Under the pieces are notes generated by a model. It did no database searches. It was not told the origin of the DNA and worked only from the letters and a program-made list of their open reading frames with translations. A stretch of 56,893 nucleotides of DNA, taken from positions 1-56,893 of the forward strand of contig DALYLJ010000001.1 in NCBI GenBank assembly GCA_031976395.1. The letters run 5' to 3'. This DNA comes from Lysobacteraceae bacterium (lineage in GTDB: Bacteria; Pseudomonadota; Gammaproteobacteria; Xanthomonadales; Xanthomonadaceae). Every line of letters begins with the position of its first letter. Within the stretch, counting starts at the first letter, position 1. Position numbers and translations under genes: made by a program. Shown in pieces: positions 1-56,893 of the stretch.

Positions 1-2
1 GC

Positions 3-158
3 GAACTGAGCCAGCGCTTCGGGGTGCCGGTCCTGGCGATCGCCGGGCTGTCGGAACTGTTGCACTTCACCGCCGATCGCCCGGAACTGGCGGCCCACGC
101 CCAGGCCCTGATGCGCTATCGTGAACGCTACGGCGCAATCGAGCGAGACCCGCGATGA
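3..158 (+). CDS. pyrE: Orotate phosphoribosyltransferase, C-terminal fragment; the gene starts upstream of the window
   Basis: Frame 3 translates to ELSQRFGVPVLAIAGLSELLHFTADRPELAAHAQALMRYRERYGAIERDPR*. This aligns by eye with the E. coli PyrE C-terminus (...[27 protein letters not shown]). The stop TGA at 156-158 overlaps the next ATG as ATGA. Confidence 0.75.
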   Translation, partial: ELSQRFGVPVLAIAGLSELLHFTADRPELAAHAQALMRYRERYGAIERDPR

Positions 159-901
159 GAATCGTCCTTGCAACCCTCACTTCCGTGATCGCCCTGACCC
201 TGGCACTGCCGGCCCACGGTCAGAAGCTCTATCGCTGGGTCGATGAGAACGGCAATGTCCACTACAGCGACTCTCTGCCACCGGAGGCCGTCGATCAGGC
301 GCGGCGCGAGCTCAGCAAGACCAGCGGCACGACCACTGCCCAGATCGATCGCGCCCTGACCGCCGAAGAACGTGCTGCCGCGCAGGCCGAGGCCGAGCGC
401 GAGGCGGTCATTGCCGCCGAGGCTGAACTGCGCCGACAGTACGATCAACGCCTGCTCCAGTCCTATCCGAACGAAAGCGATCTCACTCGGGCATTCAACG
501 ATCGCCTGAAGATGCTGGATGAGGCCATCAAGTCGGCCGATGTCGGCATCGAATCCCAGCAGTATGTACTGGCCAGTCTGCTCAACGACGCCGCTGATCG
601 TGAGCTCGCCGGCGAGCGGGTTCCGTTGACCGTCGAAGAAGCCGCCCGCGATGCCCAGGCCAAGCAGCAGCAGCTCTACGCCCTGCAGCAGCAGCGGGAA
701 GCCGAACGTGCTGCGATCGAGCAGGATTACGAGGAAGCACTCGAACGCTATCGCCTGCTGGTCGCCGAACGTGAGGGTGGCCAGCCCGAGGAGCAGCCGT
801 CACCGGCTACGGGCAGTGCAGCCGATGGCAGCACGAGCGATCACGACGCAACCGATACCGACACTGGCGAACAGCCACTGGTCAGCGACAGCGGCGGCTG
901 A
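155..901 (+). CDS. DUF4124 domain-containing secreted protein with a coiled-coil, Ala/Glu/Gln-rich C-terminal part
   Basis: Signal peptide MRIVLATLTSVIALTLALPAHG. It is followed by the DUF4124 signature QKLYRWVDENGNVHYSDSLPPE. The rest is low-complexity and helical. Confidence 0.75.
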   Translation: MRIVLATLTSVIALTLALPAHGQKLYRWVDENGNVHYSDSLPPEAVDQARRELSKTSGTTTAQIDRALTAEERAAAQAEAEREAVIAAEAELRRQYDQRLLQSYPNESDLTRAFNDRLKMLDEAIKSADVGIESQQYVLASLLNDAADRELAGERVPLTVEEAARDAQAKQQQLYALQQQREAERAAIEQDYEEALERYRLLVAEREGGQPEEQPSPATGSAADGSTSDHDATDTDTGEQPLVSDSGG

Positions 902-1002
902 GCCCGCACGGCCGGCAACCGCCATCACCGGGCGATCCGCTCCGGTCCGTCCGCTCGCTGCGATCCGATCGGGTGGGCACCAGTTCCACCCGGCGAATGG
1001 GT

Positions 1003-3384
1003 TCAGAACGGCAACGTCATGCTCGGCGCGACCGCCAGCAGACGCTCCCGGAACAGGTTCTGGATGCGTGCCAGGGCGACGCCGTCGTTGGCCTCGAACC
1101 GCAGCACCAGCACCGGGGTGGTGTTTGACGCCCGGACCAGTCCCCAGCCATCCGGCCAGTCGGCACGGACGCCATCGATGGTCGAGATGCGCGCGCCCTC
1201 GAAACCACCCTGCGCCAGGATGCGTTGGATCAGGGACGGTCCCTGACCCTCGACGACATCGACCTTGAGTTCCGGGGTCGCCACGCCCTCGGGCAGGGCT
1301 GCAAACACCTCATCGGCCGTCTCCGGGCTGGTCGCCAGAATTTCCAACAGCCGTGCCGCCGCATAGACGCCATCGTCGAAGCCATACCAGCGTTCGCGGA
1401 AGAAGAAGTGGCCACTCATCTCACCGGCCAGTTCGGCTTCGGTCTCGCGCATCTTGGCCTTCATCAGCGAATGACCGGTCTTCCACATCACCGGGCTGCC
1501 GCCATGGCGCAGGATATGGGCGGCGAGCTGGCCGGTGCATTTGACATCGTAGATCACGCAGGCGCCAGGGTTGCGCGCCAGGACATCCTGGGCGAACAGC
1601 ATCAGCACCCGATCCGGATAGATGATCTTGCCGGACGGGGTGACCACGCCGAGACGATCGCCATCGCCATCAAGGGCGATGCCGACATCGGCGCCCAGTC
1701 GCTGGGTCATGCCGATCAGATCAGTGAGGTTCTCGGGCTCGCTGGGGTCCGGATGATGGTTCGGGAAATCGCCATCGACCTCGCAGTACAGCGATACCAC
1801 TTCGCAACCGATCGCCTCCAGCACGGCAGGCGCGGTCGCCCCGGCGACACCATTGCCGCAATCGACCACCACCTTGAGTCGGCGCTCGACCTGGACATCG
1901 TCGGCAATCCGCTGGACATAGGCATCGGCGACCGTCTCCAGCCTGAGATCACCGGGCCGGTCGGCGCTGTGCAGTCGGTCCTCGGCGATCCGGGCATACA
2001 GATCCTGGATCGCCTCGCCGTGCAGGGTCTCGCCGCCAACCACGATCTTGAAACCGTTGTAGTCGGGCGGATTGTGGCTGCCGGTGACCGAAACCCCGCA
2101 GCCGGTGCGCAGGTGGAAACCGGCGAAATAGACCATCGGGGTGGCCGCCTGACCGATGTCGATCACGTCGCGACCGGTCGCCCGCAAGCCCTCGATCAGG
2201 GCAGCAGCCAGCGCGGGGCCGGAATGCCGGCCGTCGCGACCGACCACGATCTGGCGCAGGCCCTGATCGTGCATCAGGCTGCCGATCGCCTGGCCGAGAA
2301 ACCGGGCGACCCGCTCGTCCAGGTTCTTGCCGACGATGCCGCGCACATCGTAGGCCCTGAAGATGCTGCGTTCGATATCGACATTGCTCGCCTTCGGCCG
2401 GGCCGCCGACGTCGTGGCGGACGGCGAACTGCTGCGCAAGGTTTCGGCGAAGGTCGCTTCGACCGACTCCGCTTCGGCACGCGGCGGCTGGCGCGCCAGG
2501 ACGACCGCGAGCCCCGCCACCAGCAGCAGGATCGCACCGATCAACATCGCCGGGGCGCCGGACACTGGCAAGGTCGCCGGAGCCGGAGCCGCCGCCACCA
2601 GACGCCAGGGCAGATCGGTCATCGTCACCGACTTGAGCTCGGCGATCTGCGCCAATGCCGCATCACCGTGCTGGGCGATCAGGGTGCGGCCCTGCTTGAT
2701 GCCGAGGAAGCCACCGGCCGGAACCAGTTCGATCAGATGGGCTGCCAGCGTATCGATCGGCACCTCGGCGATCGCCACCCCGAGCACCCGACCATCGGCA
2801 TCGACCCGACGCGCCAGGGCCAGCATCGGCGCCGACTGCCCCTTGACCACACGCACCACCACGTCGGTGCCGAGCAGAGCCTGGTGCATCAGGGCCAGCC
2901 GGCCGAACGATGGCCGACGGCCCTCGGTGTTCAATTCGGTACTGAGATCCGGAGCATGACACTCGACGGCCGACAGCTCCGGCCACAGCCGTTTGACCAC
3001 GGCGGCTGCGCCGGTGTAGTCGGCCGCTTGCAGGGCGGCAACCACATCGCTCGCGCTGGCAGTGGCGTCGAACTGCACGCGCAGGGCATCGACATCGCTG
3101 CGCAGGACGTCGGCGAGCCGATCGCGCTGCTCGACGATCGCATGATCGAGGCGGTCGGCGCTGCTCTCGCGCCAACCCAGCCAGAGCAGGACACCCCCCA
3201 GCACCAGGGCCATCGCCGCTGCCGGCAGCAGCCAGCGGTGCAAGGTGACCGGCACCGACAGCCGGGACACCACTCCGGCGAGCGCGGAGCTGGCAGAACC
3301 GGCATCCGGCGCAGGTAAGGCCGGCTCGGTCGGAGGCTGCTGGTCTGGCGATCGGGTCATGCGCTGCTCACTGCTGTCGTTCAT
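1003..3384 (-). CDS. algC: Phosphomannomutase/phosphoglucomutase, long form with an N-terminal two-TM/periplasmic extension
   Basis: The C-terminal ~460 aa is a typical alpha-D-phosphohexomutase. It has IFRAYDVRGIVG, the active-site loop SVTGSHNPPDYNGFKIV, the Mg loop GIALDGDGDRLGVV and GEMSGHFFF. The N-terminal ~330 aa contains two hydrophobic helices flanking ~230 aa. An internal start cannot be excluded. Confidence 0.85.
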   Translation of the reverse strand: MNDSSEQRMTRSPDQQPPTEPALPAPDAGSASSALAGVVSRLSVPVTLHRWLLPAAAMALVLGGVLLWLGWRESSADRLDHAIVEQRDRLADVLRSDVDALRVQFDATASASDVVAALQAADYTGAAAVVKRLWPELSAVECHAPDLSTELNTEGRRPSFGRLALMHQALLGTDVVVRVVKGQSAPMLALARRVDADGRVLGVAIAEVPIDTLAAHLIELVPAGGFLGIKQGRTLIAQHGDAALAQIAELKSVTMTDLPWRLVAAAPAPATLPVSGAPAMLIGAILLLVAGLAVVLARQPPRAEAESVEATFAETLRSSSPSATTSAARPKASNVDIERSIFRAYDVRGIVGKNLDERVARFLGQAIGSLMHDQGLRQIVVGRDGRHSGPALAAALIEGLRATGRDVIDIGQAATPMVYFAGFHLRTGCGVSVTGSHNPPDYNGFKIVVGGETLHGEAIQDLYARIAEDRLHSADRPGDLRLETVADAYVQRIADDVQVERRLKVVVDCGNGVAGATAPAVLEAIGCEVVSLYCEVDGDFPNHHPDPSEPENLTDLIGMTQRLGADVGIALDGDGDRLGVVTPSGKIIYPDRVLMLFAQDVLARNPGACVIYDVKCTGQLAAHILRHGGSPVMWKTGHSLMKAKMRETEAELAGEMSGHFFFRERWYGFDDGVYAAARLLEILATSPETADEVFAALPEGVATPELKVDVVEGQGPSLIQRILAQGGFEGARISTIDGVRADWPDGWGLVRASNTTPVLVLRFEANDGVALARIQNLFRERLLAVAPSMTLPF

Positions 3385-3456
3385 GGCTTGCCCTCGGAAC
3401 AGATTCCGCCGAAGCCGGCACTCCGGACCCTACCCACCGCACCGGAGACCGTCGAG

Positions 3457-3480
3457 CGGCGTCGCATTCATGCGACGCCG
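3457..3480 (-). other. Perfect 11-bp-arm palindrome (cggcgtcgcat/atgcgacgccg) spanning the dut stop codon
   Basis: Read directly from the sequence. No U-tract follows on the minus strand, so it is more likely an RNA stem-loop or attenuator between dut and algC than a classical terminator. Confidence 0.35.
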
Positions 3481-3929
3481 GTATGGCCGAAGCCGCCGAC
3501 ACCACGTCGGCTGTCCTCGGCGAAGCCGGTCACCGTCTCGAACCGGGCACGCGCCACCGGCATCAACACCAACTGGGCGATCCGATCGCCCGCTGTGATG
3601 GTAAGCGGCTGCGACGACCGGTTCCAGCAACTGATCAGCAGCGGACCTTGATAATCGGAATCGATCAGGCCGACCAGATTGCCCAGCACCAGCCCCTTGT
3701 CATGCCCGAGACCCGAGCGCGGCAGGATCATGGCGCACAGGCCCGGATCGGCGATATGGATGGCAATGCCACTGGGCACCAGGACACTGGCACCCGGCAG
3801 CACCTCCAACGAGCCATCGACCATCGCCCGCAGATCGATGCCGGCGGCACCGGCCGTGGCGTAGTCGGGCAGGGGAAACTCCCGACCCAGGCGCGGATCG
3901 AGCACACGCAGGGCGATCGACCGGCTCAA
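3468..3929 (-). CDS. dut: dUTP diphosphatase
   Basis: This is the last 153 codons of track ORF 3468..4811: (M)[34 protein letters not shown]...GRGGFGHTG-like tail. It matches E. coli Dut ([32 protein letters not shown]). I propose a TTG start at 3929 that overlaps the coaBC stop as TTGA. Confidence 0.9.
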
Positions 3930-5143
3930 CGGCCCTGCCCTCGCCGCTCGGCGATCAGGGCCAGCAGCCCGCGTGCGACCTCGGCCTTGCTGGCGGCCGG
4001 CAGTTCGGCCCGACCATCGCACCAGAACACCGACAGGGCATTGGTCTCGCAATCGAAACCCTGGCCGGTCACCCCGACCCGATTGGCGGCGATCATGTCG
4101 AGCTTCTTGCGGGTCAGCTTGTCGCAGGCATAGTGCTCCAGATCGCAGGTCTCGGCCGCGAAGCCAACCACGAATGGCCGATCCGGCCGGGCCGCGACCT
4201 CGGCCAGAATATCGACCGTGCGGGTCAACACCAGTTGCAGATTTTCCGAACCGGTCTTCTTGATCTTCTCGCCGCTCACCTGGGCCGGGGTGTAATCGGC
4301 AACCGCAGCAGCGGCGATGAAGACATCCTGGCCGGCCACCTGGGTAGCGACCGCATCGCGCATCTGGGCCGCGCTGCGGACATCGATCCGGGACACCCCC
4401 ACCGGTGTCGGCAGATGCACCGGCCCGGCCACCAGGGTGACCTGGGCACCGGCCCGCGCCGCCTGCTCGGCGATCGCGAAGCCCATGCGCCCCGAACTGC
4501 GATTGCCGAGAAACCGCACCGGATCGAGATCCTCGAAGGTCGGCCCAGCGTTGACCAGCAGGCGCAGGCCGCGCAGCGAGGTCAGGCGCGGATCGCCGGC
4601 CACACGATCGACCAGGGCGGTGACGATCTCGCCCGGCTCCAGCATCCGTCCGGGACCGACCTCGCCGCACGCCTGATCGCCGACCCCCGGACCCAGCACC
4701 TCGGCGCCACGCCCGCGCAGCAGGGCGATATTGGCCTGGGTCGCCGGATTGGCCCACATCACCCGATTCATGGCCGGCGCCAGCAGGATCGGCGCCTCGG
4801 TGGCCAAGCACAGGGTCGCCAGCAGGTCATCGGCCAGGCCATGGGCGATGCGGGCGATCAGGTCGGCGCTGGCCGGCGCCAGCAGCACCCGACTGGCCCA
4901 GCGGGCCAATTCGATGTGGCCCATCGCCGCCTCGGCGGCCGGATCCCACAAGGTGGTCCGGACCGGATGCCCGGACAGCGCCTGGAAGGTGGTCGCCGTA
5001 ATGAATCGTTCGGCACCGGCAGTCATCACCACCCGCACCGAAGCACCGGCCGCGACCAGCCGCCGAACCAGATCGGCACTCTTGTACGCAGCGATTCCGC
5101 CGCCCACACCTAGCAGTATCCGCTCCCCATCCAGCGCTGGCAC
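3926..5143 (-). CDS. coaBC: Bifunctional phosphopantothenoylcysteine decarboxylase/phosphopantothenate-cysteine ligase
   Basis: 405 aa with a GTG start. The N-terminal flavoprotein motif is [21 protein letters not shown]. The C-terminal CoaB domain has [16 protein letters not shown]. The coaBC-dut order is conserved. Confidence 0.93.
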
Positions 5144-5239
5144 GTCAGAAAAATCCTACCCGTGAAGAAGCCGTTAGCTTACCCGATGGCGGGCGCATTC
5201 AGGATGCCGGCCCACCCCCGTGCGATCGATACTGTGGTC

Positions 5240-5914
5240 ATGGACATCCGACAATGGCCCTCCGGGGAACGCCCCCGGGAACGCTTGCTCGAACGGGGCG
5301 CGAGCACTCTTTCCGATGCCGAACTGCTGGCGATCTTCCTCGGCTCCGGTCGCAACGGGCTGGATGCGGTCGCCCTCGGCCGGCAGTTGATCGCTCGACA
5401 CGGCTCACTGCGCAGCCTGCTGGACCTCAGTCCGAGCAGACTGGCAGCCGAACCCGGACTCGGACCGGCCAGCGCCTGTCGCCTGAAGGCCGCGCTGGAA
5501 CTGGCCACCCGCCACCTGGGCGAATCCCTGCAACGCGGCGAACCACTGACCAATGCCGAGCGCGCCGGTGATTATTTCAGCCACCGTCTGCGTGGGTTCG
5601 CCCACGAGGTGTTCGCCTGCCTGTTCCTGGATACCCGACACCGGCCGATCGCCTTCGAGGAATTGTTCCGAGGCACCGTCGATGGTGCCGAGGTGCATCC
5701 ACGGGAAGTGGTCAAGCGCTGCCTGAACTACAACGCCGCCGCCATCATCCTCGGTCACAACCACCCGAGCGGCATCGCCGAGCCGAGCGCGGCCGATCGA
5801 TCGGTCACCGAACGCCTGCGCCGAGCATTGGAACTGATCGGCGTGCGCCTGCTCGATCACTTCATCATCGGTGACGGGCCACCGGTATCGATGGCCGAGC
5901 GCGGCTGGGTGTAG
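5240..5914 (+). CDS. radC: RadC-family (JAMM-like) DNA repair protein
   Basis: MDIRQWPSGERPRERLLERGASTLSDAELLAIFLGSG is the typical RadC N-terminus. The JAMM motif HNHPSG is present. I trimmed the track ORF 5162..5914 to the ATG at 5240, which gives 224 aa as in E. coli YicR. Confidence 0.88.
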   Translation: MDIRQWPSGERPRERLLERGASTLSDAELLAIFLGSGRNGLDAVALGRQLIARHGSLRSLLDLSPSRLAAEPGLGPASACRLKAALELATRHLGESLQRGEPLTNAERAGDYFSHRLRGFAHEVFACLFLDTRHRPIAFEELFRGTVDGAEVHPREVVKRCLNYNAAAIILGHNHPSGIAEPSAADRSVTERLRRALELIGVRLLDHFIIGDGPPVSMAERGWV

Positions 5915-6038
5915 CCGTCGGATGCGGGTCGACACCCGGTCGATCGCAGCGGGTTTCGGCTGCCGAGATCGGCCGCGCGGCAACCGACCTGCTGGCTGGC
6001 CGCGATCGATGATCAGCGGCGAGCATGCTCAGCGCAGC

Positions 6039-6071
6039 AATGACGAGGCCGGCGGATCGCCGGCCTCGTCA
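6039..6071. terminator. Strong GC hairpin between convergent genes; candidate bidirectional terminator
   Basis: atgacgaggccggcg-gat-cgccggcctcgtcat gives a 15-bp perfect stem with a 3-nt loop. It lies in the radC / secreted-protein convergent gap. It has no clear T-tract. Confidence 0.5.
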
Positions 6072-6164
6072 TGTCCGTGTTCGTGCCGGACGGGCCATCG
6101 CATTCATCCTCGATGGCGGCCATCCGTGGCCATTCCCATCATCCTGAACGCCCGGAAGCGCTGA

Positions 6165-7940
6165 TTACGGGTTGACGCCCACGGTCCAACCCAGCGTCCA
6201 GTTGTCGTTGGCGCTGTCACCCGCGAAGGCACCGGCATAGTCGGTCGGGACGAACCAGTCGTTGGTCGGGTTGAAGGGACGATTCAGCAACGGCGAACCC
6301 GCAGTCGGCAGGAAGCCGGCGGTCAGACCGAGGCTGGCGGCGCTGGCATTGCCCGACTGAGCGTTGAACCAGGCATCCGCCGTAAACGCAGGCGCGGTGC
6401 CGGCGGTACGGAAGTTGTTGCTGCAACTGATGACACTGCCCTGCATCGTGGTGATGCCGCTCAGGTTGGCCGGTGTGCCGGCGGCGGCGAACGTGGCATC
6501 GTCCTGCAATGCGATGCAGGAGCGGGTGAAACCGGTCACCGCCAGATTCCAGAAATTGCCGCCGCTGCCTTCCTTGAGCTGCACGCCATCGGTGGTCCGG
6601 CTGGCCTGCGGATTGCCGATCAGGGTCAGGTTGGCCACTTGGCCCCGAGCGCGCGGCAGTGCGTCGAAGGCGGTCGGCGAGTTGGCCAACTCCATGCCGT
6701 GGTCCTCACCCGAGCAACCGCGCTGGGCGACCAGGCCGAACTGAAGCTTTCCGGTATAACCGAAATCCCAGTCGAAGCTGTCGTCGCCACCGCAGACATC
6801 GACGAAATACTTCACGTTCACCGTACCACCGAAGAACTCGATCGCGTCGTCGGCACCGAAGAACGATTGCAGGTTCTCCAGCACCGTGCCCGAGCCGACC
6901 CCAGCCAGGGTGAACGAGTTCAGTTCGCGGTTGGAGGCGAACACGAATCCGGCATAACGGACCTGCATGTAGCGGACCACGCCGCTGTCGTCATTGGCGA
7001 TGTCGCCACCGAACGGCAGGGTCGGATCCCACTCGGCGATGCAGTTCGGATTGCAATTGGCCGGGGCATTGCCGGCGATCGCCAGACCGCCGATGTCGCG
7101 TGGCGACGGCTCGCCGTCGGCACCCGGCAACTCGAACGGGCTGGTGAACACGATCGGGGCATCCTTGCGGCCCTGGGCGTAGATCTTCGAGCCACGCGAA
7201 ATGGCGATGTGGTCGAAGGTGTCGCCGGTGCCGACGATCAGGGTGCCCGGCTCGATGTTGAGGATCGACTGCTGGGTGTTGTCGCCGCCGATGCCGAGCT
7301 TGCCCTCGATCACCCAGGTGGTGTCATTGGTGAGGGTGATTTCCTGGCCGAGGATATTGCCGCTCAGCGCACAGGCACGGTCCACGCCGGCGACCGGGGT
7401 GGCGAAACTCGGGCAGCCCGCGAAGGCATTCTGGTACACGCACTGATTGGCCAGGGTGTCCGGGCTGGCGGCGCCGGTGGCCGTCGGAATGTAGTCATAG
7501 GTGACGTCGTCGAAGCCACTGTCGGCATCCATGTCGAGCACGACCGTCATGGCGTTGCAGCTATCGATGGTGACCCGAGCGGTACCGATCCGATCGACGC
7601 CGGGCGTCGCCGGGGTCGGCCAGGTACCTGCGGCCACGCGGAAGATGGCTGCGTCGAACTCGAACGCGAACTCACCGAGCGGATCGCTCTGGATGCTCAC
7701 CCAGAACGGATTGCCCTGGTTGTCGTAGGTGAAGGCAGCACCGAAGAACACACCACGCGGGCGCTCGTTGACGGCGGTCAGCGGCACATAGTCAACGGCC
7801 AGACCGCGACCGTTCTGGCTGGGATTGAACCAGTTGCCATCGAAGGCATCGGACAGGCGCACGGCCGCGTCGGCCGTACCGACGGCCAAGCCACCAGCCA
7901 CACAGGCGGCCAGTGTGCAGAAACGAAGGGTGGAAGTCAT
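6165..7940 (-). CDS. Secreted hypothetical protein, Gly/Asn/Thr-rich, possibly beta-helical
   Basis: Clear Sec signal peptide MTSTLRFCTLAACVAGGLAVGTADA. Codon usage and composition are coding-like. I recognise no family. It lies 230 bp downstream of the TonB-dependent receptor on the same strand. Confidence 0.7.
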   Translation of the reverse strand: MTSTLRFCTLAACVAGGLAVGTADAAVRLSDAFDGNWFNPSQNGRGLAVDYVPLTAVNERPRGVFFGAAFTYDNQGNPFWVSIQSDPLGEFAFEFDAAIFRVAAGTWPTPATPGVDRIGTARVTIDSCNAMTVVLDMDADSGFDDVTYDYIPTATGAASPDTLANQCVYQNAFAGCPSFATPVAGVDRACALSGNILGQEITLTNDTTWVIEGKLGIGGDNTQQSILNIEPGTLIVGTGDTFDHIAISRGSKIYAQGRKDAPIVFTSPFELPGADGEPSPRDIGGLAIAGNAPANCNPNCIAEWDPTLPFGGDIANDDSGVVRYMQVRYAGFVFASNRELNSFTLAGVGSGTVLENLQSFFGADDAIEFFGGTVNVKYFVDVCGGDDSFDWDFGYTGKLQFGLVAQRGCSGEDHGMELANSPTAFDALPRARGQVANLTLIGNPQASRTTDGVQLKEGSGGNFWNLAVTGFTRSCIALQDDATFAAAGTPANLSGITTMQGSVISCSNNFRTAGTAPAFTADAWFNAQSGNASAASLGLTAGFLPTAGSPLLNRPFNPTNDWFVPTDYAGAFAGDSANDNWTLGWTVGVNP

Positions 7941-8170
7941 TGCATGGCTCCTGGGGAAAGATCATGTTGTCAGTGGCGCATGGGTGCGCCGACGGGGACC
8001 GCGATGGCCGTCCACCACTTTAGGAAGCCTGTGTTACAGGAGTGTGGCGCCCGGCCCGCCGGCGAGACGTTCGGTCGGCGCGTCGGGTTGGCAACCGAGC
8101 CTGCCGGCCAGCATCCAGGTGACCCGGTATTGCACCGGACATTGCACCCGGCACGGTCACGACATCGGGA

Positions 8171-11100
8171 TCAGAACGGGCTCCACTCGACCGTCAGACC
8201 GATCTCGCGGCCCTTGCGGAACTCGCGCACGGTCTCCGACCCCTGGGTGAACTCCGACTTCGGGTCGAGCAGATTGCGCAATCGCAATGACACCCGCCAG
8301 TCGTCGCCGAACTGGCGGCGGTAGCCGAGATCGAGTTGACCGAACGGCTGTTCGAGGATATCCGGAGCGCCATCGACCCCAACCTGAGAAATCCGGGCAC
8401 CCGAGGTGTTGTACAGCAGGGTGAACTGGTTGATGCCCTCGGGGTCTTGGTAGCCGAGTTGCAGATTCACCACGTACCGCGACTGGCCTTCCAGCGGTCG
8501 GATCAGGTTGGTGTTGATGCCGGATTGCTCCGGGTCGAGCCGGACCTCCGAGTCGATCCAGGCATAGTTGGCGCCGATGCTGAAATTGCTCCAGTCCGGC
8601 GCGGCAAGGCCAATCCGGCCCAGCCACGAATCCTGATCGATCCAGCGATCGAGGAAACTCAGGCTCTTGAACAGATCGAACTCGACACCCTGGTTGATGG
8701 CGCCCTCGGCATTGGCCACGGTGATGATCGGATCGCCACTGCCGGGGGTGAGCTGCTTCTCGATCGGGTCGTCGAATTCCTTGCGGAACAGGGCCAGCGA
8801 CAGGCTCTCGGTCGGCGAAAAGTAATACTCCCAGCGCGCGTCGTAATTGGTGATGCGGGTCTGCCGCAGGTTGGGATTACCGAAGGCCAGTTGATCGAGC
8901 AGCGGGTCAACGAACTGGGCCGGGGTCAGCTCGCGAAAATCCGGGCGCGACAGGGTCTCGCTGTACCCCAGGCGAAGCTGCTGGTTACCGGTGATCCACC
9001 AGGTGGCGGCCGCCGACGGCAGACGATCGACTTCATCGATGGTTGCAACCAGCGGCGGATCATTGGGATTGATCACCGAGAAGGTGACCACGTTCTGCAG
9101 GTTGTCCTCCTCGCGCAGGCCGCCGACCAACCGCACCCGATCGAACAGATTGAGGTCGAGGGTGACGGCGCGGTAATCGAGCGCCTGCTCGGCGAAATAG
9201 GTGTCGGTACGCGCCGTCTGTTCGGTGAGCACGAAACCACGCGGACCGATGTTCTCGTCGGCAAAGATCAATCCGGGCGTCGGCAGGCGCAACACCGCCG
9301 GGTCGAGGAAGCGCGAGGCGACGAAGCTGAAGCGGCGGATGAAGGAATCGCGCTCGCGATCCACGGCGCCCTTGACCAGACCCAGACTCGCCGAAAGACC
9401 GTTGTCGAAGGCGACCGGAATGCGCAGATGGGCTTCCCAGTTGCGGCTGTCGTCGCTCAGATCCTCGAACCGGAACAGGTTGCCATCGGCGGCAGCCGAA
9501 AATACCCGTTCGCCGGCTTCGTTGAAATCGAAGCGCAGGTCGCTGCCGCCCGGCGCATAGCGGCCGGCGGCGGCCTGGGTGTAATGCCAATCCAGTTCCA
9601 GCGGCTGCAGGGGCGAGGCGAACGGCAGGGGAATCCGGTGCTCGCCCGAGGATTGACTGACCTTGAGGTCGTTCTCGATCCACTCGATCAGGTTGCGCTC
9701 CAGCACCTGGCTATCGACCTCGCCGGTGGTGATCCGCAGTTCTTCCTCGGTCTGGCGAACCAGGGTACGGCCGAAACGAACCGTGTGCAGATCGCCGTAC
9801 TCGATGCCGAAGGCCGCGTAGCCGCTCAGATCGTACTCGCGGATGCTGCGTTGCAGTTCGGTCTGGCCGCGCAGGGCCAGGCCGGCATCGGAACTTCGGA
9901 AGGTGCGGCGAATCTCGTCCCGGTTGTCGCGGCCGTTGCCATAGCGCATGGCCGCGATCAGGCCGATCGACCACTGTTCGCCCAGATTCAATCGATAGCC
10001 GCCGGACAGGCCGAGGCTGCCGTTCGGAGCATTGCGGCTGCGACCGATGTCCAGACTGCGGCTCAGCAGAGCCTCGCCGACCGCCTCGATCTCACCGGCG
10101 CTCAGTCCGTCCGGGGTGAACGGTCCGCGCGCACGCAGAAACCGTCCGGCCTCGCGCAGTTCACGCAGCACCTCGGGCTCGGCCCGAGTCCCATCGTCGA
10201 ATCCGGTGAAATCGCGTCCACCGCCGTCGAGGTCGAGGCCATCGGCGAAGGTGGTGCCATCAATGACCGTGCCGCCAACCGAAATCTTCAGGAACGGCGC
10301 TTCCGGCACGCCTACGGTGCGCAGTTGGATGGTGCCACCGCCGAACTCGCCAGGCATTTCCGGAGAGAAGGTCTTCTGCACCACCACGCCTTGCAGGATG
10401 CTGGTCGGAAACAGATCCAGCGGCACCACGCGACGGGTCGGATCGGGACTGGGAATCTGGGCACCGTTGAACAACACGCTGGAATAGCGCTCGCCGAGTC
10501 CGCGCACGAACACGAATTTGCCATCGATCAAGGTCAGCCCGGTGACCCGCTTGAGCGCACCGGCGGCATCGGAATCGCCAGCCCGTGATATCTGCTCGGC
10601 CCCGAGGATGTCGGTGACCGCCGAGGAATTGCGCCGCTCCTCGACGAAGGCCGCCAGCGAGCCTTCGATGAACGGTTCGAGCACGACGAACTCGGGCAGT
10701 TCCAGTCCGGCCGGGGTCAGTTCAACATCACGCACGGTGGCCTGTTCGGCCACGATCGCGACCGCATTGAGGGTCTGGGCGCCGAACTGCGGGGCGATCA
10801 CCGACAGCGCATAGCGGCCGGCGGGCAGCGGAATCCGGTAGCGCCCCTCGGCGTCGGTGACCACATCCAGCGGGGTGCCGGCAACGAACACGCGGGCACC
10901 GACCACCGGGCTGCCGTCCTCGGCGCTGATCACCCGGCCGGTCAGTTCACCCGGCGGACCGGACGCCGCTGTGGCGGCTTCGCCCTCGCCGACCTGCGCG
11001 CCCTGGCGCGAGCTTTCGATGAACACGCTGGGTGCGGCATCGGGATAGAGCGTGGCGACGATCTCGGCACTCTCCTGCGCGGCCAGATCGAGGTCGAGTG

Positions 11101-11350
11101 TCAGCACCTCGCGACCGTCGCGCCAGACGCTCAGGCGCCGAGCGCCGGCCTCGACCTGAACCCGCACCGCACCCTCGGCATTGGTGCGGGCGATCGGTAG
11201 CTGGTCGATGCGCACTTCGGCCTCGGCCAGCGGTATCTGATCGTCGAACAGCACCAGTGACAGCGAGGCCGGATCGGCCGCCAGTGCCGACTGCACGGCC
11301 GCGACCAGGGCAGCGAAGGCGAGGGTCGGTCGGTGGCGAAATCGGGTCAT
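8171..11350 (-). CDS. TonB-dependent outer-membrane receptor with N-terminal carboxypeptidase-regulatory-like domain(s)
   Basis: I trimmed the ORF to the ATG at 11350, giving [24 protein letters not shown] as signal peptide. There is a CarboxypepD_reg-like segment [45 protein letters not shown]. The plug reads [42 protein letters not shown]. The C-terminus ends ...LTVEWSPF with a terminal aromatic residue. Confidence 0.9.
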   Translation of the reverse strand: [1059 protein letters not shown]

Positions 11351-11397
11351 CGGGCGGGTTCCGGCAACGAGCGGGCGGCGGTCGGGGCAGTTGACGA

Positions 11398-12573
11398 TCA
11401 GGAACAGGTCCAGCGGGCATCGCCGCACTCGCTCATCAGGCGGCGCAGTTCGGTGGCCTTGCGGAACAGTTCCGGCCGGGTCAGGGCCTGCAAGTGACGC
11501 TCGGCAGCCTGGTGGTCGCCGTCGCGGTAGTGGGCATAGGCGAGGGCGTAGCGCACGTCTTCGTCGGCCAGCAGGCCGGCGCGGTAGAGTGCTTCCTCCA
11601 TCGCCGCCACCTGGTCATAACGACGCAGTTCGAGCAGCAGGCCGACCCGCTGCTTCAGCCGGCGCTCCGGCTCGGGCACCAGGGCATTGGCGCGCAGCGC
11701 ACGGGTCGGCTGACCGGCGCGACGCAGCAGTTCGGCGGTCTCGGCATACAGGGCCGGCTCGGCGACAGCGGCACGCGCCAGGATTTCGGCAGCAGCCATC
11801 GGGGCGTCGGCCTCCAGCCAGGTCTGCGCCAGCGCCTTGGGGATGCTGACATCCTCGGGGAACCGCATCCCGGCTTCTTCCAGGAACACCAGCGCGGCCT
11901 GGGTATCACCGCTGCGGCGCAGTGCCGTGCCGATGGCGACGTAGTCTTCGGCCTTGCCCTCGGCCCGCCGCAGATAGGTGCGACCGAGTTCGGCGGCCTC
12001 CCGATTGAGCCCGGCATCGATCAGATAGAACACCTGCCGGCGCAGAAAGCCGTGATTGCCGGGAAAGCGCTCGCTGGCCCGACTGAGGGTGTCGAACGTC
12101 TCCTGGCGCCGCCCCAGCATCCAGTAGGCATGGCCACGCATCAACCAGGCCCCGGAAAGCGCCGCGACGCCCTCACCGGCTGCGTCGAGCGCAGCCAGCG
12201 CGTCGCCGTAGCGCTCGATGGCGAAGTACGCCTGGGCACGATAAAGGTGGATCAGCGGGTCGTTCTGACCGGCAGCGATGGCTTCGGCGAAGGCGTCGGC
12301 AGCCTCGCTGTGGCGGCTGCGCTCCAGGGCGATCAGGCCGCGCACGGTGTGGTACTGGCCACGATCGAGCGCCTCATCGGCGACATCGACCTGGGCCAGC
12401 GCCTCCTCGGCCCGCGCGTACTCGCCGTCGCGGGTCAGCAGGGTCGCCAGGGCGAGGTAATCGACCTCGTCCTCGCCCTTCTTTGCCGCCAGCGGCGGGG
12501 TCAGCACCAGGCCGGCCACCAACAGGACGAGTGGCAGAACGAATCGAATCGGCACAGGGAAGGGGCTCTGCAT
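11398..12573 (-). CDS. Tetratricopeptide-repeat protein of the TonB cluster (TtpD-like position)
   Basis: It has a signal/anchor segment IRFVLPLVLLVAGLVLTPPLAA followed by repeated TPR-like A/Y/L helices. It sits immediately downstream of tonB with a 1-bp gap. Confidence 0.8.
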   Translation of the reverse strand: MQSPFPVPIRFVLPLVLLVAGLVLTPPLAAKKGEDEVDYLALATLLTRDGEYARAEEALAQVDVADEALDRGQYHTVRGLIALERSRHSEAADAFAEAIAAGQNDPLIHLYRAQAYFAIERYGDALAALDAAGEGVAALSGAWLMRGHAYWMLGRRQETFDTLSRASERFPGNHGFLRRQVFYLIDAGLNREAAELGRTYLRRAEGKAEDYVAIGTALRRSGDTQAALVFLEEAGMRFPEDVSIPKALAQTWLEADAPMAAAEILARAAVAEPALYAETAELLRRAGQPTRALRANALVPEPERRLKQRVGLLLELRRYDQVAAMEEALYRAGLLADEDVRYALAYAHYRDGDHQAAERHLQALTRPELFRKATELRRLMSECGDARWTCS

Positions 12574-12574
12574 G

Positions 12575-13207
12575 TCAGCCTCGGCTCAGGTCGAAGCGAA
12601 CCCGCTGCCGCGCCCAGACCCGGACGTTCTCGCCCTTGTAGCTGGCCGGCTCGAACTTCCAGTTCTGCACGCCGGCCATGGCGACATCGTCGAACACCCC
12701 GGCCGGCTCCGACTCCAGCACCTTGACCCGCTCGACCTGTCCGGTCGGACTGATCAGCACGCTCAGCAGCACGTAGCCGGTGATGCCGGATGCCTTGGCC
12801 CGCGGCGGGTAGATCATGGCGGTCTGGACCAGCGGTCGCGGGGGCTGATCGACCGTATCATCGGTCATCACCACCTCGCCGCCATCGCCGAGCAGACCCT
12901 TGCCGAGGTCGAGTTCGGAGGCATCGAAGGCCGGCAGGCCGAAGTCGAGCCCGGACAGCGCCGAGTCGAGCCCGACCAGCGGGGTCGGTGCCTGCCGCTG
13001 CGGCCGCTTGGGCGGCTCGGGCTTGCGCACCGGCTGCTGCTGGGGCGGCTTTTCCTTGCGCACGAGTTCGATCTGGCTGCCGCGTTCGCCGTCATCATCG
13101 CGCTGGGTGCCCAACTGGCGGTTCATCACCAGCATGAGCCCGAGCACCATGGCAAAGCCCAGCACGGCGCTGATCGCACCGGCCAGTCGCGCTCGACGAC
13201 CGTCCAT
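12575..13207 (-). CDS. tonB: Energy transducer TonB
   Basis: N-terminal TM helix, then a Pro/Lys/Gln-rich spacer KEKPPQQQPVRKPEPPKRPQRQAPTP. The C-terminal TonB domain reads YPPRAKASGITGYVLLSVLISPTGQVERVKVLESEP...AMAGVQNWKFEP. Confidence 0.88.
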   Translation of the reverse strand: MDGRRARLAGAISAVLGFAMVLGLMLVMNRQLGTQRDDDGERGSQIELVRKEKPPQQQPVRKPEPPKRPQRQAPTPLVGLDSALSGLDFGLPAFDASELDLGKGLLGDGGEVVMTDDTVDQPPRPLVQTAMIYPPRAKASGITGYVLLSVLISPTGQVERVKVLESEPAGVFDDVAMAGVQNWKFEPASYKGENVRVWARQRVRFDLSRG

Positions 13208-13210
13208 CGA

Positions 13211-13624
13211 TCAGCCCTCGCCGGCTTCGGCGACGGTGGCCACGCCGACATCCTCGGCGCCGGCCAGCCGGGCCTGATCGACCACTTCGACCAGACGTCC
13301 CGAAGGCACCGCCTCGTCGGTCACCACCAGGACCGATTTGCCGGTCGATGCGCGCAACTGATCGCGCAGCCGACCCTGAATCGCCCACACCCGCACCGGC
13401 TCACCATCGAGGTAGACCTCACCGGCCTTGTCGATGTACAGCCGGATCGCCTTGGTCGAGGCGACCTGCTGGGTCTTGGCGCCCGGCCGGTCGATGTCGA
13501 GCTTCATGTCCTTGACGAAGGTGGTGCTGACCATGAAGAAGATCAGCAGGATGAAGGTCATGTCGATCATCGGGGTGAGATCGACGGCGCCCTCGGCGGC
13601 CTTGGTCTGTCGGCGTCTGAGCAT
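13211..13624 (-). CDS. exbD: Biopolymer transport protein ExbD/TolR
   Basis: MLRRRQTKAAEGAVDLTPMIDMTFILLIFFMV is the canonical ExbD N-terminus. I trimmed the track ORF 13211..13708 to the ATG at 13624, 4 bp downstream of the exbB stop. Confidence 0.9.
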   Translation of the reverse strand: MLRRRQTKAAEGAVDLTPMIDMTFILLIFFMVSTTFVKDMKLDIDRPGAKTQQVASTKAIRLYIDKAGEVYLDGEPVRVWAIQGRLRDQLRASTGKSVLVVTDEAVPSGRLVEVVDQARLAGAEDVGVATVAEAGEG

Positions 13625-13628
13625 GGGT

Positions 13629-14240
13629 TCAGCCTGGTTGCACGGGGGCGACGAGAATGTCCTTGATCTGCGCCAGATCGCCGGCCAGGCGTTCGGCGCG
13701 ACGATCAAGCACGGTCTTGGCGATCAGGCCCGGCACCGCCACCACCAGACCCATCTGGGTGGTGAACAGCGCCGTGGCGATACCGGAGGCGATGCCGCCG
13801 GATTGCGAGAACATCGTCATGTCGCCGAGCGACTCGAAGGTGACGATCATGCCCATCACCGTGCCGAGCAGGCCGAGCATGGGCGCGATGCCGACCAGCG
13901 AGGTGATCAGGGTGGCGTGCCGCCTGAGCAGACCATCGAAATCGCCGAAGGCATCGTCGAGCCGACGGCGCAGGTCCGGCACACCGGCCTCACGCAGTTT
14001 CAGGCCACGCACGATCGCCTCGTCGATGATGCCCTCGACCGATTGCCGACGACCGTCGGCGTAGCGCTTGATCAGCACCCGGACATTGCTGGTGCTGCCG
14101 CGACGCAGCAGCGCCCAGCGGGTGCCGATGGCGTACCACAGCAGGGCGGTGGCCAGCAGCAGGGGCGGCATCACCACGCCACCACTGCTCAGGTAACCGC
14201 CGAGCGCGTCGTACCAGTGGGCCGAGCCGCCGCTGATCAT
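13629..14240 (-). CDS. exbB: MotA/TolQ/ExbB proton-channel protein
   Basis: 203 aa with three TM segments. The conserved C-terminal channel region reads GIAPMLGLLGTVMGMIVTF...GIASGIATALFTTQMGLVVAVPGL. Confidence 0.9.
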   Translation of the reverse strand: MISGGSAHWYDALGGYLSSGGVVMPPLLLATALLWYAIGTRWALLRRGSTSNVRVLIKRYADGRRQSVEGIIDEAIVRGLKLREAGVPDLRRRLDDAFGDFDGLLRRHATLITSLVGIAPMLGLLGTVMGMIVTFESLGDMTMFSQSGGIASGIATALFTTQMGLVVAVPGLIAKTVLDRRAERLAGDLAQIKDILVAPVQPG

Positions 14241-14253
14241 GATCCGCTCGCGC

Positions 14254-15666
14254 TCAGGCCGACCGACGCGCAGCCGCCAGTTGCGCGTCCTGGTAGAGGT
14301 TGACCACCTTCAACGCGGCCTTCTCCATGTCGTCCTTGATCCGCTCGGCCCAGCCGTTGAGCAGGTTGCCGAGCAGCAGCACCGGAATCGCCACCATCAG
14401 ACCCAACTGAGTGGTCACCAGGGCGGTGGCGATGCCGCCGGACAGCAGCTTGGGATCGGAGGTGCCGAATTCGGTGATGACATCGAAAGTCTGGATCATG
14501 CCGGTCACCGTACCGAGCAGGCCGAGCAGGGGCGCGACGGCAGCGATCATCAGGATGAAGGTGCCGAATCGACTGAGATGGCTGGACTCGTGCAGGATCG
14601 ACTCGGAGACGATGTCTTCGAGATGCTCGCGGTCGCGGTCGATGTTGCGCAGGGCGGCGGTCACCACCCGCGCAGCCGATCCCTTGAAGCGCTTGGCAGC
14701 GGCGATCGCATTGTCGGTGCGGCCAGCACCGAGTTCGCGCGCCACGCCATCGATGATCGGCGCGATCGCGGCACCGGCGTTCTTCAGGAATACGCTGCGC
14801 GCCAGCACCAGCCCGAGCGCCAGCAGGCCAAGCGCGACGATGATGTAACCGATCAGGCCGCCCTTGGCGATCTCGCCCCACAGGGTCTTGACCTCCGGAT
14901 CGGAGACAGCAGCATTGGCGTTCTCGAACAGATAGACCTGCATCGGCGAGGGCAGCGTGCCCGCCGCCAGGGCCTCGGCACTGGCTGCCGCTGGCGCCGC
15001 CCACAGCCGGAAGCGACCGCCGCCGGCCGGTGCCAGCGCGCCGGAACCGTCCTTGCTGACACCGAAGGCGGCGATGTTGCCGAAGCGGATGATCGTACCG
15101 CGCACTTCGCTGCCATCGGCCAGATAGAACACGCCGGCTTCACTGCGCAGGCGACCGAAGTCGGTCAGGGCAGCGAGCGCGGTGTCGAACACCGTGTCCA
15201 GGCGCTGGCTCGGGTCGGCCGCCTGGAACTGCTGATCATCGAGTGCGGTGATCCCGAAGCCGCCGAGGGTGGCGCGGGCCTGCTCGAAGGTCACGTCCAG
15301 CAGTTCGGTGTTCTCGATCAGGCTCTGCTCGCGCTGCTCGATCAGCAGCAGTTGGTCGCTGAGTGATTCGGCCTCGGACTTGGCCGCCAGCGCGCCCGCT
15401 TCCAGACGACCGATCTCGGCCTCCAGGCGGGTACGATCAGCCTCGAAGCGCGTCCGGGTCTGCTCGATGCGGGCGGTCAGCTCACGCTTCTGCGCTTCGA
15501 GAAAGGCGAATTCGCGCTTGTACGCCTGCTCCAGCGCGACCTGCGGTGCCGGCGCGGCAGCCGGCGGCTCGGGGGCGGGCGCGGTGGTCGGCACGCCATC
15601 CTGGGCGCCGGCCACGCCCGCGAACAACAGACTGACCAGCAGTCCGGCGGTCGAAAGCCGATTCAT
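14254..15666 (-). CDS. Long MotA/TolQ/ExbB-family protein with a periplasmic coiled-coil N-terminal domain (TtpC-like)
   Basis: I trimmed the ORF to the ATG at 15666, which overlaps the upstream stop as ATGA. The signal peptide is MNRLSTAGLLVSLLFAGVAGA. A coiled-coil precedes the C-terminal ExbB channel motif APLLGLLGTVTGMIQTF...GGIATALVTTQLGLMVAIP. Confidence 0.85.
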   Translation of the reverse strand: MNRLSTAGLLVSLLFAGVAGAQDGVPTTAPAPEPPAAAPAPQVALEQAYKREFAFLEAQKRELTARIEQTRTRFEADRTRLEAEIGRLEAGALAAKSEAESLSDQLLLIEQREQSLIENTELLDVTFEQARATLGGFGITALDDQQFQAADPSQRLDTVFDTALAALTDFGRLRSEAGVFYLADGSEVRGTIIRFGNIAAFGVSKDGSGALAPAGGGRFRLWAAPAAASAEALAAGTLPSPMQVYLFENANAAVSDPEVKTLWGEIAKGGLIGYIIVALGLLALGLVLARSVFLKNAGAAIAPIIDGVARELGAGRTDNAIAAAKRFKGSAARVVTAALRNIDRDREHLEDIVSESILHESSHLSRFGTFILMIAAVAPLLGLLGTVTGMIQTFDVITEFGTSDPKLLSGGIATALVTTQLGLMVAIPVLLLGNLLNGWAERIKDDMEKAALKVVNLYQDAQLAAARRSA

Positions 15667-16442
15667 TGGCCACCTCCGATCGCCACGATCGGCAACTCGA
15701 AGTAGCCCTGGCGAATCTGCTTGCGCAGCGCGTCGAACAGGGCCTCGATGCGCGCCACGTCGGCGCTGTCGGTCAGCCGCTGCCACTGCCAGGTGTCACC
15801 GGCGCCGGTACGCACCGCCTGACCGACCTGGCCATCGGTGGTCTGGAAGTACAGCGCCATGGTGCCGAGCTTGGCCACGTCGGCCAGCATCTTCCAGCCA
15901 TCGACGGTGATGGTCTGGCGATGCAGGCTGTTCTCGCGGGTCAGCCGGAATTCGTCTTCGTACAGTGCCCACAGCCGATTCACGGCGCGCTGCGGCGGGA
16001 TCGCCCCGCTCTCGATCTGGACCACGAAGCGATCCAGTTCGCCCAGCCGCTCCTCGATCTTGAACGGCACACCCGCTGCGACCTGGGTGCGCAGCGCCGC
16101 GATCTTGGCCAGCAGGATCGGCTTGAGCGCATCGCCTTCGAGGCCGATCTCGGCCTGTGCCTGCTCGGCCGCTGCGCGCTTCTCGCGCAGCTCACGCGCC
16201 ACCCGTTGCTGGCGCTCCAGGCTGGCGGTCAATTCGGCGCGCTGGGCATTGAGGCCAGCCAGGGTGGTGCGCTGCTCCTCGCGCAACAGTTCCAGTTCGC
16301 CATTGATGCGCTCCACTTCGCCGCGAAGTTCGATCAGGCGCTGGGCGAGCGGGTCGTCCTGGGCGATGGCAACGACCGGCAGCAGGGCGAGCGGCACGGC
16401 CAGCGTGGCCACCCAGAGGCGGTACACGTAGTGGCGAGGCAT
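15663..16442 (-). CDS. DUF3450-family periplasmic protein (TtpB-like), first gene of the TonB2-type operon
   Basis: Signal peptide YRLWVATLAVPLALLPVVAIA, then a coiled-coil (LIELRGEVERINGELELLREEQ...) and a conserved C-terminal half. It occupies the position upstream of the long ExbB paralog. Confidence 0.78.
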   Translation of the reverse strand: MPRHYVYRLWVATLAVPLALLPVVAIAQDDPLAQRLIELRGEVERINGELELLREEQRTTLAGLNAQRAELTASLERQQRVARELREKRAAAEQAQAEIGLEGDALKPILLAKIAALRTQVAAGVPFKIEERLGELDRFVVQIESGAIPPQRAVNRLWALYEDEFRLTRENSLHRQTITVDGWKMLADVAKLGTMALYFQTTDGQVGQAVRTGAGDTWQWQRLTDSADVARIEALFDALRKQIRQGYFELPIVAIGGGQ

Positions 16443-16630
16443 TGGGGTGGGGTCTCCGGAGGGATTCAGACACGCGGGGCACCGGTCGGATGCCGACGGT
16501 GGTCAGGATATGACCGACCGATGACCGATTTATGACACCGCACCGGCTATCCGGCGCGAGCGAACGCCGGCATCTCCGCCCGGGCGACGGCCCAGGCCGG
16601 CCACCGCCGGGACCGGCAATGCCGGCTACA

Positions 16631-18421
16631 ATGGAGGTTTTTACGCCGACACGCCCCGTGAAAGACCATCTGAGGGAACTCGTCGTCCAGGCCCTGCTGG
16701 ACCTCCGCCGCCACAAGAAACTCGACTTCGATCCGGCCACGCTCCAGTTCGAGGTCGAACGCAGCCGGGTTCAGGGTCATGGCGACTATGCCTGCAACGC
16801 CGCCATGGTGCTGGCGAAATCCGCCGGCATGCCGCCCCGCAAGCTGGCCGAGGCGATCCTGGAGCAATTGCCCGAATCGCATCATCTGGCCAAGGTCGAG
16901 ATCGCCGGCCCCGGCTTCATCAATTTCCACCTCAGTGCCGGCTGTCGGCTCGGGGTGATCCGCCGGGTGCTCGAACTCGGCCCCGACTACGGCCGTCAGC
17001 CCGCCGACAGCGCCGAACCGGTGACGGTGGAATTCGTTTCCGCCAACCCGAACGGTCCGCTGCACGTCGGCCATGGTCGCGGCGCGGCCTTCGGCGCCTC
17101 GCTGGCCAACCTGCTGGAATGGGCCGGCCACCGGATTCAGCGCGAATACTACGTCAACGACGCCGGACGCCAGATGGACATCCTGGCGATCAGCGTCTGG
17201 CTGCGCTATCTCGAACTGGGCGGCATCATCGTGCGCTTCCCGGACAACGGCTACAAGGGCGACTACGTGGTCGAGATCGCCCGCGAACTGCGCGAGCGCG
17301 TGGGCGACCGCCTGCGCCACACCGCACTGGATGTGCAGGACGGCCTGCCCGCCGATGAAGCGCAGGGTGGCGACAAGGAAGCCCACGTCGATGCCCTGAT
17401 CGTCCGTGCCAAGGCCCTGCTCGGCGCGGACGACTACGCCCTGGTATTCCGGACCGGGCTGGAATGGTGCCTGGGCGACATCCGCGACGATCTGGCCGGC
17501 TTCGGCGTCCGGCACGACAGCTTCTTCTCGGAGCGCTCGCTGATGACCGACGGCTACGTCGAGCGGGCGATCACCATGCTGCGCACCAAGGGCCACCTCT
17601 ACGAGCGCGACGGCGCAACCTGGTTCCGCTCGACTGACTTCGGCGACGACAAGGACCGCGTGGTCATACGCGACAATGGCGTCACCACCTATTTCGCCTC
17701 CGATCTCGGCTATCTGCTGAGCAAGTTCGAGCGCGGTTTCGAGCGGGCGATCTACATCTGGGGCGCCGACCACCACGGCTACATCGCCCGCATCCGTGCC
17801 GGCGCGATCGGCCTCGGCCTGGACCCGGCCCGCATCGAGATCCTGCTGGTCCAGTTCGCCATCCTGTTCCGCAGCGGCGAGCGGGTCCAGATGTCCACCC
17901 GCGCCGGCAGCTTCGTCACCTTGCGGCAACTGCGGGAGGAGGTCGGCCCGGACGCGGCGCGCTACTTCTACGTGATGCGCGGCAACGACCAGCACCTCGA
18001 TTTCGATCTCGACCTGGCCAAGAAGCACAGCAACGACAACCCGGTCTATTACGTGCAGTACGCCCATGCCCGGATCTGCTCGGTGTTCCGACAATTGACC
18101 GAGCGCCAGTGGAGCTTCAATCGCAGCGCCGCCGAAGCGGCGCGGGCCAGGCTGGTCGAGAAATCCGAACACGACCTGCTCAATGAAGTGATGGACTTCC
18201 CCGACCTGGTACTCTCGGCCGCACGCAACCGGGCACCCCAGCAGGTGGCCAACTACCTGCGCGGCCTGGCGGCCAGCTTCCACGCCTTCTACAACGACCA
18301 GCAACTGCTGGTCGCCGACGAGGAACTGCGCAACGCCCGGCTCGGATTGTGTGCCGCAACCCGTCAGGTGATCGCCAACGGTCTGGCGCTGATGGGTGTT
18401 TCGGCACCCGAGGAAATGTGA
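16631..18421 (+). CDS. argS: Arginine--tRNA ligase
   Basis: Class I HIGH motif (SANPNGPLHVGHGR) and a KMSK-like MSTRAG. The DALR anticodon-binding end reads YVQYAHARICS. The start is uncertain: ATG 16631 or GTG 16658. The track ORF begins at 16532, which would add a non-homologous Arg/Pro-rich leader. Confidence 0.93.
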   Translation: MEVFTPTRPVKDHLRELVVQALLDLRRHKKLDFDPATLQFEVERSRVQGHGDYACNAAMVLAKSAGMPPRKLAEAILEQLPESHHLAKVEIAGPGFINFHLSAGCRLGVIRRVLELGPDYGRQPADSAEPVTVEFVSANPNGPLHVGHGRGAAFGASLANLLEWAGHRIQREYYVNDAGRQMDILAISVWLRYLELGGIIVRFPDNGYKGDYVVEIARELRERVGDRLRHTALDVQDGLPADEAQGGDKEAHVDALIVRAKALLGADDYALVFRTGLEWCLGDIRDDLAGFGVRHDSFFSERSLMTDGYVERAITMLRTKGHLYERDGATWFRSTDFGDDKDRVVIRDNGVTTYFASDLGYLLSKFERGFERAIYIWGADHHGYIARIRAGAIGLGLDPARIEILLVQFAILFRSGERVQMSTRAGSFVTLRQLREEVGPDAARYFYVMRGNDQHLDFDLDLAKKHSNDNPVYYVQYAHARICSVFRQLTERQWSFNRSAAEAARARLVEKSEHDLLNEVMDFPDLVLSAARNRAPQQVANYLRGLAASFHAFYNDQQLLVADEELRNARLGLCAATRQVIANGLALMGVSAPEEM

Positions 18422-18999
18422 TGGCACGACAGACGCGCAGACAGGCCCGGCGCAACGGCGGTATCCGCTGGTGGATGGTGCTGCTTGCCGGTCTGCTGAT
18501 CGGCTTCCTGGCGTTCTTGTGGTTCGCACTGAGCGATCGGTTGGCGCCCGGACCGCAGCGCAGTCCGTCGCAACCAGCGCCCCAGCCAACGGCGCCGGCC
18601 GATCCGAAGCGGCGATTCGATTTCTACGAACTGCTGCCCGGCCGGGAAGTGCAGATCCCCGACGCCGAGTTGCGCGAGAAGGCCCAGGCCGAGCGCGAAG
18701 CGGCCCGGCAACCCGAACCGACCGCGCCCACCCCGACACCGGCACCCATGCCGGCGCCGAGCGGTGGCGAACGCCTGCTGTTGCAGGCCGGCTCATTCGG
18801 CGACCCGGCCCGAGCCGATGAGCTCAAGGCCCGGATCGCCCTGGCCGGTGAAGTCGCCCGGATCGAAACCGCCAGCGTCCAGGGCCGGACCGTGTATCGG
18901 GTGATCCTCGGCCCCTACCCTTCGGCCCAGGCACTGGAAGCCGCGAAATCTCGACTGAGCGGCCTCGGCATCGAATCGATCGCGGTCCGGGCGCGCTGA
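18421..18999 (+). CDS. SPOR domain-containing (peptidoglycan-binding) membrane protein
   Basis: The ATG at 18421 overlaps the argS stop by 1 nt. The protein begins MARQTRRQARRNGG, then a TM helix and a Pro-rich linker. The C-terminal SPOR-like region reads LLLQAGSFGDPARADELKARIALAG...GRTVYRVILGPYPSAQALEAAKSRL. Confidence 0.8.
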   Translation: MARQTRRQARRNGGIRWWMVLLAGLLIGFLAFLWFALSDRLAPGPQRSPSQPAPQPTAPADPKRRFDFYELLPGREVQIPDAELREKAQAEREAARQPEPTAPTPTPAPMPAPSGGERLLLQAGSFGDPARADELKARIALAGEVARIETASVQGRTVYRVILGPYPSAQALEAAKSRLSGLGIESIAVRAR

Positions 19000-19048
19000 G
19001 CCCACTCGGCGGCCGGCACCGCCGACCGCAGCGCCCGCCGTCGAGCGC

Positions 19049-19951
19049 TCAGTCCGAAACCAGCACCTGGCGCGGATCCTGTCCGGCCCGACACGGCAAT
19101 TCGCGCAGTTCGATGCCATGTGCGCGCAGCACGGCCGCGATCTGCCGGCTGCGATTGCAGAAGTGCCGGTAATCCGCCTGCCCGCGCTCCGACCCCGGAG
19201 TTGCCGCCGGATCGGCCCACAGCGCGGACCAGACGTCGGCACTCATCACCGCCATGGACACGACGCCGCCGGCACAGCGCAGCAGCGGCTCGGGCGCGGC
19301 GTCCAGCCAGCACACGGCATCCGGTTCGAGCAGGGCAGTCTCGATCAGCGGCCACAGTGGCTCCAGTCCGGCATGCTGGTACTGGACCGCGATCAGGGCC
19401 AGCAGGTCGGACAGACTGAGGTAGCGGGCATGCTCGATCGGCACCCCGAACAGGCGCTGGGCCGACAGTGCGGTCGCAGCACCGGCCATGCCGGACTCCA
19501 GCAGGATCGCCTCCAGATCGGCATGCACCTCGGCCCGCTCCGGCTCCGACACGGCGACCGTGATCGGCACCAGCCGCAACGGACCGCCGACCAGATTGGC
19601 GTCCGGACTGAATTCCGCCGGCAACCGGCCACCCTGACCCGCCACCGCCAGCACCTCGCGCAGACCGCGTCCGGCCGGCGCCCCGTGCAGCACCGCGCGC
19701 AACAGGGAATGGATCGGCCAGCCGGGGCGCAGCAGTTCGGCCGGATCGAAATGAGCGGCCAGCACCGCCAGGCCATGTCCGGCAAGCTGCGGAACCAGAC
19801 GAGCCAGATCGGCACCGATGGCATCGGTCAGTTCGCTGGCAACCGATCGCTCGATCACCAGGCGGTCGGCCACGTGCATCGGTTTCAGCTCCAGCGCCAG
19901 CACGGCATGGCCGAACGGCAACGAATCGGTACTGGCTGGGTCGATCGACAT
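19049..19951 (-). CDS. Hypothetical protein (300 aa), no recognisable family
   Basis: This frame shows genome-typical codon usage (ctg/gcc/ccg/gat, high GC3) and a balanced amino-acid composition. The two competing long ORFs here are Arg/Gly/Pro-rich. Confidence 0.6.
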   Translation of the reverse strand: MSIDPASTDSLPFGHAVLALELKPMHVADRLVIERSVASELTDAIGADLARLVPQLAGHGLAVLAAHFDPAELLRPGWPIHSLLRAVLHGAPAGRGLREVLAVAGQGGRLPAEFSPDANLVGGPLRLVPITVAVSEPERAEVHADLEAILLESGMAGAATALSAQRLFGVPIEHARYLSLSDLLALIAVQYQHAGLEPLWPLIETALLEPDAVCWLDAAPEPLLRCAGGVVSMAVMSADVWSALWADPAATPGSERGQADYRHFCNRSRQIAAVLRAHGIELRELPCRAGQDPRQVLVSD

Positions 19952-20216
19952 GGGCCGGCCAGCTTAGCACCCGATGGCCGCAGTCTGGGTTATCCTGCCG
20001 CGCGGTCGGCGACGGAACTGCGGCGAATCTGCACTCGTATCCGCGCGACCGAAGCTCGAACCATGGCCGGGCGGGCGGCCGATCGGCTCGGCGGCCGGTA
20101 CGGCAGCAGCGATCCGTGCCGCAGCGAGCATCCTGGCAGCCACCCCGGTGCCAGCCAGCACGGCCGGCACGCGATGCGAGCCGGCGACCCGTCTTCACCA
20201 AACGCTCCACCGGCCG

Positions 20217-21176
20217 ATGTCGAAGCGATCGATGCCCCGCCTGCACACCCGAATCTCGCTGGAAACCCGCGCACTGATCGAGTTCGTGCTGATCCCCGGC
20301 CTGGCCGCCGTGCTGCCATGGCGCCTGTGCTTCCGGCTGTTCCGGTGGATTGCCCGCTGGCCATGGCTGTACCGCGAGCACACCCACGCCGCACACGCGG
20401 TCGCCGCCCGCCATGTCGCGATCGCCGATCGGCACGACTGGGCATGGCGATTCCGGCTGTGCCTGCTGATCGATCACAGCGACTTCTGGTTGTCACGGTT
20501 CCGGAGCGATCGCTGGCTGGCGAAATTTCTCGACATCGAGCGATCGGCCCTGCTCTCCGGCCCATCACTCGTGCTGTTCTTTCACAGCGGCCCAGGAATG
20601 TGGCCCGCCCGCGCGCTCTGTCAAGATGGCCGCCGAGCCAGCTTTCTGTCCGCACCGCTGCAACCCCGCTCGATGGGCGGAAGCCGCATCGGGCATCGCT
20701 ACGGACGCGCGCGTCTGGCTGAACTGGCACGAGTGACCGGCCTGCCGATCACCTTCCCACCCGGTGCGCGCGAGCAATGCCGGAAAATCCTGGCACGCGG
20801 CGACAGCGTCCTGGGCATGCCGGACGTGCCACCCGACGAGACCCGGCACCTCGTCACCGTTCCGATGTTCAACCGGCGGGGTCGATTTCCGGGTGGCCTG
20901 ATCGCAACTGCGACCGCCACATCCACCCCGATCATGCTGCTCGACTTTCCCCCTGATCTGGACCAAGGCCGCCGACGCCTGGTTGTCGTCGAATGCTTCA
21001 TGCCCGGCCGGGGCGACCCGACGCCGGACATCGTCGCGCACTGGCAGCGGATCGTGTTGCAGCGCTCCTGGTCGTTCACCCTGTGGCCGATGTTCGACAG
21101 CTTCCTGGAGCCTGATCCGGGCACACCGGAGCCCAGCGCGGGCGATCGACCGGGGCCGCCCTCCGCGACTCAGTAG
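20217..21176 (+). CDS. Hypothetical protein, possibly a distant LpxL/HtrB-like (lysophospholipid/lipid A) acyltransferase
   Basis: I trimmed the ORF to the ATG at 20217 (MSKRSMPRL...). The layout loosely resembles PF03279-type acyltransferases: an N-terminal hydrophobic segment, FFHSGPGMW where HxGNWE normally sits, and later LGMPDVPPDE...VPMFNRRGRFPGGL. This assignment is by eye only. Confidence 0.45.
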   Translation: MSKRSMPRLHTRISLETRALIEFVLIPGLAAVLPWRLCFRLFRWIARWPWLYREHTHAAHAVAARHVAIADRHDWAWRFRLCLLIDHSDFWLSRFRSDRWLAKFLDIERSALLSGPSLVLFFHSGPGMWPARALCQDGRRASFLSAPLQPRSMGGSRIGHRYGRARLAELARVTGLPITFPPGAREQCRKILARGDSVLGMPDVPPDETRHLVTVPMFNRRGRFPGGLIATATATSTPIMLLDFPPDLDQGRRRLVVVECFMPGRGDPTPDIVAHWQRIVLQRSWSFTLWPMFDSFLEPDPGTPEPSAGDRPGPPSATQ

Positions 21177-22108
21177 CGCGGCACGCTCGGATCGATGGTG
21201 GTCGCCCAGGCATCGATCCCGCCCTCGACGTTGAACACCTGCCGGAAGCCGAGTCCGCGAAAATGCTCGGCCGCCTGTCGGCTGGAGTTGCCGTGATGGC
21301 AGAGGAAGGCCAGTGGCTGGGCTTTGTCGAGTGCCGCCAGCCGGTCGATGCTGTCACGATCAAGCGGCTCGTGCGGCCCCGGAAAGGGTGCCCGCATGCG
21401 GTCCTGCGGCGGTCGCACGTCGATCACCCGAATAGCGCCGGCAGCGAGCCGGTCGCGCAGTTCGGCGACCGACAGGGACTGCACCGGCGGCGGCGGCTCG
21501 GGCGCATTCGGATTGCGGATGACCAGCCCGGCACCCCGCACATCCTCGATCCAGTCGATCTCGATGCCGCGCGCACGCGGCGCACTGGCCAGATCGAGGT
21601 GGACGCGCAAACCACCGACTTCGGCGACGATCTCCTGGCCGCTGACCGGGGCAAGCTCGAAGCGCGCCTCATGGCGGGCATCGACATGCAGGTGCAGGCC
21701 GATGCCCGGCTCGATATCGGCCATCGCGGCACGGATCGCCTCGGCCGCAGCCGGCGTGACGTGCAGGTCGGGCGGGGTTCGATCGGGTGCCGGCAGGCCG
21801 AGCACAGCGTGCAGCTCACCACTGTTGAGCATCTGCTCGATGATGTCGCTGCCACCGATCAGTTCGCGCCCGATGTACAACTGCGGAATCGTCGGCCAGC
21901 TTCCGAACAGCTTGATGCCCTCGCGGATATCGGGATCGGACAGGACATCGACATGACCATAGGCCACACCCAGACTGTCGAGCGCGGCCACCGCCTTGGC
22001 AGAAAAGCCGCAACGCGGCGCCCCCGGCTGGCCCTTCATGAACAGCATGACGCGGTTGGATTCGAGCAGATGTTCGATGCGCTGACGGGTATCGGGGGCG
22101 AGCGACAT
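21170..22108 (-). CDS. Three-domain fusion: monothiol (CGFS) Grx4-type glutaredoxin, IscA/HesB-like domain lacking the Cys ligands, and rhodanese
   Basis: Grx4 domain: VMLFMKGQPGAPRCGFSAKAV...WPTIPQLYIGRELIGGSDI. Middle domain: LHVTPAAAEAIRAAM...GLHLHVDARHEARFEL...GIEIDWIEDVRGAGLVIRNPNA. It has an IscA-like shape and NPNA end but no CxC/GCxG cysteines. Rhodanese domain: IRVIDVRPP...AFLCHHGNSSRQAAEHFRGLGFRQVFNVEGGIDAW. Confidence 0.85.
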   Translation of the reverse strand: MSLAPDTRQRIEHLLESNRVMLFMKGQPGAPRCGFSAKAVAALDSLGVAYGHVDVLSDPDIREGIKLFGSWPTIPQLYIGRELIGGSDIIEQMLNSGELHAVLGLPAPDRTPPDLHVTPAAAEAIRAAMADIEPGIGLHLHVDARHEARFELAPVSGQEIVAEVGGLRVHLDLASAPRARGIEIDWIEDVRGAGLVIRNPNAPEPPPPVQSLSVAELRDRLAAGAIRVIDVRPPQDRMRAPFPGPHEPLDRDSIDRLAALDKAQPLAFLCHHGNSSRQAAEHFRGLGFRQVFNVEGGIDAWATTIDPSVPRY

Positions 22109-22442
22109 GGGCGTGTGTGGCCGGAAGACGAAGACGGTCGATCATTTTACACAGGGCCGTGATCCGGATCGCTGACCGATCATCCACCGACGGATGGTCG
22201 GATTACCGCTCAGAAATGTGAAACAGCGCACTACATCACAGCTTTTTCACTTGGTCTTTTGCGTGTGACACCTGGCACTGCGCTTTCACCTGAATGCTCG
22301 CCAAACTCGCCGCTTCCAGGTGGCCGAACTCGCGACACAACGCAACGGACCTGGGCGACTCCGTCGGCACGGCAGGGCGTGGAACGCATCGCCGAATGCA
22401 GACGGTCATTTGAACGGAAGTGTTTCTCGGAGAGTAACCGCA

Positions 22443-23603
22443 ATGAACGGACGTCTGATTACGGCAGCAGTGCTGGTAGCCTTCTCGACCACCGCGTGGT
22501 CGGCTGAACTGCGTCGCGTCGCCAACCCGATCGAGGGTCAGTACATCGTTGTGTTGAAAGAAGACGCGCAGTTGAGCGCGCAGCAGCGTGGCAAGGCCCC
22601 GCTCGACAAGATCGCCGCTGTCGCCGCCGACAACGGTCTGTATGCCGACATCACCTTCGAAAATGTCATCCAGGGCTTCGTCACCCGCACCGATGACGCC
22701 GGCATGCGTCGCCTGATGCGCGACTCGCGGGTCGCCTTCATCGAAGAGGACGGCATGTCCTACCCGAGCGTCACCCAGACCGGCGCCACCTGGGGCATCG
22801 ATCGCGTCGATCAGCGCGACCGTCCGCTCAACGGCACCTATGTCTATGACACCGGCGCCTCCAATGTCCGCGCCTACGTGATCGACACCGGCATCCTGGC
22901 CAGCCACACCGACTTCGGTGGCCGGGTCAGCGGCGGCGCCACCGCGATCAGCGACGGTCGCGGCACCAGCGACTGCAATGGCCACGGCACCCACGTTGCC
23001 GGCACCATCGGCGGCGCCACCTGGGGTATCGCCAAGCAGGTCCGTCTGGTTCCGGTCCGCGTGTTCGGTTGCACCGGCGGCGCGGCCAACTCGACCATCG
23101 TCTCGGCGATGGACTGGGTGCGCACCAATCACGTCAAGCCGGCCGTGGTCAACATGAGCCTGGGCGGCCCGGCTGCCTCGACCATCGACACCGCCGCCAA
23201 CAACCTGATCAATGCCGGCGTCACCCTGGTCGTCGCCGCGGGCAACGACAACCAGAATGCCTGCAACTTCTCGCCGGCTCGCGTCGCCAATGCCATCACC
23301 GTCGGCTCGACCACCTCGACCGATGCCCGCTCGTCGTTCTCGAACTTCGGCACCTGTCTGGATCTGTTCGCGCCGGGCTCGTCGATCACCTCGGCCTGGT
23401 GGACCAGCAACACCGCCACCAACACCATCAGCGGCACCTCGATGGCCTCGCCGCACGTGGCCGGCATGGCTGCGATCGTCCTGGCCGGCAACACCGGCGC
23501 CAGCCCGGCCACGGTCCGCAGCACCATCGTCACCAAGGCCACCACCAACCGCCTGACCAGCATCGGCACCGGTTCCCCGAACCTCCTGCTGTACACCCGC
23601 TGA
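22443..23603 (+). CDS. Secreted S8 (subtilisin/proteinase K-like) serine peptidase with an I9 propeptide
   Basis: I trimmed the ORF to the ATG at 22443 ([21 protein letters not shown] signal peptide). An I9-like propeptide is present (YIVVLKED...[27 protein letters not shown]). The catalytic triad motifs are YVIDTGI (Asp), [11 protein letters not shown] (His) and [12 protein letters not shown] (Ser). Confidence 0.92.
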
Positions 23604-23645
23604 CGGCACTACGATCCGCCTGACCTCGGCCAGGCGGGTCATCAC

Positions 23646-23678
23646 ATCGGCCCCGATTCGTCGGGGCCGATGTTTTTT
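23646..23678 (+). terminator. Rho-independent terminator of the S8 peptidase gene
   Basis: atcggccccga-ttcg-tcggggccgat gives an 11-bp stem with a tetraloop. It is followed directly by gTTTTTT. Confidence 0.85.
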
Positions 23679-23818
23679 GCGAAATGCCTTTTGCCGAAAT
23701 GGCGTGTTCCCAGCGGCGTCTCAGGCAACTGCCGGGCTGACCGTGCCTGCGGCGCGGCGCGGCGAACGATCCGAGTGATGCCAACGCCCGTGAACCATGA
23801 TCCGCCGACCGGACCGGC

Positions 23819-24637
23819 TCACTGGCCCGGGTCGAGCAGCGTCGCCAATTCCGCCTTGATCGCCCCACCCCGCTCACGAAACCAGGCCCGCCAGTGCCGC
23901 CACTCGGGGCAGCGCGATTCGACCTCACGCCAGAAGGCCGGCGAATGATTGGCCTGGATCAGGTGGCACAGTTCGTGGATGAGCACGTACTCGAACGCCG
24001 CCGACGGCGCCAGGATCAGGGCCAGGTCCAGAGACACCGTCCGGCTCGGACTGAGCGAGCCCCACAACGAGCGCAGCGGGCGAATCCGCACCTCACGCGG
24101 CGCCACCGGCAGGGTCGGTAGCCAGCGCGGCAACCAACGGCCGACATCGGCGCGCGCCTGGGCCAGGTAGAACTCACGCAGCAGTCGGCTCGACACGGCC
24201 GGATCACAACGTTCGGGCAACTCGAAGATCAGGCCAGCCGGCACCTCCTGCACGCGCGCGAATCGTCCGGTTTGCCAGTGCAACGCCAGATCAGCACCGC
24301 GCAGGCGGATCGGACCCGGATGACCGGGACGCACTGGCATCCGCAGCGCCTCGGTCTGACGGTATCGACGCAACTGCATCAGCAACCAGTCCGCGTGTCG
24401 GTCGAGAAACGTCTCGGCCGCGCGTTCGCCGACCCCAGGCGGGATGGTCAGACGAGCGCCGCCGGCATCGACGCTCAGGCGCAAGCGCCGTGCGCGCGGG
24501 TCGTGGACCCGCAGCAGGGTGGTCATGGTGCCGTCCGGCAGACGGATTTCACACGGCTCGCGCGCGACCCGCCGCGCACCCACCATCGAGCGAGCCACGG
24601 TCACCGCCGCGCGCCATCGACAGGCAGCGGCGCGCAT
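23819..24637 (-). CDS. YgjP-like (DUF45/M48-related) metal-dependent hydrolase
   Basis: The C-terminal zinc motif context is FEYVLIHELCHLIQANHSPAFWREVESRCPEW, the HExxH arrangement typical of YgjP. The start is uncertain: 24637, or the internal ATG at 24586. Confidence 0.78.
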   Translation of the reverse strand: MRAAACRWRAAVTVARSMVGARRVAREPCEIRLPDGTMTTLLRVHDPRARRLRLSVDAGGARLTIPPGVGERAAETFLDRHADWLLMQLRRYRQTEALRMPVRPGHPGPIRLRGADLALHWQTGRFARVQEVPAGLIFELPERCDPAVSSRLLREFYLAQARADVGRWLPRWLPTLPVAPREVRIRPLRSLWGSLSPSRTVSLDLALILAPSAAFEYVLIHELCHLIQANHSPAFWREVESRCPEWRHWRAWFRERGGAIKAELATLLDPGQ

Positions 24638-24653
24638 CGATGCCGCATTCGGC

Positions 24654-25562
24654 TCACCCTGCCGCGCTCAACCGGAAAGCCGACGCGAGCAGTGGAAACA
24701 CCCGCTTGAGTTCGCCGCTCATCAGCGCGAAACGGGCATCGAGTTCGGCTTCCAGGCTGTCGCGCTCGGTGCTCTCCAGCGACTCGACCGCCGCGTCGAG
24801 GAACTTCAGCTTGCGCAGGACCAGATCCTCACCCAGCACGAAGCCGACCCGTTCGTCGAGCACCAGCGCCAGCCGGCTGACCTGTTTGCCGGCTTCCAGA
24901 TGCTTGCCCACCTCATCGGCGGTCAGTTCCTGTCGCTGACACTTGACCACCGCACCGTGCTCGACTGGATCCTTCAATTCACACTCATCGCCGAGTTCGA
25001 ATCCCGAGGGCATCGGCTCGCCCGCGATCCAACCGGTCAGCACCGAGCGCGGCGAGGTCTCGGCATTCAGCGGCAGGGCCGGGAACGAACCCAGCGCCTG
25101 GCGCAGCTCCGACACCACCGCCTCGGCCTGCTTGCGGCTGGCGCTGTCCACGTACAGCACCCGATGCTCACGATCGAAATAGGCATCGGTCCGGACCGGC
25201 CGCACGAACGCACGCGGCAACAGGCTGTGGACGACATCGTCGCGGATCCGCTGACGGGTGCGGCTGCCGGGCTTGCGGCCCTCGACCCGCTCGATCTCAT
25301 CGACCTTCTCGGCGACCGCCTCATTGACCACCGATGGCGGCAGCAGGCGCTGCTCGCCACCGACCGTGACCCACTGACAGTCGCCGACGGCATGACTCAG
25401 CATCGGCGCATCACGGCCCAAGGGCGGAACGAACCCGGCCGAGGCGAACTCCTGCGGGCCGACCGGCTTCAGCCGTGCCTCGGCCAGCCGCGCTTCGAGG
25501 TCGTTCAGCGCCGAATCGACACTGGCGGGAAAGCGGAACAGGGTGAGATTTCTGAAGAACAT
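24654..25562 (-). CDS. rdgC: Recombination-associated protein RdgC
   Basis: The N-terminus MFFRNLTLFRFP... and the length of 302 aa are typical of RdgC. The protein looks collinear with RdgC throughout by eye. Confidence 0.9.
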   Translation of the reverse strand: MFFRNLTLFRFPASVDSALNDLEARLAEARLKPVGPQEFASAGFVPPLGRDAPMLSHAVGDCQWVTVGGEQRLLPPSVVNEAVAEKVDEIERVEGRKPGSRTRQRIRDDVVHSLLPRAFVRPVRTDAYFDREHRVLYVDSASRKQAEAVVSELRQALGSFPALPLNAETSPRSVLTGWIAGEPMPSGFELGDECELKDPVEHGAVVKCQRQELTADEVGKHLEAGKQVSRLALVLDERVGFVLGEDLVLRKLKFLDAAVESLESTERDSLEAELDARFALMSGELKRVFPLLASAFRLSAAG

Positions 25563-25860
25563 GCGATTCCCGGAAGACTAAAGACACAGCGAACATCGGT
25601 CGGCCGATCGTTCGATGGCGACCGACAACCGACGAGCGACCTTGACCAGCCGCGCTCGCCAGCCGCGATTCTGCCATGCGCTCCGATTTCGGGTCGGCGA
25701 CCCGATCGAACGCCGTGCGGCAACCGCGCCGGCCGACCCGTGCGCGGCCGGATTCGACGACGGATTGCCGATCGGCCGCAGGCGGCATAGTCTAGCCGAC
25801 AGCCATACCGATGCCGCTCATGCCTCTGTCACCACGCGGGCAACGGCGCTAAGCTTGGCC

Positions 25861-26079
25861 ATGGAGGCCACGATGCAACCCGATGACCCGGCAACGACTG
25901 CCCGCAAACTCACTGAACTCAAGCTCGAACACCGCGACCTCGACCTCGCCATCGAGCGACTGTCGACCGACCCCGGCGTGGACCAGTTGCAATTGCGTCG
26001 CCTCAAAAAGCGCAAGCTGCTGCTCAAGGACTGCATCGCCCGACTCCAGAGCCGGCTGATTCCCGACCTTGACGCCTGA
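25861..26079 (+). CDS. DUF465 (YdcH-like) small coiled-coil protein
   Basis: KLTELKLEHRDLDLAIERL...DQLQLRRLKKRKLLLKDCIARLQSRLIPD is the characteristic DUF465 pattern. I trimmed the ORF to the ATG at 25861; ATG 25873 is also possible. Confidence 0.7.
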   Translation: MEATMQPDDPATTARKLTELKLEHRDLDLAIERLSTDPGVDQLQLRRLKKRKLLLKDCIARLQSRLIPDLDA

Positions 26080-26462
26080 GCGCCCGTCCAGTCCGCAGGT
26101 CGGATCGCCTCCGTCGTGCGGGTCGGACCGGGGGATGGCCGCAGCACCGGAGGAGAGCCCGCCCGGCACAGCCGGCAGATCGAGAGATGCTGCGCGAAAC
26201 AGATCATCGGGTGACCGGTGATCGCCGGGCTGGGCTGCTGCAACGCGGCAGCATCGGCCACACACGCAGCCTCAGCCCGGCCCGCTTCTGCGCAGATGCG
26301 CTTTGACCCGACGCATGGTCTGTTGCTGCATGCTCGATTGCTGCGCTCGGGCTGCGCGGGTCGGGAGCCGGGACCACAGTCGGCAGGAAGGGCACACAAC
26401 CGATCACTGATCCCATGCCGAACCAGACGACCGCGCATCCGTCAGGGCACGGCAACGCTGCG

Positions 26463-28979
26463 CTATGCGCCCGCGCCCTGATCGGTCTTCGATTCCGACG
26501 ACAGCTTCATCACCGTGTGCCGCAGTTCGCGACCGAGGATGACACGGGCGTCCTTGGCCCAGTCGGCCAGGCGTTCCTCGAAATCGAGCTTGCCATTGCC
26601 GTCGATCCGGGTGATGCCAAGTTCGCGCAGCTTCTGGATGAACCCCCGGAACAGGGTCCGATCGAAGAACTCCGGCGCGGCCGGGGCATACAACAGGCTC
26701 AGGCGCTGGGCGGTGAGATGGCAGAGGTTCTCCAACTCGCCCGTGGTCAGGCTGCCAGGGCCGTTCTTGACCAGGATGGCGATGGCGATGTAGTAACGCT
26801 CGAACGCCTGCTGAAGACTGTGGGCGATGGCGCGCAACTGGAACACGGCGTCGGTCTGGCCCGGACCGCGACACAGGAAGCCACTGTCGGCATCGAATTC
26901 GAGCAGGCCCTCGGCCACCAGCAGATCGATGGCGCGGTGCAGTTGATCGACGAAACCATCCTCTTCCCAGGGCAGGAACAACTCGGCCCGGATGAACGGA
27001 AACATCAGCCGACCCAGACGCACCACGCCGCTGCGGCTCATCCGCCGATTGTTGAGGAAGCAGCAGGCGACCCAGGCCGGAGCGACGAACAGATGCAGGA
27101 CGTTGTTGCGGTAATAGCTTTGCAGAATGGCGGTTTCGCCCTGGAAGGCAAGCACGTCGCCGAGCGGGTGGGCAATCCGGGTCAGCAGGCCGAGCCGCTC
27201 GCCATAGGCGATCATCGCGCGCGGTTGCAGGTCGGTGGTGCCGACCCGCTCGCTGGTCGGCAGGGCCGCCAGCATGCGCTGGTACAGCCCGAGCAGGGCG
27301 ATCAGATCGTGTTCGGCCATCGCCTGCTTGGGGGTGGCCAGCAGGCTCAGCGACAGCAGGTTGATCGGGTTGACCTGGGCAGCGCCATTGATGTTGATCA
27401 GGATGCGCTCGGCCAGATCATCGACCACCCGCGCCAGCCATTCGGGACGGCTGTCGTCCTCGACCGGACGCTGGCGCCAGTCCGGGGCATGCACGTCGAG
27501 CACCGTTTCGAGCGAGACCGGTTCGCCGAAACTGACCGAAACTTCGCCATAGCGCTCGCGAAGAATCGCGGGAATGCCCCTGATCAGTCCCCACACCGAT
27601 TCGCCCTGTTTCGGCCGGCCGGACAGTTCGTCGAGGTAGCTGCGACCCTCGACCATTCGTTCATAGCCGATGTAGACCGGCTGGAACAGCACGGGCCGAC
27701 GCGGTCGGCGCAGGAAGGCACGCACGGTCATCGCCAGCATGCCGCCCTTGGGCGCCAGCAGGCGTCCAGTGCGCGAGCGCCCGCCTTCGATGAAGTATTC
27801 CAGCGAGAAGCCTTCGGCGATCAGTTCCGCGACATAGGCGCCGAATACGGCCGAATACAGGGCATTGGCCTTGAAGCTGCGGCGCAGGAAGAAGGCGCCA
27901 CCGCGACGCAGCAATGGACCGATGCCGGGCAGGTTGAGGTTGACCCCGGCGGCGATGTGTGGCGGCACGATGTTGTGCTGGTAGAGCAGGTAACTGAGCA
28001 CCAGGTAGTCGATGTGGCTGCGATGGCAGGGCACGTAGACCACCTCGTTGCCGGGCGCGATCGCCTTGAGGCCGTCCAGATGCCGAACCGTGATGCCGTT
28101 GTAGATGCGGTTCCAGAAACCGGTCAGCAGAAACGACAGCGAGCGCACCACCGGATGCGAATAGTCTGCGGCGATCTCCCAGGCATAGCCGTGGGCACGG
28201 CGCCAGACTTCGGACTTCTTGCGACCCTCCTTGCGCGCCTGATCGGCGATCGCCTTGCGGACCGGTTCGCTGTCGAGCACGCGATCGACCAGCAGGCGGC
28301 GGTGCGACAGATCCGGCCCGATCACCGCTTCCCGCACCCGCCGGAAATGACCGCGCAGCACACGCGAGACCTTGCGCACTTCGCGCTCGGGGTCGAGCCG
28401 CTCGGCGACCACATCAGCGACCGCCACCGGCGGCGAGAACGTGACGATCGTGGCGCGGCCATTGAGCAGGATCGCCAGCAACCGGCGGAATCGGCCGACC
28501 AGGGCCCAGTTTTCCGAGAACAGCACCCGGAACCAGCCCGACTGCCGATCCGGCGCCCGTCCGACGAAGATCGAGACCGGCACCAGCACGACACTGCCGG
28601 AGGGATTCTCGCGCTGGTGGCTCAGCAGTCGAGCCAGGCTGCCGGAATGGCGAGGGTTGCGCGGCCGGCCGAAGCGCGAGCCGCGCCGCCGCGACAGCGC
28701 GACATAGGCCCGCTTGTGGCCGAGCGGATTGCCCGGCAAGGCCAGCAGGGGTGATGGCAGGCCGGCCTCACGACAGGCGCGCGCCAGGATCAGCGGGTTC
28801 GACAGGCCGTAGCGCTCGATGACATAGCAGACCGGACGATCGCCGATGCCGAGGCTGTCGAGATCGCTCGGCTCGCGGCGGATGGCCAGCCACGGGTCGA
28901 GCAGGAATCCGAGCAGGCGCCACCACCACGCCGGGCGGCGGGCCGTGCTGATACCGGAATCGCGATCGCGACCGGCCAT
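26463..28979 (-). CDS. plsB: Glycerol-3-phosphate 1-O-acyltransferase
   Basis: I trimmed the ORF to the ATG at 28979 (838 aa; I recall E. coli PlsB as just over 800 aa). The HX4D acyltransferase motif is VPCHRSHIDYLVLSY. FFLRRSF, YFIEGGRSRTGR and the long C-terminal domain all read as typical of PlsB by eye. Confidence 0.93.
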   Translation of the reverse strand: MAGRDRDSGISTARRPAWWWRLLGFLLDPWLAIRREPSDLDSLGIGDRPVCYVIERYGLSNPLILARACREAGLPSPLLALPGNPLGHKRAYVALSRRRGSRFGRPRNPRHSGSLARLLSHQRENPSGSVVLVPVSIFVGRAPDRQSGWFRVLFSENWALVGRFRRLLAILLNGRATIVTFSPPVAVADVVAERLDPEREVRKVSRVLRGHFRRVREAVIGPDLSHRRLLVDRVLDSEPVRKAIADQARKEGRKKSEVWRRAHGYAWEIAADYSHPVVRSLSFLLTGFWNRIYNGITVRHLDGLKAIAPGNEVVYVPCHRSHIDYLVLSYLLYQHNIVPPHIAAGVNLNLPGIGPLLRRGGAFFLRRSFKANALYSAVFGAYVAELIAEGFSLEYFIEGGRSRTGRLLAPKGGMLAMTVRAFLRRPRRPVLFQPVYIGYERMVEGRSYLDELSGRPKQGESVWGLIRGIPAILRERYGEVSVSFGEPVSLETVLDVHAPDWRQRPVEDDSRPEWLARVVDDLAERILININGAAQVNPINLLSLSLLATPKQAMAEHDLIALLGLYQRMLAALPTSERVGTTDLQPRAMIAYGERLGLLTRIAHPLGDVLAFQGETAILQSYYRNNVLHLFVAPAWVACCFLNNRRMSRSGVVRLGRLMFPFIRAELFLPWEEDGFVDQLHRAIDLLVAEGLLEFDADSGFLCRGPGQTDAVFQLRAIAHSLQQAFERYYIAIAILVKNGPGSLTTGELENLCHLTAQRLSLLYAPAAPEFFDRTLFRGFIQKLRELGITRIDGNGKLDFEERLADWAKDARVILGRELRHTVMKLSSESKTDQGAGA

Positions 28980-28996
28980 GTCCACGCCAAGGGCGC

Positions 28997-29935
28997 TCAC
29001 TGGCCGCCGGACGAGGTTCCGATCGCCGGCTGCGGCTCGCTGCCATCCTGCTCGGCCAGCGCCCGCAGGATGTCGGCACCGTACCAGCGACCATCGACGC
29101 GCACCAAGGGCTGCTCGTAGCTCAATTCGGTGCCGGCCAGGGGATAGCTGATCCGGACCACGGCGTTGTCTTCGGTTTCGCTGACCAACTCGAAGCGGGC
29201 CTGGTTCAGGCTGGCATCGAAATCGAGGCCGTACAAGGCGAACACGGTCTTGGCCGAGGCCGACCACAGCGACAGTTTGGCCAGCAGCCCATCGAAGTCG
29301 AGTGCGAACAGTTGATCAAGATCAGCGACCGCCATCGTTCGAGCGGTCGTGGTCACTTCGGCGATCGCAGCGCGGGCCTTGTCGCGATCGGTCAGCGGCG
29401 CACCGACCACCCAACCGGCCAGGGCACCGATGAATGCCGTCGCATGCTGCTTCTGGTTCTCGCTGAACTGCGGGTTCTCCTGGATGCTCGAAGTGGCGAA
29501 ACCACTGCCCATTGCCGCCATCAGCGGCAACTGGCTGGCCAGTTCGGTTTCCATGCGGGTCAGATGCGGGTCGAGTTGCTGATACAGAAACGCCTCGGCA
29601 TCGTCGGCGGTCAGGGTGGCCATCATGCTGACGAATTGGGCGCGATCCGAGGCATCGACCTCGGCCGACTTGCTGCGGACTTCATCCCAGCCGTCCCGTA
29701 TCCGCTGCATGGCATCGGGTGGCAGCAGGGTGGTCAGCAGCAAGCTGAGATTGTCCTGATCGGCGGCGCGATACCACTGCTGGACGGTTTCCAGGGGGCC
29801 GGAGGCGATCGCGAGGGCCTCCGGCTCGCGCTGGCAGCCAGCCAGCAGGGTCAAGGCGGCGATCGCGGCCGCGAAAACAACGGCGTATCCGGGGTTCGGG
29901 CGCGCACGCCTGCGGGTATCGGTGGTCATGTTCAT
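28997..29935 (-). CDS. Hypothetical lipoprotein
   Basis: Lipobox LTLLAG|C after a basic N-terminus. Composition is coding-like. It lies 17 bp upstream of plsB on the same strand. I recognise no family. Confidence 0.65.
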   Translation of the reverse strand: MNMTTDTRRRARPNPGYAVVFAAAIAALTLLAGCQREPEALAIASGPLETVQQWYRAADQDNLSLLLTTLLPPDAMQRIRDGWDEVRSKSAEVDASDRAQFVSMMATLTADDAEAFLYQQLDPHLTRMETELASQLPLMAAMGSGFATSSIQENPQFSENQKQHATAFIGALAGWVVGAPLTDRDKARAAIAEVTTTARTMAVADLDQLFALDFDGLLAKLSLWSASAKTVFALYGLDFDASLNQARFELVSETEDNAVVRISYPLAGTELSYEQPLVRVDGRWYGADILRALAEQDGSEPQPAIGTSSGGQ

Positions 29936-30004
29936 CTGTCCGTTCGCGGTGGAAGAAGGAGGCTGATCCAGTGGCGACAGGCATGCACGCCTGGCCGTGA
30001 GACA

Positions 30005-30862
30005 TCAGTCGTAGCGCAGCGCGGCCCGCTTGCAGGCGGTCGGAGTATCGTCGCAGTCCGCGATCGCGGCCGCTTCCCAACTGCCATAGGTCGGGTTGGG
30101 CAGCATGAACCATTGCCGCCCCCAGCGAAAGCCGTTCTGTTCGGTCAACACCGTGCGTGCGTAGACATCGCCATCAATGCCATCGAGAAAATCGCCGAGG
30201 TTGTCGCCGAGCATCAGCAGCACCCGATGCCGTTCGCCGACCCAGCGCCGACGCTCGCCCTTGGTGCGGGCCGGGGCGCGCGGATCACCGCGCAGCAGCA
30301 GGTTGCTGGCGTCCTCGGCGATCGGAAAGCCGAGCCGGCGCAGATTGTCGGCGGTGGCGGCCAATTCCTGCGGCGCGTCGCGATTGGTGATGAAGTAGAC
30401 GCTGACGCCGCGACCGGCAGCGTAGCGGAAGAACGCCAGTGCGCCCGGCAATGCCCGCGAGCGGCGCTGCTCGACCCAGGCCAGCCAGTTGCCGTAGACG
30501 AACCCCTGGCCATCGCGGATCCGCTGCGCCTGGAAGCCGGTGTTGTCGATCGCCGTTTCATCGGCATCGGCGATGATGGCCGGCGGCAGATCGCAGGGAT
30601 CGTTGCTGCGTTCGCCACGGGGCAGCGCATCCCAGCACGGGTCTGCCAGGCCCGCCTCCAGTTGGTGGCGGGCCGAGGCGTAGGCACCGATCATGACCGC
30701 GCGGTATTCCGCGCTGGTCTGGACCCAGAGGGTGGCATCGAGGTTGTCGTGTGCCGGGGCCGAATCGGCAACCGGTGCCGTGGGGGTGCTTGCACAGGCC
30801 GCCAGCAGCAGGGTGCAGGCCGTGACCAGGATGATTCTCGATTGCATGGGATTCGAGTCCAC
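30005..30862 (-). CDS. Lipoprotein e(P4)-family 5'-nucleotidase / class C acid phosphatase (HAD superfamily)
   Basis: Lipobox LLLAA|C. The DDDD-superfamily motifs are IIADADETAIDN and MLGDNLGDF. The context FITNRD...NLRRLGFP is typical of e(P4). Confidence 0.85.
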   Translation of the reverse strand: MDSNPMQSRIILVTACTLLLAACASTPTAPVADSAPAHDNLDATLWVQTSAEYRAVMIGAYASARHQLEAGLADPCWDALPRGERSNDPCDLPPAIIADADETAIDNTGFQAQRIRDGQGFVYGNWLAWVEQRRSRALPGALAFFRYAAGRGVSVYFITNRDAPQELAATADNLRRLGFPIAEDASNLLLRGDPRAPARTKGERRRWVGERHRVLLMLGDNLGDFLDGIDGDVYARTVLTEQNGFRWGRQWFMLPNPTYGSWEAAAIADCDDTPTACKRAALRYD

Positions 30863-30913
30863 GTGGGAAAGGTCGGAGTCTAACCCGGCGCGGGCGCCGG
30901 GCCATGTGCCGGA

Positions 30914-32893
30914 TTACCGGGCGAGCAATTCGGCAATCGCGGCAAGGTGAGATTGTGCCCGCTGCTGGCGCAGCTCGGCATCCCGGTCGGGATCGACGCC
31001 GTCACGGTGCAGTTCCGCAACCGGCAATTCGTCCAGAAACCGGCTCGCCTGCAACCGGCGGCTCTGGCCATGGCGCTGACCGCCGCGACTGAACGACAGT
31101 TGCAGATAGCGTTTGGCGCGGGTGATGCCGACGTACAGCAGGCGCCGCTCCTCCTCCAGACGGCCTTCCTCCAGGCTGGCCTCGTGCGGCAGAACGCCGT
31201 CCTCGAAACCGACGATGAATACGCACTCGAACTCCAGCCCCTTGGCCGCATGCAGGCTCATCAGCCGAACCTGGTTGCCGGGGTCGCCGCGATCAGCATG
31301 GGCCAGCAGGGCCAGTTGCGCGGCCAGTTCGCCAGGGCCGATCCGAGCCTCGGCGTCGAACCAGTCCGCCAATTCCTCCAGATTCTCGCGACGTCGCTGA
31401 AAACTCGCCTCGTCCTTGCACTGGCTGCGCAGATCGGCCAACAGGCCGGAGCGTTCGATCAGGGTGCGGACCAGATCAGCGGCACTGCCATGGCCGAGGC
31501 CGGCCCGCAGTTCGGTCACGATATCGTTGAATTCGACCAGACCGGCCGCCGCCCGCGCCGGCAACTGCTTGAGCAGGCTGTGAGAGGTGGCGGCCCGGCC
31601 GAGCGGCATGCCGGACTGCCCGGCCAGTTCCGCCAGCCGAGCGAGACTGGTTCCGCCGACCGCGCGCTTGGGCGTGGTCACTGCCCGCAGGAAAGCGGCA
31701 TCGTCGTCGGGATTGGCCAGGACGCGCATCCAGGCCAGCGCATCCTTGACCTCGCCCCGATCGAGGAAGGCGGTGCCGCCGGTCAGGTGGTAGGGAATGC
31801 GCAGGCGCTGGAGCGCCTTCTCGATCACCCGCGACTGGTGATTGCCGCGAAACAGCACGGCGAACTCGCTGAACGGCAATTCCCACTCGCGGCGGCGATG
31901 CTCGATCTCCGCCGCGACCCGCTCGGCCTCCTGCTCGGCGTTGTCGCACTCGCGCACCCGGATCGGTGGACCATCGTCACGATCGCTCCACAGCCGCTTG
32001 GGGTGAGCATGCGGGTTGTGCTCGATCAGGGCATTGGCGACCCGCAGGATGCGCGCCGAGCACCGATAGTTCTGTTCCAGTTTGATGATCTTCAGGTCGG
32101 GATAGTCCTCGCCCATGCGTTCCAGATTTTCCGGCTCGGCGCCGCGCCAGGCGTAGATGCTCTGATCGTCGTCGCCGACGCAGGTGAACCTGCCCGTGCT
32201 GCCGGCCAGTTGCCGAAGCAGGCGGTATTGCACGCCATTGCTGTCCTGGCACTCATCGACCAGCAGGTAGCGGATGCGCTCGCGCCAGCCGGCGGCCAGT
32301 TCCGCATCGGCCTCCAGCAAGGCCAGCGGCAACCGCAGCAGATCGTCGAAATCGACGGCATTGAAGGCCGCCAGACGCGCCTGGTAGCGGCGGTACAGTT
32401 CGGCGATCTCCCGCTCGACCACGGTCCGGGCGGCGGCCAGTGCCTGGTCCGGGTCGAGACCGGCATTCTTCACTCGGGAAATCCCCTGGCGGCTGGCCTC
32501 GACCACGTCTGGGCGCGTGCCATCGACCAGCAGATCCTTGACGATGCCGGCCTGATCGTCGCTGTCGAAGATCGAGAAGCCGCGCTTGAGTCCGGCGCGC
32601 GCATGTTCGATCTGGAGAATCCGCAGACCGAGGGCATGGAAGGTGCAGACGATCGGCTCGCTGCCGGGGGCAAGCCTGACCCGAGCGGCCAGCCGCTGCT
32701 TCATCTCGCGCGCCGCCTTGTTGGTGAAGGTGATCGCCGCGATCCGCTCGGAACGATAGCGATCCGTCCCGATCAGATGAGCGATCTTCTCGACGATCAC
32801 CCGCGTCTTGCCGCTGCCGGCACCCGCCAGCACCAGCAATGGCGTATCGACATGAAGAACGGCTTGGCGCTGGGCGGGATTAAGTCCGTGCAT
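30914..32893 (-). CDS. rep: ATP-dependent DNA helicase Rep (UvrD/Rep superfamily 1)
   Basis: LNPAQRQAV...LLVLAGAGSGKTRVI is the Walker A region. Other motifs are ITFTNKAAREM, LLVDECQDSN, VGDDDQSIYAWRGA and MSLHAAKGLEF. The length of 659 aa fits Rep better than UvrD. Confidence 0.9.
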   Translation of the reverse strand: MHGLNPAQRQAVLHVDTPLLVLAGAGSGKTRVIVEKIAHLIGTDRYRSERIAAITFTNKAAREMKQRLAARVRLAPGSEPIVCTFHALGLRILQIEHARAGLKRGFSIFDSDDQAGIVKDLLVDGTRPDVVEASRQGISRVKNAGLDPDQALAAARTVVEREIAELYRRYQARLAAFNAVDFDDLLRLPLALLEADAELAAGWRERIRYLLVDECQDSNGVQYRLLRQLAGSTGRFTCVGDDDQSIYAWRGAEPENLERMGEDYPDLKIIKLEQNYRCSARILRVANALIEHNPHAHPKRLWSDRDDGPPIRVRECDNAEQEAERVAAEIEHRRREWELPFSEFAVLFRGNHQSRVIEKALQRLRIPYHLTGGTAFLDRGEVKDALAWMRVLANPDDDAAFLRAVTTPKRAVGGTSLARLAELAGQSGMPLGRAATSHSLLKQLPARAAAGLVEFNDIVTELRAGLGHGSAADLVRTLIERSGLLADLRSQCKDEASFQRRRENLEELADWFDAEARIGPGELAAQLALLAHADRGDPGNQVRLMSLHAAKGLEFECVFIVGFEDGVLPHEASLEEGRLEEERRLLYVGITRAKRYLQLSFSRGGQRHGQSRRLQASRFLDELPVAELHRDGVDPDRDAELRQQRAQSHLAAIAELLAR

Positions 32894-33078
32894 GGGTGGG
32901 GTGCGGGCGAGGAACGGCGATTGTCCCAGTCTTGACGGTTGCTGAAAACCCTGGCGCCGACCACGACTTTCGGCGCAGGCGGGACGACCACCAGCCGGCT
33001 ACAGTGACGACACACCCGATCCGCCGATCAGCAAACCGTGATGGCGAGGACGGCGCGATCGGGGCGCCACCCACGGAC

Positions 33079-33915
33079 ATGGACTCGACGATGCTCCCGA
33101 CCCACCGCGCTACCGCACGCGCCACCCGCACCGAACCGCCTCGCCGCCACACCATCACCGCCGGTGCCGGCATCCTGCTGACCGCCGTTCTGCTCGCCGC
33201 CGCACCGGTCGTACCGGCACAGAATGCGCTGCGTGACGAGGCGGTCGATACCGCCCTGATCGCCAGCGATGCCTTCCTCGCCGGCCATCCGGACATGCTG
33301 TACCGCAAGTGGGCCGAGCAGGCATATCGACAGGGCAGTTTCGAGCGGGCACTGCGCTTCTACAAGCGCTCGGCCCGGTTTGCCGACAAGGTCTCCCAGG
33401 GGCGGGTCGCGGAAATGTACTGGGCCGGGGAAGGCGTTCCGGCCGACCGGGCGCTGGCCTATGCCTGGATGGACCTGGCCGGCGAGCGCGGCTATCGCCG
33501 CATCCTGGCCATCCGTGAGCGCTACTGGGCGGAGTTGAGCCCGGAGGAGCGCGAACGCGCGGTCGAAGTCGGTCAGGCGATTTATGACGAGTACGGCGAC
33601 GAGGTCGCCAAGCCCCGACTGGAGCGCGCCATGTTCAAGGCCCGGCGCAACGTCACCGGCAGCCGCACCGGCTTCGTCGGCACGCTCGACGTGACCAGCT
33701 ACAACCGAGGCCAGGCCACGGCGGGCGGTGGCCTGTCCGGCGGTACCACCTTCCGGGGCGATCGTTTCTACGACGAGACCTACTGGGAGCCCCGTCTGTA
33801 CTGGGCATGGCAGGCCAAGCTGTTCGACGAGGTACCGAAGGGCACGGTCGAAATCGGCGAATTGCAGACCGACCCGCTGCACGACATCGATCTGCCGGCA
33901 CCGCCGGAAGACTGA
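33079..33915 (+). CDS. Sel1-repeat (TPR-like) secreted or anchored protein
   Basis: I trimmed the ORF to the ATG at 33079. A TM/signal segment ITAGAGILLTAVLLAAAPVVPA is present. Sel1-like repeats include GRVAEMYWAGEGVPADRALAYAWMDLAGERGY. Confidence 0.7.
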   Translation: MDSTMLPTHRATARATRTEPPRRHTITAGAGILLTAVLLAAAPVVPAQNALRDEAVDTALIASDAFLAGHPDMLYRKWAEQAYRQGSFERALRFYKRSARFADKVSQGRVAEMYWAGEGVPADRALAYAWMDLAGERGYRRILAIRERYWAELSPEERERAVEVGQAIYDEYGDEVAKPRLERAMFKARRNVTGSRTGFVGTLDVTSYNRGQATAGGGLSGGTTFRGDRFYDETYWEPRLYWAWQAKLFDEVPKGTVEIGELQTDPLHDIDLPAPPED

Positions 33916-33966
33916 GGCGCTCGGCCCGCCCGATCCTTCCGGTTTGATTCGATCCGGCCACACCGG

Positions 33967-33999
33967 CCCGTGCCGTTCGGCGCAAGCGCACGGCACGGG
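33967..33999 (+). terminator. Hairpin downstream of the Sel1-repeat gene
   Basis: cccgtgccgt-N13-acggcacggg forms a 10-bp stem. No T-tract follows, so terminator function is uncertain. Confidence 0.3.
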
Positions 34000-34066
34000 T
34001 CAGGCGGCAGGTGCGGCATGACCCGGCTGCGGCGATAATGATCGCCCGATCCGGACCAGACCCGAC

Positions 34067-34702
34067 GTGGCCAAGCTGTACTTCTACTACTCGGCAATGA
34101 ATGCCGGGAAGACCACCACCCTGCTGCAAAGCGCCTACAACTATCACGAGCGCGGCATGCGCACGCTGATCCTGGCGCCGCGCCTGGACGATCGGGCCGG
34201 CGCCGGCCGGGTGGCATCGCGGATCGGCCTGAATGCCAATGCCCATGCCTTCGATCGCGATGACGACCTGTTCGCCCTGATCGAGGCCGATATCCTGGCC
34301 GTCGGCCCCCTGCATTGCCTGCTGGTCGATGAAGCACAGTTCCTGAGCAAGGCCCAGGTCTGGCAACTCACCGATGTCGTCGATCGCCTGAATGTGCCGG
34401 TGCTGTCGTATGGACTGCGCACCGATTTTCGCGGCGAACTGTTCGAGGGCAGCCGGTATCTGCTGGCCTGGGCCGACCATCTGACCGAGATCAAGACGAT
34501 CTGCCATTCCGGCGCCAAGGCCACGATGGTGGTCCGGGTCGATGAGGCCGGCCGGGCAATCACCGAAGGACCGCAGGTCGAAATCGGCGGCAATGAGCGC
34601 TACGTTTCGGTCAGCCGGGCCGAGTTCAAGAAGATCACCGCTGGCGAGGGCGTCCTGCCGCTGAAACAGCCCCGCCTGGACTTCGACCGCGAGAATCGCT
34701 GA
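34067..34702 (+). CDS. tdk: Thymidine kinase
   Basis: (M)[25 protein letters not shown] is the P-loop, with a GTG start. VDEAQFL and the C-terminal zinc ribbon-like region ICHSGAKA...YVSVSR are also present. Confidence 0.93.
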
Positions 34703-34735
34703 GCCTGCTGAAGGCCGGTCGCCGGCCGTCGCCGA

Positions 34736-37564
34736 TCAACCAGCATCGGGCGGACAGAATGCCGCCAGGCTCTCGATATCGTGCCCGAAGCGCGTGCTTG
34801 GCCAGGGGGTTGGCATGCCGGCCATCACGGCGGCGATCCGATCCCGACCACCGGGATCGCCCACCACACACTCCAACTCACCCAGCACCGCCTCCGCCCG
34901 CCAGCGCAGTTTGCGGGCGGCGATACCCTCGTCCACGAACCGATTCGCCACGTCACGCACCAGTTCACGGGCACGCTCGACCCGGCCGACCCGGGCCATC
35001 GCCCGAGCAAGACTGAGTTCGGCGGCACCGCAGGCCGGATGATGCGGCCCGAAATGGCGATTCATCAGGGCTACCGCCTGGATCAGGCTGGTTTCCGCCG
35101 CGTCCCAGTCGCCGCGGGCGGCCTGCGCCTCGCCAATGAAACGCCAGGCGCTGCCGACGGCGGCATGATCGTCGCCATGGACCCCACGACGGCCGTCCAG
35201 GGCGGCCCGGAATTCCGCTTCGGCCGCTTCCGGACGCCCGGCGACCATCAGGATGCGACCCAGGCTCAGTCGTGCGCCCGGAAGTCGCATCGGGTCGGGA
35301 GTCGCCGACCAGATGGCGATCGCCCGGCGCAGTTCGGCCTCGGAGGTCTCCGCATCACCACGCTCGAAGGCGATTGCCGCGCGCGTCTCGTAGATCGCAC
35401 CCAGATCCGGATGCTGCTCACCGAAACGCGCCACCAGGGTCGAGCGGGCGACCTCGGTCATCCGCTCGGCGCCGTCGAGGTCGCCGTTCTCCATCAGCAC
35501 CTCGGCGAACTGCAACTGGCTCTCGGCGGTGGCCGGATGATCCGGACCATGCCGACGCATGGACAGCACCAGGGCTTCGCGGGCAGCACCCTCGGCGGCG
35601 GTCAGGTCGCCACGCTCGCGGTAGAGCATCCCGAGATTGCGCCAGATCGCCACTGCCAGAGGACCGTCGTCCTCCTCGGCCACCCGCAAGCGATCCAGTG
35701 CCCGGCGCAGGCCGGCGATCGCCTCATCAGGCAAGCCGGCATCGGCGTCGATGGCGGCCAGATCGATCAGACTCTCGGCCTGTGCTCGATTGTCGCCGTC
35801 GGTCTGACGCAGTTCCAGGGCATGTTCGAGCAGGTCGCGGACCTCCCGTGTGCGGCCGGTCAGACGCAGACAGCGGGCCTTCTCGGACATCAGGTCGGCA
35901 CGCCGGGCCGCCGTGTACTCGGGACCGAGCAGTTCGGGATTGGCATCAGCCTCGAACAGGGCTTCGCATGCCTGGGTCTGGCCGAGCCCACGGTGGGCGC
36001 GGGCCTGCTCGATCCAGGCATCGATCTGGGCCTCGCGACGATCGGCTTCGCCGAGTTTGGCCAGCGCGAGGGTTTGCAGGCCGATGGCGTCCAGTGCCTG
36101 GTCATGATCGCCGATGTTGTTGAGCAGGCGGGCAATCAGTCCGAGCATGGCGACCTGCGAGACCGGCTCATCGACCAGGTCGGTACCGGCCCGCTCCAGA
36201 CCAGCCTGGAGCAGGCCGCGCAGATCCATCGCCTGGCTCGCCGGAGCATGATCGCCCTCGAACAGGCTGACCACGAACCCCTGCATCGCCTGGGCACGCG
36301 CCGCCTCGCTGATCGCCTCGCGCGCCTGCCAGACGGCAACCGCGAGACTGGTCGAGAGCAGCGCGAACACGCCGACCCCGGCCGCCAGTGCCAGACCATG
36401 CCGACGCAGGTACTTGCAGAAGCGATAGCCCACGCCGGCCGGCCGTGCCAGGATCGGCCGACCCTCCAGGTAGCGTTGCAGATCCTGGGCAAGGGCCTCG
36501 ATCGAGGCATAGCGTCGCGCCGGCACCTTGTGCAGGGCCTTGAGCACGATCGTGTCGATGTCACCGGCAAGCTGGCGGGCCAGACGCGCATCAGGACTGG
36601 GCGCAACACCGCCTCCGGGGACCGACATCGCCTGTGGTCTGAGCACGGCCAGCGAGGGCCGGATGGCGTCGCTTTCGAGAATTGCCGTCTGCCAGGCAGC
36701 ATCGGTGTCGGACTCGACCCGGTACGGTCGGAAGCCGGTCAGCAACTCATAGAACACCACACCGAGCGAATAGACGTCGGTCATGGTGCCGACCGGCTCG
36801 CCGGCCAGTTGTTCGGGTGCGGCGTAATGCAGGGTGAAGGCACGGGCGTCGAGCAGGGTGTGCTCGCTGCCGGAACTGGGCGTATCGAGCAGTTTGGCAA
36901 TCCCGAAATCGAGCAGGCGGACATCGCCGGCCGGGGTCACCAGGATGTTCGACGGTTTGAGGTCGCGATGCACGACCAGACTGGCATGGGCATGACTGAC
37001 CGCCGCACAGACCTGGAGCAACAGCCTGACCCGATCGGCGACGCTGGCATTCTGGCGGCGGGCGTAGACCGTGATCGGCTCGCCCTGGATGTACTCCAGG
37101 GCCAGATAGGGCTGGCCGTCATCGCTGACTCCGGCATCCAGGAAGCGGGCGATGTGGGCATGCGCCAGCCGGGCCAGGATCTGCCGCTCGCGCTGGAATC
37201 GTTGCTTGAGGTCGGCACTGGCCAGACCCGGACGCAGCAGTTTGAGGGCGACCCGGCGCTCGTACAGGCCATCGGCACGCTCGGCCAGCCAGACCTGGCC
37301 CATGCCACCCTCGCCGATCTCACGTTCGAGGCGGTACGGACCGATCATTCGCCCGACCAGCGGGTGGCCAAGCATGGTCGCGACCGCCGGATCGGCCAGA
37401 AAGTCGGGATGGCGACGATCGAGATCGAGCAGCCGCTGCACTTCTCGCGCCATCGCCGGCTCGGTCTCGGCCAACTCGGCCAGCCGACGCTCGCGCGCGT
37501 GGTCGGGCAAGTCGATCAGTTCGTCGAGCAGGGGTGACAGCCGGCGCCAGTCGGTTCCGCTCAT
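34736..37564 (-). CDS. Membrane Ser/Thr protein kinase with an N-terminal ECF-associated region and a large C-terminal TPR domain
   Basis: Hanks kinase motifs are present: IGEGGMGQVWLA, VALKLL, HRDLKPSNILV, DFGIAKLL and APEQ. One TM helix (LALAAGVGVFALLSTSLAVAVW) follows. After it comes a ~500-aa TPR-like array. Confidence 0.9.
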   Translation of the reverse strand: MSGTDWRRLSPLLDELIDLPDHARERRLAELAETEPAMAREVQRLLDLDRRHPDFLADPAVATMLGHPLVGRMIGPYRLEREIGEGGMGQVWLAERADGLYERRVALKLLRPGLASADLKQRFQRERQILARLAHAHIARFLDAGVSDDGQPYLALEYIQGEPITVYARRQNASVADRVRLLLQVCAAVSHAHASLVVHRDLKPSNILVTPAGDVRLLDFGIAKLLDTPSSGSEHTLLDARAFTLHYAAPEQLAGEPVGTMTDVYSLGVVFYELLTGFRPYRVESDTDAAWQTAILESDAIRPSLAVLRPQAMSVPGGGVAPSPDARLARQLAGDIDTIVLKALHKVPARRYASIEALAQDLQRYLEGRPILARPAGVGYRFCKYLRRHGLALAAGVGVFALLSTSLAVAVWQAREAISEAARAQAMQGFVVSLFEGDHAPASQAMDLRGLLQAGLERAGTDLVDEPVSQVAMLGLIARLLNNIGDHDQALDAIGLQTLALAKLGEADRREAQIDAWIEQARAHRGLGQTQACEALFEADANPELLGPEYTAARRADLMSEKARCLRLTGRTREVRDLLEHALELRQTDGDNRAQAESLIDLAAIDADAGLPDEAIAGLRRALDRLRVAEEDDGPLAVAIWRNLGMLYRERGDLTAAEGAAREALVLSMRRHGPDHPATAESQLQFAEVLMENGDLDGAERMTEVARSTLVARFGEQHPDLGAIYETRAAIAFERGDAETSEAELRRAIAIWSATPDPMRLPGARLSLGRILMVAGRPEAAEAEFRAALDGRRGVHGDDHAAVGSAWRFIGEAQAARGDWDAAETSLIQAVALMNRHFGPHHPACGAAELSLARAMARVGRVERARELVRDVANRFVDEGIAARKLRWRAEAVLGELECVVGDPGGRDRIAAVMAGMPTPWPSTRFGHDIESLAAFCPPDAG

Positions 37565-37650
37565 GATCGGATCAGCACCAAGCGGCGCGCCCCGGACAGG
37601 CGCCTCGATAGCCAGGGAAACGATGACGGCGCCGGTTCACGGTCTGCGCC

Positions 37651-38253
37651 TCAACTGTCCCGCAGGCTGGCGAGCAGGAACATCCGAGCCTTCTGCCAGT
37701 CGCGCCGGACGCTGCGCTCGGAACGCTCCAGGAGGGCGGCGATCTCCTCCTCGGACAGGCCGGCGAAATAGCGCATTTCAACCACCTGGACCAGGCGCGG
37801 ATCGACCGCCGCCAGACGATTCAGCGCTTCGTCCAGTGCCAGCGTGTCCTCGTCGAGACGAACCCCGCCCCCGAAATTCTCGGGCAATTCGGTCACCCGC
37901 TGGCGATCGCCGCCGCGCTTCTGCGACAGACGCTGGCGGGTGTGGTCGACCACGACACTGCGCATCGCCGATGCGGCGTAGGCAAAGAAATGGGCGCGGT
38001 CGTCGAACTGGGTCTCACGCTTGCCGGCCAAACGCAGATAGGCCTCGTGGACCAGGGCGGTGGCATCCAGGGTGTGGCCACGGTTCTGACCGATGTGTCG
38101 TCGGGCCATGGCGTGCAGTTCGCGGTACAGGACGCTCAACACGCGGTCCAACGCCTGGCGATCGCCATTGCCAGCGGCTCCGAGCAGGCGTGTGATGTCT
38201 TCACTGGTGCCGTCTGGATTCATGCTGCGTGTACTCGGAGACAACCCTGTCAT
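37651..38253 (-). CDS. ECF-family RNA polymerase sigma factor of the kinase-associated type (ECF43/TIGR02999-like)
   Basis: ITRLLGAAGNGDRQALDRVLSVLYRELHAMARRHI is the typical N-terminus. Region 2 reads ATALVHEAYLRL. Region 4 reads VVEMRYFAGLSEEEIAALLERSERSVRRDWQKARMFL. The start is 38253 or 38223. Confidence 0.9.
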   Translation of the reverse strand: MTGLSPSTRSMNPDGTSEDITRLLGAAGNGDRQALDRVLSVLYRELHAMARRHIGQNRGHTLDATALVHEAYLRLAGKRETQFDDRAHFFAYAASAMRSVVVDHTRQRLSQKRGGDRQRVTELPENFGGGVRLDEDTLALDEALNRLAAVDPRLVQVVEMRYFAGLSEEEIAALLERSERSVRRDWQKARMFLLASLRDS

Positions 38254-38383
38254 CCGCCTGAATATAGCGCCTGGAGTGTGGATTCAGCGTGTTCGTAACA
38301 TCGCGATTTCGGGTCGATCCGGTGCCGCAGCCGAGACAGACCGGTCAACGATCGCCTGCATCGACCACGGTATCGGCCCGAAT

Positions 38384-39196
38384 TCAACGCTGGCAGCACG
38401 GACACCAGACCGTCGCTCGATGGCCGAGCTTCTGCGCCCTGAGTCCGCTGCCGCAGCGACGGCACGACTGGCCCTCTCGGCCATAGACCTGCAATTCCTG
38501 CTCGAAATAGCCGGGCGCACCGTCGGGCGCGAGAAAATCCCGCAAGGTGGTGCCGCCTCGGACGATGGCATGTCCGAGCACCTGCCGCACCGCCTCGGCC
38601 AGCCGGCGATAACGCGCCAGCGAGATCGCACCGGCCGGACGCAGCGGATGGATCCCGGCCAGGAACAGGCTCTCGGCGGCATAGATGTTGCCAACCCCGA
38701 CCACCACCGACTGATCCATCAGAAACCCCTTGACCGGTCCCGTGCGTCGGCGCGCCAGGCGATGCAGGTAGTCGCCATCGAAGTGGTCCGACAGCGGCTC
38801 CGGTCCGAGATCGGCAAGCAGTGGATGCACCGTCCCGGCCGGCTGCCAGAGCAGGCAGCCGAATCGACGCGGGTCGGTGAAGCGCAGCACGAGGCCGGAA
38901 TCCAGCGCCAGATCGACATGATCATGCCGACCGTGTACCACCTCGGGCGACAGCACCCGCAGCACACCCGACATGCCGAGATGGAGCAGGGCCGAACCGC
39001 TTTCGGCATCGATCAGCAGGTACTTGGCACGCCGACGGACATCGGCGATCCGCTGACCCGGCAAGACGTCGGTGATCGCCGACGGAATCGGCCAGCGCAA
39101 GTCCGGACGGCGCAGGGTCGCTGCGGTGATCCGCCGACCGATCAAGTGCGGCGCCAGACCGGCGCGGGTGGTCTCGACTTCGGGCAGTTCGGGCAC
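38384..39196 (-). CDS. mutM: Formamidopyrimidine-DNA glycosylase
   Basis: (M)PELPEVETTR is the N-terminus, carrying the catalytic Pro2, with a GTG start. The C-terminal zinc finger is CRRCGSGLRAQKLGHRATVWCPCCQ. Confidence 0.95.
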   Translation of the reverse strand: MPELPEVETTRAGLAPHLIGRRITAATLRRPDLRWPIPSAITDVLPGQRIADVRRRAKYLLIDAESGSALLHLGMSGVLRVLSPEVVHGRHDHVDLALDSGLVLRFTDPRRFGCLLWQPAGTVHPLLADLGPEPLSDHFDGDYLHRLARRRTGPVKGFLMDQSVVVGVGNIYAAESLFLAGIHPLRPAGAISLARYRRLAEAVRQVLGHAIVRGGTTLRDFLAPDGAPGYFEQELQVYGREGQSCRRCGSGLRAQKLGHRATVWCPCCQR

Positions 39197-39323
39197 GGCA
39201 GGCGTGTTCCAGCGAGGGGGCGGGCCGAGCGATTATGAACGAGGCCGCCGACATACGTCGGCGCACAGTGGCGCCCCTGTCCGGCAACGGGCATCATGCG
39301 GGCTTCACGCTGTGGAGATACCC

Positions 39324-40523
39324 ATGTTCGACGCATTACTGGCATTCCTGAACGACGGCCTGACCGGTGCCGGCTTCGGGGCGATGGCCCTCTTCTTTCT
39401 GATCGTGACCCAGATGACGATCTTCTCGGTCACCCTCTACCTGCATCGCAGCCAGGCCCATCGCGGTGTCGATTTCCATCCCGTGCTCGCCCACGCCTTC
39501 CGCTTCTGGTGCTGGCTGACCACGGCCATGCGGACCCGCGAGTGGGTCGCCATCCACCGCAAGCACCACGCCCGTTGCGAAACCCCGGATGATCCGCACA
39601 GCCCGCGCTTCTTCGGGATCAACCGCGTGCTCTGGCGTGGCGTCGAGTTGTACCAGATCGAGACCCACAACCGCGACACGATCGAGAAGTACGGCAAGGG
39701 CGCACCCGAGGACTGGCTGGAACGCCACCTCTATACTCCGCTCAACTGGCTCGGCCCGACCACCATGCTGGCGATCGACTTCGCCCTGTTCGGGGTGGCC
39801 GGCATCGCCCTGTGGGCCTTGCAGATGGCCTGGATCCCGTTCTGGGCAGCCGGCGTCGTCAATGGCCTCGGCCACTGGTGGGGCTACCGCAACTTCGAGA
39901 CCCGCGACACCGCCACCAATCTCACCCCGTGGGGCGTCTGGATCGGCGGCGAGGAACTGCACAACAACCACCACACCTTCCCGAGTTCAGCCCGGTTCTC
40001 GCTGCGCCGCTGGGAATTCGACATCGGCTGGGCGGCGATCCGGCTGTTCGAGACCCTCGGCCTGGCCCGCGTGCTTCGGGTGGCCCCACGCCTGGATGCC
40101 CGTCCGAACATCGCCGTGCCGGACAGCGAGACGCTCAAGGCCGTGCTCGCCCATCGCTATCAGGTGATGACCGAATACTTCCGGACCGTCACCCTGCCGA
40201 CCCTGCGCGAGGAGATGCAGCAGGCCGGCGAGACCGTTCGGTCGATCCCGCGCCGACTGCGCAAATCGCTCGCCAACGGTGGCCAGTGGCTCGACGACAG
40301 CAGCCGTCGGCGGATCGACGCGATCATCGCCCAGCGGCCGAACCTGCAAACCGTGGCCGAGTACCGTGCGCGTCTGACCCAGTTGATGGAACTGCGCGGC
40401 AGCGAAGCCAGCCTGCGGGCACTGCAACAATGGGTGCGCGAAGCCGAAGCCTCGGGCATCCAGGCACTGGAACTGTTCTCCGCCCGCCTGCGCAGCTACG
40501 CCACCGCCCCGGCCAGGGCCTGA
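39324..40523 (+). CDS. Membrane acyl-CoA/acyl-lipid delta-9-type fatty acid desaturase
   Basis: I trimmed the ORF to the ATG at 39324, which is preceded by GGAGA. The three histidine boxes are HRSQAH, HRKHH and HNNHH. TM segments flank them. Confidence 0.88.
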   Translation: MFDALLAFLNDGLTGAGFGAMALFFLIVTQMTIFSVTLYLHRSQAHRGVDFHPVLAHAFRFWCWLTTAMRTREWVAIHRKHHARCETPDDPHSPRFFGINRVLWRGVELYQIETHNRDTIEKYGKGAPEDWLERHLYTPLNWLGPTTMLAIDFALFGVAGIALWALQMAWIPFWAAGVVNGLGHWWGYRNFETRDTATNLTPWGVWIGGEELHNNHHTFPSSARFSLRRWEFDIGWAAIRLFETLGLARVLRVAPRLDARPNIAVPDSETLKAVLAHRYQVMTEYFRTVTLPTLREEMQQAGETVRSIPRRLRKSLANGGQWLDDSSRRRIDAIIAQRPNLQTVAEYRARLTQLMELRGSEASLRALQQWVREAEASGIQALELFSARLRSYATAPARA

Positions 40524-40596
40524 TCCGACGCCGACAACCAGGCCGCCTGCGCCACGGGTGCGGGCGGCCGGCCGGCATCGGCAGCATGGTCGCGCC

Positions 40597-41064
40597 ATGA
40601 GCCTCGAACGACAACTGCCGCGCTTCCTGGTCGCAGGCACGATCGGTTTCGCGGTCGATGCCGGCGTCCTCTATGCGGCGCTGGCGCTCGGCGCCGATTA
40701 CTACAGCGGCCGCCTGGTTTCGTTCTGTCTGGCGGTCGCAACCACCTGGCTGATCAATCGGCGCTGGACCTTCGAGCACCACCGGGTGCGACCGAGCCTC
40801 GCCGAATTCAGCCGTTACTTCGGCGCCATGCTGCTCGGCGGCGCGGTCAATTACGCCAGCTATGCACTGATCGTCGCCACCCTGCCGCGCACTCCCTGGC
40901 TGCCGCTGGTAGCCGTCGCAGCCGGCTCGATCGCTGGCCTCGGCGTCAACTTCACCAGCGCCCGCCTGTGGGTGTTCCGCACGGATCGGGCTCGGACAGA
41001 CAGGCCAGCAGCCGAGCCGGAAACAACCCAGCCCGAACGATCGTCCGGCCCATCGTCCGATTGA
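40597..41064 (+). CDS. GtrA-family membrane protein
   Basis: RFLVAGTIGFAVDAGVLYAAL...SFCLAVATTWLINRRWTF matches the GtrA-like pattern. Four TM helices are predicted by eye. I trimmed the ORF to the ATG at 40597. Confidence 0.78.
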   Translation: MSLERQLPRFLVAGTIGFAVDAGVLYAALALGADYYSGRLVSFCLAVATTWLINRRWTFEHHRVRPSLAEFSRYFGAMLLGGAVNYASYALIVATLPRTPWLPLVAVAAGSIAGLGVNFTSARLWVFRTDRARTDRPAAEPETTQPERSSGPSSD

Positions 41065-41080
41065 CCGAGCGATCGCCGGC

Positions 41081-44000
41081 TCAGGCCAGCGGTCGCCGGG
41101 CACCGAGGAATGCCCGCACATGGGCCGGCTTGATCGGCTTGGTCAGCACGGGATATCCCAGATCCCGAGCACGTCGCTTCAATGCATCACTGCCGTCGGC
41201 CGTGACCAGGGCACCCGGACAGACACCGCCTGAAACCCGCGCCAGTGCCTGCAACGCCTCCAGACCATCGAGGCGATCGTGCAGGTGGAAATCGACCAGC
41301 AATCGATCGGGCGGATCCGCCTGCGCCGCCGCCAGTGCGGCGTCGATGGTCTCGGCACAGGTGACCCGCACGCCCCAGCGACCGAGCAGGGCGGTCATGC
41401 CATCGAGAATCTCGCGATCGTTGTCCAGACACAGCACATGCAGGCCGCGCAGGGCGCGCTCGACCGGCTCGCTGTGCGGTCGGACCGCCGCAGCGGTGGT
41501 GTGGCTGATCGGTGCCCGGATGGCGAATACGCTGCCCCGACCCGGCCGCGAACGCACCCGCATCGGATGACCGAGCATCCGGCTGATCCGCTGACAGATC
41601 GACAGACCCAGGCCAAGTCCGTGCTCACCCCAGGGCGATGGGCTGTCGAGTCGCTTGAACTCCTCGAAAATCTGCCGCAGATGATGCTCCGGAATACCGG
41701 CACCGGTGTCCCAGACCTCGATCTCCAGCCACTCGCCACGACGGCGACCACCCAGCACCACCCGCCCGGTCGAGGTGTAGCGGAGGGCATTGACGACCAG
41801 GTTCTGAATCACCCGTCGCAGCAGTCGGCGATCACTGCGGACATCGATCCGGGTGCCATGGGTACGAAAAACCAGCCCGCGCTTGGTCGCCAGCGGTGCG
41901 TACTGCTCGGCGATGTCGGCCAGCAGGCCATCGACTGCGAACACGGTGATCTCCGGCTTGAGCACACCCGCCTCCAGGCGGGAAATGTCGAGCAGCCCGT
42001 CGAGCAGTTCCTCGGCGGCGCGCAGCGAGGTATCGACGCGCTCGGCCAACCGGCGCTGCTCGGCACTGTCATCGGTATCGCGCAAGGCCGAGGCGAACAG
42101 GCGAGCGGCATTGAGCGGTTGCAGAACATCATGGCTGAGGGCGGTGAGGAATCGGGTCTTGGACTCGTTGGCCGCGACCGCATCCTGGCGCGCCTGACGC
42201 TGGGCCTCGACCGCCGAAGCGAGTTCACGAGTGCGCTGGGCGACCCGCGCCTCCAGGGTCTCGTTGGCCTCCCGCAATGCCTGCTCGACCCGCTTGTAGT
42301 CGGTCACATCGCTATAGGTGCTGACATAGCCACCGCCAGCCAGCGGCTGGCCACGCACCTCGATCACCTGACCACTCGGGCGCACCCGCTCGAACAGGTG
42401 CGGACTGCCCTGGCGCAGGTGCGCGACCCGCTTGGCGACCATCGCATCGACATCGCCCGAACCCATCTCACCATGCTCGGCATTGAAGCGGATCAGATCG
42501 GCGACCGGCCGACCGACATAGAGCATGCCGTCCGGATAGCCGAACAGGGTCTGATAGCGACGATTCCAGGCGATCAGACGGAGATCGCGATCGACCACAC
42601 TGACGGCCTGCGACAGATTCTCCAGCGTGGTCGATAGCACCTCCCGGTTGAAGCGCAGTTCCTGGCTGGCCTCATCGAGCAGATTGACCACCTCGCCAAT
42701 CTCCATGCCGGTGCCGCGCAGGGCACTGGTCAGGGTCAGACGGGCGGACGCCGCACCGATCGAAGCCGCCAGCAGCCGCTCGCAGAACTGCACCAGGGCA
42801 CGGTCGGCCGGCGCATCCTCATCCAGTTCCCGGTGCTGGGATGCCAGATGCTCCTCGAACCCGCGTCGGGCCTCGCGTACACCGAGCACACGACCGGCCA
42901 GGGCAAGCAGATCGCCGGCCCGGACATTGCCGCGCCAGCCATTGTCGGCAACCGACCGGGAAGCGTAGGGGTCGAGGAAAGGGGTCGCCCGGATGCGGTC
43001 CTCGAAGCTCGGCCGATAGCGCGCCGAAACCACCATCAGGGCACCGATGTTGAACAGCAGCGACCAGAACGTGCCATGGGTGATGGCATCCCAGCCGCTG
43101 ACCCCGAACAACTGCTCGGGCCGCAGCCAGCCGAGGCCGAGCGGCCCCTGCTGCAACCACGCCTCGCCCAACCAACCGGCGCGCGACAGGGTCGGCAGCA
43201 GCAGGGTGTACAGCCACAGTGCGAATCCGACACTCAGGCCGGCATAGACCCCGACCCGACTCGCCCCCCGCCAGTACAGGCCACCGATCAGGGCCGGCGC
43301 GAACTGGGCGACGGCAGCGAAGGCCAGCAGTCCGAACGCAGCCAGATTGCCGGTGTTGCCGGCGACCCGGTAATAGGCGTAGGCGACCGCAGCCAGCACG
43401 ATGATGCTCAGTCGGCGCACCCACAGCAGCAGATCACCGACCGGATTGTGGCGATCGGCGCGCAGCAGGCCGGTCCGCCACAGCGCTGGCATCACCAGAT
43501 CGTTGCTGATCATGGTCGCCAGGGCGACGCTGGCGACGATCACCATGCCGGTGGCCGCCGAGAAGCCACCGACATAGGCGGCCAGCGCCAATGCCTCGTT
43601 GCCCTGCAGCAAGGGCAGGGCCAGCACGTAGGCATCGGCAGCGATGCCCTGCCCGGCCAGCACGGCGGTTCCAGCCGCCGTGATCGGCAATACCATCAGA
43701 CAGATCAACACCAGATAGCCGACAAACCACCAGCGCGCCCGCCCGACATCGCCGGCCTCCTCGCACTCGACCACCGCGACCTGAAACTGGCGCGGCAGGC
43801 AGACGATGGCGGTGAAGGCGAGCAGGGTCTGCGCAACGAACCCCCTGGGCAGTTCGTGACGCGCGAATTCGGCCAGGGTCGCGGCCAGCCGCTGGCTGAG
43901 CCCGTCGGCACCCGGCAGCAGTGAGAAGGCGTAGGCACCGAGCATCAGGAAGGCCACCAGCTTGACCACCGATTCCAGCGCCACTGCCAGCATCATGCCG

Positions 44001-44569
44001 TGATGGTGCTCGGTGGCATCGATCCGGCGAGTGCCGAACAGGATCGCGAACAACGCCAGCAGGGCCGCGACGTACAGCGCCGGATCGGCCAGCCATGGCC
44101 GCTCGCCAAGATCGCCACGGGGAGCATCGGTGAGGACATCAATGCTCATCGCCACCGCCTTCAGTTGCAGGGCGAGGTAGGGAATCACCGCGACCACGGC
44201 GATCGAACTGACCAGGGCCGCCAGACCCTGGCCACGACCGAAGCGGGCACCGATGAAGTCGGCGATCGACACGGTGTTCTGCTCGTGGCCGATCAGCACG
44301 ATCCGCTCCAGCATGCGCCAAGCGAACACGAACAGCAGAATCGGACCAAGATAGATCGGCAGAAAGCCCCAGCCGGTGCTGGCGGCCGTACCGACCGCAC
44401 CGTAGAACGTCCACGACGAGCAGTAGACCGCCAGCGCCAGACTGTAGACCATCGGCCGCAGCCAGGAATGCTGCGGATACAGCGGCCGCCGGTCGCCATA
44501 CCAGGCGACCGCGAACAGCAGCCCGACATAGCCGACCGAAACCGCCAGCAAGACCCATCCAGCGACCAC
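41081..44569 (-). CDS. Hybrid sensor histidine kinase/response regulator with an N-terminal sodium:solute-symporter-like domain (CrbS/MxtR/CbrA-like architecture)
   Basis: I propose a GTG start at 44569, 6 nt after GGGAGGG. The first ~560 aa form a multi-TM SSF-like domain. A PAS domain follows (VSVVDRDLRLIAWNRRYQTLFGYP). HisKA is KTRFLTALSHDVLQPLN. HATPase_c is EVWDTGAGIP...GLGLGLSI. The C-terminal receiver reads VLCLDNDREILDGM...LLVDFHL. Confidence 0.9.
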   Translation of the reverse strand: MVAGWVLLAVSVGYVGLLFAVAWYGDRRPLYPQHSWLRPMVYSLALAVYCSSWTFYGAVGTAASTGWGFLPIYLGPILLFVFAWRMLERIVLIGHEQNTVSIADFIGARFGRGQGLAALVSSIAVVAVIPYLALQLKAVAMSIDVLTDAPRGDLGERPWLADPALYVAALLALFAILFGTRRIDATEHHHGMMLAVALESVVKLVAFLMLGAYAFSLLPGADGLSQRLAATLAEFARHELPRGFVAQTLLAFTAIVCLPRQFQVAVVECEEAGDVGRARWWFVGYLVLICLMVLPITAAGTAVLAGQGIAADAYVLALPLLQGNEALALAAYVGGFSAATGMVIVASVALATMISNDLVMPALWRTGLLRADRHNPVGDLLLWVRRLSIIVLAAVAYAYYRVAGNTGNLAAFGLLAFAAVAQFAPALIGGLYWRGASRVGVYAGLSVGFALWLYTLLLPTLSRAGWLGEAWLQQGPLGLGWLRPEQLFGVSGWDAITHGTFWSLLFNIGALMVVSARYRPSFEDRIRATPFLDPYASRSVADNGWRGNVRAGDLLALAGRVLGVREARRGFEEHLASQHRELDEDAPADRALVQFCERLLAASIGAASARLTLTSALRGTGMEIGEVVNLLDEASQELRFNREVLSTTLENLSQAVSVVDRDLRLIAWNRRYQTLFGYPDGMLYVGRPVADLIRFNAEHGEMGSGDVDAMVAKRVAHLRQGSPHLFERVRPSGQVIEVRGQPLAGGGYVSTYSDVTDYKRVEQALREANETLEARVAQRTRELASAVEAQRQARQDAVAANESKTRFLTALSHDVLQPLNAARLFASALRDTDDSAEQRRLAERVDTSLRAAEELLDGLLDISRLEAGVLKPEITVFAVDGLLADIAEQYAPLATKRGLVFRTHGTRIDVRSDRRLLRRVIQNLVVNALRYTSTGRVVLGGRRRGEWLEIEVWDTGAGIPEHHLRQIFEEFKRLDSPSPWGEHGLGLGLSICQRISRMLGHPMRVRSRPGRGSVFAIRAPISHTTAAAVRPHSEPVERALRGLHVLCLDNDREILDGMTALLGRWGVRVTCAETIDAALAAAQADPPDRLLVDFHLHDRLDGLEALQALARVSGGVCPGALVTADGSDALKRRARDLGYPVLTKPIKPAHVRAFLGARRPLA

Positions 44570-44655
44570 CGAAATCCCTCCCCACCGGGTGCCTGGCCGA
44601 TGATAGCCCGCAGCGTGGTGCGACCGGGCATCGACCGCTCGGCTCGACCCACGCA

Positions 44656-44677
44656 GCCGCATGTACCGGCATGCGGC
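44656..44677. promoter_or_regulatory. Inverted repeat gccgcatg-N6-catgcggc in the divergent crbS-like/DUF294 intergenic region
   Basis: Read directly from the sequence: 8-bp perfect arms with a 6-nt spacer. It is a candidate operator. Function is not established. Confidence 0.3.
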
Positions 44678-44710
44678 GAAAGTCGAAGTGACGGCCCGAT
44701 CGCGACATGG

Positions 44711-44732
44711 CACCCTGGATGACACCCTGGAT
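44711..44732. repeat. Tandem direct repeat CACCCTGGAT-ga-CACCCTGGAT in the same divergent intergenic region
   Basis: Read directly from the sequence: two identical 10-mers with a 12-bp period. This geometry suits a response-regulator or other dimeric DNA-binding protein. Confidence 0.35.
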
Positions 44733-44861
44733 CGCCACCATGCCCCCCGCGCGCACTGCCTTGCCTTCGGCCAACCCGTCGCCCGAACCTGCCTGCCCGG
44801 CGCGGCCAGCCTGCTGTCGCTCGACGGCCGGCCGACTCAGTGCAGCCATCGGGTGCGGCGC

Positions 44862-46706
44862 ATGAGTCCCGTGAGCGAATCCCTGCCCGGCCTCGACCTC
44901 GACGCACCGCCGTTCGACCTGCTTGACGCCGGATCGCGGCAGCGCCTGCTGGCAGCGGTCGATCTCGGCTACTTCCCGATCGACACCGTGCTGATCGAAC
45001 AGGGCCGGGCCTCCGAGCACTTCTTCGTGGTGCTCAAGGGCCGGGTGCTCGCCTTCGAGCGGCGCGAGGGCGAAGAGCACCGGTTCGCAGACTTCGGTCC
45101 CGGCGAGGTGTTCGGCGCCTTCGCCGTGATCATCGGCCGAGCCCGGCACGGCTACCGCGCACTGGAAGACACCCTCTGTTTCCAGATTCCCGCTGCCGTA
45201 TTCAAACGCCTGCTGACAGACAACCCGCGCTTCGCCGCCTGGTTTCACGAAGGGCTTGCGGTCAAGCAGCAACTCGCCGACAATCCGCAGCCCAGCGAAC
45301 TCGGCCGGCTGATGCTGACCCGAGTCGGCGATGCCCAACTGGCACCGGCCGTGACCGTCCCCGACACGACCGGCATCGCCGACGCCTGCGACCGGATGCG
45401 CTCGCAACGAGTCGATTGCCTGATGGTCGCCGCCGATGCCGACCAGCACGAACTCGGCATCGTCACCCGCACCGACCTGCTGGATGCCCTGGCCCTGCAC
45501 CGCCGCCCCTGCGACAGCCCGATCGCCGACCTGGCCAGTCGGCCATTGATCACCGTCCGTGCCCAGGACGCGCTGTTCCAGGCCCTGGTCACGATGACCG
45601 AGCGGCACATCGAACGGGTGGCCGTGCGTGATGGTGAACGGATCATCGGCACCCTGGGGATGGCCGAAGTGCTGGCCCACTACGCCAGCACCTCGCACCT
45701 GATCAGCCTGCGCCTGGCGCGTGCGCGCACACTCGCCGAGGTCGCCGATGCCGCACAGGGCCTGACCGAACTGGTCCGCACCCTCAATGCCCAGGGCGCA
45801 CGGGTGAGCTACCTGATGGAAATGGTCAGCGCACTGAACGGGCGGATCATGCGCCGAATCTTCGAGTCGATCGTCCCGGAGCGCCATCGCGATCATCTGT
45901 GCCTGCTGGTTCTGGGCAGTGAAGGCCGACGCGAGCAGATCCTCAAGACCGACCAGGACAACGCCTTGATCATCGCCGACAGCCTCGACTGGCCGGACCA
46001 CGACCAGGGCGGGCTCGACGCCGCCATGGCCCGCTTCAGCGCCGCCCTGGCCGAGGTCGGCTACCCGCCCTGCCCCGGCGCCGTGATGGTCAGCAACCGG
46101 CATTGGCGGATGACCGTCGGAGGCTGGCTGGAACGGATCGAGCGCTGGCATCGAAACCCGGACGGCCAGGCCATGCTGGACCTGTCGATCGTGCTCGATG
46201 CCCGGTTCATCGCCGGCCGGGAATCGCTGTTCCAACCGCTCGCCGAAGCCCTGCTGGCGCTGGGCCGCGACGACATCCTGATCCGGCAACTGGCCGAACC
46301 TGCGGTGCGCTTCGGACCGGCACTCACCTTGTTCGGCCAGGTCAAGGGCGACCGGGACGGCACCGACATCAAGAAAGGAGGCCTGTTCCCCCTGGTTCAC
46401 GGCCTGCGGGTACTGGCCCTCAAGCATGGCATCGGCCGCCGCAACAGCTTTGATCGTTGCCAGGCCCTGGTCGAGGCCGGCGTCCTGCCGGAATCGCTCG
46501 GCCACGACCTCGCCCAGGCCATGGCGGTGCTCCAGCGATTGCGGCTGAACCGCCAGCTCGACGCCCTCACCCATGGCGAACCGCCAGACAACCGGATCGT
46601 TGCCGCCACGCTCGGCACCCTCGATCGCGAATGGCTGCGCGACGCCCTGCGGGTGGTCAAATCGTTCAACGGCTTCCTCGCCGAAGCCCTGCACCTGAAG
46701 CTCTGA
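44862..46706 (+). CDS. cNMP-binding / tandem CBS / DUF294 putative nucleotidyltransferase protein
   Basis: I trimmed the ORF to the ATG at 44862. The cNMP-binding fold reads FFVVLKGRVLAFER...FGPGEVFGAFAVI. A CBS pair is present (RVDCLMVA...GIVTRTDLL; IERVAVRDGERIIGTLG). The NTase core reads LLVLGSEGRREQILKTDQDNALII, and a DUF294_C-like helical end follows. Confidence 0.85.
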   Translation: MSPVSESLPGLDLDAPPFDLLDAGSRQRLLAAVDLGYFPIDTVLIEQGRASEHFFVVLKGRVLAFERREGEEHRFADFGPGEVFGAFAVIIGRARHGYRALEDTLCFQIPAAVFKRLLTDNPRFAAWFHEGLAVKQQLADNPQPSELGRLMLTRVGDAQLAPAVTVPDTTGIADACDRMRSQRVDCLMVAADADQHELGIVTRTDLLDALALHRRPCDSPIADLASRPLITVRAQDALFQALVTMTERHIERVAVRDGERIIGTLGMAEVLAHYASTSHLISLRLARARTLAEVADAAQGLTELVRTLNAQGARVSYLMEMVSALNGRIMRRIFESIVPERHRDHLCLLVLGSEGRREQILKTDQDNALIIADSLDWPDHDQGGLDAAMARFSAALAEVGYPPCPGAVMVSNRHWRMTVGGWLERIERWHRNPDGQAMLDLSIVLDARFIAGRESLFQPLAEALLALGRDDILIRQLAEPAVRFGPALTLFGQVKGDRDGTDIKKGGLFPLVHGLRVLALKHGIGRRNSFDRCQALVEAGVLPESLGHDLAQAMAVLQRLRLNRQLDALTHGEPPDNRIVAATLGTLDREWLRDALRVVKSFNGFLAEALHLKL

Positions 46707-46707
46707 C

Positions 46708-47340
46708 ATGTCGGCGGTGATGCGCTGGTGGTTGCGACGCAGGCACGGACGAGGGCCGTGGCGCGGCCTGCTCGACCCCCACCCCGGTGACGAACAGGTC
46801 TCGCTCGACCTCGAAACCACCGGCCTCGACCCCCGCCACGATCGAATCGTCGCCCTGGCCGCCGTACCGATCCGCGACGGCCGCATCCGGCTGTCGGAGC
46901 GCTACACCCGGCTGGTCAACCCCGGCCGCAGCTTCGGCATCGACTCGATCCGGCACCATCGGCTTCGGCCCAGCGACCTGATCGACGCCCCGCGCCTGGA
47001 GACCCTTCTGCCGGATTTCCTCACCTGGCTCGGCAACCGGCCGCTGCTCGGCTACTGCATCCGCTTCGACCTGGCCATGCTGGCCGGCCCGACCCGCGCC
47101 CTGACCGGCTTCACCCTGGTCAATCGCCGGATCGACATCGGGTTCGAGTACGCCGCCCGTCAGCGCCGACGGCATCCGGAAACCGAACCCAGGCTCGACC
47201 TCGACTCGATTGCCCGCGCCCTGGACGTACCGATCCTCGAACGCCACAGCGCACTCGGCGACGCCCTGACCGTAGCGATGTGCTGGCTGGCCTTGCAAGC
47301 CGATCGCACCGGCTCGAACCAGACCAGCCGACTGCGGTGA
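46708..47340 (+). CDS. DnaQ-like DEDDh 3'-5' exonuclease
   Basis: ExoI is VSLDLETTGLDP. ExoII-like is LLGYCIRFDLAML. ExoIII is HSALGDALTVAM. It starts 1 nt after the DUF294 stop, so the two genes are likely co-translated. Confidence 0.85.
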   Translation: MSAVMRWWLRRRHGRGPWRGLLDPHPGDEQVSLDLETTGLDPRHDRIVALAAVPIRDGRIRLSERYTRLVNPGRSFGIDSIRHHRLRPSDLIDAPRLETLLPDFLTWLGNRPLLGYCIRFDLAMLAGPTRALTGFTLVNRRIDIGFEYAARQRRRHPETEPRLDLDSIARALDVPILERHSALGDALTVAMCWLALQADRTGSNQTSRLR

Positions 47341-47483
47341 ACCGCCCCCGATCGCCCGACGCGCTCGACCCGGCGCCGCACGGGCCGCTCCCGGCGCCCG
47401 AACCCCAGGTTGCCAGTCCCGGCCCCCCACTCCTCCCGGTTCAGGTTAAACTCCCCCGCACCGGCGCTGGGGAGAGCCGTAAC

Positions 47484-48527
47484 GTGCCAGGAACAGAAAA
47501 CGCCCGCACCATCGATCCGCAGCATGGCGCCGATCGCTTCGGAGCCGTGCCGCCGCCGCGCATGACCCTTTTGCCCCGACAACTGTCGGCCATCGAGTTC
47601 GATCTGTTCCTGGGTACCGGCGAACCGATTCTGGTGGCCACCGGCCAGACCCTGTTTCGGCGTGGCGAAGCCGGTCGCCACATGTTCGTGGTCGAATCCG
47701 GTCGGATCGAACTCGATTTCGGCGACGACCTGCCGCGCAAGTACATCGAGGCACAGGAATACTTCGGCGAACTGGCACTGTTCATCGGCGAACACGGCCG
47801 CATGGCCAATGCCACCGCGCTCGAACCGGCCCGCCTGCGGGTGGTCGATCGCGATGACTTCGAACGGCTGCTGGCCTCGTCTCCGGAGGTGCTCGCCCGC
47901 TTCATGCTGCGCTCGTTCTCCTACCTGGTCGCCAGCGAACAGCACCTGATCCAGAACCTGCGTCGGCGCAACGAAGAGCTGATGCAGACACTCGACTCGC
48001 TGCGCCGAACCCGCGGTGAACTGGGCGCCGCGCGCCGACTCTCGATCAGCGACGAACTGACCGGCCTGGCCAACCGCCGCGGCCTCTACCAGCACCTGGA
48101 AAGCCTGCGCGAACACCCACCACAGCCCGAGCGACGGCTTGGTCTGCTGCTGGTCGATGTCGATCACTTCAAGCAGATCAACGACCGTAACGGCCATCTG
48201 GTCGGCGATCGGGTTCTGCAGGGGGTCGCCGACTGCCTGCGTCGGGCCGCCGGCAGCGATGACCTGCCATGCCGACTCGGCGGCGATGAGTTCGCCTTGC
48301 TGCTGGTCGCCAGCGATCCCGAGCAACTGGCCGAGCGTGCGGCCCGACTGGTCGCGATGGTGCGCCAGATGCAACTCGTCGAGGGCGCACCGGGCCTGCG
48401 GCCCAGTGTCAGCGTCGGCGGCTGCCTGGCCGATCCCAGCGAGGAGTGGGCGGTCTGCTACAGTCACGCCGATACCGCGCTGTATCGCGTCAAGGCCCAG
48501 GGTGGCGACGGCTGGTCACTGTACTGA
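47484..48527 (+). CDS. Diguanylate cyclase with an N-terminal cyclic-nucleotide-binding domain
   Basis: I propose a GTG start at 47484, 7 nt after GGGGAGAG; the ATG at 47562 is an alternative. The cNMP domain reads FRRGEAGRHMFVVESGRIEL...YFGELALF. A coiled-coil follows. The GGDEF domain reads DELTGLANRRG...LLLVDVDHFKQINDRNGHLVGD...LPCRLGGDEFALLL. Confidence 0.85.
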   Translation: MPGTENARTIDPQHGADRFGAVPPPRMTLLPRQLSAIEFDLFLGTGEPILVATGQTLFRRGEAGRHMFVVESGRIELDFGDDLPRKYIEAQEYFGELALFIGEHGRMANATALEPARLRVVDRDDFERLLASSPEVLARFMLRSFSYLVASEQHLIQNLRRRNEELMQTLDSLRRTRGELGAARRLSISDELTGLANRRGLYQHLESLREHPPQPERRLGLLLVDVDHFKQINDRNGHLVGDRVLQGVADCLRRAAGSDDLPCRLGGDEFALLLVASDPEQLAERAARLVAMVRQMQLVEGAPGLRPSVSVGGCLADPSEEWAVCYSHADTALYRVKAQGGDGWSLY

Positions 48528-48693
48528 GCCCGACCCGACCGCATAGCTGCCGGCCGACTCATGGCCGGCCCCGATGTTCAGGACAGTCCAGCATCGGAGC
48601 GAACCGAGCCGCTCGCGCATCGACGTATCATGAACCGACGCGCGGCCCAGGATGCACCCCAGTCAATCTGCCAGCGGAACCGGTGACGACCCC

Positions 48694-51363
48694 ATGACCA
48701 TCGAATCTGCCGACCCTACGACCACCGACCCGAGCGGCGCCAGCACCACGCGCATGAGTGCCGTGGTCTGCCTCGACCTCGCCGACTCGACCGCCCTGGT
48801 CGAACGGCTCGGCGACGCGCGCGCCGCCGACCTGATCCGCCAGCACGACCGCATGGCGCGCGATCTGATGCAGCGCCACCATGGCCGCGAGATCGACAAG
48901 ACCGATGGCTTCCTGGTGCTGTTCGAGCGGGCCATCGACGCCGTCGCATTCGCACTCGAACACCAGCTTGCACTCGCGCGCTCCGGCCGCGACGGCGAGC
49001 GCCTGCTGCGGGCACGGATCGGCATCCATGTCGGCGAAGTCGTGCTCTGGGAAAACAGCGACGACGATGTCGCCCGTGGCGCCAAGCCTCTCGAAGTCGA
49101 GGGCCTGGCCAAGCCCCTGGCGGCTCGTCTCACCAGTCTCGCCCGACCCGGCCAGGTTCTGCTGTCCGAACACGCCTATGGCCTGTCCCGACGGGCCGAG
49201 GGCGAATTGCCGACCGACCTCGGAGCCGTCCGCTGGCTCGACCACGGCCGCTATCGCTTCAAGGGCATCGCCGAAGCGATGCCGGTGTACGAAGCCGGCC
49301 TGGTCGGCAGTTCACCGCTGCGCGCCCCGATCTCCGGCCCCAAGGCCGAGCGCGAGCGGCCGCTGTGGCGACATCCAACCACCCTGGCGATCGAAATCGC
49401 CGCCCTGATCCTGATTGCTTCCGGCGTGTTCTACCTGCTGCTCCGGGACTCTCCGGCCCTGGCATTCGCCGAACGCGACTGGGTGGTGGTCGGCGACCTC
49501 ATCAACCACACCACCGAACCGCTGTTCGACGACGCGCTGGAAACCGCCCTGCGGGTCGGACTGGAGCAGTCGCGCTTCATCAACCTCATTCCGGAATTGC
49601 AGGTCAATGCCAGTCTGGCACGGATGAACGCCGGCACGGCCGACATCGATCGTCGAATCGGCACCGAGCTTGCGGTTCGCGAAGGTGCCCGAGCCGTGTT
49701 CCTGCCGACCATCGCCGAGGTTGGCGGCCGAGTCCGGTTCACCGTCGAAGTGATCGACCCGCGCAGTGGCGCCACCGTATTCGGCGAGAGTGCCGACAGC
49801 GACGGCCTGGACGGCGTGCTTCCGGCCATGGATGACGTGGTGGCGCGCCTGCGCACCCGTCTGGGCGAATCGATGGCCAGCATTTCCGCCAGCAGCGCGC
49901 CGCTGGCCAGGGTCACCACCGGCAATCTGGAGGCACTGAAAGCCTACTCGCTGGCGATCGATGCCATGGCCACCGGCGACCCGCGCAAGGCATTGATGCT
50001 GTTCAACCGGGCAATCGAACTGGATCCTGACTTCTCCGCCGCCCACGCCAAACTGGCGGGCCTGCATCTTCTGGGTGACGATCGACAGAAATCACGCGCC
50101 GCGTTGGAAGCGGCCTATCGCAACCGCGAGCGCCTGTCGGAACGTGAACGCCTGCACATGGACGGCATGATGGCCAATCTGCACTCACCGGACGCCATGA
50201 TCGAGCGCTGGGGGCAACTGGCGGCGCTCTATCCCGACTACCTGGTTGGCCAGCAGAACCTCGGCTCGGCCTACTGGATGCAGGAATACCGATACGCCGC
50301 CGCCCTGGAGCAGTTCAACCACCTGATCGACAGCGGCCATCCGCTGCGCACGTTGTCGATGCAGAATGCCGCCGTCATGTACACCGCCCTGGGCGAATTC
50401 GATCAGGCATCCGAACTTTATGCCCGCGCCCTGTCGCACGGCGGAATCAACCTGTTCGACGGCCCGGTCGATCTGCACCTGGCCCAGCGTCAGCACGAAC
50501 AGGCGCTCGCCACCCTGTCGGTCGATCTCAGCCGCGACATCGCCTCGACCGTGTTCTGGAAGGCCCTGCGCAAGATCGCCGTGCAGGCCGACCTGGGCCA
50601 GGCAAGGGCCGTGGAACAGACCCTGGCCGAGCTCGCCCAGAATCCCGCCGTCAGCGCCAACCCGGCCAACGCGCTCCGAATGGAGTTGGCTCGCCTGGCC
50701 GTTCTGGCCGACACCCGCCCGGACGCGGTCGGCGCCGAACTGGAGACCTACCTCGATCGGCTGCATGGCGAACTCGATCCGAATCCGCTCACCCCGATCG
50801 ACGGATTGCCAAGCCTCATGCTGATCGCCGCCAATCTGGCTGCCCAGACCGGCCACCTGCAACTCGCCGATCGGCACTATCGGATACTGGCACCGCGTGT
50901 CCTCGCCACACCGACGTTCGAGCGGCTCGCCCTGCTCGACGCACTGCGCTGGCGATTGAAACCGAGCCAGCCGGACCTGGATGAAGCGAGCCTTCCCGGC
51001 AACACCTTCTACCTCGACCGCAGCCTCTATCTACGCGAGATCGCCCGCGCCGAATACGACCTTGCCCAAGACCAGCCCGATGCCCTGGATCGACTGGCGA
51101 GTCTGTGCCGCGATCGCCGAACCGCCGTCAGCGAGTGGGGCAGCGGCTTTTCCCTGCTGGTACCCAACATCCTGGCCAGCAATCGTGCCTGTCAACGCGC
51201 ATCGCAGGTAGCCGAGCACACCGGCCGCACCGACCTCGCCAAGGCACTCGGCGAACTGCTCGATCGCGCCTGGCAGCACGCCGACCCGGACTGGCCGGGC
51301 CGGCGCACCGCCGGAGCGACTCCGGCAGACCGATCACTCGACCAGGAAGATCCAGAGGCCTAA
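48694..51363 (+). CDS. Class III adenylate/guanylate cyclase-domain protein with a TM segment, periplasmic domain and C-terminal TPR array
   Basis: I trimmed the ORF to the ATG at 48694. The cyclase fold reads SAVVCLDLADSTALVERLGD...KTDGFLVLFE...ARIGIHVGEVV...ARLTSLARPGQVLLSEHAY. The TM helix is TLAIEIAALILIASGVFYLLL. Later TPR-like repeats are present. Confidence 0.8.
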   Translation: MTIESADPTTTDPSGASTTRMSAVVCLDLADSTALVERLGDARAADLIRQHDRMARDLMQRHHGREIDKTDGFLVLFERAIDAVAFALEHQLALARSGRDGERLLRARIGIHVGEVVLWENSDDDVARGAKPLEVEGLAKPLAARLTSLARPGQVLLSEHAYGLSRRAEGELPTDLGAVRWLDHGRYRFKGIAEAMPVYEAGLVGSSPLRAPISGPKAERERPLWRHPTTLAIEIAALILIASGVFYLLLRDSPALAFAERDWVVVGDLINHTTEPLFDDALETALRVGLEQSRFINLIPELQVNASLARMNAGTADIDRRIGTELAVREGARAVFLPTIAEVGGRVRFTVEVIDPRSGATVFGESADSDGLDGVLPAMDDVVARLRTRLGESMASISASSAPLARVTTGNLEALKAYSLAIDAMATGDPRKALMLFNRAIELDPDFSAAHAKLAGLHLLGDDRQKSRAALEAAYRNRERLSERERLHMDGMMANLHSPDAMIERWGQLAALYPDYLVGQQNLGSAYWMQEYRYAAALEQFNHLIDSGHPLRTLSMQNAAVMYTALGEFDQASELYARALSHGGINLFDGPVDLHLAQRQHEQALATLSVDLSRDIASTVFWKALRKIAVQADLGQARAVEQTLAELAQNPAVSANPANALRMELARLAVLADTRPDAVGAELETYLDRLHGELDPNPLTPIDGLPSLMLIAANLAAQTGHLQLADRHYRILAPRVLATPTFERLALLDALRWRLKPSQPDLDEASLPGNTFYLDRSLYLREIARAEYDLAQDQPDALDRLASLCRDRRTAVSEWGSGFSLLVPNILASNRACQRASQVAEHTGRTDLAKALGELLDRAWQHADPDWPGRRTAGATPADRSLDQEDPEA

Positions 51364-51585
51364 CTGACCGTTCAACTTCGACTTGATGGCCTCACGATTG
51401 GCCTTCAGCACCTCTTTCGAGGGCAGCCGACGCACGGCCGGCACCTGGGCCGGATCGACACTCACCCCAAGCGTATGCAGCACCAGGGCCGGATTGCCCA
51501 AGAACTGCTCGCGGAATTGATCGTCGCTGGACAGCCGGTCGAGCAGGGTATCGACGATCTCGGGTGTGAAACAGGTATTGGTCAT
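51334..51585 (-). CDS. 83-aa NHLP-like (nitrile-hydratase-leader-like) putative modified-peptide precursor
   Basis: The ATG at 51585 lies 8 nt after GGGGAGA. The product is MTNTCFTPEIVDTLLDRLSSDDQFREQFLGNPALVLHTLGVSVDPAQVPAVRRLPSKEVLKANREAIKSKLNGQLGLWIFLVE. The segment LLxRLxxDxxFRxxFLxNPxxxLxxxGV resembles NHLP leader domains. It is divergent from a SagB-type dehydrogenase. The track ORF 51334..51762 is longer, but its upstream part is Arg/Ser/Gly-rich. Confidence 0.6.
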   Translation of the reverse strand: MTNTCFTPEIVDTLLDRLSSDDQFREQFLGNPALVLHTLGVSVDPAQVPAVRRLPSKEVLKANREAIKSKLNGQLGLWIFLVE

Positions 51586-51783
51586 GGTCGTAGTCTCCCC
51601 AGGGTGCGATGGTGTGGATCGGCGTGACGCCCGCTGGCACGACATGGCAGCCAGGCGGGCCGGTGAGGATACTATCAGGCCGACCGACCCTCCGACGGCC
51701 GACGCCGTCGGGACGCCGCCCTGAAGCCCAGAAACGCCGCTCGCCGCCATCCGATCGATCACCCCCTATCCGAGAGCCCCCGC

Positions 51784-52953
51784 ATGCTCGTGCGCCGCTG
51801 TGCCATCGTCATGATCGAACCCCGCGAACGTCTCGACTTCGATCTGACCGTGCTGTTTCGCGGCGAAGGCGCGTTCACCACGCACATCGAATGGCTGGCC
51901 CTGGCCGCCCACCTCGACCAGCCGGTCGTCCTGTCGATCGCCGATCTCGAACTGCTCGGCCGGTTCGGCGAAACGCTCTGGATCGATCGCAGCCGCCTGC
52001 CCACCGACCTGTCCCAGACCGGCATCGACACCCTGCTCACAGCCGGACTGCTGATCGCCGACAGCATCCACCCGGAACACCGCCATCGCGATGAACGGGT
52101 CCGCGCGACCCATTGGCGCGCACTGTCGGCACTGACCCACATCCACAGCCGCTGGCATGACATCAATGCCATCCGCGACTCGACCGCCGGATACACCGAT
52201 ATCCGCGACATGGTCGCCCAACTTGGCCCGCCGCCGCCGGAAACCATCGACCGCCGACCGACCGACGCGCGCATCACCCTTCCGGCCGCGCCTTCGGATC
52301 GTCTCGACCCGATCCTGCACGCCCGCTACACCGGTCGCAATTACGACAGCCGAGCGGTGTTGCCGCTGGCCACCGCGAGCCGGCTGCTGCAACGCAGCTT
52401 CGGCGCGCAATGGACGCGCGAACTGGCACCGGGGGCGGTGGCGCTGAAGAAGACCAGCCCGTCCGGCGGCAGTCTGCATCCGACCGAAGCCTATCTGCTG
52501 GTCCAACGGGTCGAGGGCATCGCGCCCGGCCTCTACCACTACCACCCGATCGATCATGCCCTGGAACCACTGGCCACCCTCACCGACACGGCTGCGCGGA
52601 CCACCGCGCTGCGCTTCGTCGCCGATCAGCACTGGTTTGCCGATGCACCGCTGATGGTCGTACTGGCCACCCGTGCCCAGCGCAATTTCTGGAAGTATCG
52701 CAACCACCCGAAAGCCTATCGAGCGGTGCTGCTCGATGCCGGCCACCTGTCGCAGACCTTCTACCTGTTGGCCGCCGAGGCTGGCCTGCCGGCCTTCATC
52801 ACCGCCGCCATCAACGAAGTCGAGATCGAACAGGCATTCGGACTGGACCCGATCGATGACCTGGTGGTCGCCGTCCTCGGCTGCGGCCCTGCCGCCGAAC
52901 ACCCCGAAACGGTCGAATTCCGTCACATCCCCCACCTCCCGGACCCCCACTGA
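51784..52953 (+). CDS. SagB-type (nitroreductase-fold, FMN) putative peptide-maturation dehydrogenase with a distinct ~190-aa N-terminal domain
   Basis: The C-terminal half carries the SagB/nitroreductase signature: RYTGRNYD..., KKTSPSGGSLHPTEAYLLV, GLYHYHPIDHAL, KAYRAVLLDAGHLSQTFYLLAAEAGLPAFITAAINE. The N-terminal half matches no family I know. The start may be 51784 or 51811. Confidence 0.82.
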   Translation: MLVRRCAIVMIEPRERLDFDLTVLFRGEGAFTTHIEWLALAAHLDQPVVLSIADLELLGRFGETLWIDRSRLPTDLSQTGIDTLLTAGLLIADSIHPEHRHRDERVRATHWRALSALTHIHSRWHDINAIRDSTAGYTDIRDMVAQLGPPPPETIDRRPTDARITLPAAPSDRLDPILHARYTGRNYDSRAVLPLATASRLLQRSFGAQWTRELAPGAVALKKTSPSGGSLHPTEAYLLVQRVEGIAPGLYHYHPIDHALEPLATLTDTAARTTALRFVADQHWFADAPLMVVLATRAQRNFWKYRNHPKAYRAVLLDAGHLSQTFYLLAAEAGLPAFITAAINEVEIEQAFGLDPIDDLVVAVLGCGPAAEHPETVEFRHIPHLPDPH

Positions 52954-53051
52954 ATCGGCGATCGGCGCCGATGTCGGCATCGGGCTCACCCGAAACGACG
53001 ACGGCCCGCATCAAGCGGGCCGTCGGGTCGAACGATTGCCGGAAACGGCGA

Positions 53052-53216
53052 TTACTTGATCTTGCCTTCCTTGTACGCCACGTGCTTGCGAACGACGGGA
53101 TCGTACTTCTTGATCTCCATCTTGTTCGGCGTGTTCTTCTTGTTCTTGTCGGTGGTGTAGAAGTGGCCGGTGCCGGCCGAGGAGATCAGGCGGATCTTGT
53201 CGCGCTTGGATGCCAT
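53052..53216 (-). CDS. rpmG: 50S ribosomal protein L33
   Basis: This gene is not in the ORF track, being under 60 aa. My manual translation is [54 protein letters not shown]. Confidence 0.95.
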
Positions 53217-53229
53217 GGTGACTTACTCC

Positions 53230-53466
53230 TCAGACCTTTTCGCCACGGGCACGGAGTTCGGCCAGAACCGAATCGATGCCGTTCTTGTCGATGGTGCGCA
53301 GCGCATGCGCGGAAACACGCAGCTTGACCCAGCGGTTCTCACTGGCGACCCAGAAGCGCCGTTCGTGCAGATTCGGCAGAAACCGCCGACGGGTCTTGTT
53401 GTTGGCATGGGAGACGTTGTTGCCGCTCCGCACGCCCTTGCCGGAAACTCGACAAACGCGGGACAT
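53230..53466 (-). CDS. rpmB: 50S ribosomal protein L28
   Basis: [40 protein letters not shown]... is canonical L28. The rpmB-rpmG order is conserved. Confidence 0.95.
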
Positions 53467-53659
53467 GACGCACCTCTCGATGAATGGATTTCGGACTTCC
53501 CTTGGCCAGGAAAGCTTCGGCCCCTGGGCACACAGCCCAACGCGATGCGGGACCAGGTCGACAGCGGCCGGGATCGCGCGCCCAGGTCCGCCAGATCAAC
53601 AACAGCACAGCAACCATCACATCCCGGCCGAGCCGGCCGATTCAGATGGCTAGCCGGAC

Positions 53660-53688
53660 ATTATGCGATGGATCGCGGGCCAAGGCAA
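53660..53688 (-). promoter_or_regulatory. Candidate sigma70 promoter for rpmB-rpmG
   Basis: On the minus strand the sequence reads TTGCCT, then 17 nt, then CATAAT. It lies ~195 nt upstream of the rpmB start. This is a sequence match only. Confidence 0.4.
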
Positions 53689-53732
53689 GGACCGTAGCGA
53701 ATGCCACGCGCCGATCGACCCCACCCAGCCGA

Positions 53733-55472
53733 TCACTCCGGCGACCGACCGACCCAGGCCGCGAACGTGCGGCGGATCCGGCCGAGCAGTGAAATCTTCG
53801 GTTCGTCGATCGATGACGCCGGCGACTGCGATTCAGTCCCGCGACCCGTCCTGGACTCGGCGGATGCAGGACGCCCCGTCTCCGAACCGTTCAACCCGGC
53901 GACCTGGCTCGTACCGGCCTCGCCGGGGCCACGCCGACGCCGCCGGCCGCCCCGACGACGACGCTTGCCATCACCGGTCGGCGCGGAAACCGATTCCTCA
54001 CCGGCGCCTGACACGACCGGCGCAGGCTTGCGCACGGATTGGACCATCGGCGCATCCGGCGCCCGGACACCGGCCGCTGCGGCAGCCGCAGCATCGGTGT
54101 CGAGACCTGTACTGCGCTCCCGACGCGGCCGTTCGGTCCGGCCCGAACGGCGACCATCGCCACGACCGCCATCGCGACCCCCACCAGCCCGCCTTCCGCC
54201 GCGACCTGCGACCGCCGCCTCCTCGCGTGCTTGACGGTAGATCGATGACACCGACTCGCCGCTATCGTCGGCCTGCTCGGCGCGCGCGCGCGGCAGCGGG
54301 ATGAGCAATGCGGGATCGTAGCTCGCGACTGGAATCTTCTGCTCGATGAATGCCTCGATGTCGGGCAGCGAGGGCGCGTACAGCTCACAGGCGAAACTGA
54401 TCGCATCACCCTCCGCACCCAGACGCGCCGTCCGACCGATCCGATGGACGTAGTCCTCGGAATCGAACGGCAGATCGAAGTTGTAGACGTGACTGACACC
54501 ATCAATGTGCAGCCCACGTGCCGCCACATCGGTGGCGACCAGGATTTCCAACTGGCCACGCTGGAAGCGCGCCAGCAAGGACTCGCGCTTCTTCTGCGGC
54601 ACATCACCGGACAGCACACCGACCCGGAAACCGGCCTTTTCCAGCGCCCTGGCAACCCGCTCGACCCAGACCTTGGTGTTGACGAACACCATCGTGCGCG
54701 CCCCCTCGGAGCGGGTCAGCAGACCGATCAGCAGGGGCAGCTTCTCGTCGTTGGACGGGAAATACACCTGCTGCCGAACCCGGGCAGCGGTGACCGTCTC
54801 GGTCTCGACCACCAGCTTCTCCGGCTCGTTCATGTGCTCGTAGGCCAGTTCCAACACCCGGTGGCTGAGCGTGGCCGAGAACAGCAGGGTCTGGCGTTCG
54901 GTGCGCACCGGCATGCGCCGGAGCAGGAAACGGATGTCCTTGATGAAACCGAGATCGAACATGCGATCGGCCTCATCCAGCACACACACCTCACAGGCAT
55001 GCAGCGACACCACCTTGTGCTGCTTGACGTAGTCGATCAACCGACCCGGCGTGGCGATGATCACGTCCGCCCCTGCGCGCAGCAGTTCGCGCTGCTTGTC
55101 GTAATCGACCCCGCCGTAGACCAGCGCGAAGCGCAGACCGGACTCGGCCGCGAATGCCTGGGCATCCTTGTGGATCTGGATCGCCAGCTCACGGGTCGGC
55201 GCCAGGATCAGCGCCCGGGGATCCTCCGGCTTGCGCTCGGCCAGGGCCGGATGACTGAGCAGGCGATTGGCCAGCGCGACCAGGAAAGCCAGCGTCTTGC
55301 CGGTGCCGGTCTGTGCCTGCCCGGCCACGTCGCGACCGGCCAGCGCCACCGGCAGGGTCATCGCCTGGATCGGTGTGCAGCGCGTGAATCCAGCGCGTTC
55401 GAGCCCTGCGAGCAAGCTCGGATGCAATGCGAAATTGCTGAAAGGAATGTCGGTAAGCGGTTTATCAGTCAT
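53733..55472 (-). CDS. rhlB: ATP-dependent DEAD-box RNA helicase RhlB with a long Arg/Gly-rich C-terminal extension
   Basis: I trimmed the ORF to the ATG at 55472 ([24 protein letters not shown]). Helicase motifs are present: Q motif, [18 protein letters not shown] (VLDEADRM), SAT and HRIGRTAR. The gene is divergent from trxA as in E. coli. The last ~150 aa are RG/RRRR-rich. Confidence 0.9.
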
Positions 55473-55624
55473 GAAATGCGGACTCGCACAACGGCGGCGG
55501 CGCTTGCGTGCCGATTCAGCCGGCCGCACACTGGACGGAAACCGCCCTCTAGGCCGGGCGGACGTCCGAATAATCCAACAGTGTACCCCATCGCGCGGTC
55601 GATTACGGCCGTCCACAGGAGCCA

Positions 55625-55957
55625 ATGAACGTGAGCGAACATACCATTGACGTGAACGACACGAACTTCGAGGCCGAAGTCCTCAAGTCGGGCGACCCGG
55701 TCCTGGTCGATTTCTGGGCGGAATGGTGCGGGCCGTGCAAGATGATCGCCCCGGTGATCGACGACATCGCCAAGACCTACTCCGGCCGTCTGAAAGTGGT
55801 CAAGGTCAACATCGACAACAGCCCGAACACCCCGCGCAAGTATGCCGTGCGCGGCATCCCGACCCTCATGCTGTTCAAGGAAGGCGAGGTTCGCGAGACC
55901 CACGTCGGCGCGGTCGGCAAGGCCCACCTCACCCAACTCATCGATCGAGCACTCTGA
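55625..55957 (+). CDS. trxA: Thioredoxin 1
   Basis: The active site is [18 protein letters not shown]. The length is 110 aa. The trxA-rho order is conserved. Confidence 0.95.
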
Positions 55958-56178
55958 TCGGCCTCCATCCGAACCCGGCCGGCACCCTCGCCGACCGGGT
56001 TCATCGGCAGCACACCCGACACACACGGCTTGCCGTCCGGCCCGGACGGTGCTATGGTTGCAGCCCACATCGCGTCCGCGCGCATTCGCCAGCGCGGCCA
56101 CCCGAACCAATTCTCCCCCAAGAACCACCTTCTCGAAGAACCAGGTTCTTCTCGCCGACCCCTTGCGAGGTTTCCCGC

Positions 56179-56893
56179 GTGTCCGATAACCATACCGAGA
56201 CCGGTGCCGGCGCTGTGCCGCGCGAGTCCGCAGCCGCGCCTGAAAGCGCACCTTCCGCCGCAACTTCGGCCACCCCAGCCAATCACGGTTACACCGAAGT
56301 AAACCTCGGCACCGGCGCCGAAGGCAATGATGGCAGCCCGAAGTCGCACGACAACGCATCGCGCGAGAACACCCGCCGAGGCCGCCACAGCCGGCACCGA
56401 CGCAACCGCGACCGCGACCGCCCGAACCGCGAACCGAGCGACGACAACGGCGATGAAGTCGAAGTCCGCGACAACCGGCCGCCGCCGAGCGTACCGCCGG
56501 ACTTCCCGGTCTACAGCCTGAACGACCTCAAGCGCATGCCCGCGCACAAACTGCTCGACATCGCCGAGCAGTTGAACATCCACGAGGGCGTCGCGCGAAT
56601 GCGCAAGCAGGACGTGATCTTCGCCCTGCTCAAGGTGCTCACCCGGGTGGGCGACGGCGTGGCCGGCGAAGGCGTTCTGGAAATCCTGCCCGATGGCTTC
56701 GGTTTCCTGCGCTCGGCCGACGCCAGCTACCTGGCCGGCCCCGACGACGTCTACATCTCGCCCAGCCAGATTCGCCGCTTCAACCTGCGCACCGGTGACG
56801 AGATCGCCGGCCGCATCCGCAGCCCCAAGGACGGCGAACGCTACGTCGCCCTGGCCAAGGTCGATACCATCAATCACGAGCCGCCCGAGGCGT
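56179..56893 (+). CDS. rho: Transcription termination factor Rho, 5' portion running off the window, with a ~110-aa low-complexity N-terminal extension
   Basis: From 56518 onward the frame reads [39 protein letters not shown]...[64 protein letters not shown], nearly collinear with E. coli Rho residues 1-125. The only in-frame ATG/GTG/TTG starts upstream are GTG 56179 (GAGG 8 nt upstream) and GTG 56215. The intervening frame has ~80% GC3. Confidence 0.88.

Follow-up and report, generated by a model that had tools for sequence, protein, structure and literature searches.

A Lysobacteraceae copy of a compact, rare and uncharacterised system that pairs a peptide and its putative maturation dehydrogenase with a receptor-type cyclase homologue

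The flavoenzyme AlbA/AlbB, a cyclodipeptide oxidase, dehydrogenates Phe and Leu side chains between C-alpha and C-beta. In Pseudomonas the nitroreductase domain of PflD/PosD installs Z-dehydroPhe at an ...AIFD sequence, independently of YcaO, in an NHLP-type precursor of 85 aa that has no GG site; PosA/PflA is the demonstrated substrate (PMC12636437). The related protein Os1348 is a stable dimer, found full-length in cells (PMC12636437, PMC7726476), and loss of its gene in Pseudomonas lowers antibiotic activity (PMC7726476). An earlier, sequence-only reading of the DNA studied here was made without this 2025 precedent of YcaO-independent dehydrogenation by a SagB-type domain.

The window, a 56,893-nucleotide (56.9-kb) stretch of a Lysobacteraceae genome, contains a copy of a compact and rare system that is catalogued in NCBIfam as TIGR04509, TIGR04510 and TIGR04511 and is uncharacterised. 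As the sequence-only reading had supposed of the function, our literature search found no paper giving a product, chemistry, function or experiment for these families. The following features belong to the peptide and the dehydrogenase.

51334..51585, minus strand: gene for the 83-aa TIGR04509 peptide (ORF, NCBIfam profile, AlphaFold2 model)
51337..51369, minus strand: C-terminal end of the peptide, GQLGLWIFLVE (G73-E83), putative core or site of modification (conservation, PosA/PflA parallel)
51586..51783, no strand: divergent 198-bp intergenic region between the two genes (sequence)
51784..52953, plus strand: gene for the 389-aa TIGR04511 SagB-type FMN dehydrogenase (NCBIfam/Pfam, AlphaFold2 model)
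51784..52353, plus strand: its family-specific N-terminal domain, aa 1-190 (AlphaFold2 model, protein search)
52324..52341, plus strand: R181-Y-T-G-R-N186, matching R-x-[ST]-x-R (family alignment)
52693..52698, plus strand: K304-Y305, Lys-Tyr catalytic dyad inside the invariant FWKYRNH (family alignment)

Both genes lie where the sequence-only reading had placed them, with the ribosome-binding site, ATG and 198-bp divergent spacer that it gave. The peptide ORF begins with an ATG preceded by GGAG at 9-12 nt upstream. Its product passes TIGR04509, "NHLP-related RiPP peptide", with 64.8 bits (cutoff 34), and also the Os1348 NHLP-clan family NF038399 with 41.5 bits (cutoff 40), whereas the classical NHLP leader model TIGR03793 gives 21.1 bits, under its cutoff of 50.9. 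The peptide had been called NHLP-like, which holds at the level of the clan and not for the classical leader, as there is no Gly-Gly or other cleavage motif; it also lacks a signal peptide. At the profile level it aligns with PosA (E 0.0044), a relationship that BLASTP did not find. Close homologues fall into at least 33 clusters with 60-100% identity over the full length, one of them an identical peptide from a Xanthomonadales MAG, where it carries the annotation 'putative modified peptide'.

The peptide consists of a helical NHLP-clan domain (aa 8-71) followed by a short hydrophobic tail. In the AlphaFold2 model (pLDDT 74.7) helices are predicted at 8-20, 22-30, 32-38, 57-62 and 64-71, and the tail is of low confidence. 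A fold search with this model placed the RiPP precursors SonA and Os1348 on top, at a non-significant E of about 1, and a profile search of PDB chains returned no match. In the tails of close homologues G73 is invariant, and G76 and F80 (codon 51346-51348, minus strand) are kept in at least 90%. Across 81 family members the tail motif is conserved within a lineage and distinct between paralogous systems; that of the Rhodanobacteraceae subfamily reads [CST]-M-x-x-P and has no conserved Phe. The single N-terminal Cys to which attention had been drawn is real (C5) but irrelevant, since homologues do not keep it. As had also been argued, azole chemistry is unlikely because the peptide has no Cys/Ser/Thr-rich core.

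The 389-aa protein matches TIGR04511, "putative peptide maturation dehydrogenase", with 504.9 bits over residues 3-379 (cutoff 240), so that the pair of TIGRFAM models named in the sequence-only reading proves to be exactly the pair that the two proteins match. Its proposed SagB-type identity is borne out by TIGR03605 (117.5 bits) and by a match to Pfam Nitroreductase. Within R181-Y-T-G-R-N186, residues R181, T183, G184, R185 and N186 are invariant across 15 family members; we read R-x-[ST]-x-R as the nitroreductase-fold FMN-phosphate motif. The WKY around the catalytic dyad aligns with the WKY of CyaGox/ThcOx and of PosD, and a 159-aa alignment of the enzyme with the PosD domain shows 31% identity (E 3e-15); for McbC, the role of the Lys-Tyr dyad has been described (PMC6395948). 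By sequence and by structure, the best PDB matches are azoline dehydrogenases and BmdC; in the structural search with the AlphaFold2 model (pLDDT 74.9) ThcOx was the best full-length match and AlbAB ranked 32.

The N-terminal domain is private to this family. It is modelled with pLDDT 76-94 across aa 1-110 as a beta sheet plus helices, and in a search of 1.84 billion proteins it occurs in only 196 clusters (50% identity); the matches covering the whole domain are roughly 370-480 aa long, and in them it starts no more than about 25 residues from the N-terminus. The suggestion that it might recognise the peptide gains plausibility from this confident model and from ThcOx, which bears N-terminal recognition-type domains, and we infer that it binds the helical domain of the peptide. 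That the enzyme might be an ordinary small-molecule nitroreductase beside a chance ORF is scarcely credible. The Pfam match alone would fit that idea, which is contradicted by the SagB-type signatures, by the 190-aa private domain and by the conservation of the ORF: its at least 33 clusters of full-length homologues, its passing of a curated model and its place beside the dehydrogenase in 76/80 best-matching loci put it far above chance. Two of the four loci lacking a TIGR04509-type peptide lie on truncated contigs, and the other two have a dehydrogenase without a detectable peptide. Distant TIGR04511 members occur in a different gene context. In agreement with the sequence-only reading, the window encodes neither a YcaO protein nor a leader protease nor a peptidase-ABC exporter, and none of the three is conserved across the 80 loci.

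Taken together, these features are consistent with the following chemistry. The peptide would fold as a small helical domain held by the N-domain of the dehydrogenase, offering its flexible tail to the flavin site, where the enzyme would strip a C-alpha proton and a C-beta hydride from a tail residue to leave an alpha,beta-dehydro amino acid (-2 Da). Such direct dehydrogenation is proposed because there is no cyclodehydratase partner and hence no azoline to oxidise. Phe80 is the best candidate site, by analogy with dehydroPhe formation by the SagB-type domain of PflD/PosD; dehydroPhe would not be universal, given the Rhodanobacteraceae tails. One observation counts against a substrate-enzyme relationship: the two genes are on opposite strands in 83/83 cases and never co-oriented, which is unusual for such a pair.

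Alternatively, the 83-aa protein could be a stable partner or regulatory subunit, as AlbB is to AlbA, in a complex that either acts on a small molecule or provides the neighbouring sensor with a redox input. Its conservation along the full length, predicted fold and lack of a cleavage site would suit this role, as would the stable, full-length Os1348 dimer and the AlbAB structural match. We nevertheless regard it as quite improbable: the homologous PosA/PflA is a substrate, the dehydrogenase keeps the dyad used in peptide C-alpha deprotonation, the flexible conserved tail resembles a presented core, and these genes always lie on opposite strands, whereas the subunits of one enzyme are normally co-transcribed.

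The sequence-only reading regarded the pair as a minimal two-gene cassette, and here it fell short. The adjacent gene encodes the third curated member, TIGR04510, and a cNMP-GGDEF gene lies upstream, making a four-gene module.

47562..48527, plus strand: gene for a cNMP-binding and GGDEF diguanylate cyclase protein (Pfam, orthologue alignment)
48652..51363, plus strand: gene for TIGR04510, 'putative peptide modification system cyclase', a 903-aa receptor-type class III cyclase homologue (NCBIfam)
48748..49326, plus strand: its cytoplasmic cyclase-homology domain, about aa 33-225 (phmmer, family alignment)
49384..49440, plus strand: single predicted transmembrane helix, aa 245-263 (hydropathy scan)
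49441..51360, plus strand: periplasmic region with TPR repeats, the putative sensor part (Pfam)

The 903-aa protein scores 703.2 bits against TIGR04510 over residues 33-845 (cutoff 400), and its gene converges on the peptide gene, the 3' ends overlapping by 30 nt. With phmmer its cyclase domain finds Ma1120 (4wp8 among others; E 6e-15), a mycobacterial class III cyclase that is active. The family alignment retains both metal-binding Asp residues (D-x-x-DST, DKTDGF) and the Arg, and an invariant K-P replaces V-N, that is, the catalytic Asn. Because this canonical Asn is missing and Pfam PF00211 scores 16.4 bits, under its 21.9 cutoff, synthesis of a cyclic nucleotide is unproven. A single segment emerges from a hydropathy scan, LAIEIAALILIASGVFYLL (mean 2.38), preceded by a conserved K/R cluster; with this single helix, aa 264-903 are predicted to be periplasmic, and Pfam TPR_1, TPR_19, TPR_12 and others match at aa 430 to 600. 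The upstream ORF is open from 47280; orthologue conservation begins at ATG 47562, from which we place its start there. Its product matches cNMP_binding (58.4 bits) and GGDEF (130.7 bits) with an intact GGDEF motif, and is the likely reader of the cyclase product.

Among the 80 best-matching loci the cyclase flanks the pair in 15, and in 12/15 of these a cNMP-GGDEF orthologue lies directly upstream of it. In 57/80 a giant hybrid histidine kinase of the Reg_prop/Y_Y_Y kind, whose beta-propeller sensor is periplasmic, lies 6-274 nt away, as where the same pair is joined to such a kinase in Oxalobacteraceae; some of these kinases are fused to GGDEF. The hydropathy scan showed a signal or transmembrane segment before the propeller in 3/3 kinases examined and a second transmembrane segment after it in one. 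The divergent intergenic region is poorly conserved among relatives, and a search of it for a sigma-70 consensus found none. All architectures share just two components, the peptide and the dehydrogenase, which would fit a self-contained two-gene RiPP cassette with unrelated neighbours. This idea is very unlikely and is contradicted on three counts: the neighbour passes TIGR04510, a curated model for this very system; linkage of the pair to a membrane sensor is tight and exclusive, one being present in 72/80 loci while 6 of the other 8 end at a contig end; and in relatives of the module the flanking genes differ from those of the window while the four genes stay together, so that it moves as a unit.

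Peptide divergence tracks that of the periplasmic part of the cyclase (Spearman 0.61, Mantel p about 0.0005) and of the dehydrogenase N-domain (0.57) but not that of the catalytic domain (0.08), in a comparison whose pairs are non-independent and whose regions differ in evolutionary rate. This supports a cognate peptide-receptor pair. Likewise, in two tandem cassettes at one locus (L078) the cyclase domains are 95% identical, the periplasmic parts 48%, the dehydrogenase N-domains 47% and the peptides 32%. A signalling peptide rather than an antibiotic is suggested by the position of the pair beside a receptor cyclase and a c-di-GMP synthase. The periplasmic TPR region would have the modified small protein as its cognate partner, most likely as its ligand; the cyclase would make a cyclic nucleotide, the GGDEF protein would read it, and the output would therefore be c-di-GMP. 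We hold this four-gene reading tentatively, at a little short of an even chance, both the dehydrogenase chemistry and the signalling role being predicted from the evidence above. Counting against the ligand are a peptide with neither signal peptide nor cleavage motif, the lack of a linked exporter, and a sensor that is periplasmic.

The modified peptide could instead be antimicrobial or bacteriocin-like, as proposed for Os1348, with the receptor sensing the environment to regulate production and not being a target. Such a product would explain the peptide-dehydrogenase pairing equally well, RiPP clusters commonly carry regulators, and the Os1348 phenotype points the same way. We consider it unlikely. 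Across the 80 loci there is no conserved exporter, immunity gene or protease; the tails are conserved, not hypervariable; and both receptor types lack a DNA-binding output, the outputs being cNMP, c-di-GMP and a phosphorelay. Moreover, the tandem cassettes each have their own diverged sensor with a near-identical output domain, which fits cognate recognition better than regulation.

In comparison with known systems, the locus is a member of the NCBIfam trio, its adjacent proteins all passing the curated cutoffs, and it differs from most TIGR04509/TIGR04511 pairs in the 80 loci, which lack TIGR04510 and have the Reg_prop hybrid histidine kinase instead. With the azoline dehydrogenases (SagB, McbC, BcerB, ThcOx/CyaGox) and the NRPS oxidase BmdC its enzyme shares the nitroreductase fold, FMN motif and Lys-Tyr dyad; unlike in azoline pathways, neither the window nor the related loci encode a YcaO/E1-like cyclodehydratase, and, with no Cys/Ser/Thr-rich core, there is no azoline substrate. 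AlbA/AlbB is likewise a nitroreductase-fold flavoenzyme with a small partner protein, but it has a diketopiperazine substrate, not a ribosomal peptide, and no N-terminal recognition domain, and AlbB is unrelated to NHLP-clan proteins. The catalytic domain of the window cyclase is homologous to that of receptor-type class III cyclases (Ma1120, Rv1900c/LipJ domains), with which it shares both metal-binding Asp residues and the Arg; the window cyclase differs in that it has the invariant K-P for the catalytic Asn, and is single-pass, with a large periplasmic TPR region, and dedicated to a peptide-dehydrogenase pair. Among characterised systems, pos/pfl comes closest as a precedent (PosA/PflA, Os1348 family NF038399, PDB 6lk7; MNIO-nitroreductase fusion PosD/PflD). 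Both systems have a helical NHLP-clan precursor of about 85 aa without a Gly-Gly site, a SagB-type nitroreductase domain with KKTSxSGGSLH and WKY, no YcaO, and, soon after the helical domain, a hydrophobic ...IF...; in PosA/PflA the site of dehydroPhe is ...K(I/L)G..AIFD. Unlike pos/pfl, the window locus lacks the MNIO, HEXXH hydroxylase, GNAT and efflux pump, its peptide lacks the poly-Gln/ARMD tail, its dehydrogenase stands alone, has an N-domain of its own and is encoded on the strand opposite the peptide, and the partner to which the system is coupled is a second-messenger receptor instead of transporters.

This locus typifies a catalogued, experimentally untouched system. A sequence-only reading had described it as a minimal two-gene RiPP-like cassette, in which a small peptide gene diverges from the gene of a SagB-type dehydrogenase. 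Both genes are real and have the coordinates given in that reading, each product passing the cutoff of its NCBIfam model, and the pair of models named there proved to be exactly the right one. "Minimal", however, was wrong: the adjoining 903-aa gene is a member of TIGR04510, and a gene combining cNMP-binding and GGDEF domains (cNMP-GGDEF) lies upstream of this cyclase. The module comprises the following features.

47562-48527 (conserved part), just upstream of the cyclase gene: cNMP-binding domain with an intact GGDEF diguanylate cyclase.
48652-51363, plus strand: TIGR04510 "putative peptide modification system cyclase", 903 aa, 703.2 bits against a cutoff of 400.
51334-51585, minus strand: peptide gene, 83 aa, with an ATG start and GGAG 9-12 nt upstream.
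51784-52953, plus strand: SagB-type dehydrogenase, 389 aa.

The peptide scored 64.8 bits (residues 6-73; cutoff 34) on TIGR04509, "NHLP-related RiPP peptide", and the dehydrogenase 504.9 bits (cutoff 240) on TIGR04511, "putative peptide maturation dehydrogenase", its residues 3-379 covering profile positions 1-378 of 380. A literature search by model names and descriptions found nothing on the TIGR04509, TIGR04510 and TIGR04511 families.

The designation of the peptide as NHLP-like holds for TIGR04509 and, marginally, for NF038399, "Os1348 family NHLP clan protein" (41.5 bits, cutoff 40), but not for the classical NHLP leader model TIGR03793, where a match to residues 9-47 only (21.1 bits, E 2e-4) missed the cutoff of 50.9. 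Peptides neighbouring the dehydrogenase in other loci scored 49.6-75.5 bits on TIGR04509. We collected 33 close homologues of the peptide, each of 82-84 aa except one of 102 aa. Conservation extends along the entire sequence and is strongest in the blocks FREQFLGNPA and VPxxRxLPSK and in the C-terminal tail GQLGLWIFLVE, in which G73 never varies and G76 and F80 reach at least 90% conservation. No Gly-Gly cleavage motif precedes this tail. The tail contains no Cys, Ser or Thr, and C5, near the N-terminus, is not conserved in the homologues, bearing out the earlier expectation of a chemistry other than azole formation. In an AlphaFold2 model of the peptide (pLDDT 74.7), aa 8-71 form a bundle of five or six short helices, and the tail after them is modelled at low confidence. 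The top hits of a fold search with this model were the RiPP precursors SonA and Os1348, at a non-significant E of about 1, and the peptide profile matched no PDB sequence at E up to 10.

Tail classes became apparent among 81 distinct family members. In the group to which the window peptide belongs, the very C-terminus reads ...G-L-x-I-F-L-V-E; systems linked to a histidine kinase carry ...A-x-P-F-F-L-S-G or ...M-x-P-F-L-L-S-G; and one Rhodanobacteraceae subgroup has [C/S/T]-M-x-x-P. The tails are thus conserved inside a system type and different among paralogous systems, without being hypervariable.

The dehydrogenase also matched the SagB domain model TIGR03605 (117.5 bits) and Pfam Nitroreductase. 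In an alignment of 15 family members, the motifs R-Y-T-G-R-N and F-W-K-Y-R-N-H are invariant. The former fits R-x-[ST]-x-R, which we take to be the FMN-phosphate motif of the nitroreductase fold. K304-Y305 aligns with the WKY of CyaGox/ThcOx and, through the ThcOx and PosD alignments, appears to be the counterpart of K201-Y202 of McbC. The Lys-Tyr dyad of McbC abstracts the C-alpha proton while the C-beta hydride is transferred to N5 of FMN (PMC6395948). Two cysteines are likewise invariant in the family, Cys6 at the extreme N-terminus (51799-51801, within M-x-x-R-R-C-A) and Cys367 near the C-terminus (52882-52884, within G-C-G-P), and might serve a redox, metal or disulfide role.

The AlphaFold2 model of the dehydrogenase (pLDDT 74.9) includes a confident N-terminal domain of a sheet plus helices. 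Among known structures, the model matched ThcOx best (about 400 columns), then McbC and BmdC, with the cyclodipeptide oxidase AlbAB lower down. When the N-terminal domain was compared with the RiPP recognition element, a leader-binding winged fold of a three-stranded sheet and three helices, the order of secondary structures fitted; ThcOx matches over the full length, and no match to Pfam PqqD was obtained. The N-terminal 190 residues are rare, being found in only 196 clusters (50% identity) among 1.84 billion proteins. Where a match spans it completely, the domain starts no more than about 25 residues from the N-terminus, in a protein of roughly 370-480 aa.

The N-terminal domain of the cyclase shows homology to Ma1120, a mycobacterial class III cyclase (phmmer, E 6e-15), and its score on the class III cyclase model PF00211, 16.4 bits, lies under the Pfam gathering score of 21.9. 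The 20 family members compared all keep the two metal-binding Asp positions and the transition-state Arg, and have an invariant Lys-Pro in place of the catalytic Asn. Because a single transmembrane helix (aa 245-263) precedes them, the following 640 residues, with TPR repeats, should be periplasmic. The cyclase and peptide genes run towards each other and share 30 nt at their 3' ends (51334-51363); three related loci (L071, L076 and L078) show short overlaps of a similar kind. A transcript reading through from the GGDEF-cyclase operon would run antisense to the mRNA of the peptide. In the divergent region between the peptide and dehydrogenase genes, which is poorly conserved, we found no sigma-70-like promoter and saw no palindromic CRP/Clp-like site by eye.

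The other genes of the window are housekeeping genes or serve unrelated signalling. Directly upstream of the cNMP-GGDEF gene lies a second cNMP-binding protein (44661-46706; cNMP_binding, CBS and DUF294 nucleotidyltransferase domains), followed by an RNase_T-type exonuclease (46708-47340). This gene pair is not next to the module in other loci, and the DUF294 protein was dropped as a module part because it is not conserved elsewhere. The part of the window that holds 34736-38253 and 41081-44725 is rich in signalling genes, among them a TPR-repeat Ser/Thr protein kinase (34736-37564, minus strand), an adjoining ECF sigma factor (37651-38253, minus strand) and a PAS-containing hybrid histidine kinase (41081-44725, minus strand). 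A cluster at 8171-16502 on the minus strand encodes a CarboxypepD_reg TonB-dependent receptor, a TPR protein, TonB, ExbD, two MotA/ExbB-family proteins and a DUF3450 protein.

Scanning one genome per species with the dehydrogenase alignment yielded 236 loci, of which the best 80 were examined. Most belong to Lysobacterales/Xanthomonadales and Oxalobacteraceae (Duganella, Massilia, Rugamonas, Pseudoduganella, Janthinobacterium), and one Myxococcaceae and one Sphingomonadaceae genome are also represented. A TIGR04509-type peptide accompanies the dehydrogenase in 76 of these best 80 loci, so that the small ORF is indeed conserved beside orthologous enzymes; two of the four exceptions are truncated contigs. 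In two Pseudoduganella loci (L032, L033), the dehydrogenase is present, but a search of 8 kb to each side with permissive thresholds revealed no TIGR04509-like peptide. All 83 peptide genes lie on the strand opposite to the nearest dehydrogenase, 42 divergently upstream and 41 convergently downstream.

A receptor completes the module in either of two architectures. Among the best 80 loci, 15 contain the TIGR04510 cyclase, and in 12 of these 15 a cNMP-GGDEF orthologue directly precedes it, in the gene order of the window. A further architecture, present in 57 of the 80, has a hybrid histidine kinase of 1,600-2,070 aa placed 6-274 nt from the pair. The periplasmic sensor of this kinase, of the Reg_prop beta-propeller/Y_Y_Y type, precedes HisKA-HATPase-REC-REC-Hpt, and in some cases GGDEF is fused as well. 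Eight loci have neither receptor, and six of them end at a contig edge. No component beyond peptide, dehydrogenase and receptor was found to be conserved across architectures in the best 80 loci, and the flanks of the module in related loci are not shared with the window.

Recurrent neighbours were set aside as lineage synteny: malate synthase and isocitrate lyase in Rhodanobacteraceae, and in Duganella a RegB/RegA-like two-component pair, an NHL-repeat protein and a 2-hydroxyacid dehydrogenase. The RegB/RegA-like pair (L006:5983-7888), a histidine kinase with a 195-aa REC and Fis-type HTH regulator, immediately precedes the dehydrogenase in the same orientation in about 24 loci of the Duganella type; probably this is synteny, although the pair could be a transcriptional regulator of the peptide and dehydrogenase genes. 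Distant TIGR04511 dehydrogenases (L081:3-1357, L083:102-2099, L082:5258-7255; 24-28% identity in the N-terminal domain, 373 bits on the model) occur without a TIGR04509 peptide. There, a UCP032817-like protein of 159 aa, encoded in the same direction, overlaps the start of the dehydrogenase and may represent a different substrate class; its C-terminal part carries LPIIFE, which recalls the ...IF[D/L] tails.

Several genomes contain two or three cassettes. In tandem arrays, two or three cyclase-peptide-dehydrogenase cassettes follow one cNMP-GGDEF gene (L078, L074, L077, L084, L053, L063), as in L078 (208-13647), where three such units stand in tandem; some loci have two peptide genes per cyclase. 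We compared regions across 19 cyclase-peptide-dehydrogenase cassettes, whose pairs are not independent and whose regions differ in evolutionary rate. Peptide identity tracked the periplasmic part of the receptor (Spearman 0.61, Mantel p about 0.0005) and the N-terminal domain of the dehydrogenase (0.57), and did not track the cytoplasmic cyclase domain (0.08, p 0.16). Between two L078 cassettes, identity is 95% for the cyclase domain but only 48% for the periplasmic part, 47% for the N-terminal domain of the dehydrogenase and 32% for the peptide. Such co-variation would be expected if sensor, peptide and enzyme recognition domain formed orthogonal recognition units with a shared output.

Were the peptide instead an antibiotic shaped by an arms race, several features would be out of place. 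Its exclusive linkage to membrane sensors with large periplasmic domains argues against antibiosis, as do the conserved tails, the second-messenger outputs of either architecture and the lack of any export, immunity or protease gene. The consistent wiring to large periplasmic sensors and c-di-GMP outputs suggests a signalling role, and the diverged sensor-peptide pairs with a common output domain point the same way. The dedicated receptor for the modified peptide would be the TPR-cyclase in Xanthomonadales and the beta-propeller hybrid kinase in Oxalobacteraceae. The main gap in the periplasmic-sensor reading is the route, as the window peptide has neither a signal sequence nor a linked exporter. 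The complete chain, in which a SagB-type enzyme dehydrogenates the tail of a ribosomal small protein independently of YcaO, and the product then serves as cognate signal of a dedicated membrane receptor with c-di-GMP output, is a speculative proposal that we think rather unlikely to hold in full. If true, the chain would give Gram-negative bacteria a self-signalling or quorum circuit of a new kind, based on peptides and with tandem arrays of orthogonal peptide-receptor pairs. The locus thereby offers a testable hypothesis, in which a small protein, once modified, could act as cognate signal for a receptor controlling c-di-GMP. A signalling role, if confirmed, would tie the biosynthesis of modified peptides to lifestyle control by second messengers. 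The hosts include plant-associated and environmental Xanthomonadales as well as Duganella and Massilia.

A precedent for the chemistry comes from a 2025 preprint on Pseudomonas pfl/pos clusters, whose PflA/PosA precursor (Os1348, 85 aa) is of the NHLP-type helical kind and has no Gly-Gly site (PMC12636437). The nitroreductase (SagB-type) domain of the PflD fusion makes Z-dehydrophenylalanine (-2 Da) at the Phe of ...AAIFD..., and according to the authors YcaO-independent nitroreductases in such clusters are rare, uncharacterised and may form other dehydro amino acids (PMC12636437). Hhalign aligned the window peptide with PosA over residues 14-56 (E 0.0044), and BLASTP gave no alignment; because the BLASTP and profile-versus-PDB searches were empty, homology to Os1348 is carried only by the NCBIfam score and this weak hhalign match. 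The C-terminal stretches run parallel, AIRDKIGVAIFD in PosA and AIKSKLNGQLGLWIFLVE in the window peptide. The dehydrogenase is 31% identical over 159 aa (E 3e-15) to PosD, as translated from the machine-read construct sequence in the supplement, and KKTSxSGGSLH and WKY are common to both. The HEXXH hydroxylase, MNIO-nitroreductase fusion and GNAT partners of the Os1348/PosA cluster were found neither in the window nor in related loci. By analogy, direct C-alpha/C-beta dehydrogenation of a tail residue would be the best-supported chemistry, with Phe80 as the best candidate site. Dehydrogenation at Phe cannot be universal, because one subgroup has Phe-less tails.

Compared with thiazole/oxazole-modified microcin (TOMM) pathways, the window likewise has a SagB-type FMN dehydrogenase with a Lys-Tyr dyad. 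It differs in having neither a YcaO nor a Cys/Ser/Thr-rich core peptide. That no YcaO is nearby, as the sequence-only reading held, was confirmed by Pfam scans: no YcaO cyclodehydratase or E1-like/Ocin-ThiF partner was detected in the ORFs considered to be coding between about 1 kb and the window end, and no such gene is conserved across the best 80 of 236 loci. The window contains no ABC or C39 peptidase exporter and no leader protease, and an ABC-ATPase-like ORF of any kind occurs in only one of the 80 loci. With one enzyme, one substrate and a fresh chemical precedent, the locus is a good experimental target. The family offers a clean minimal test case for YcaO-independent SagB chemistry: one peptide, one enzyme and no other tailoring genes.
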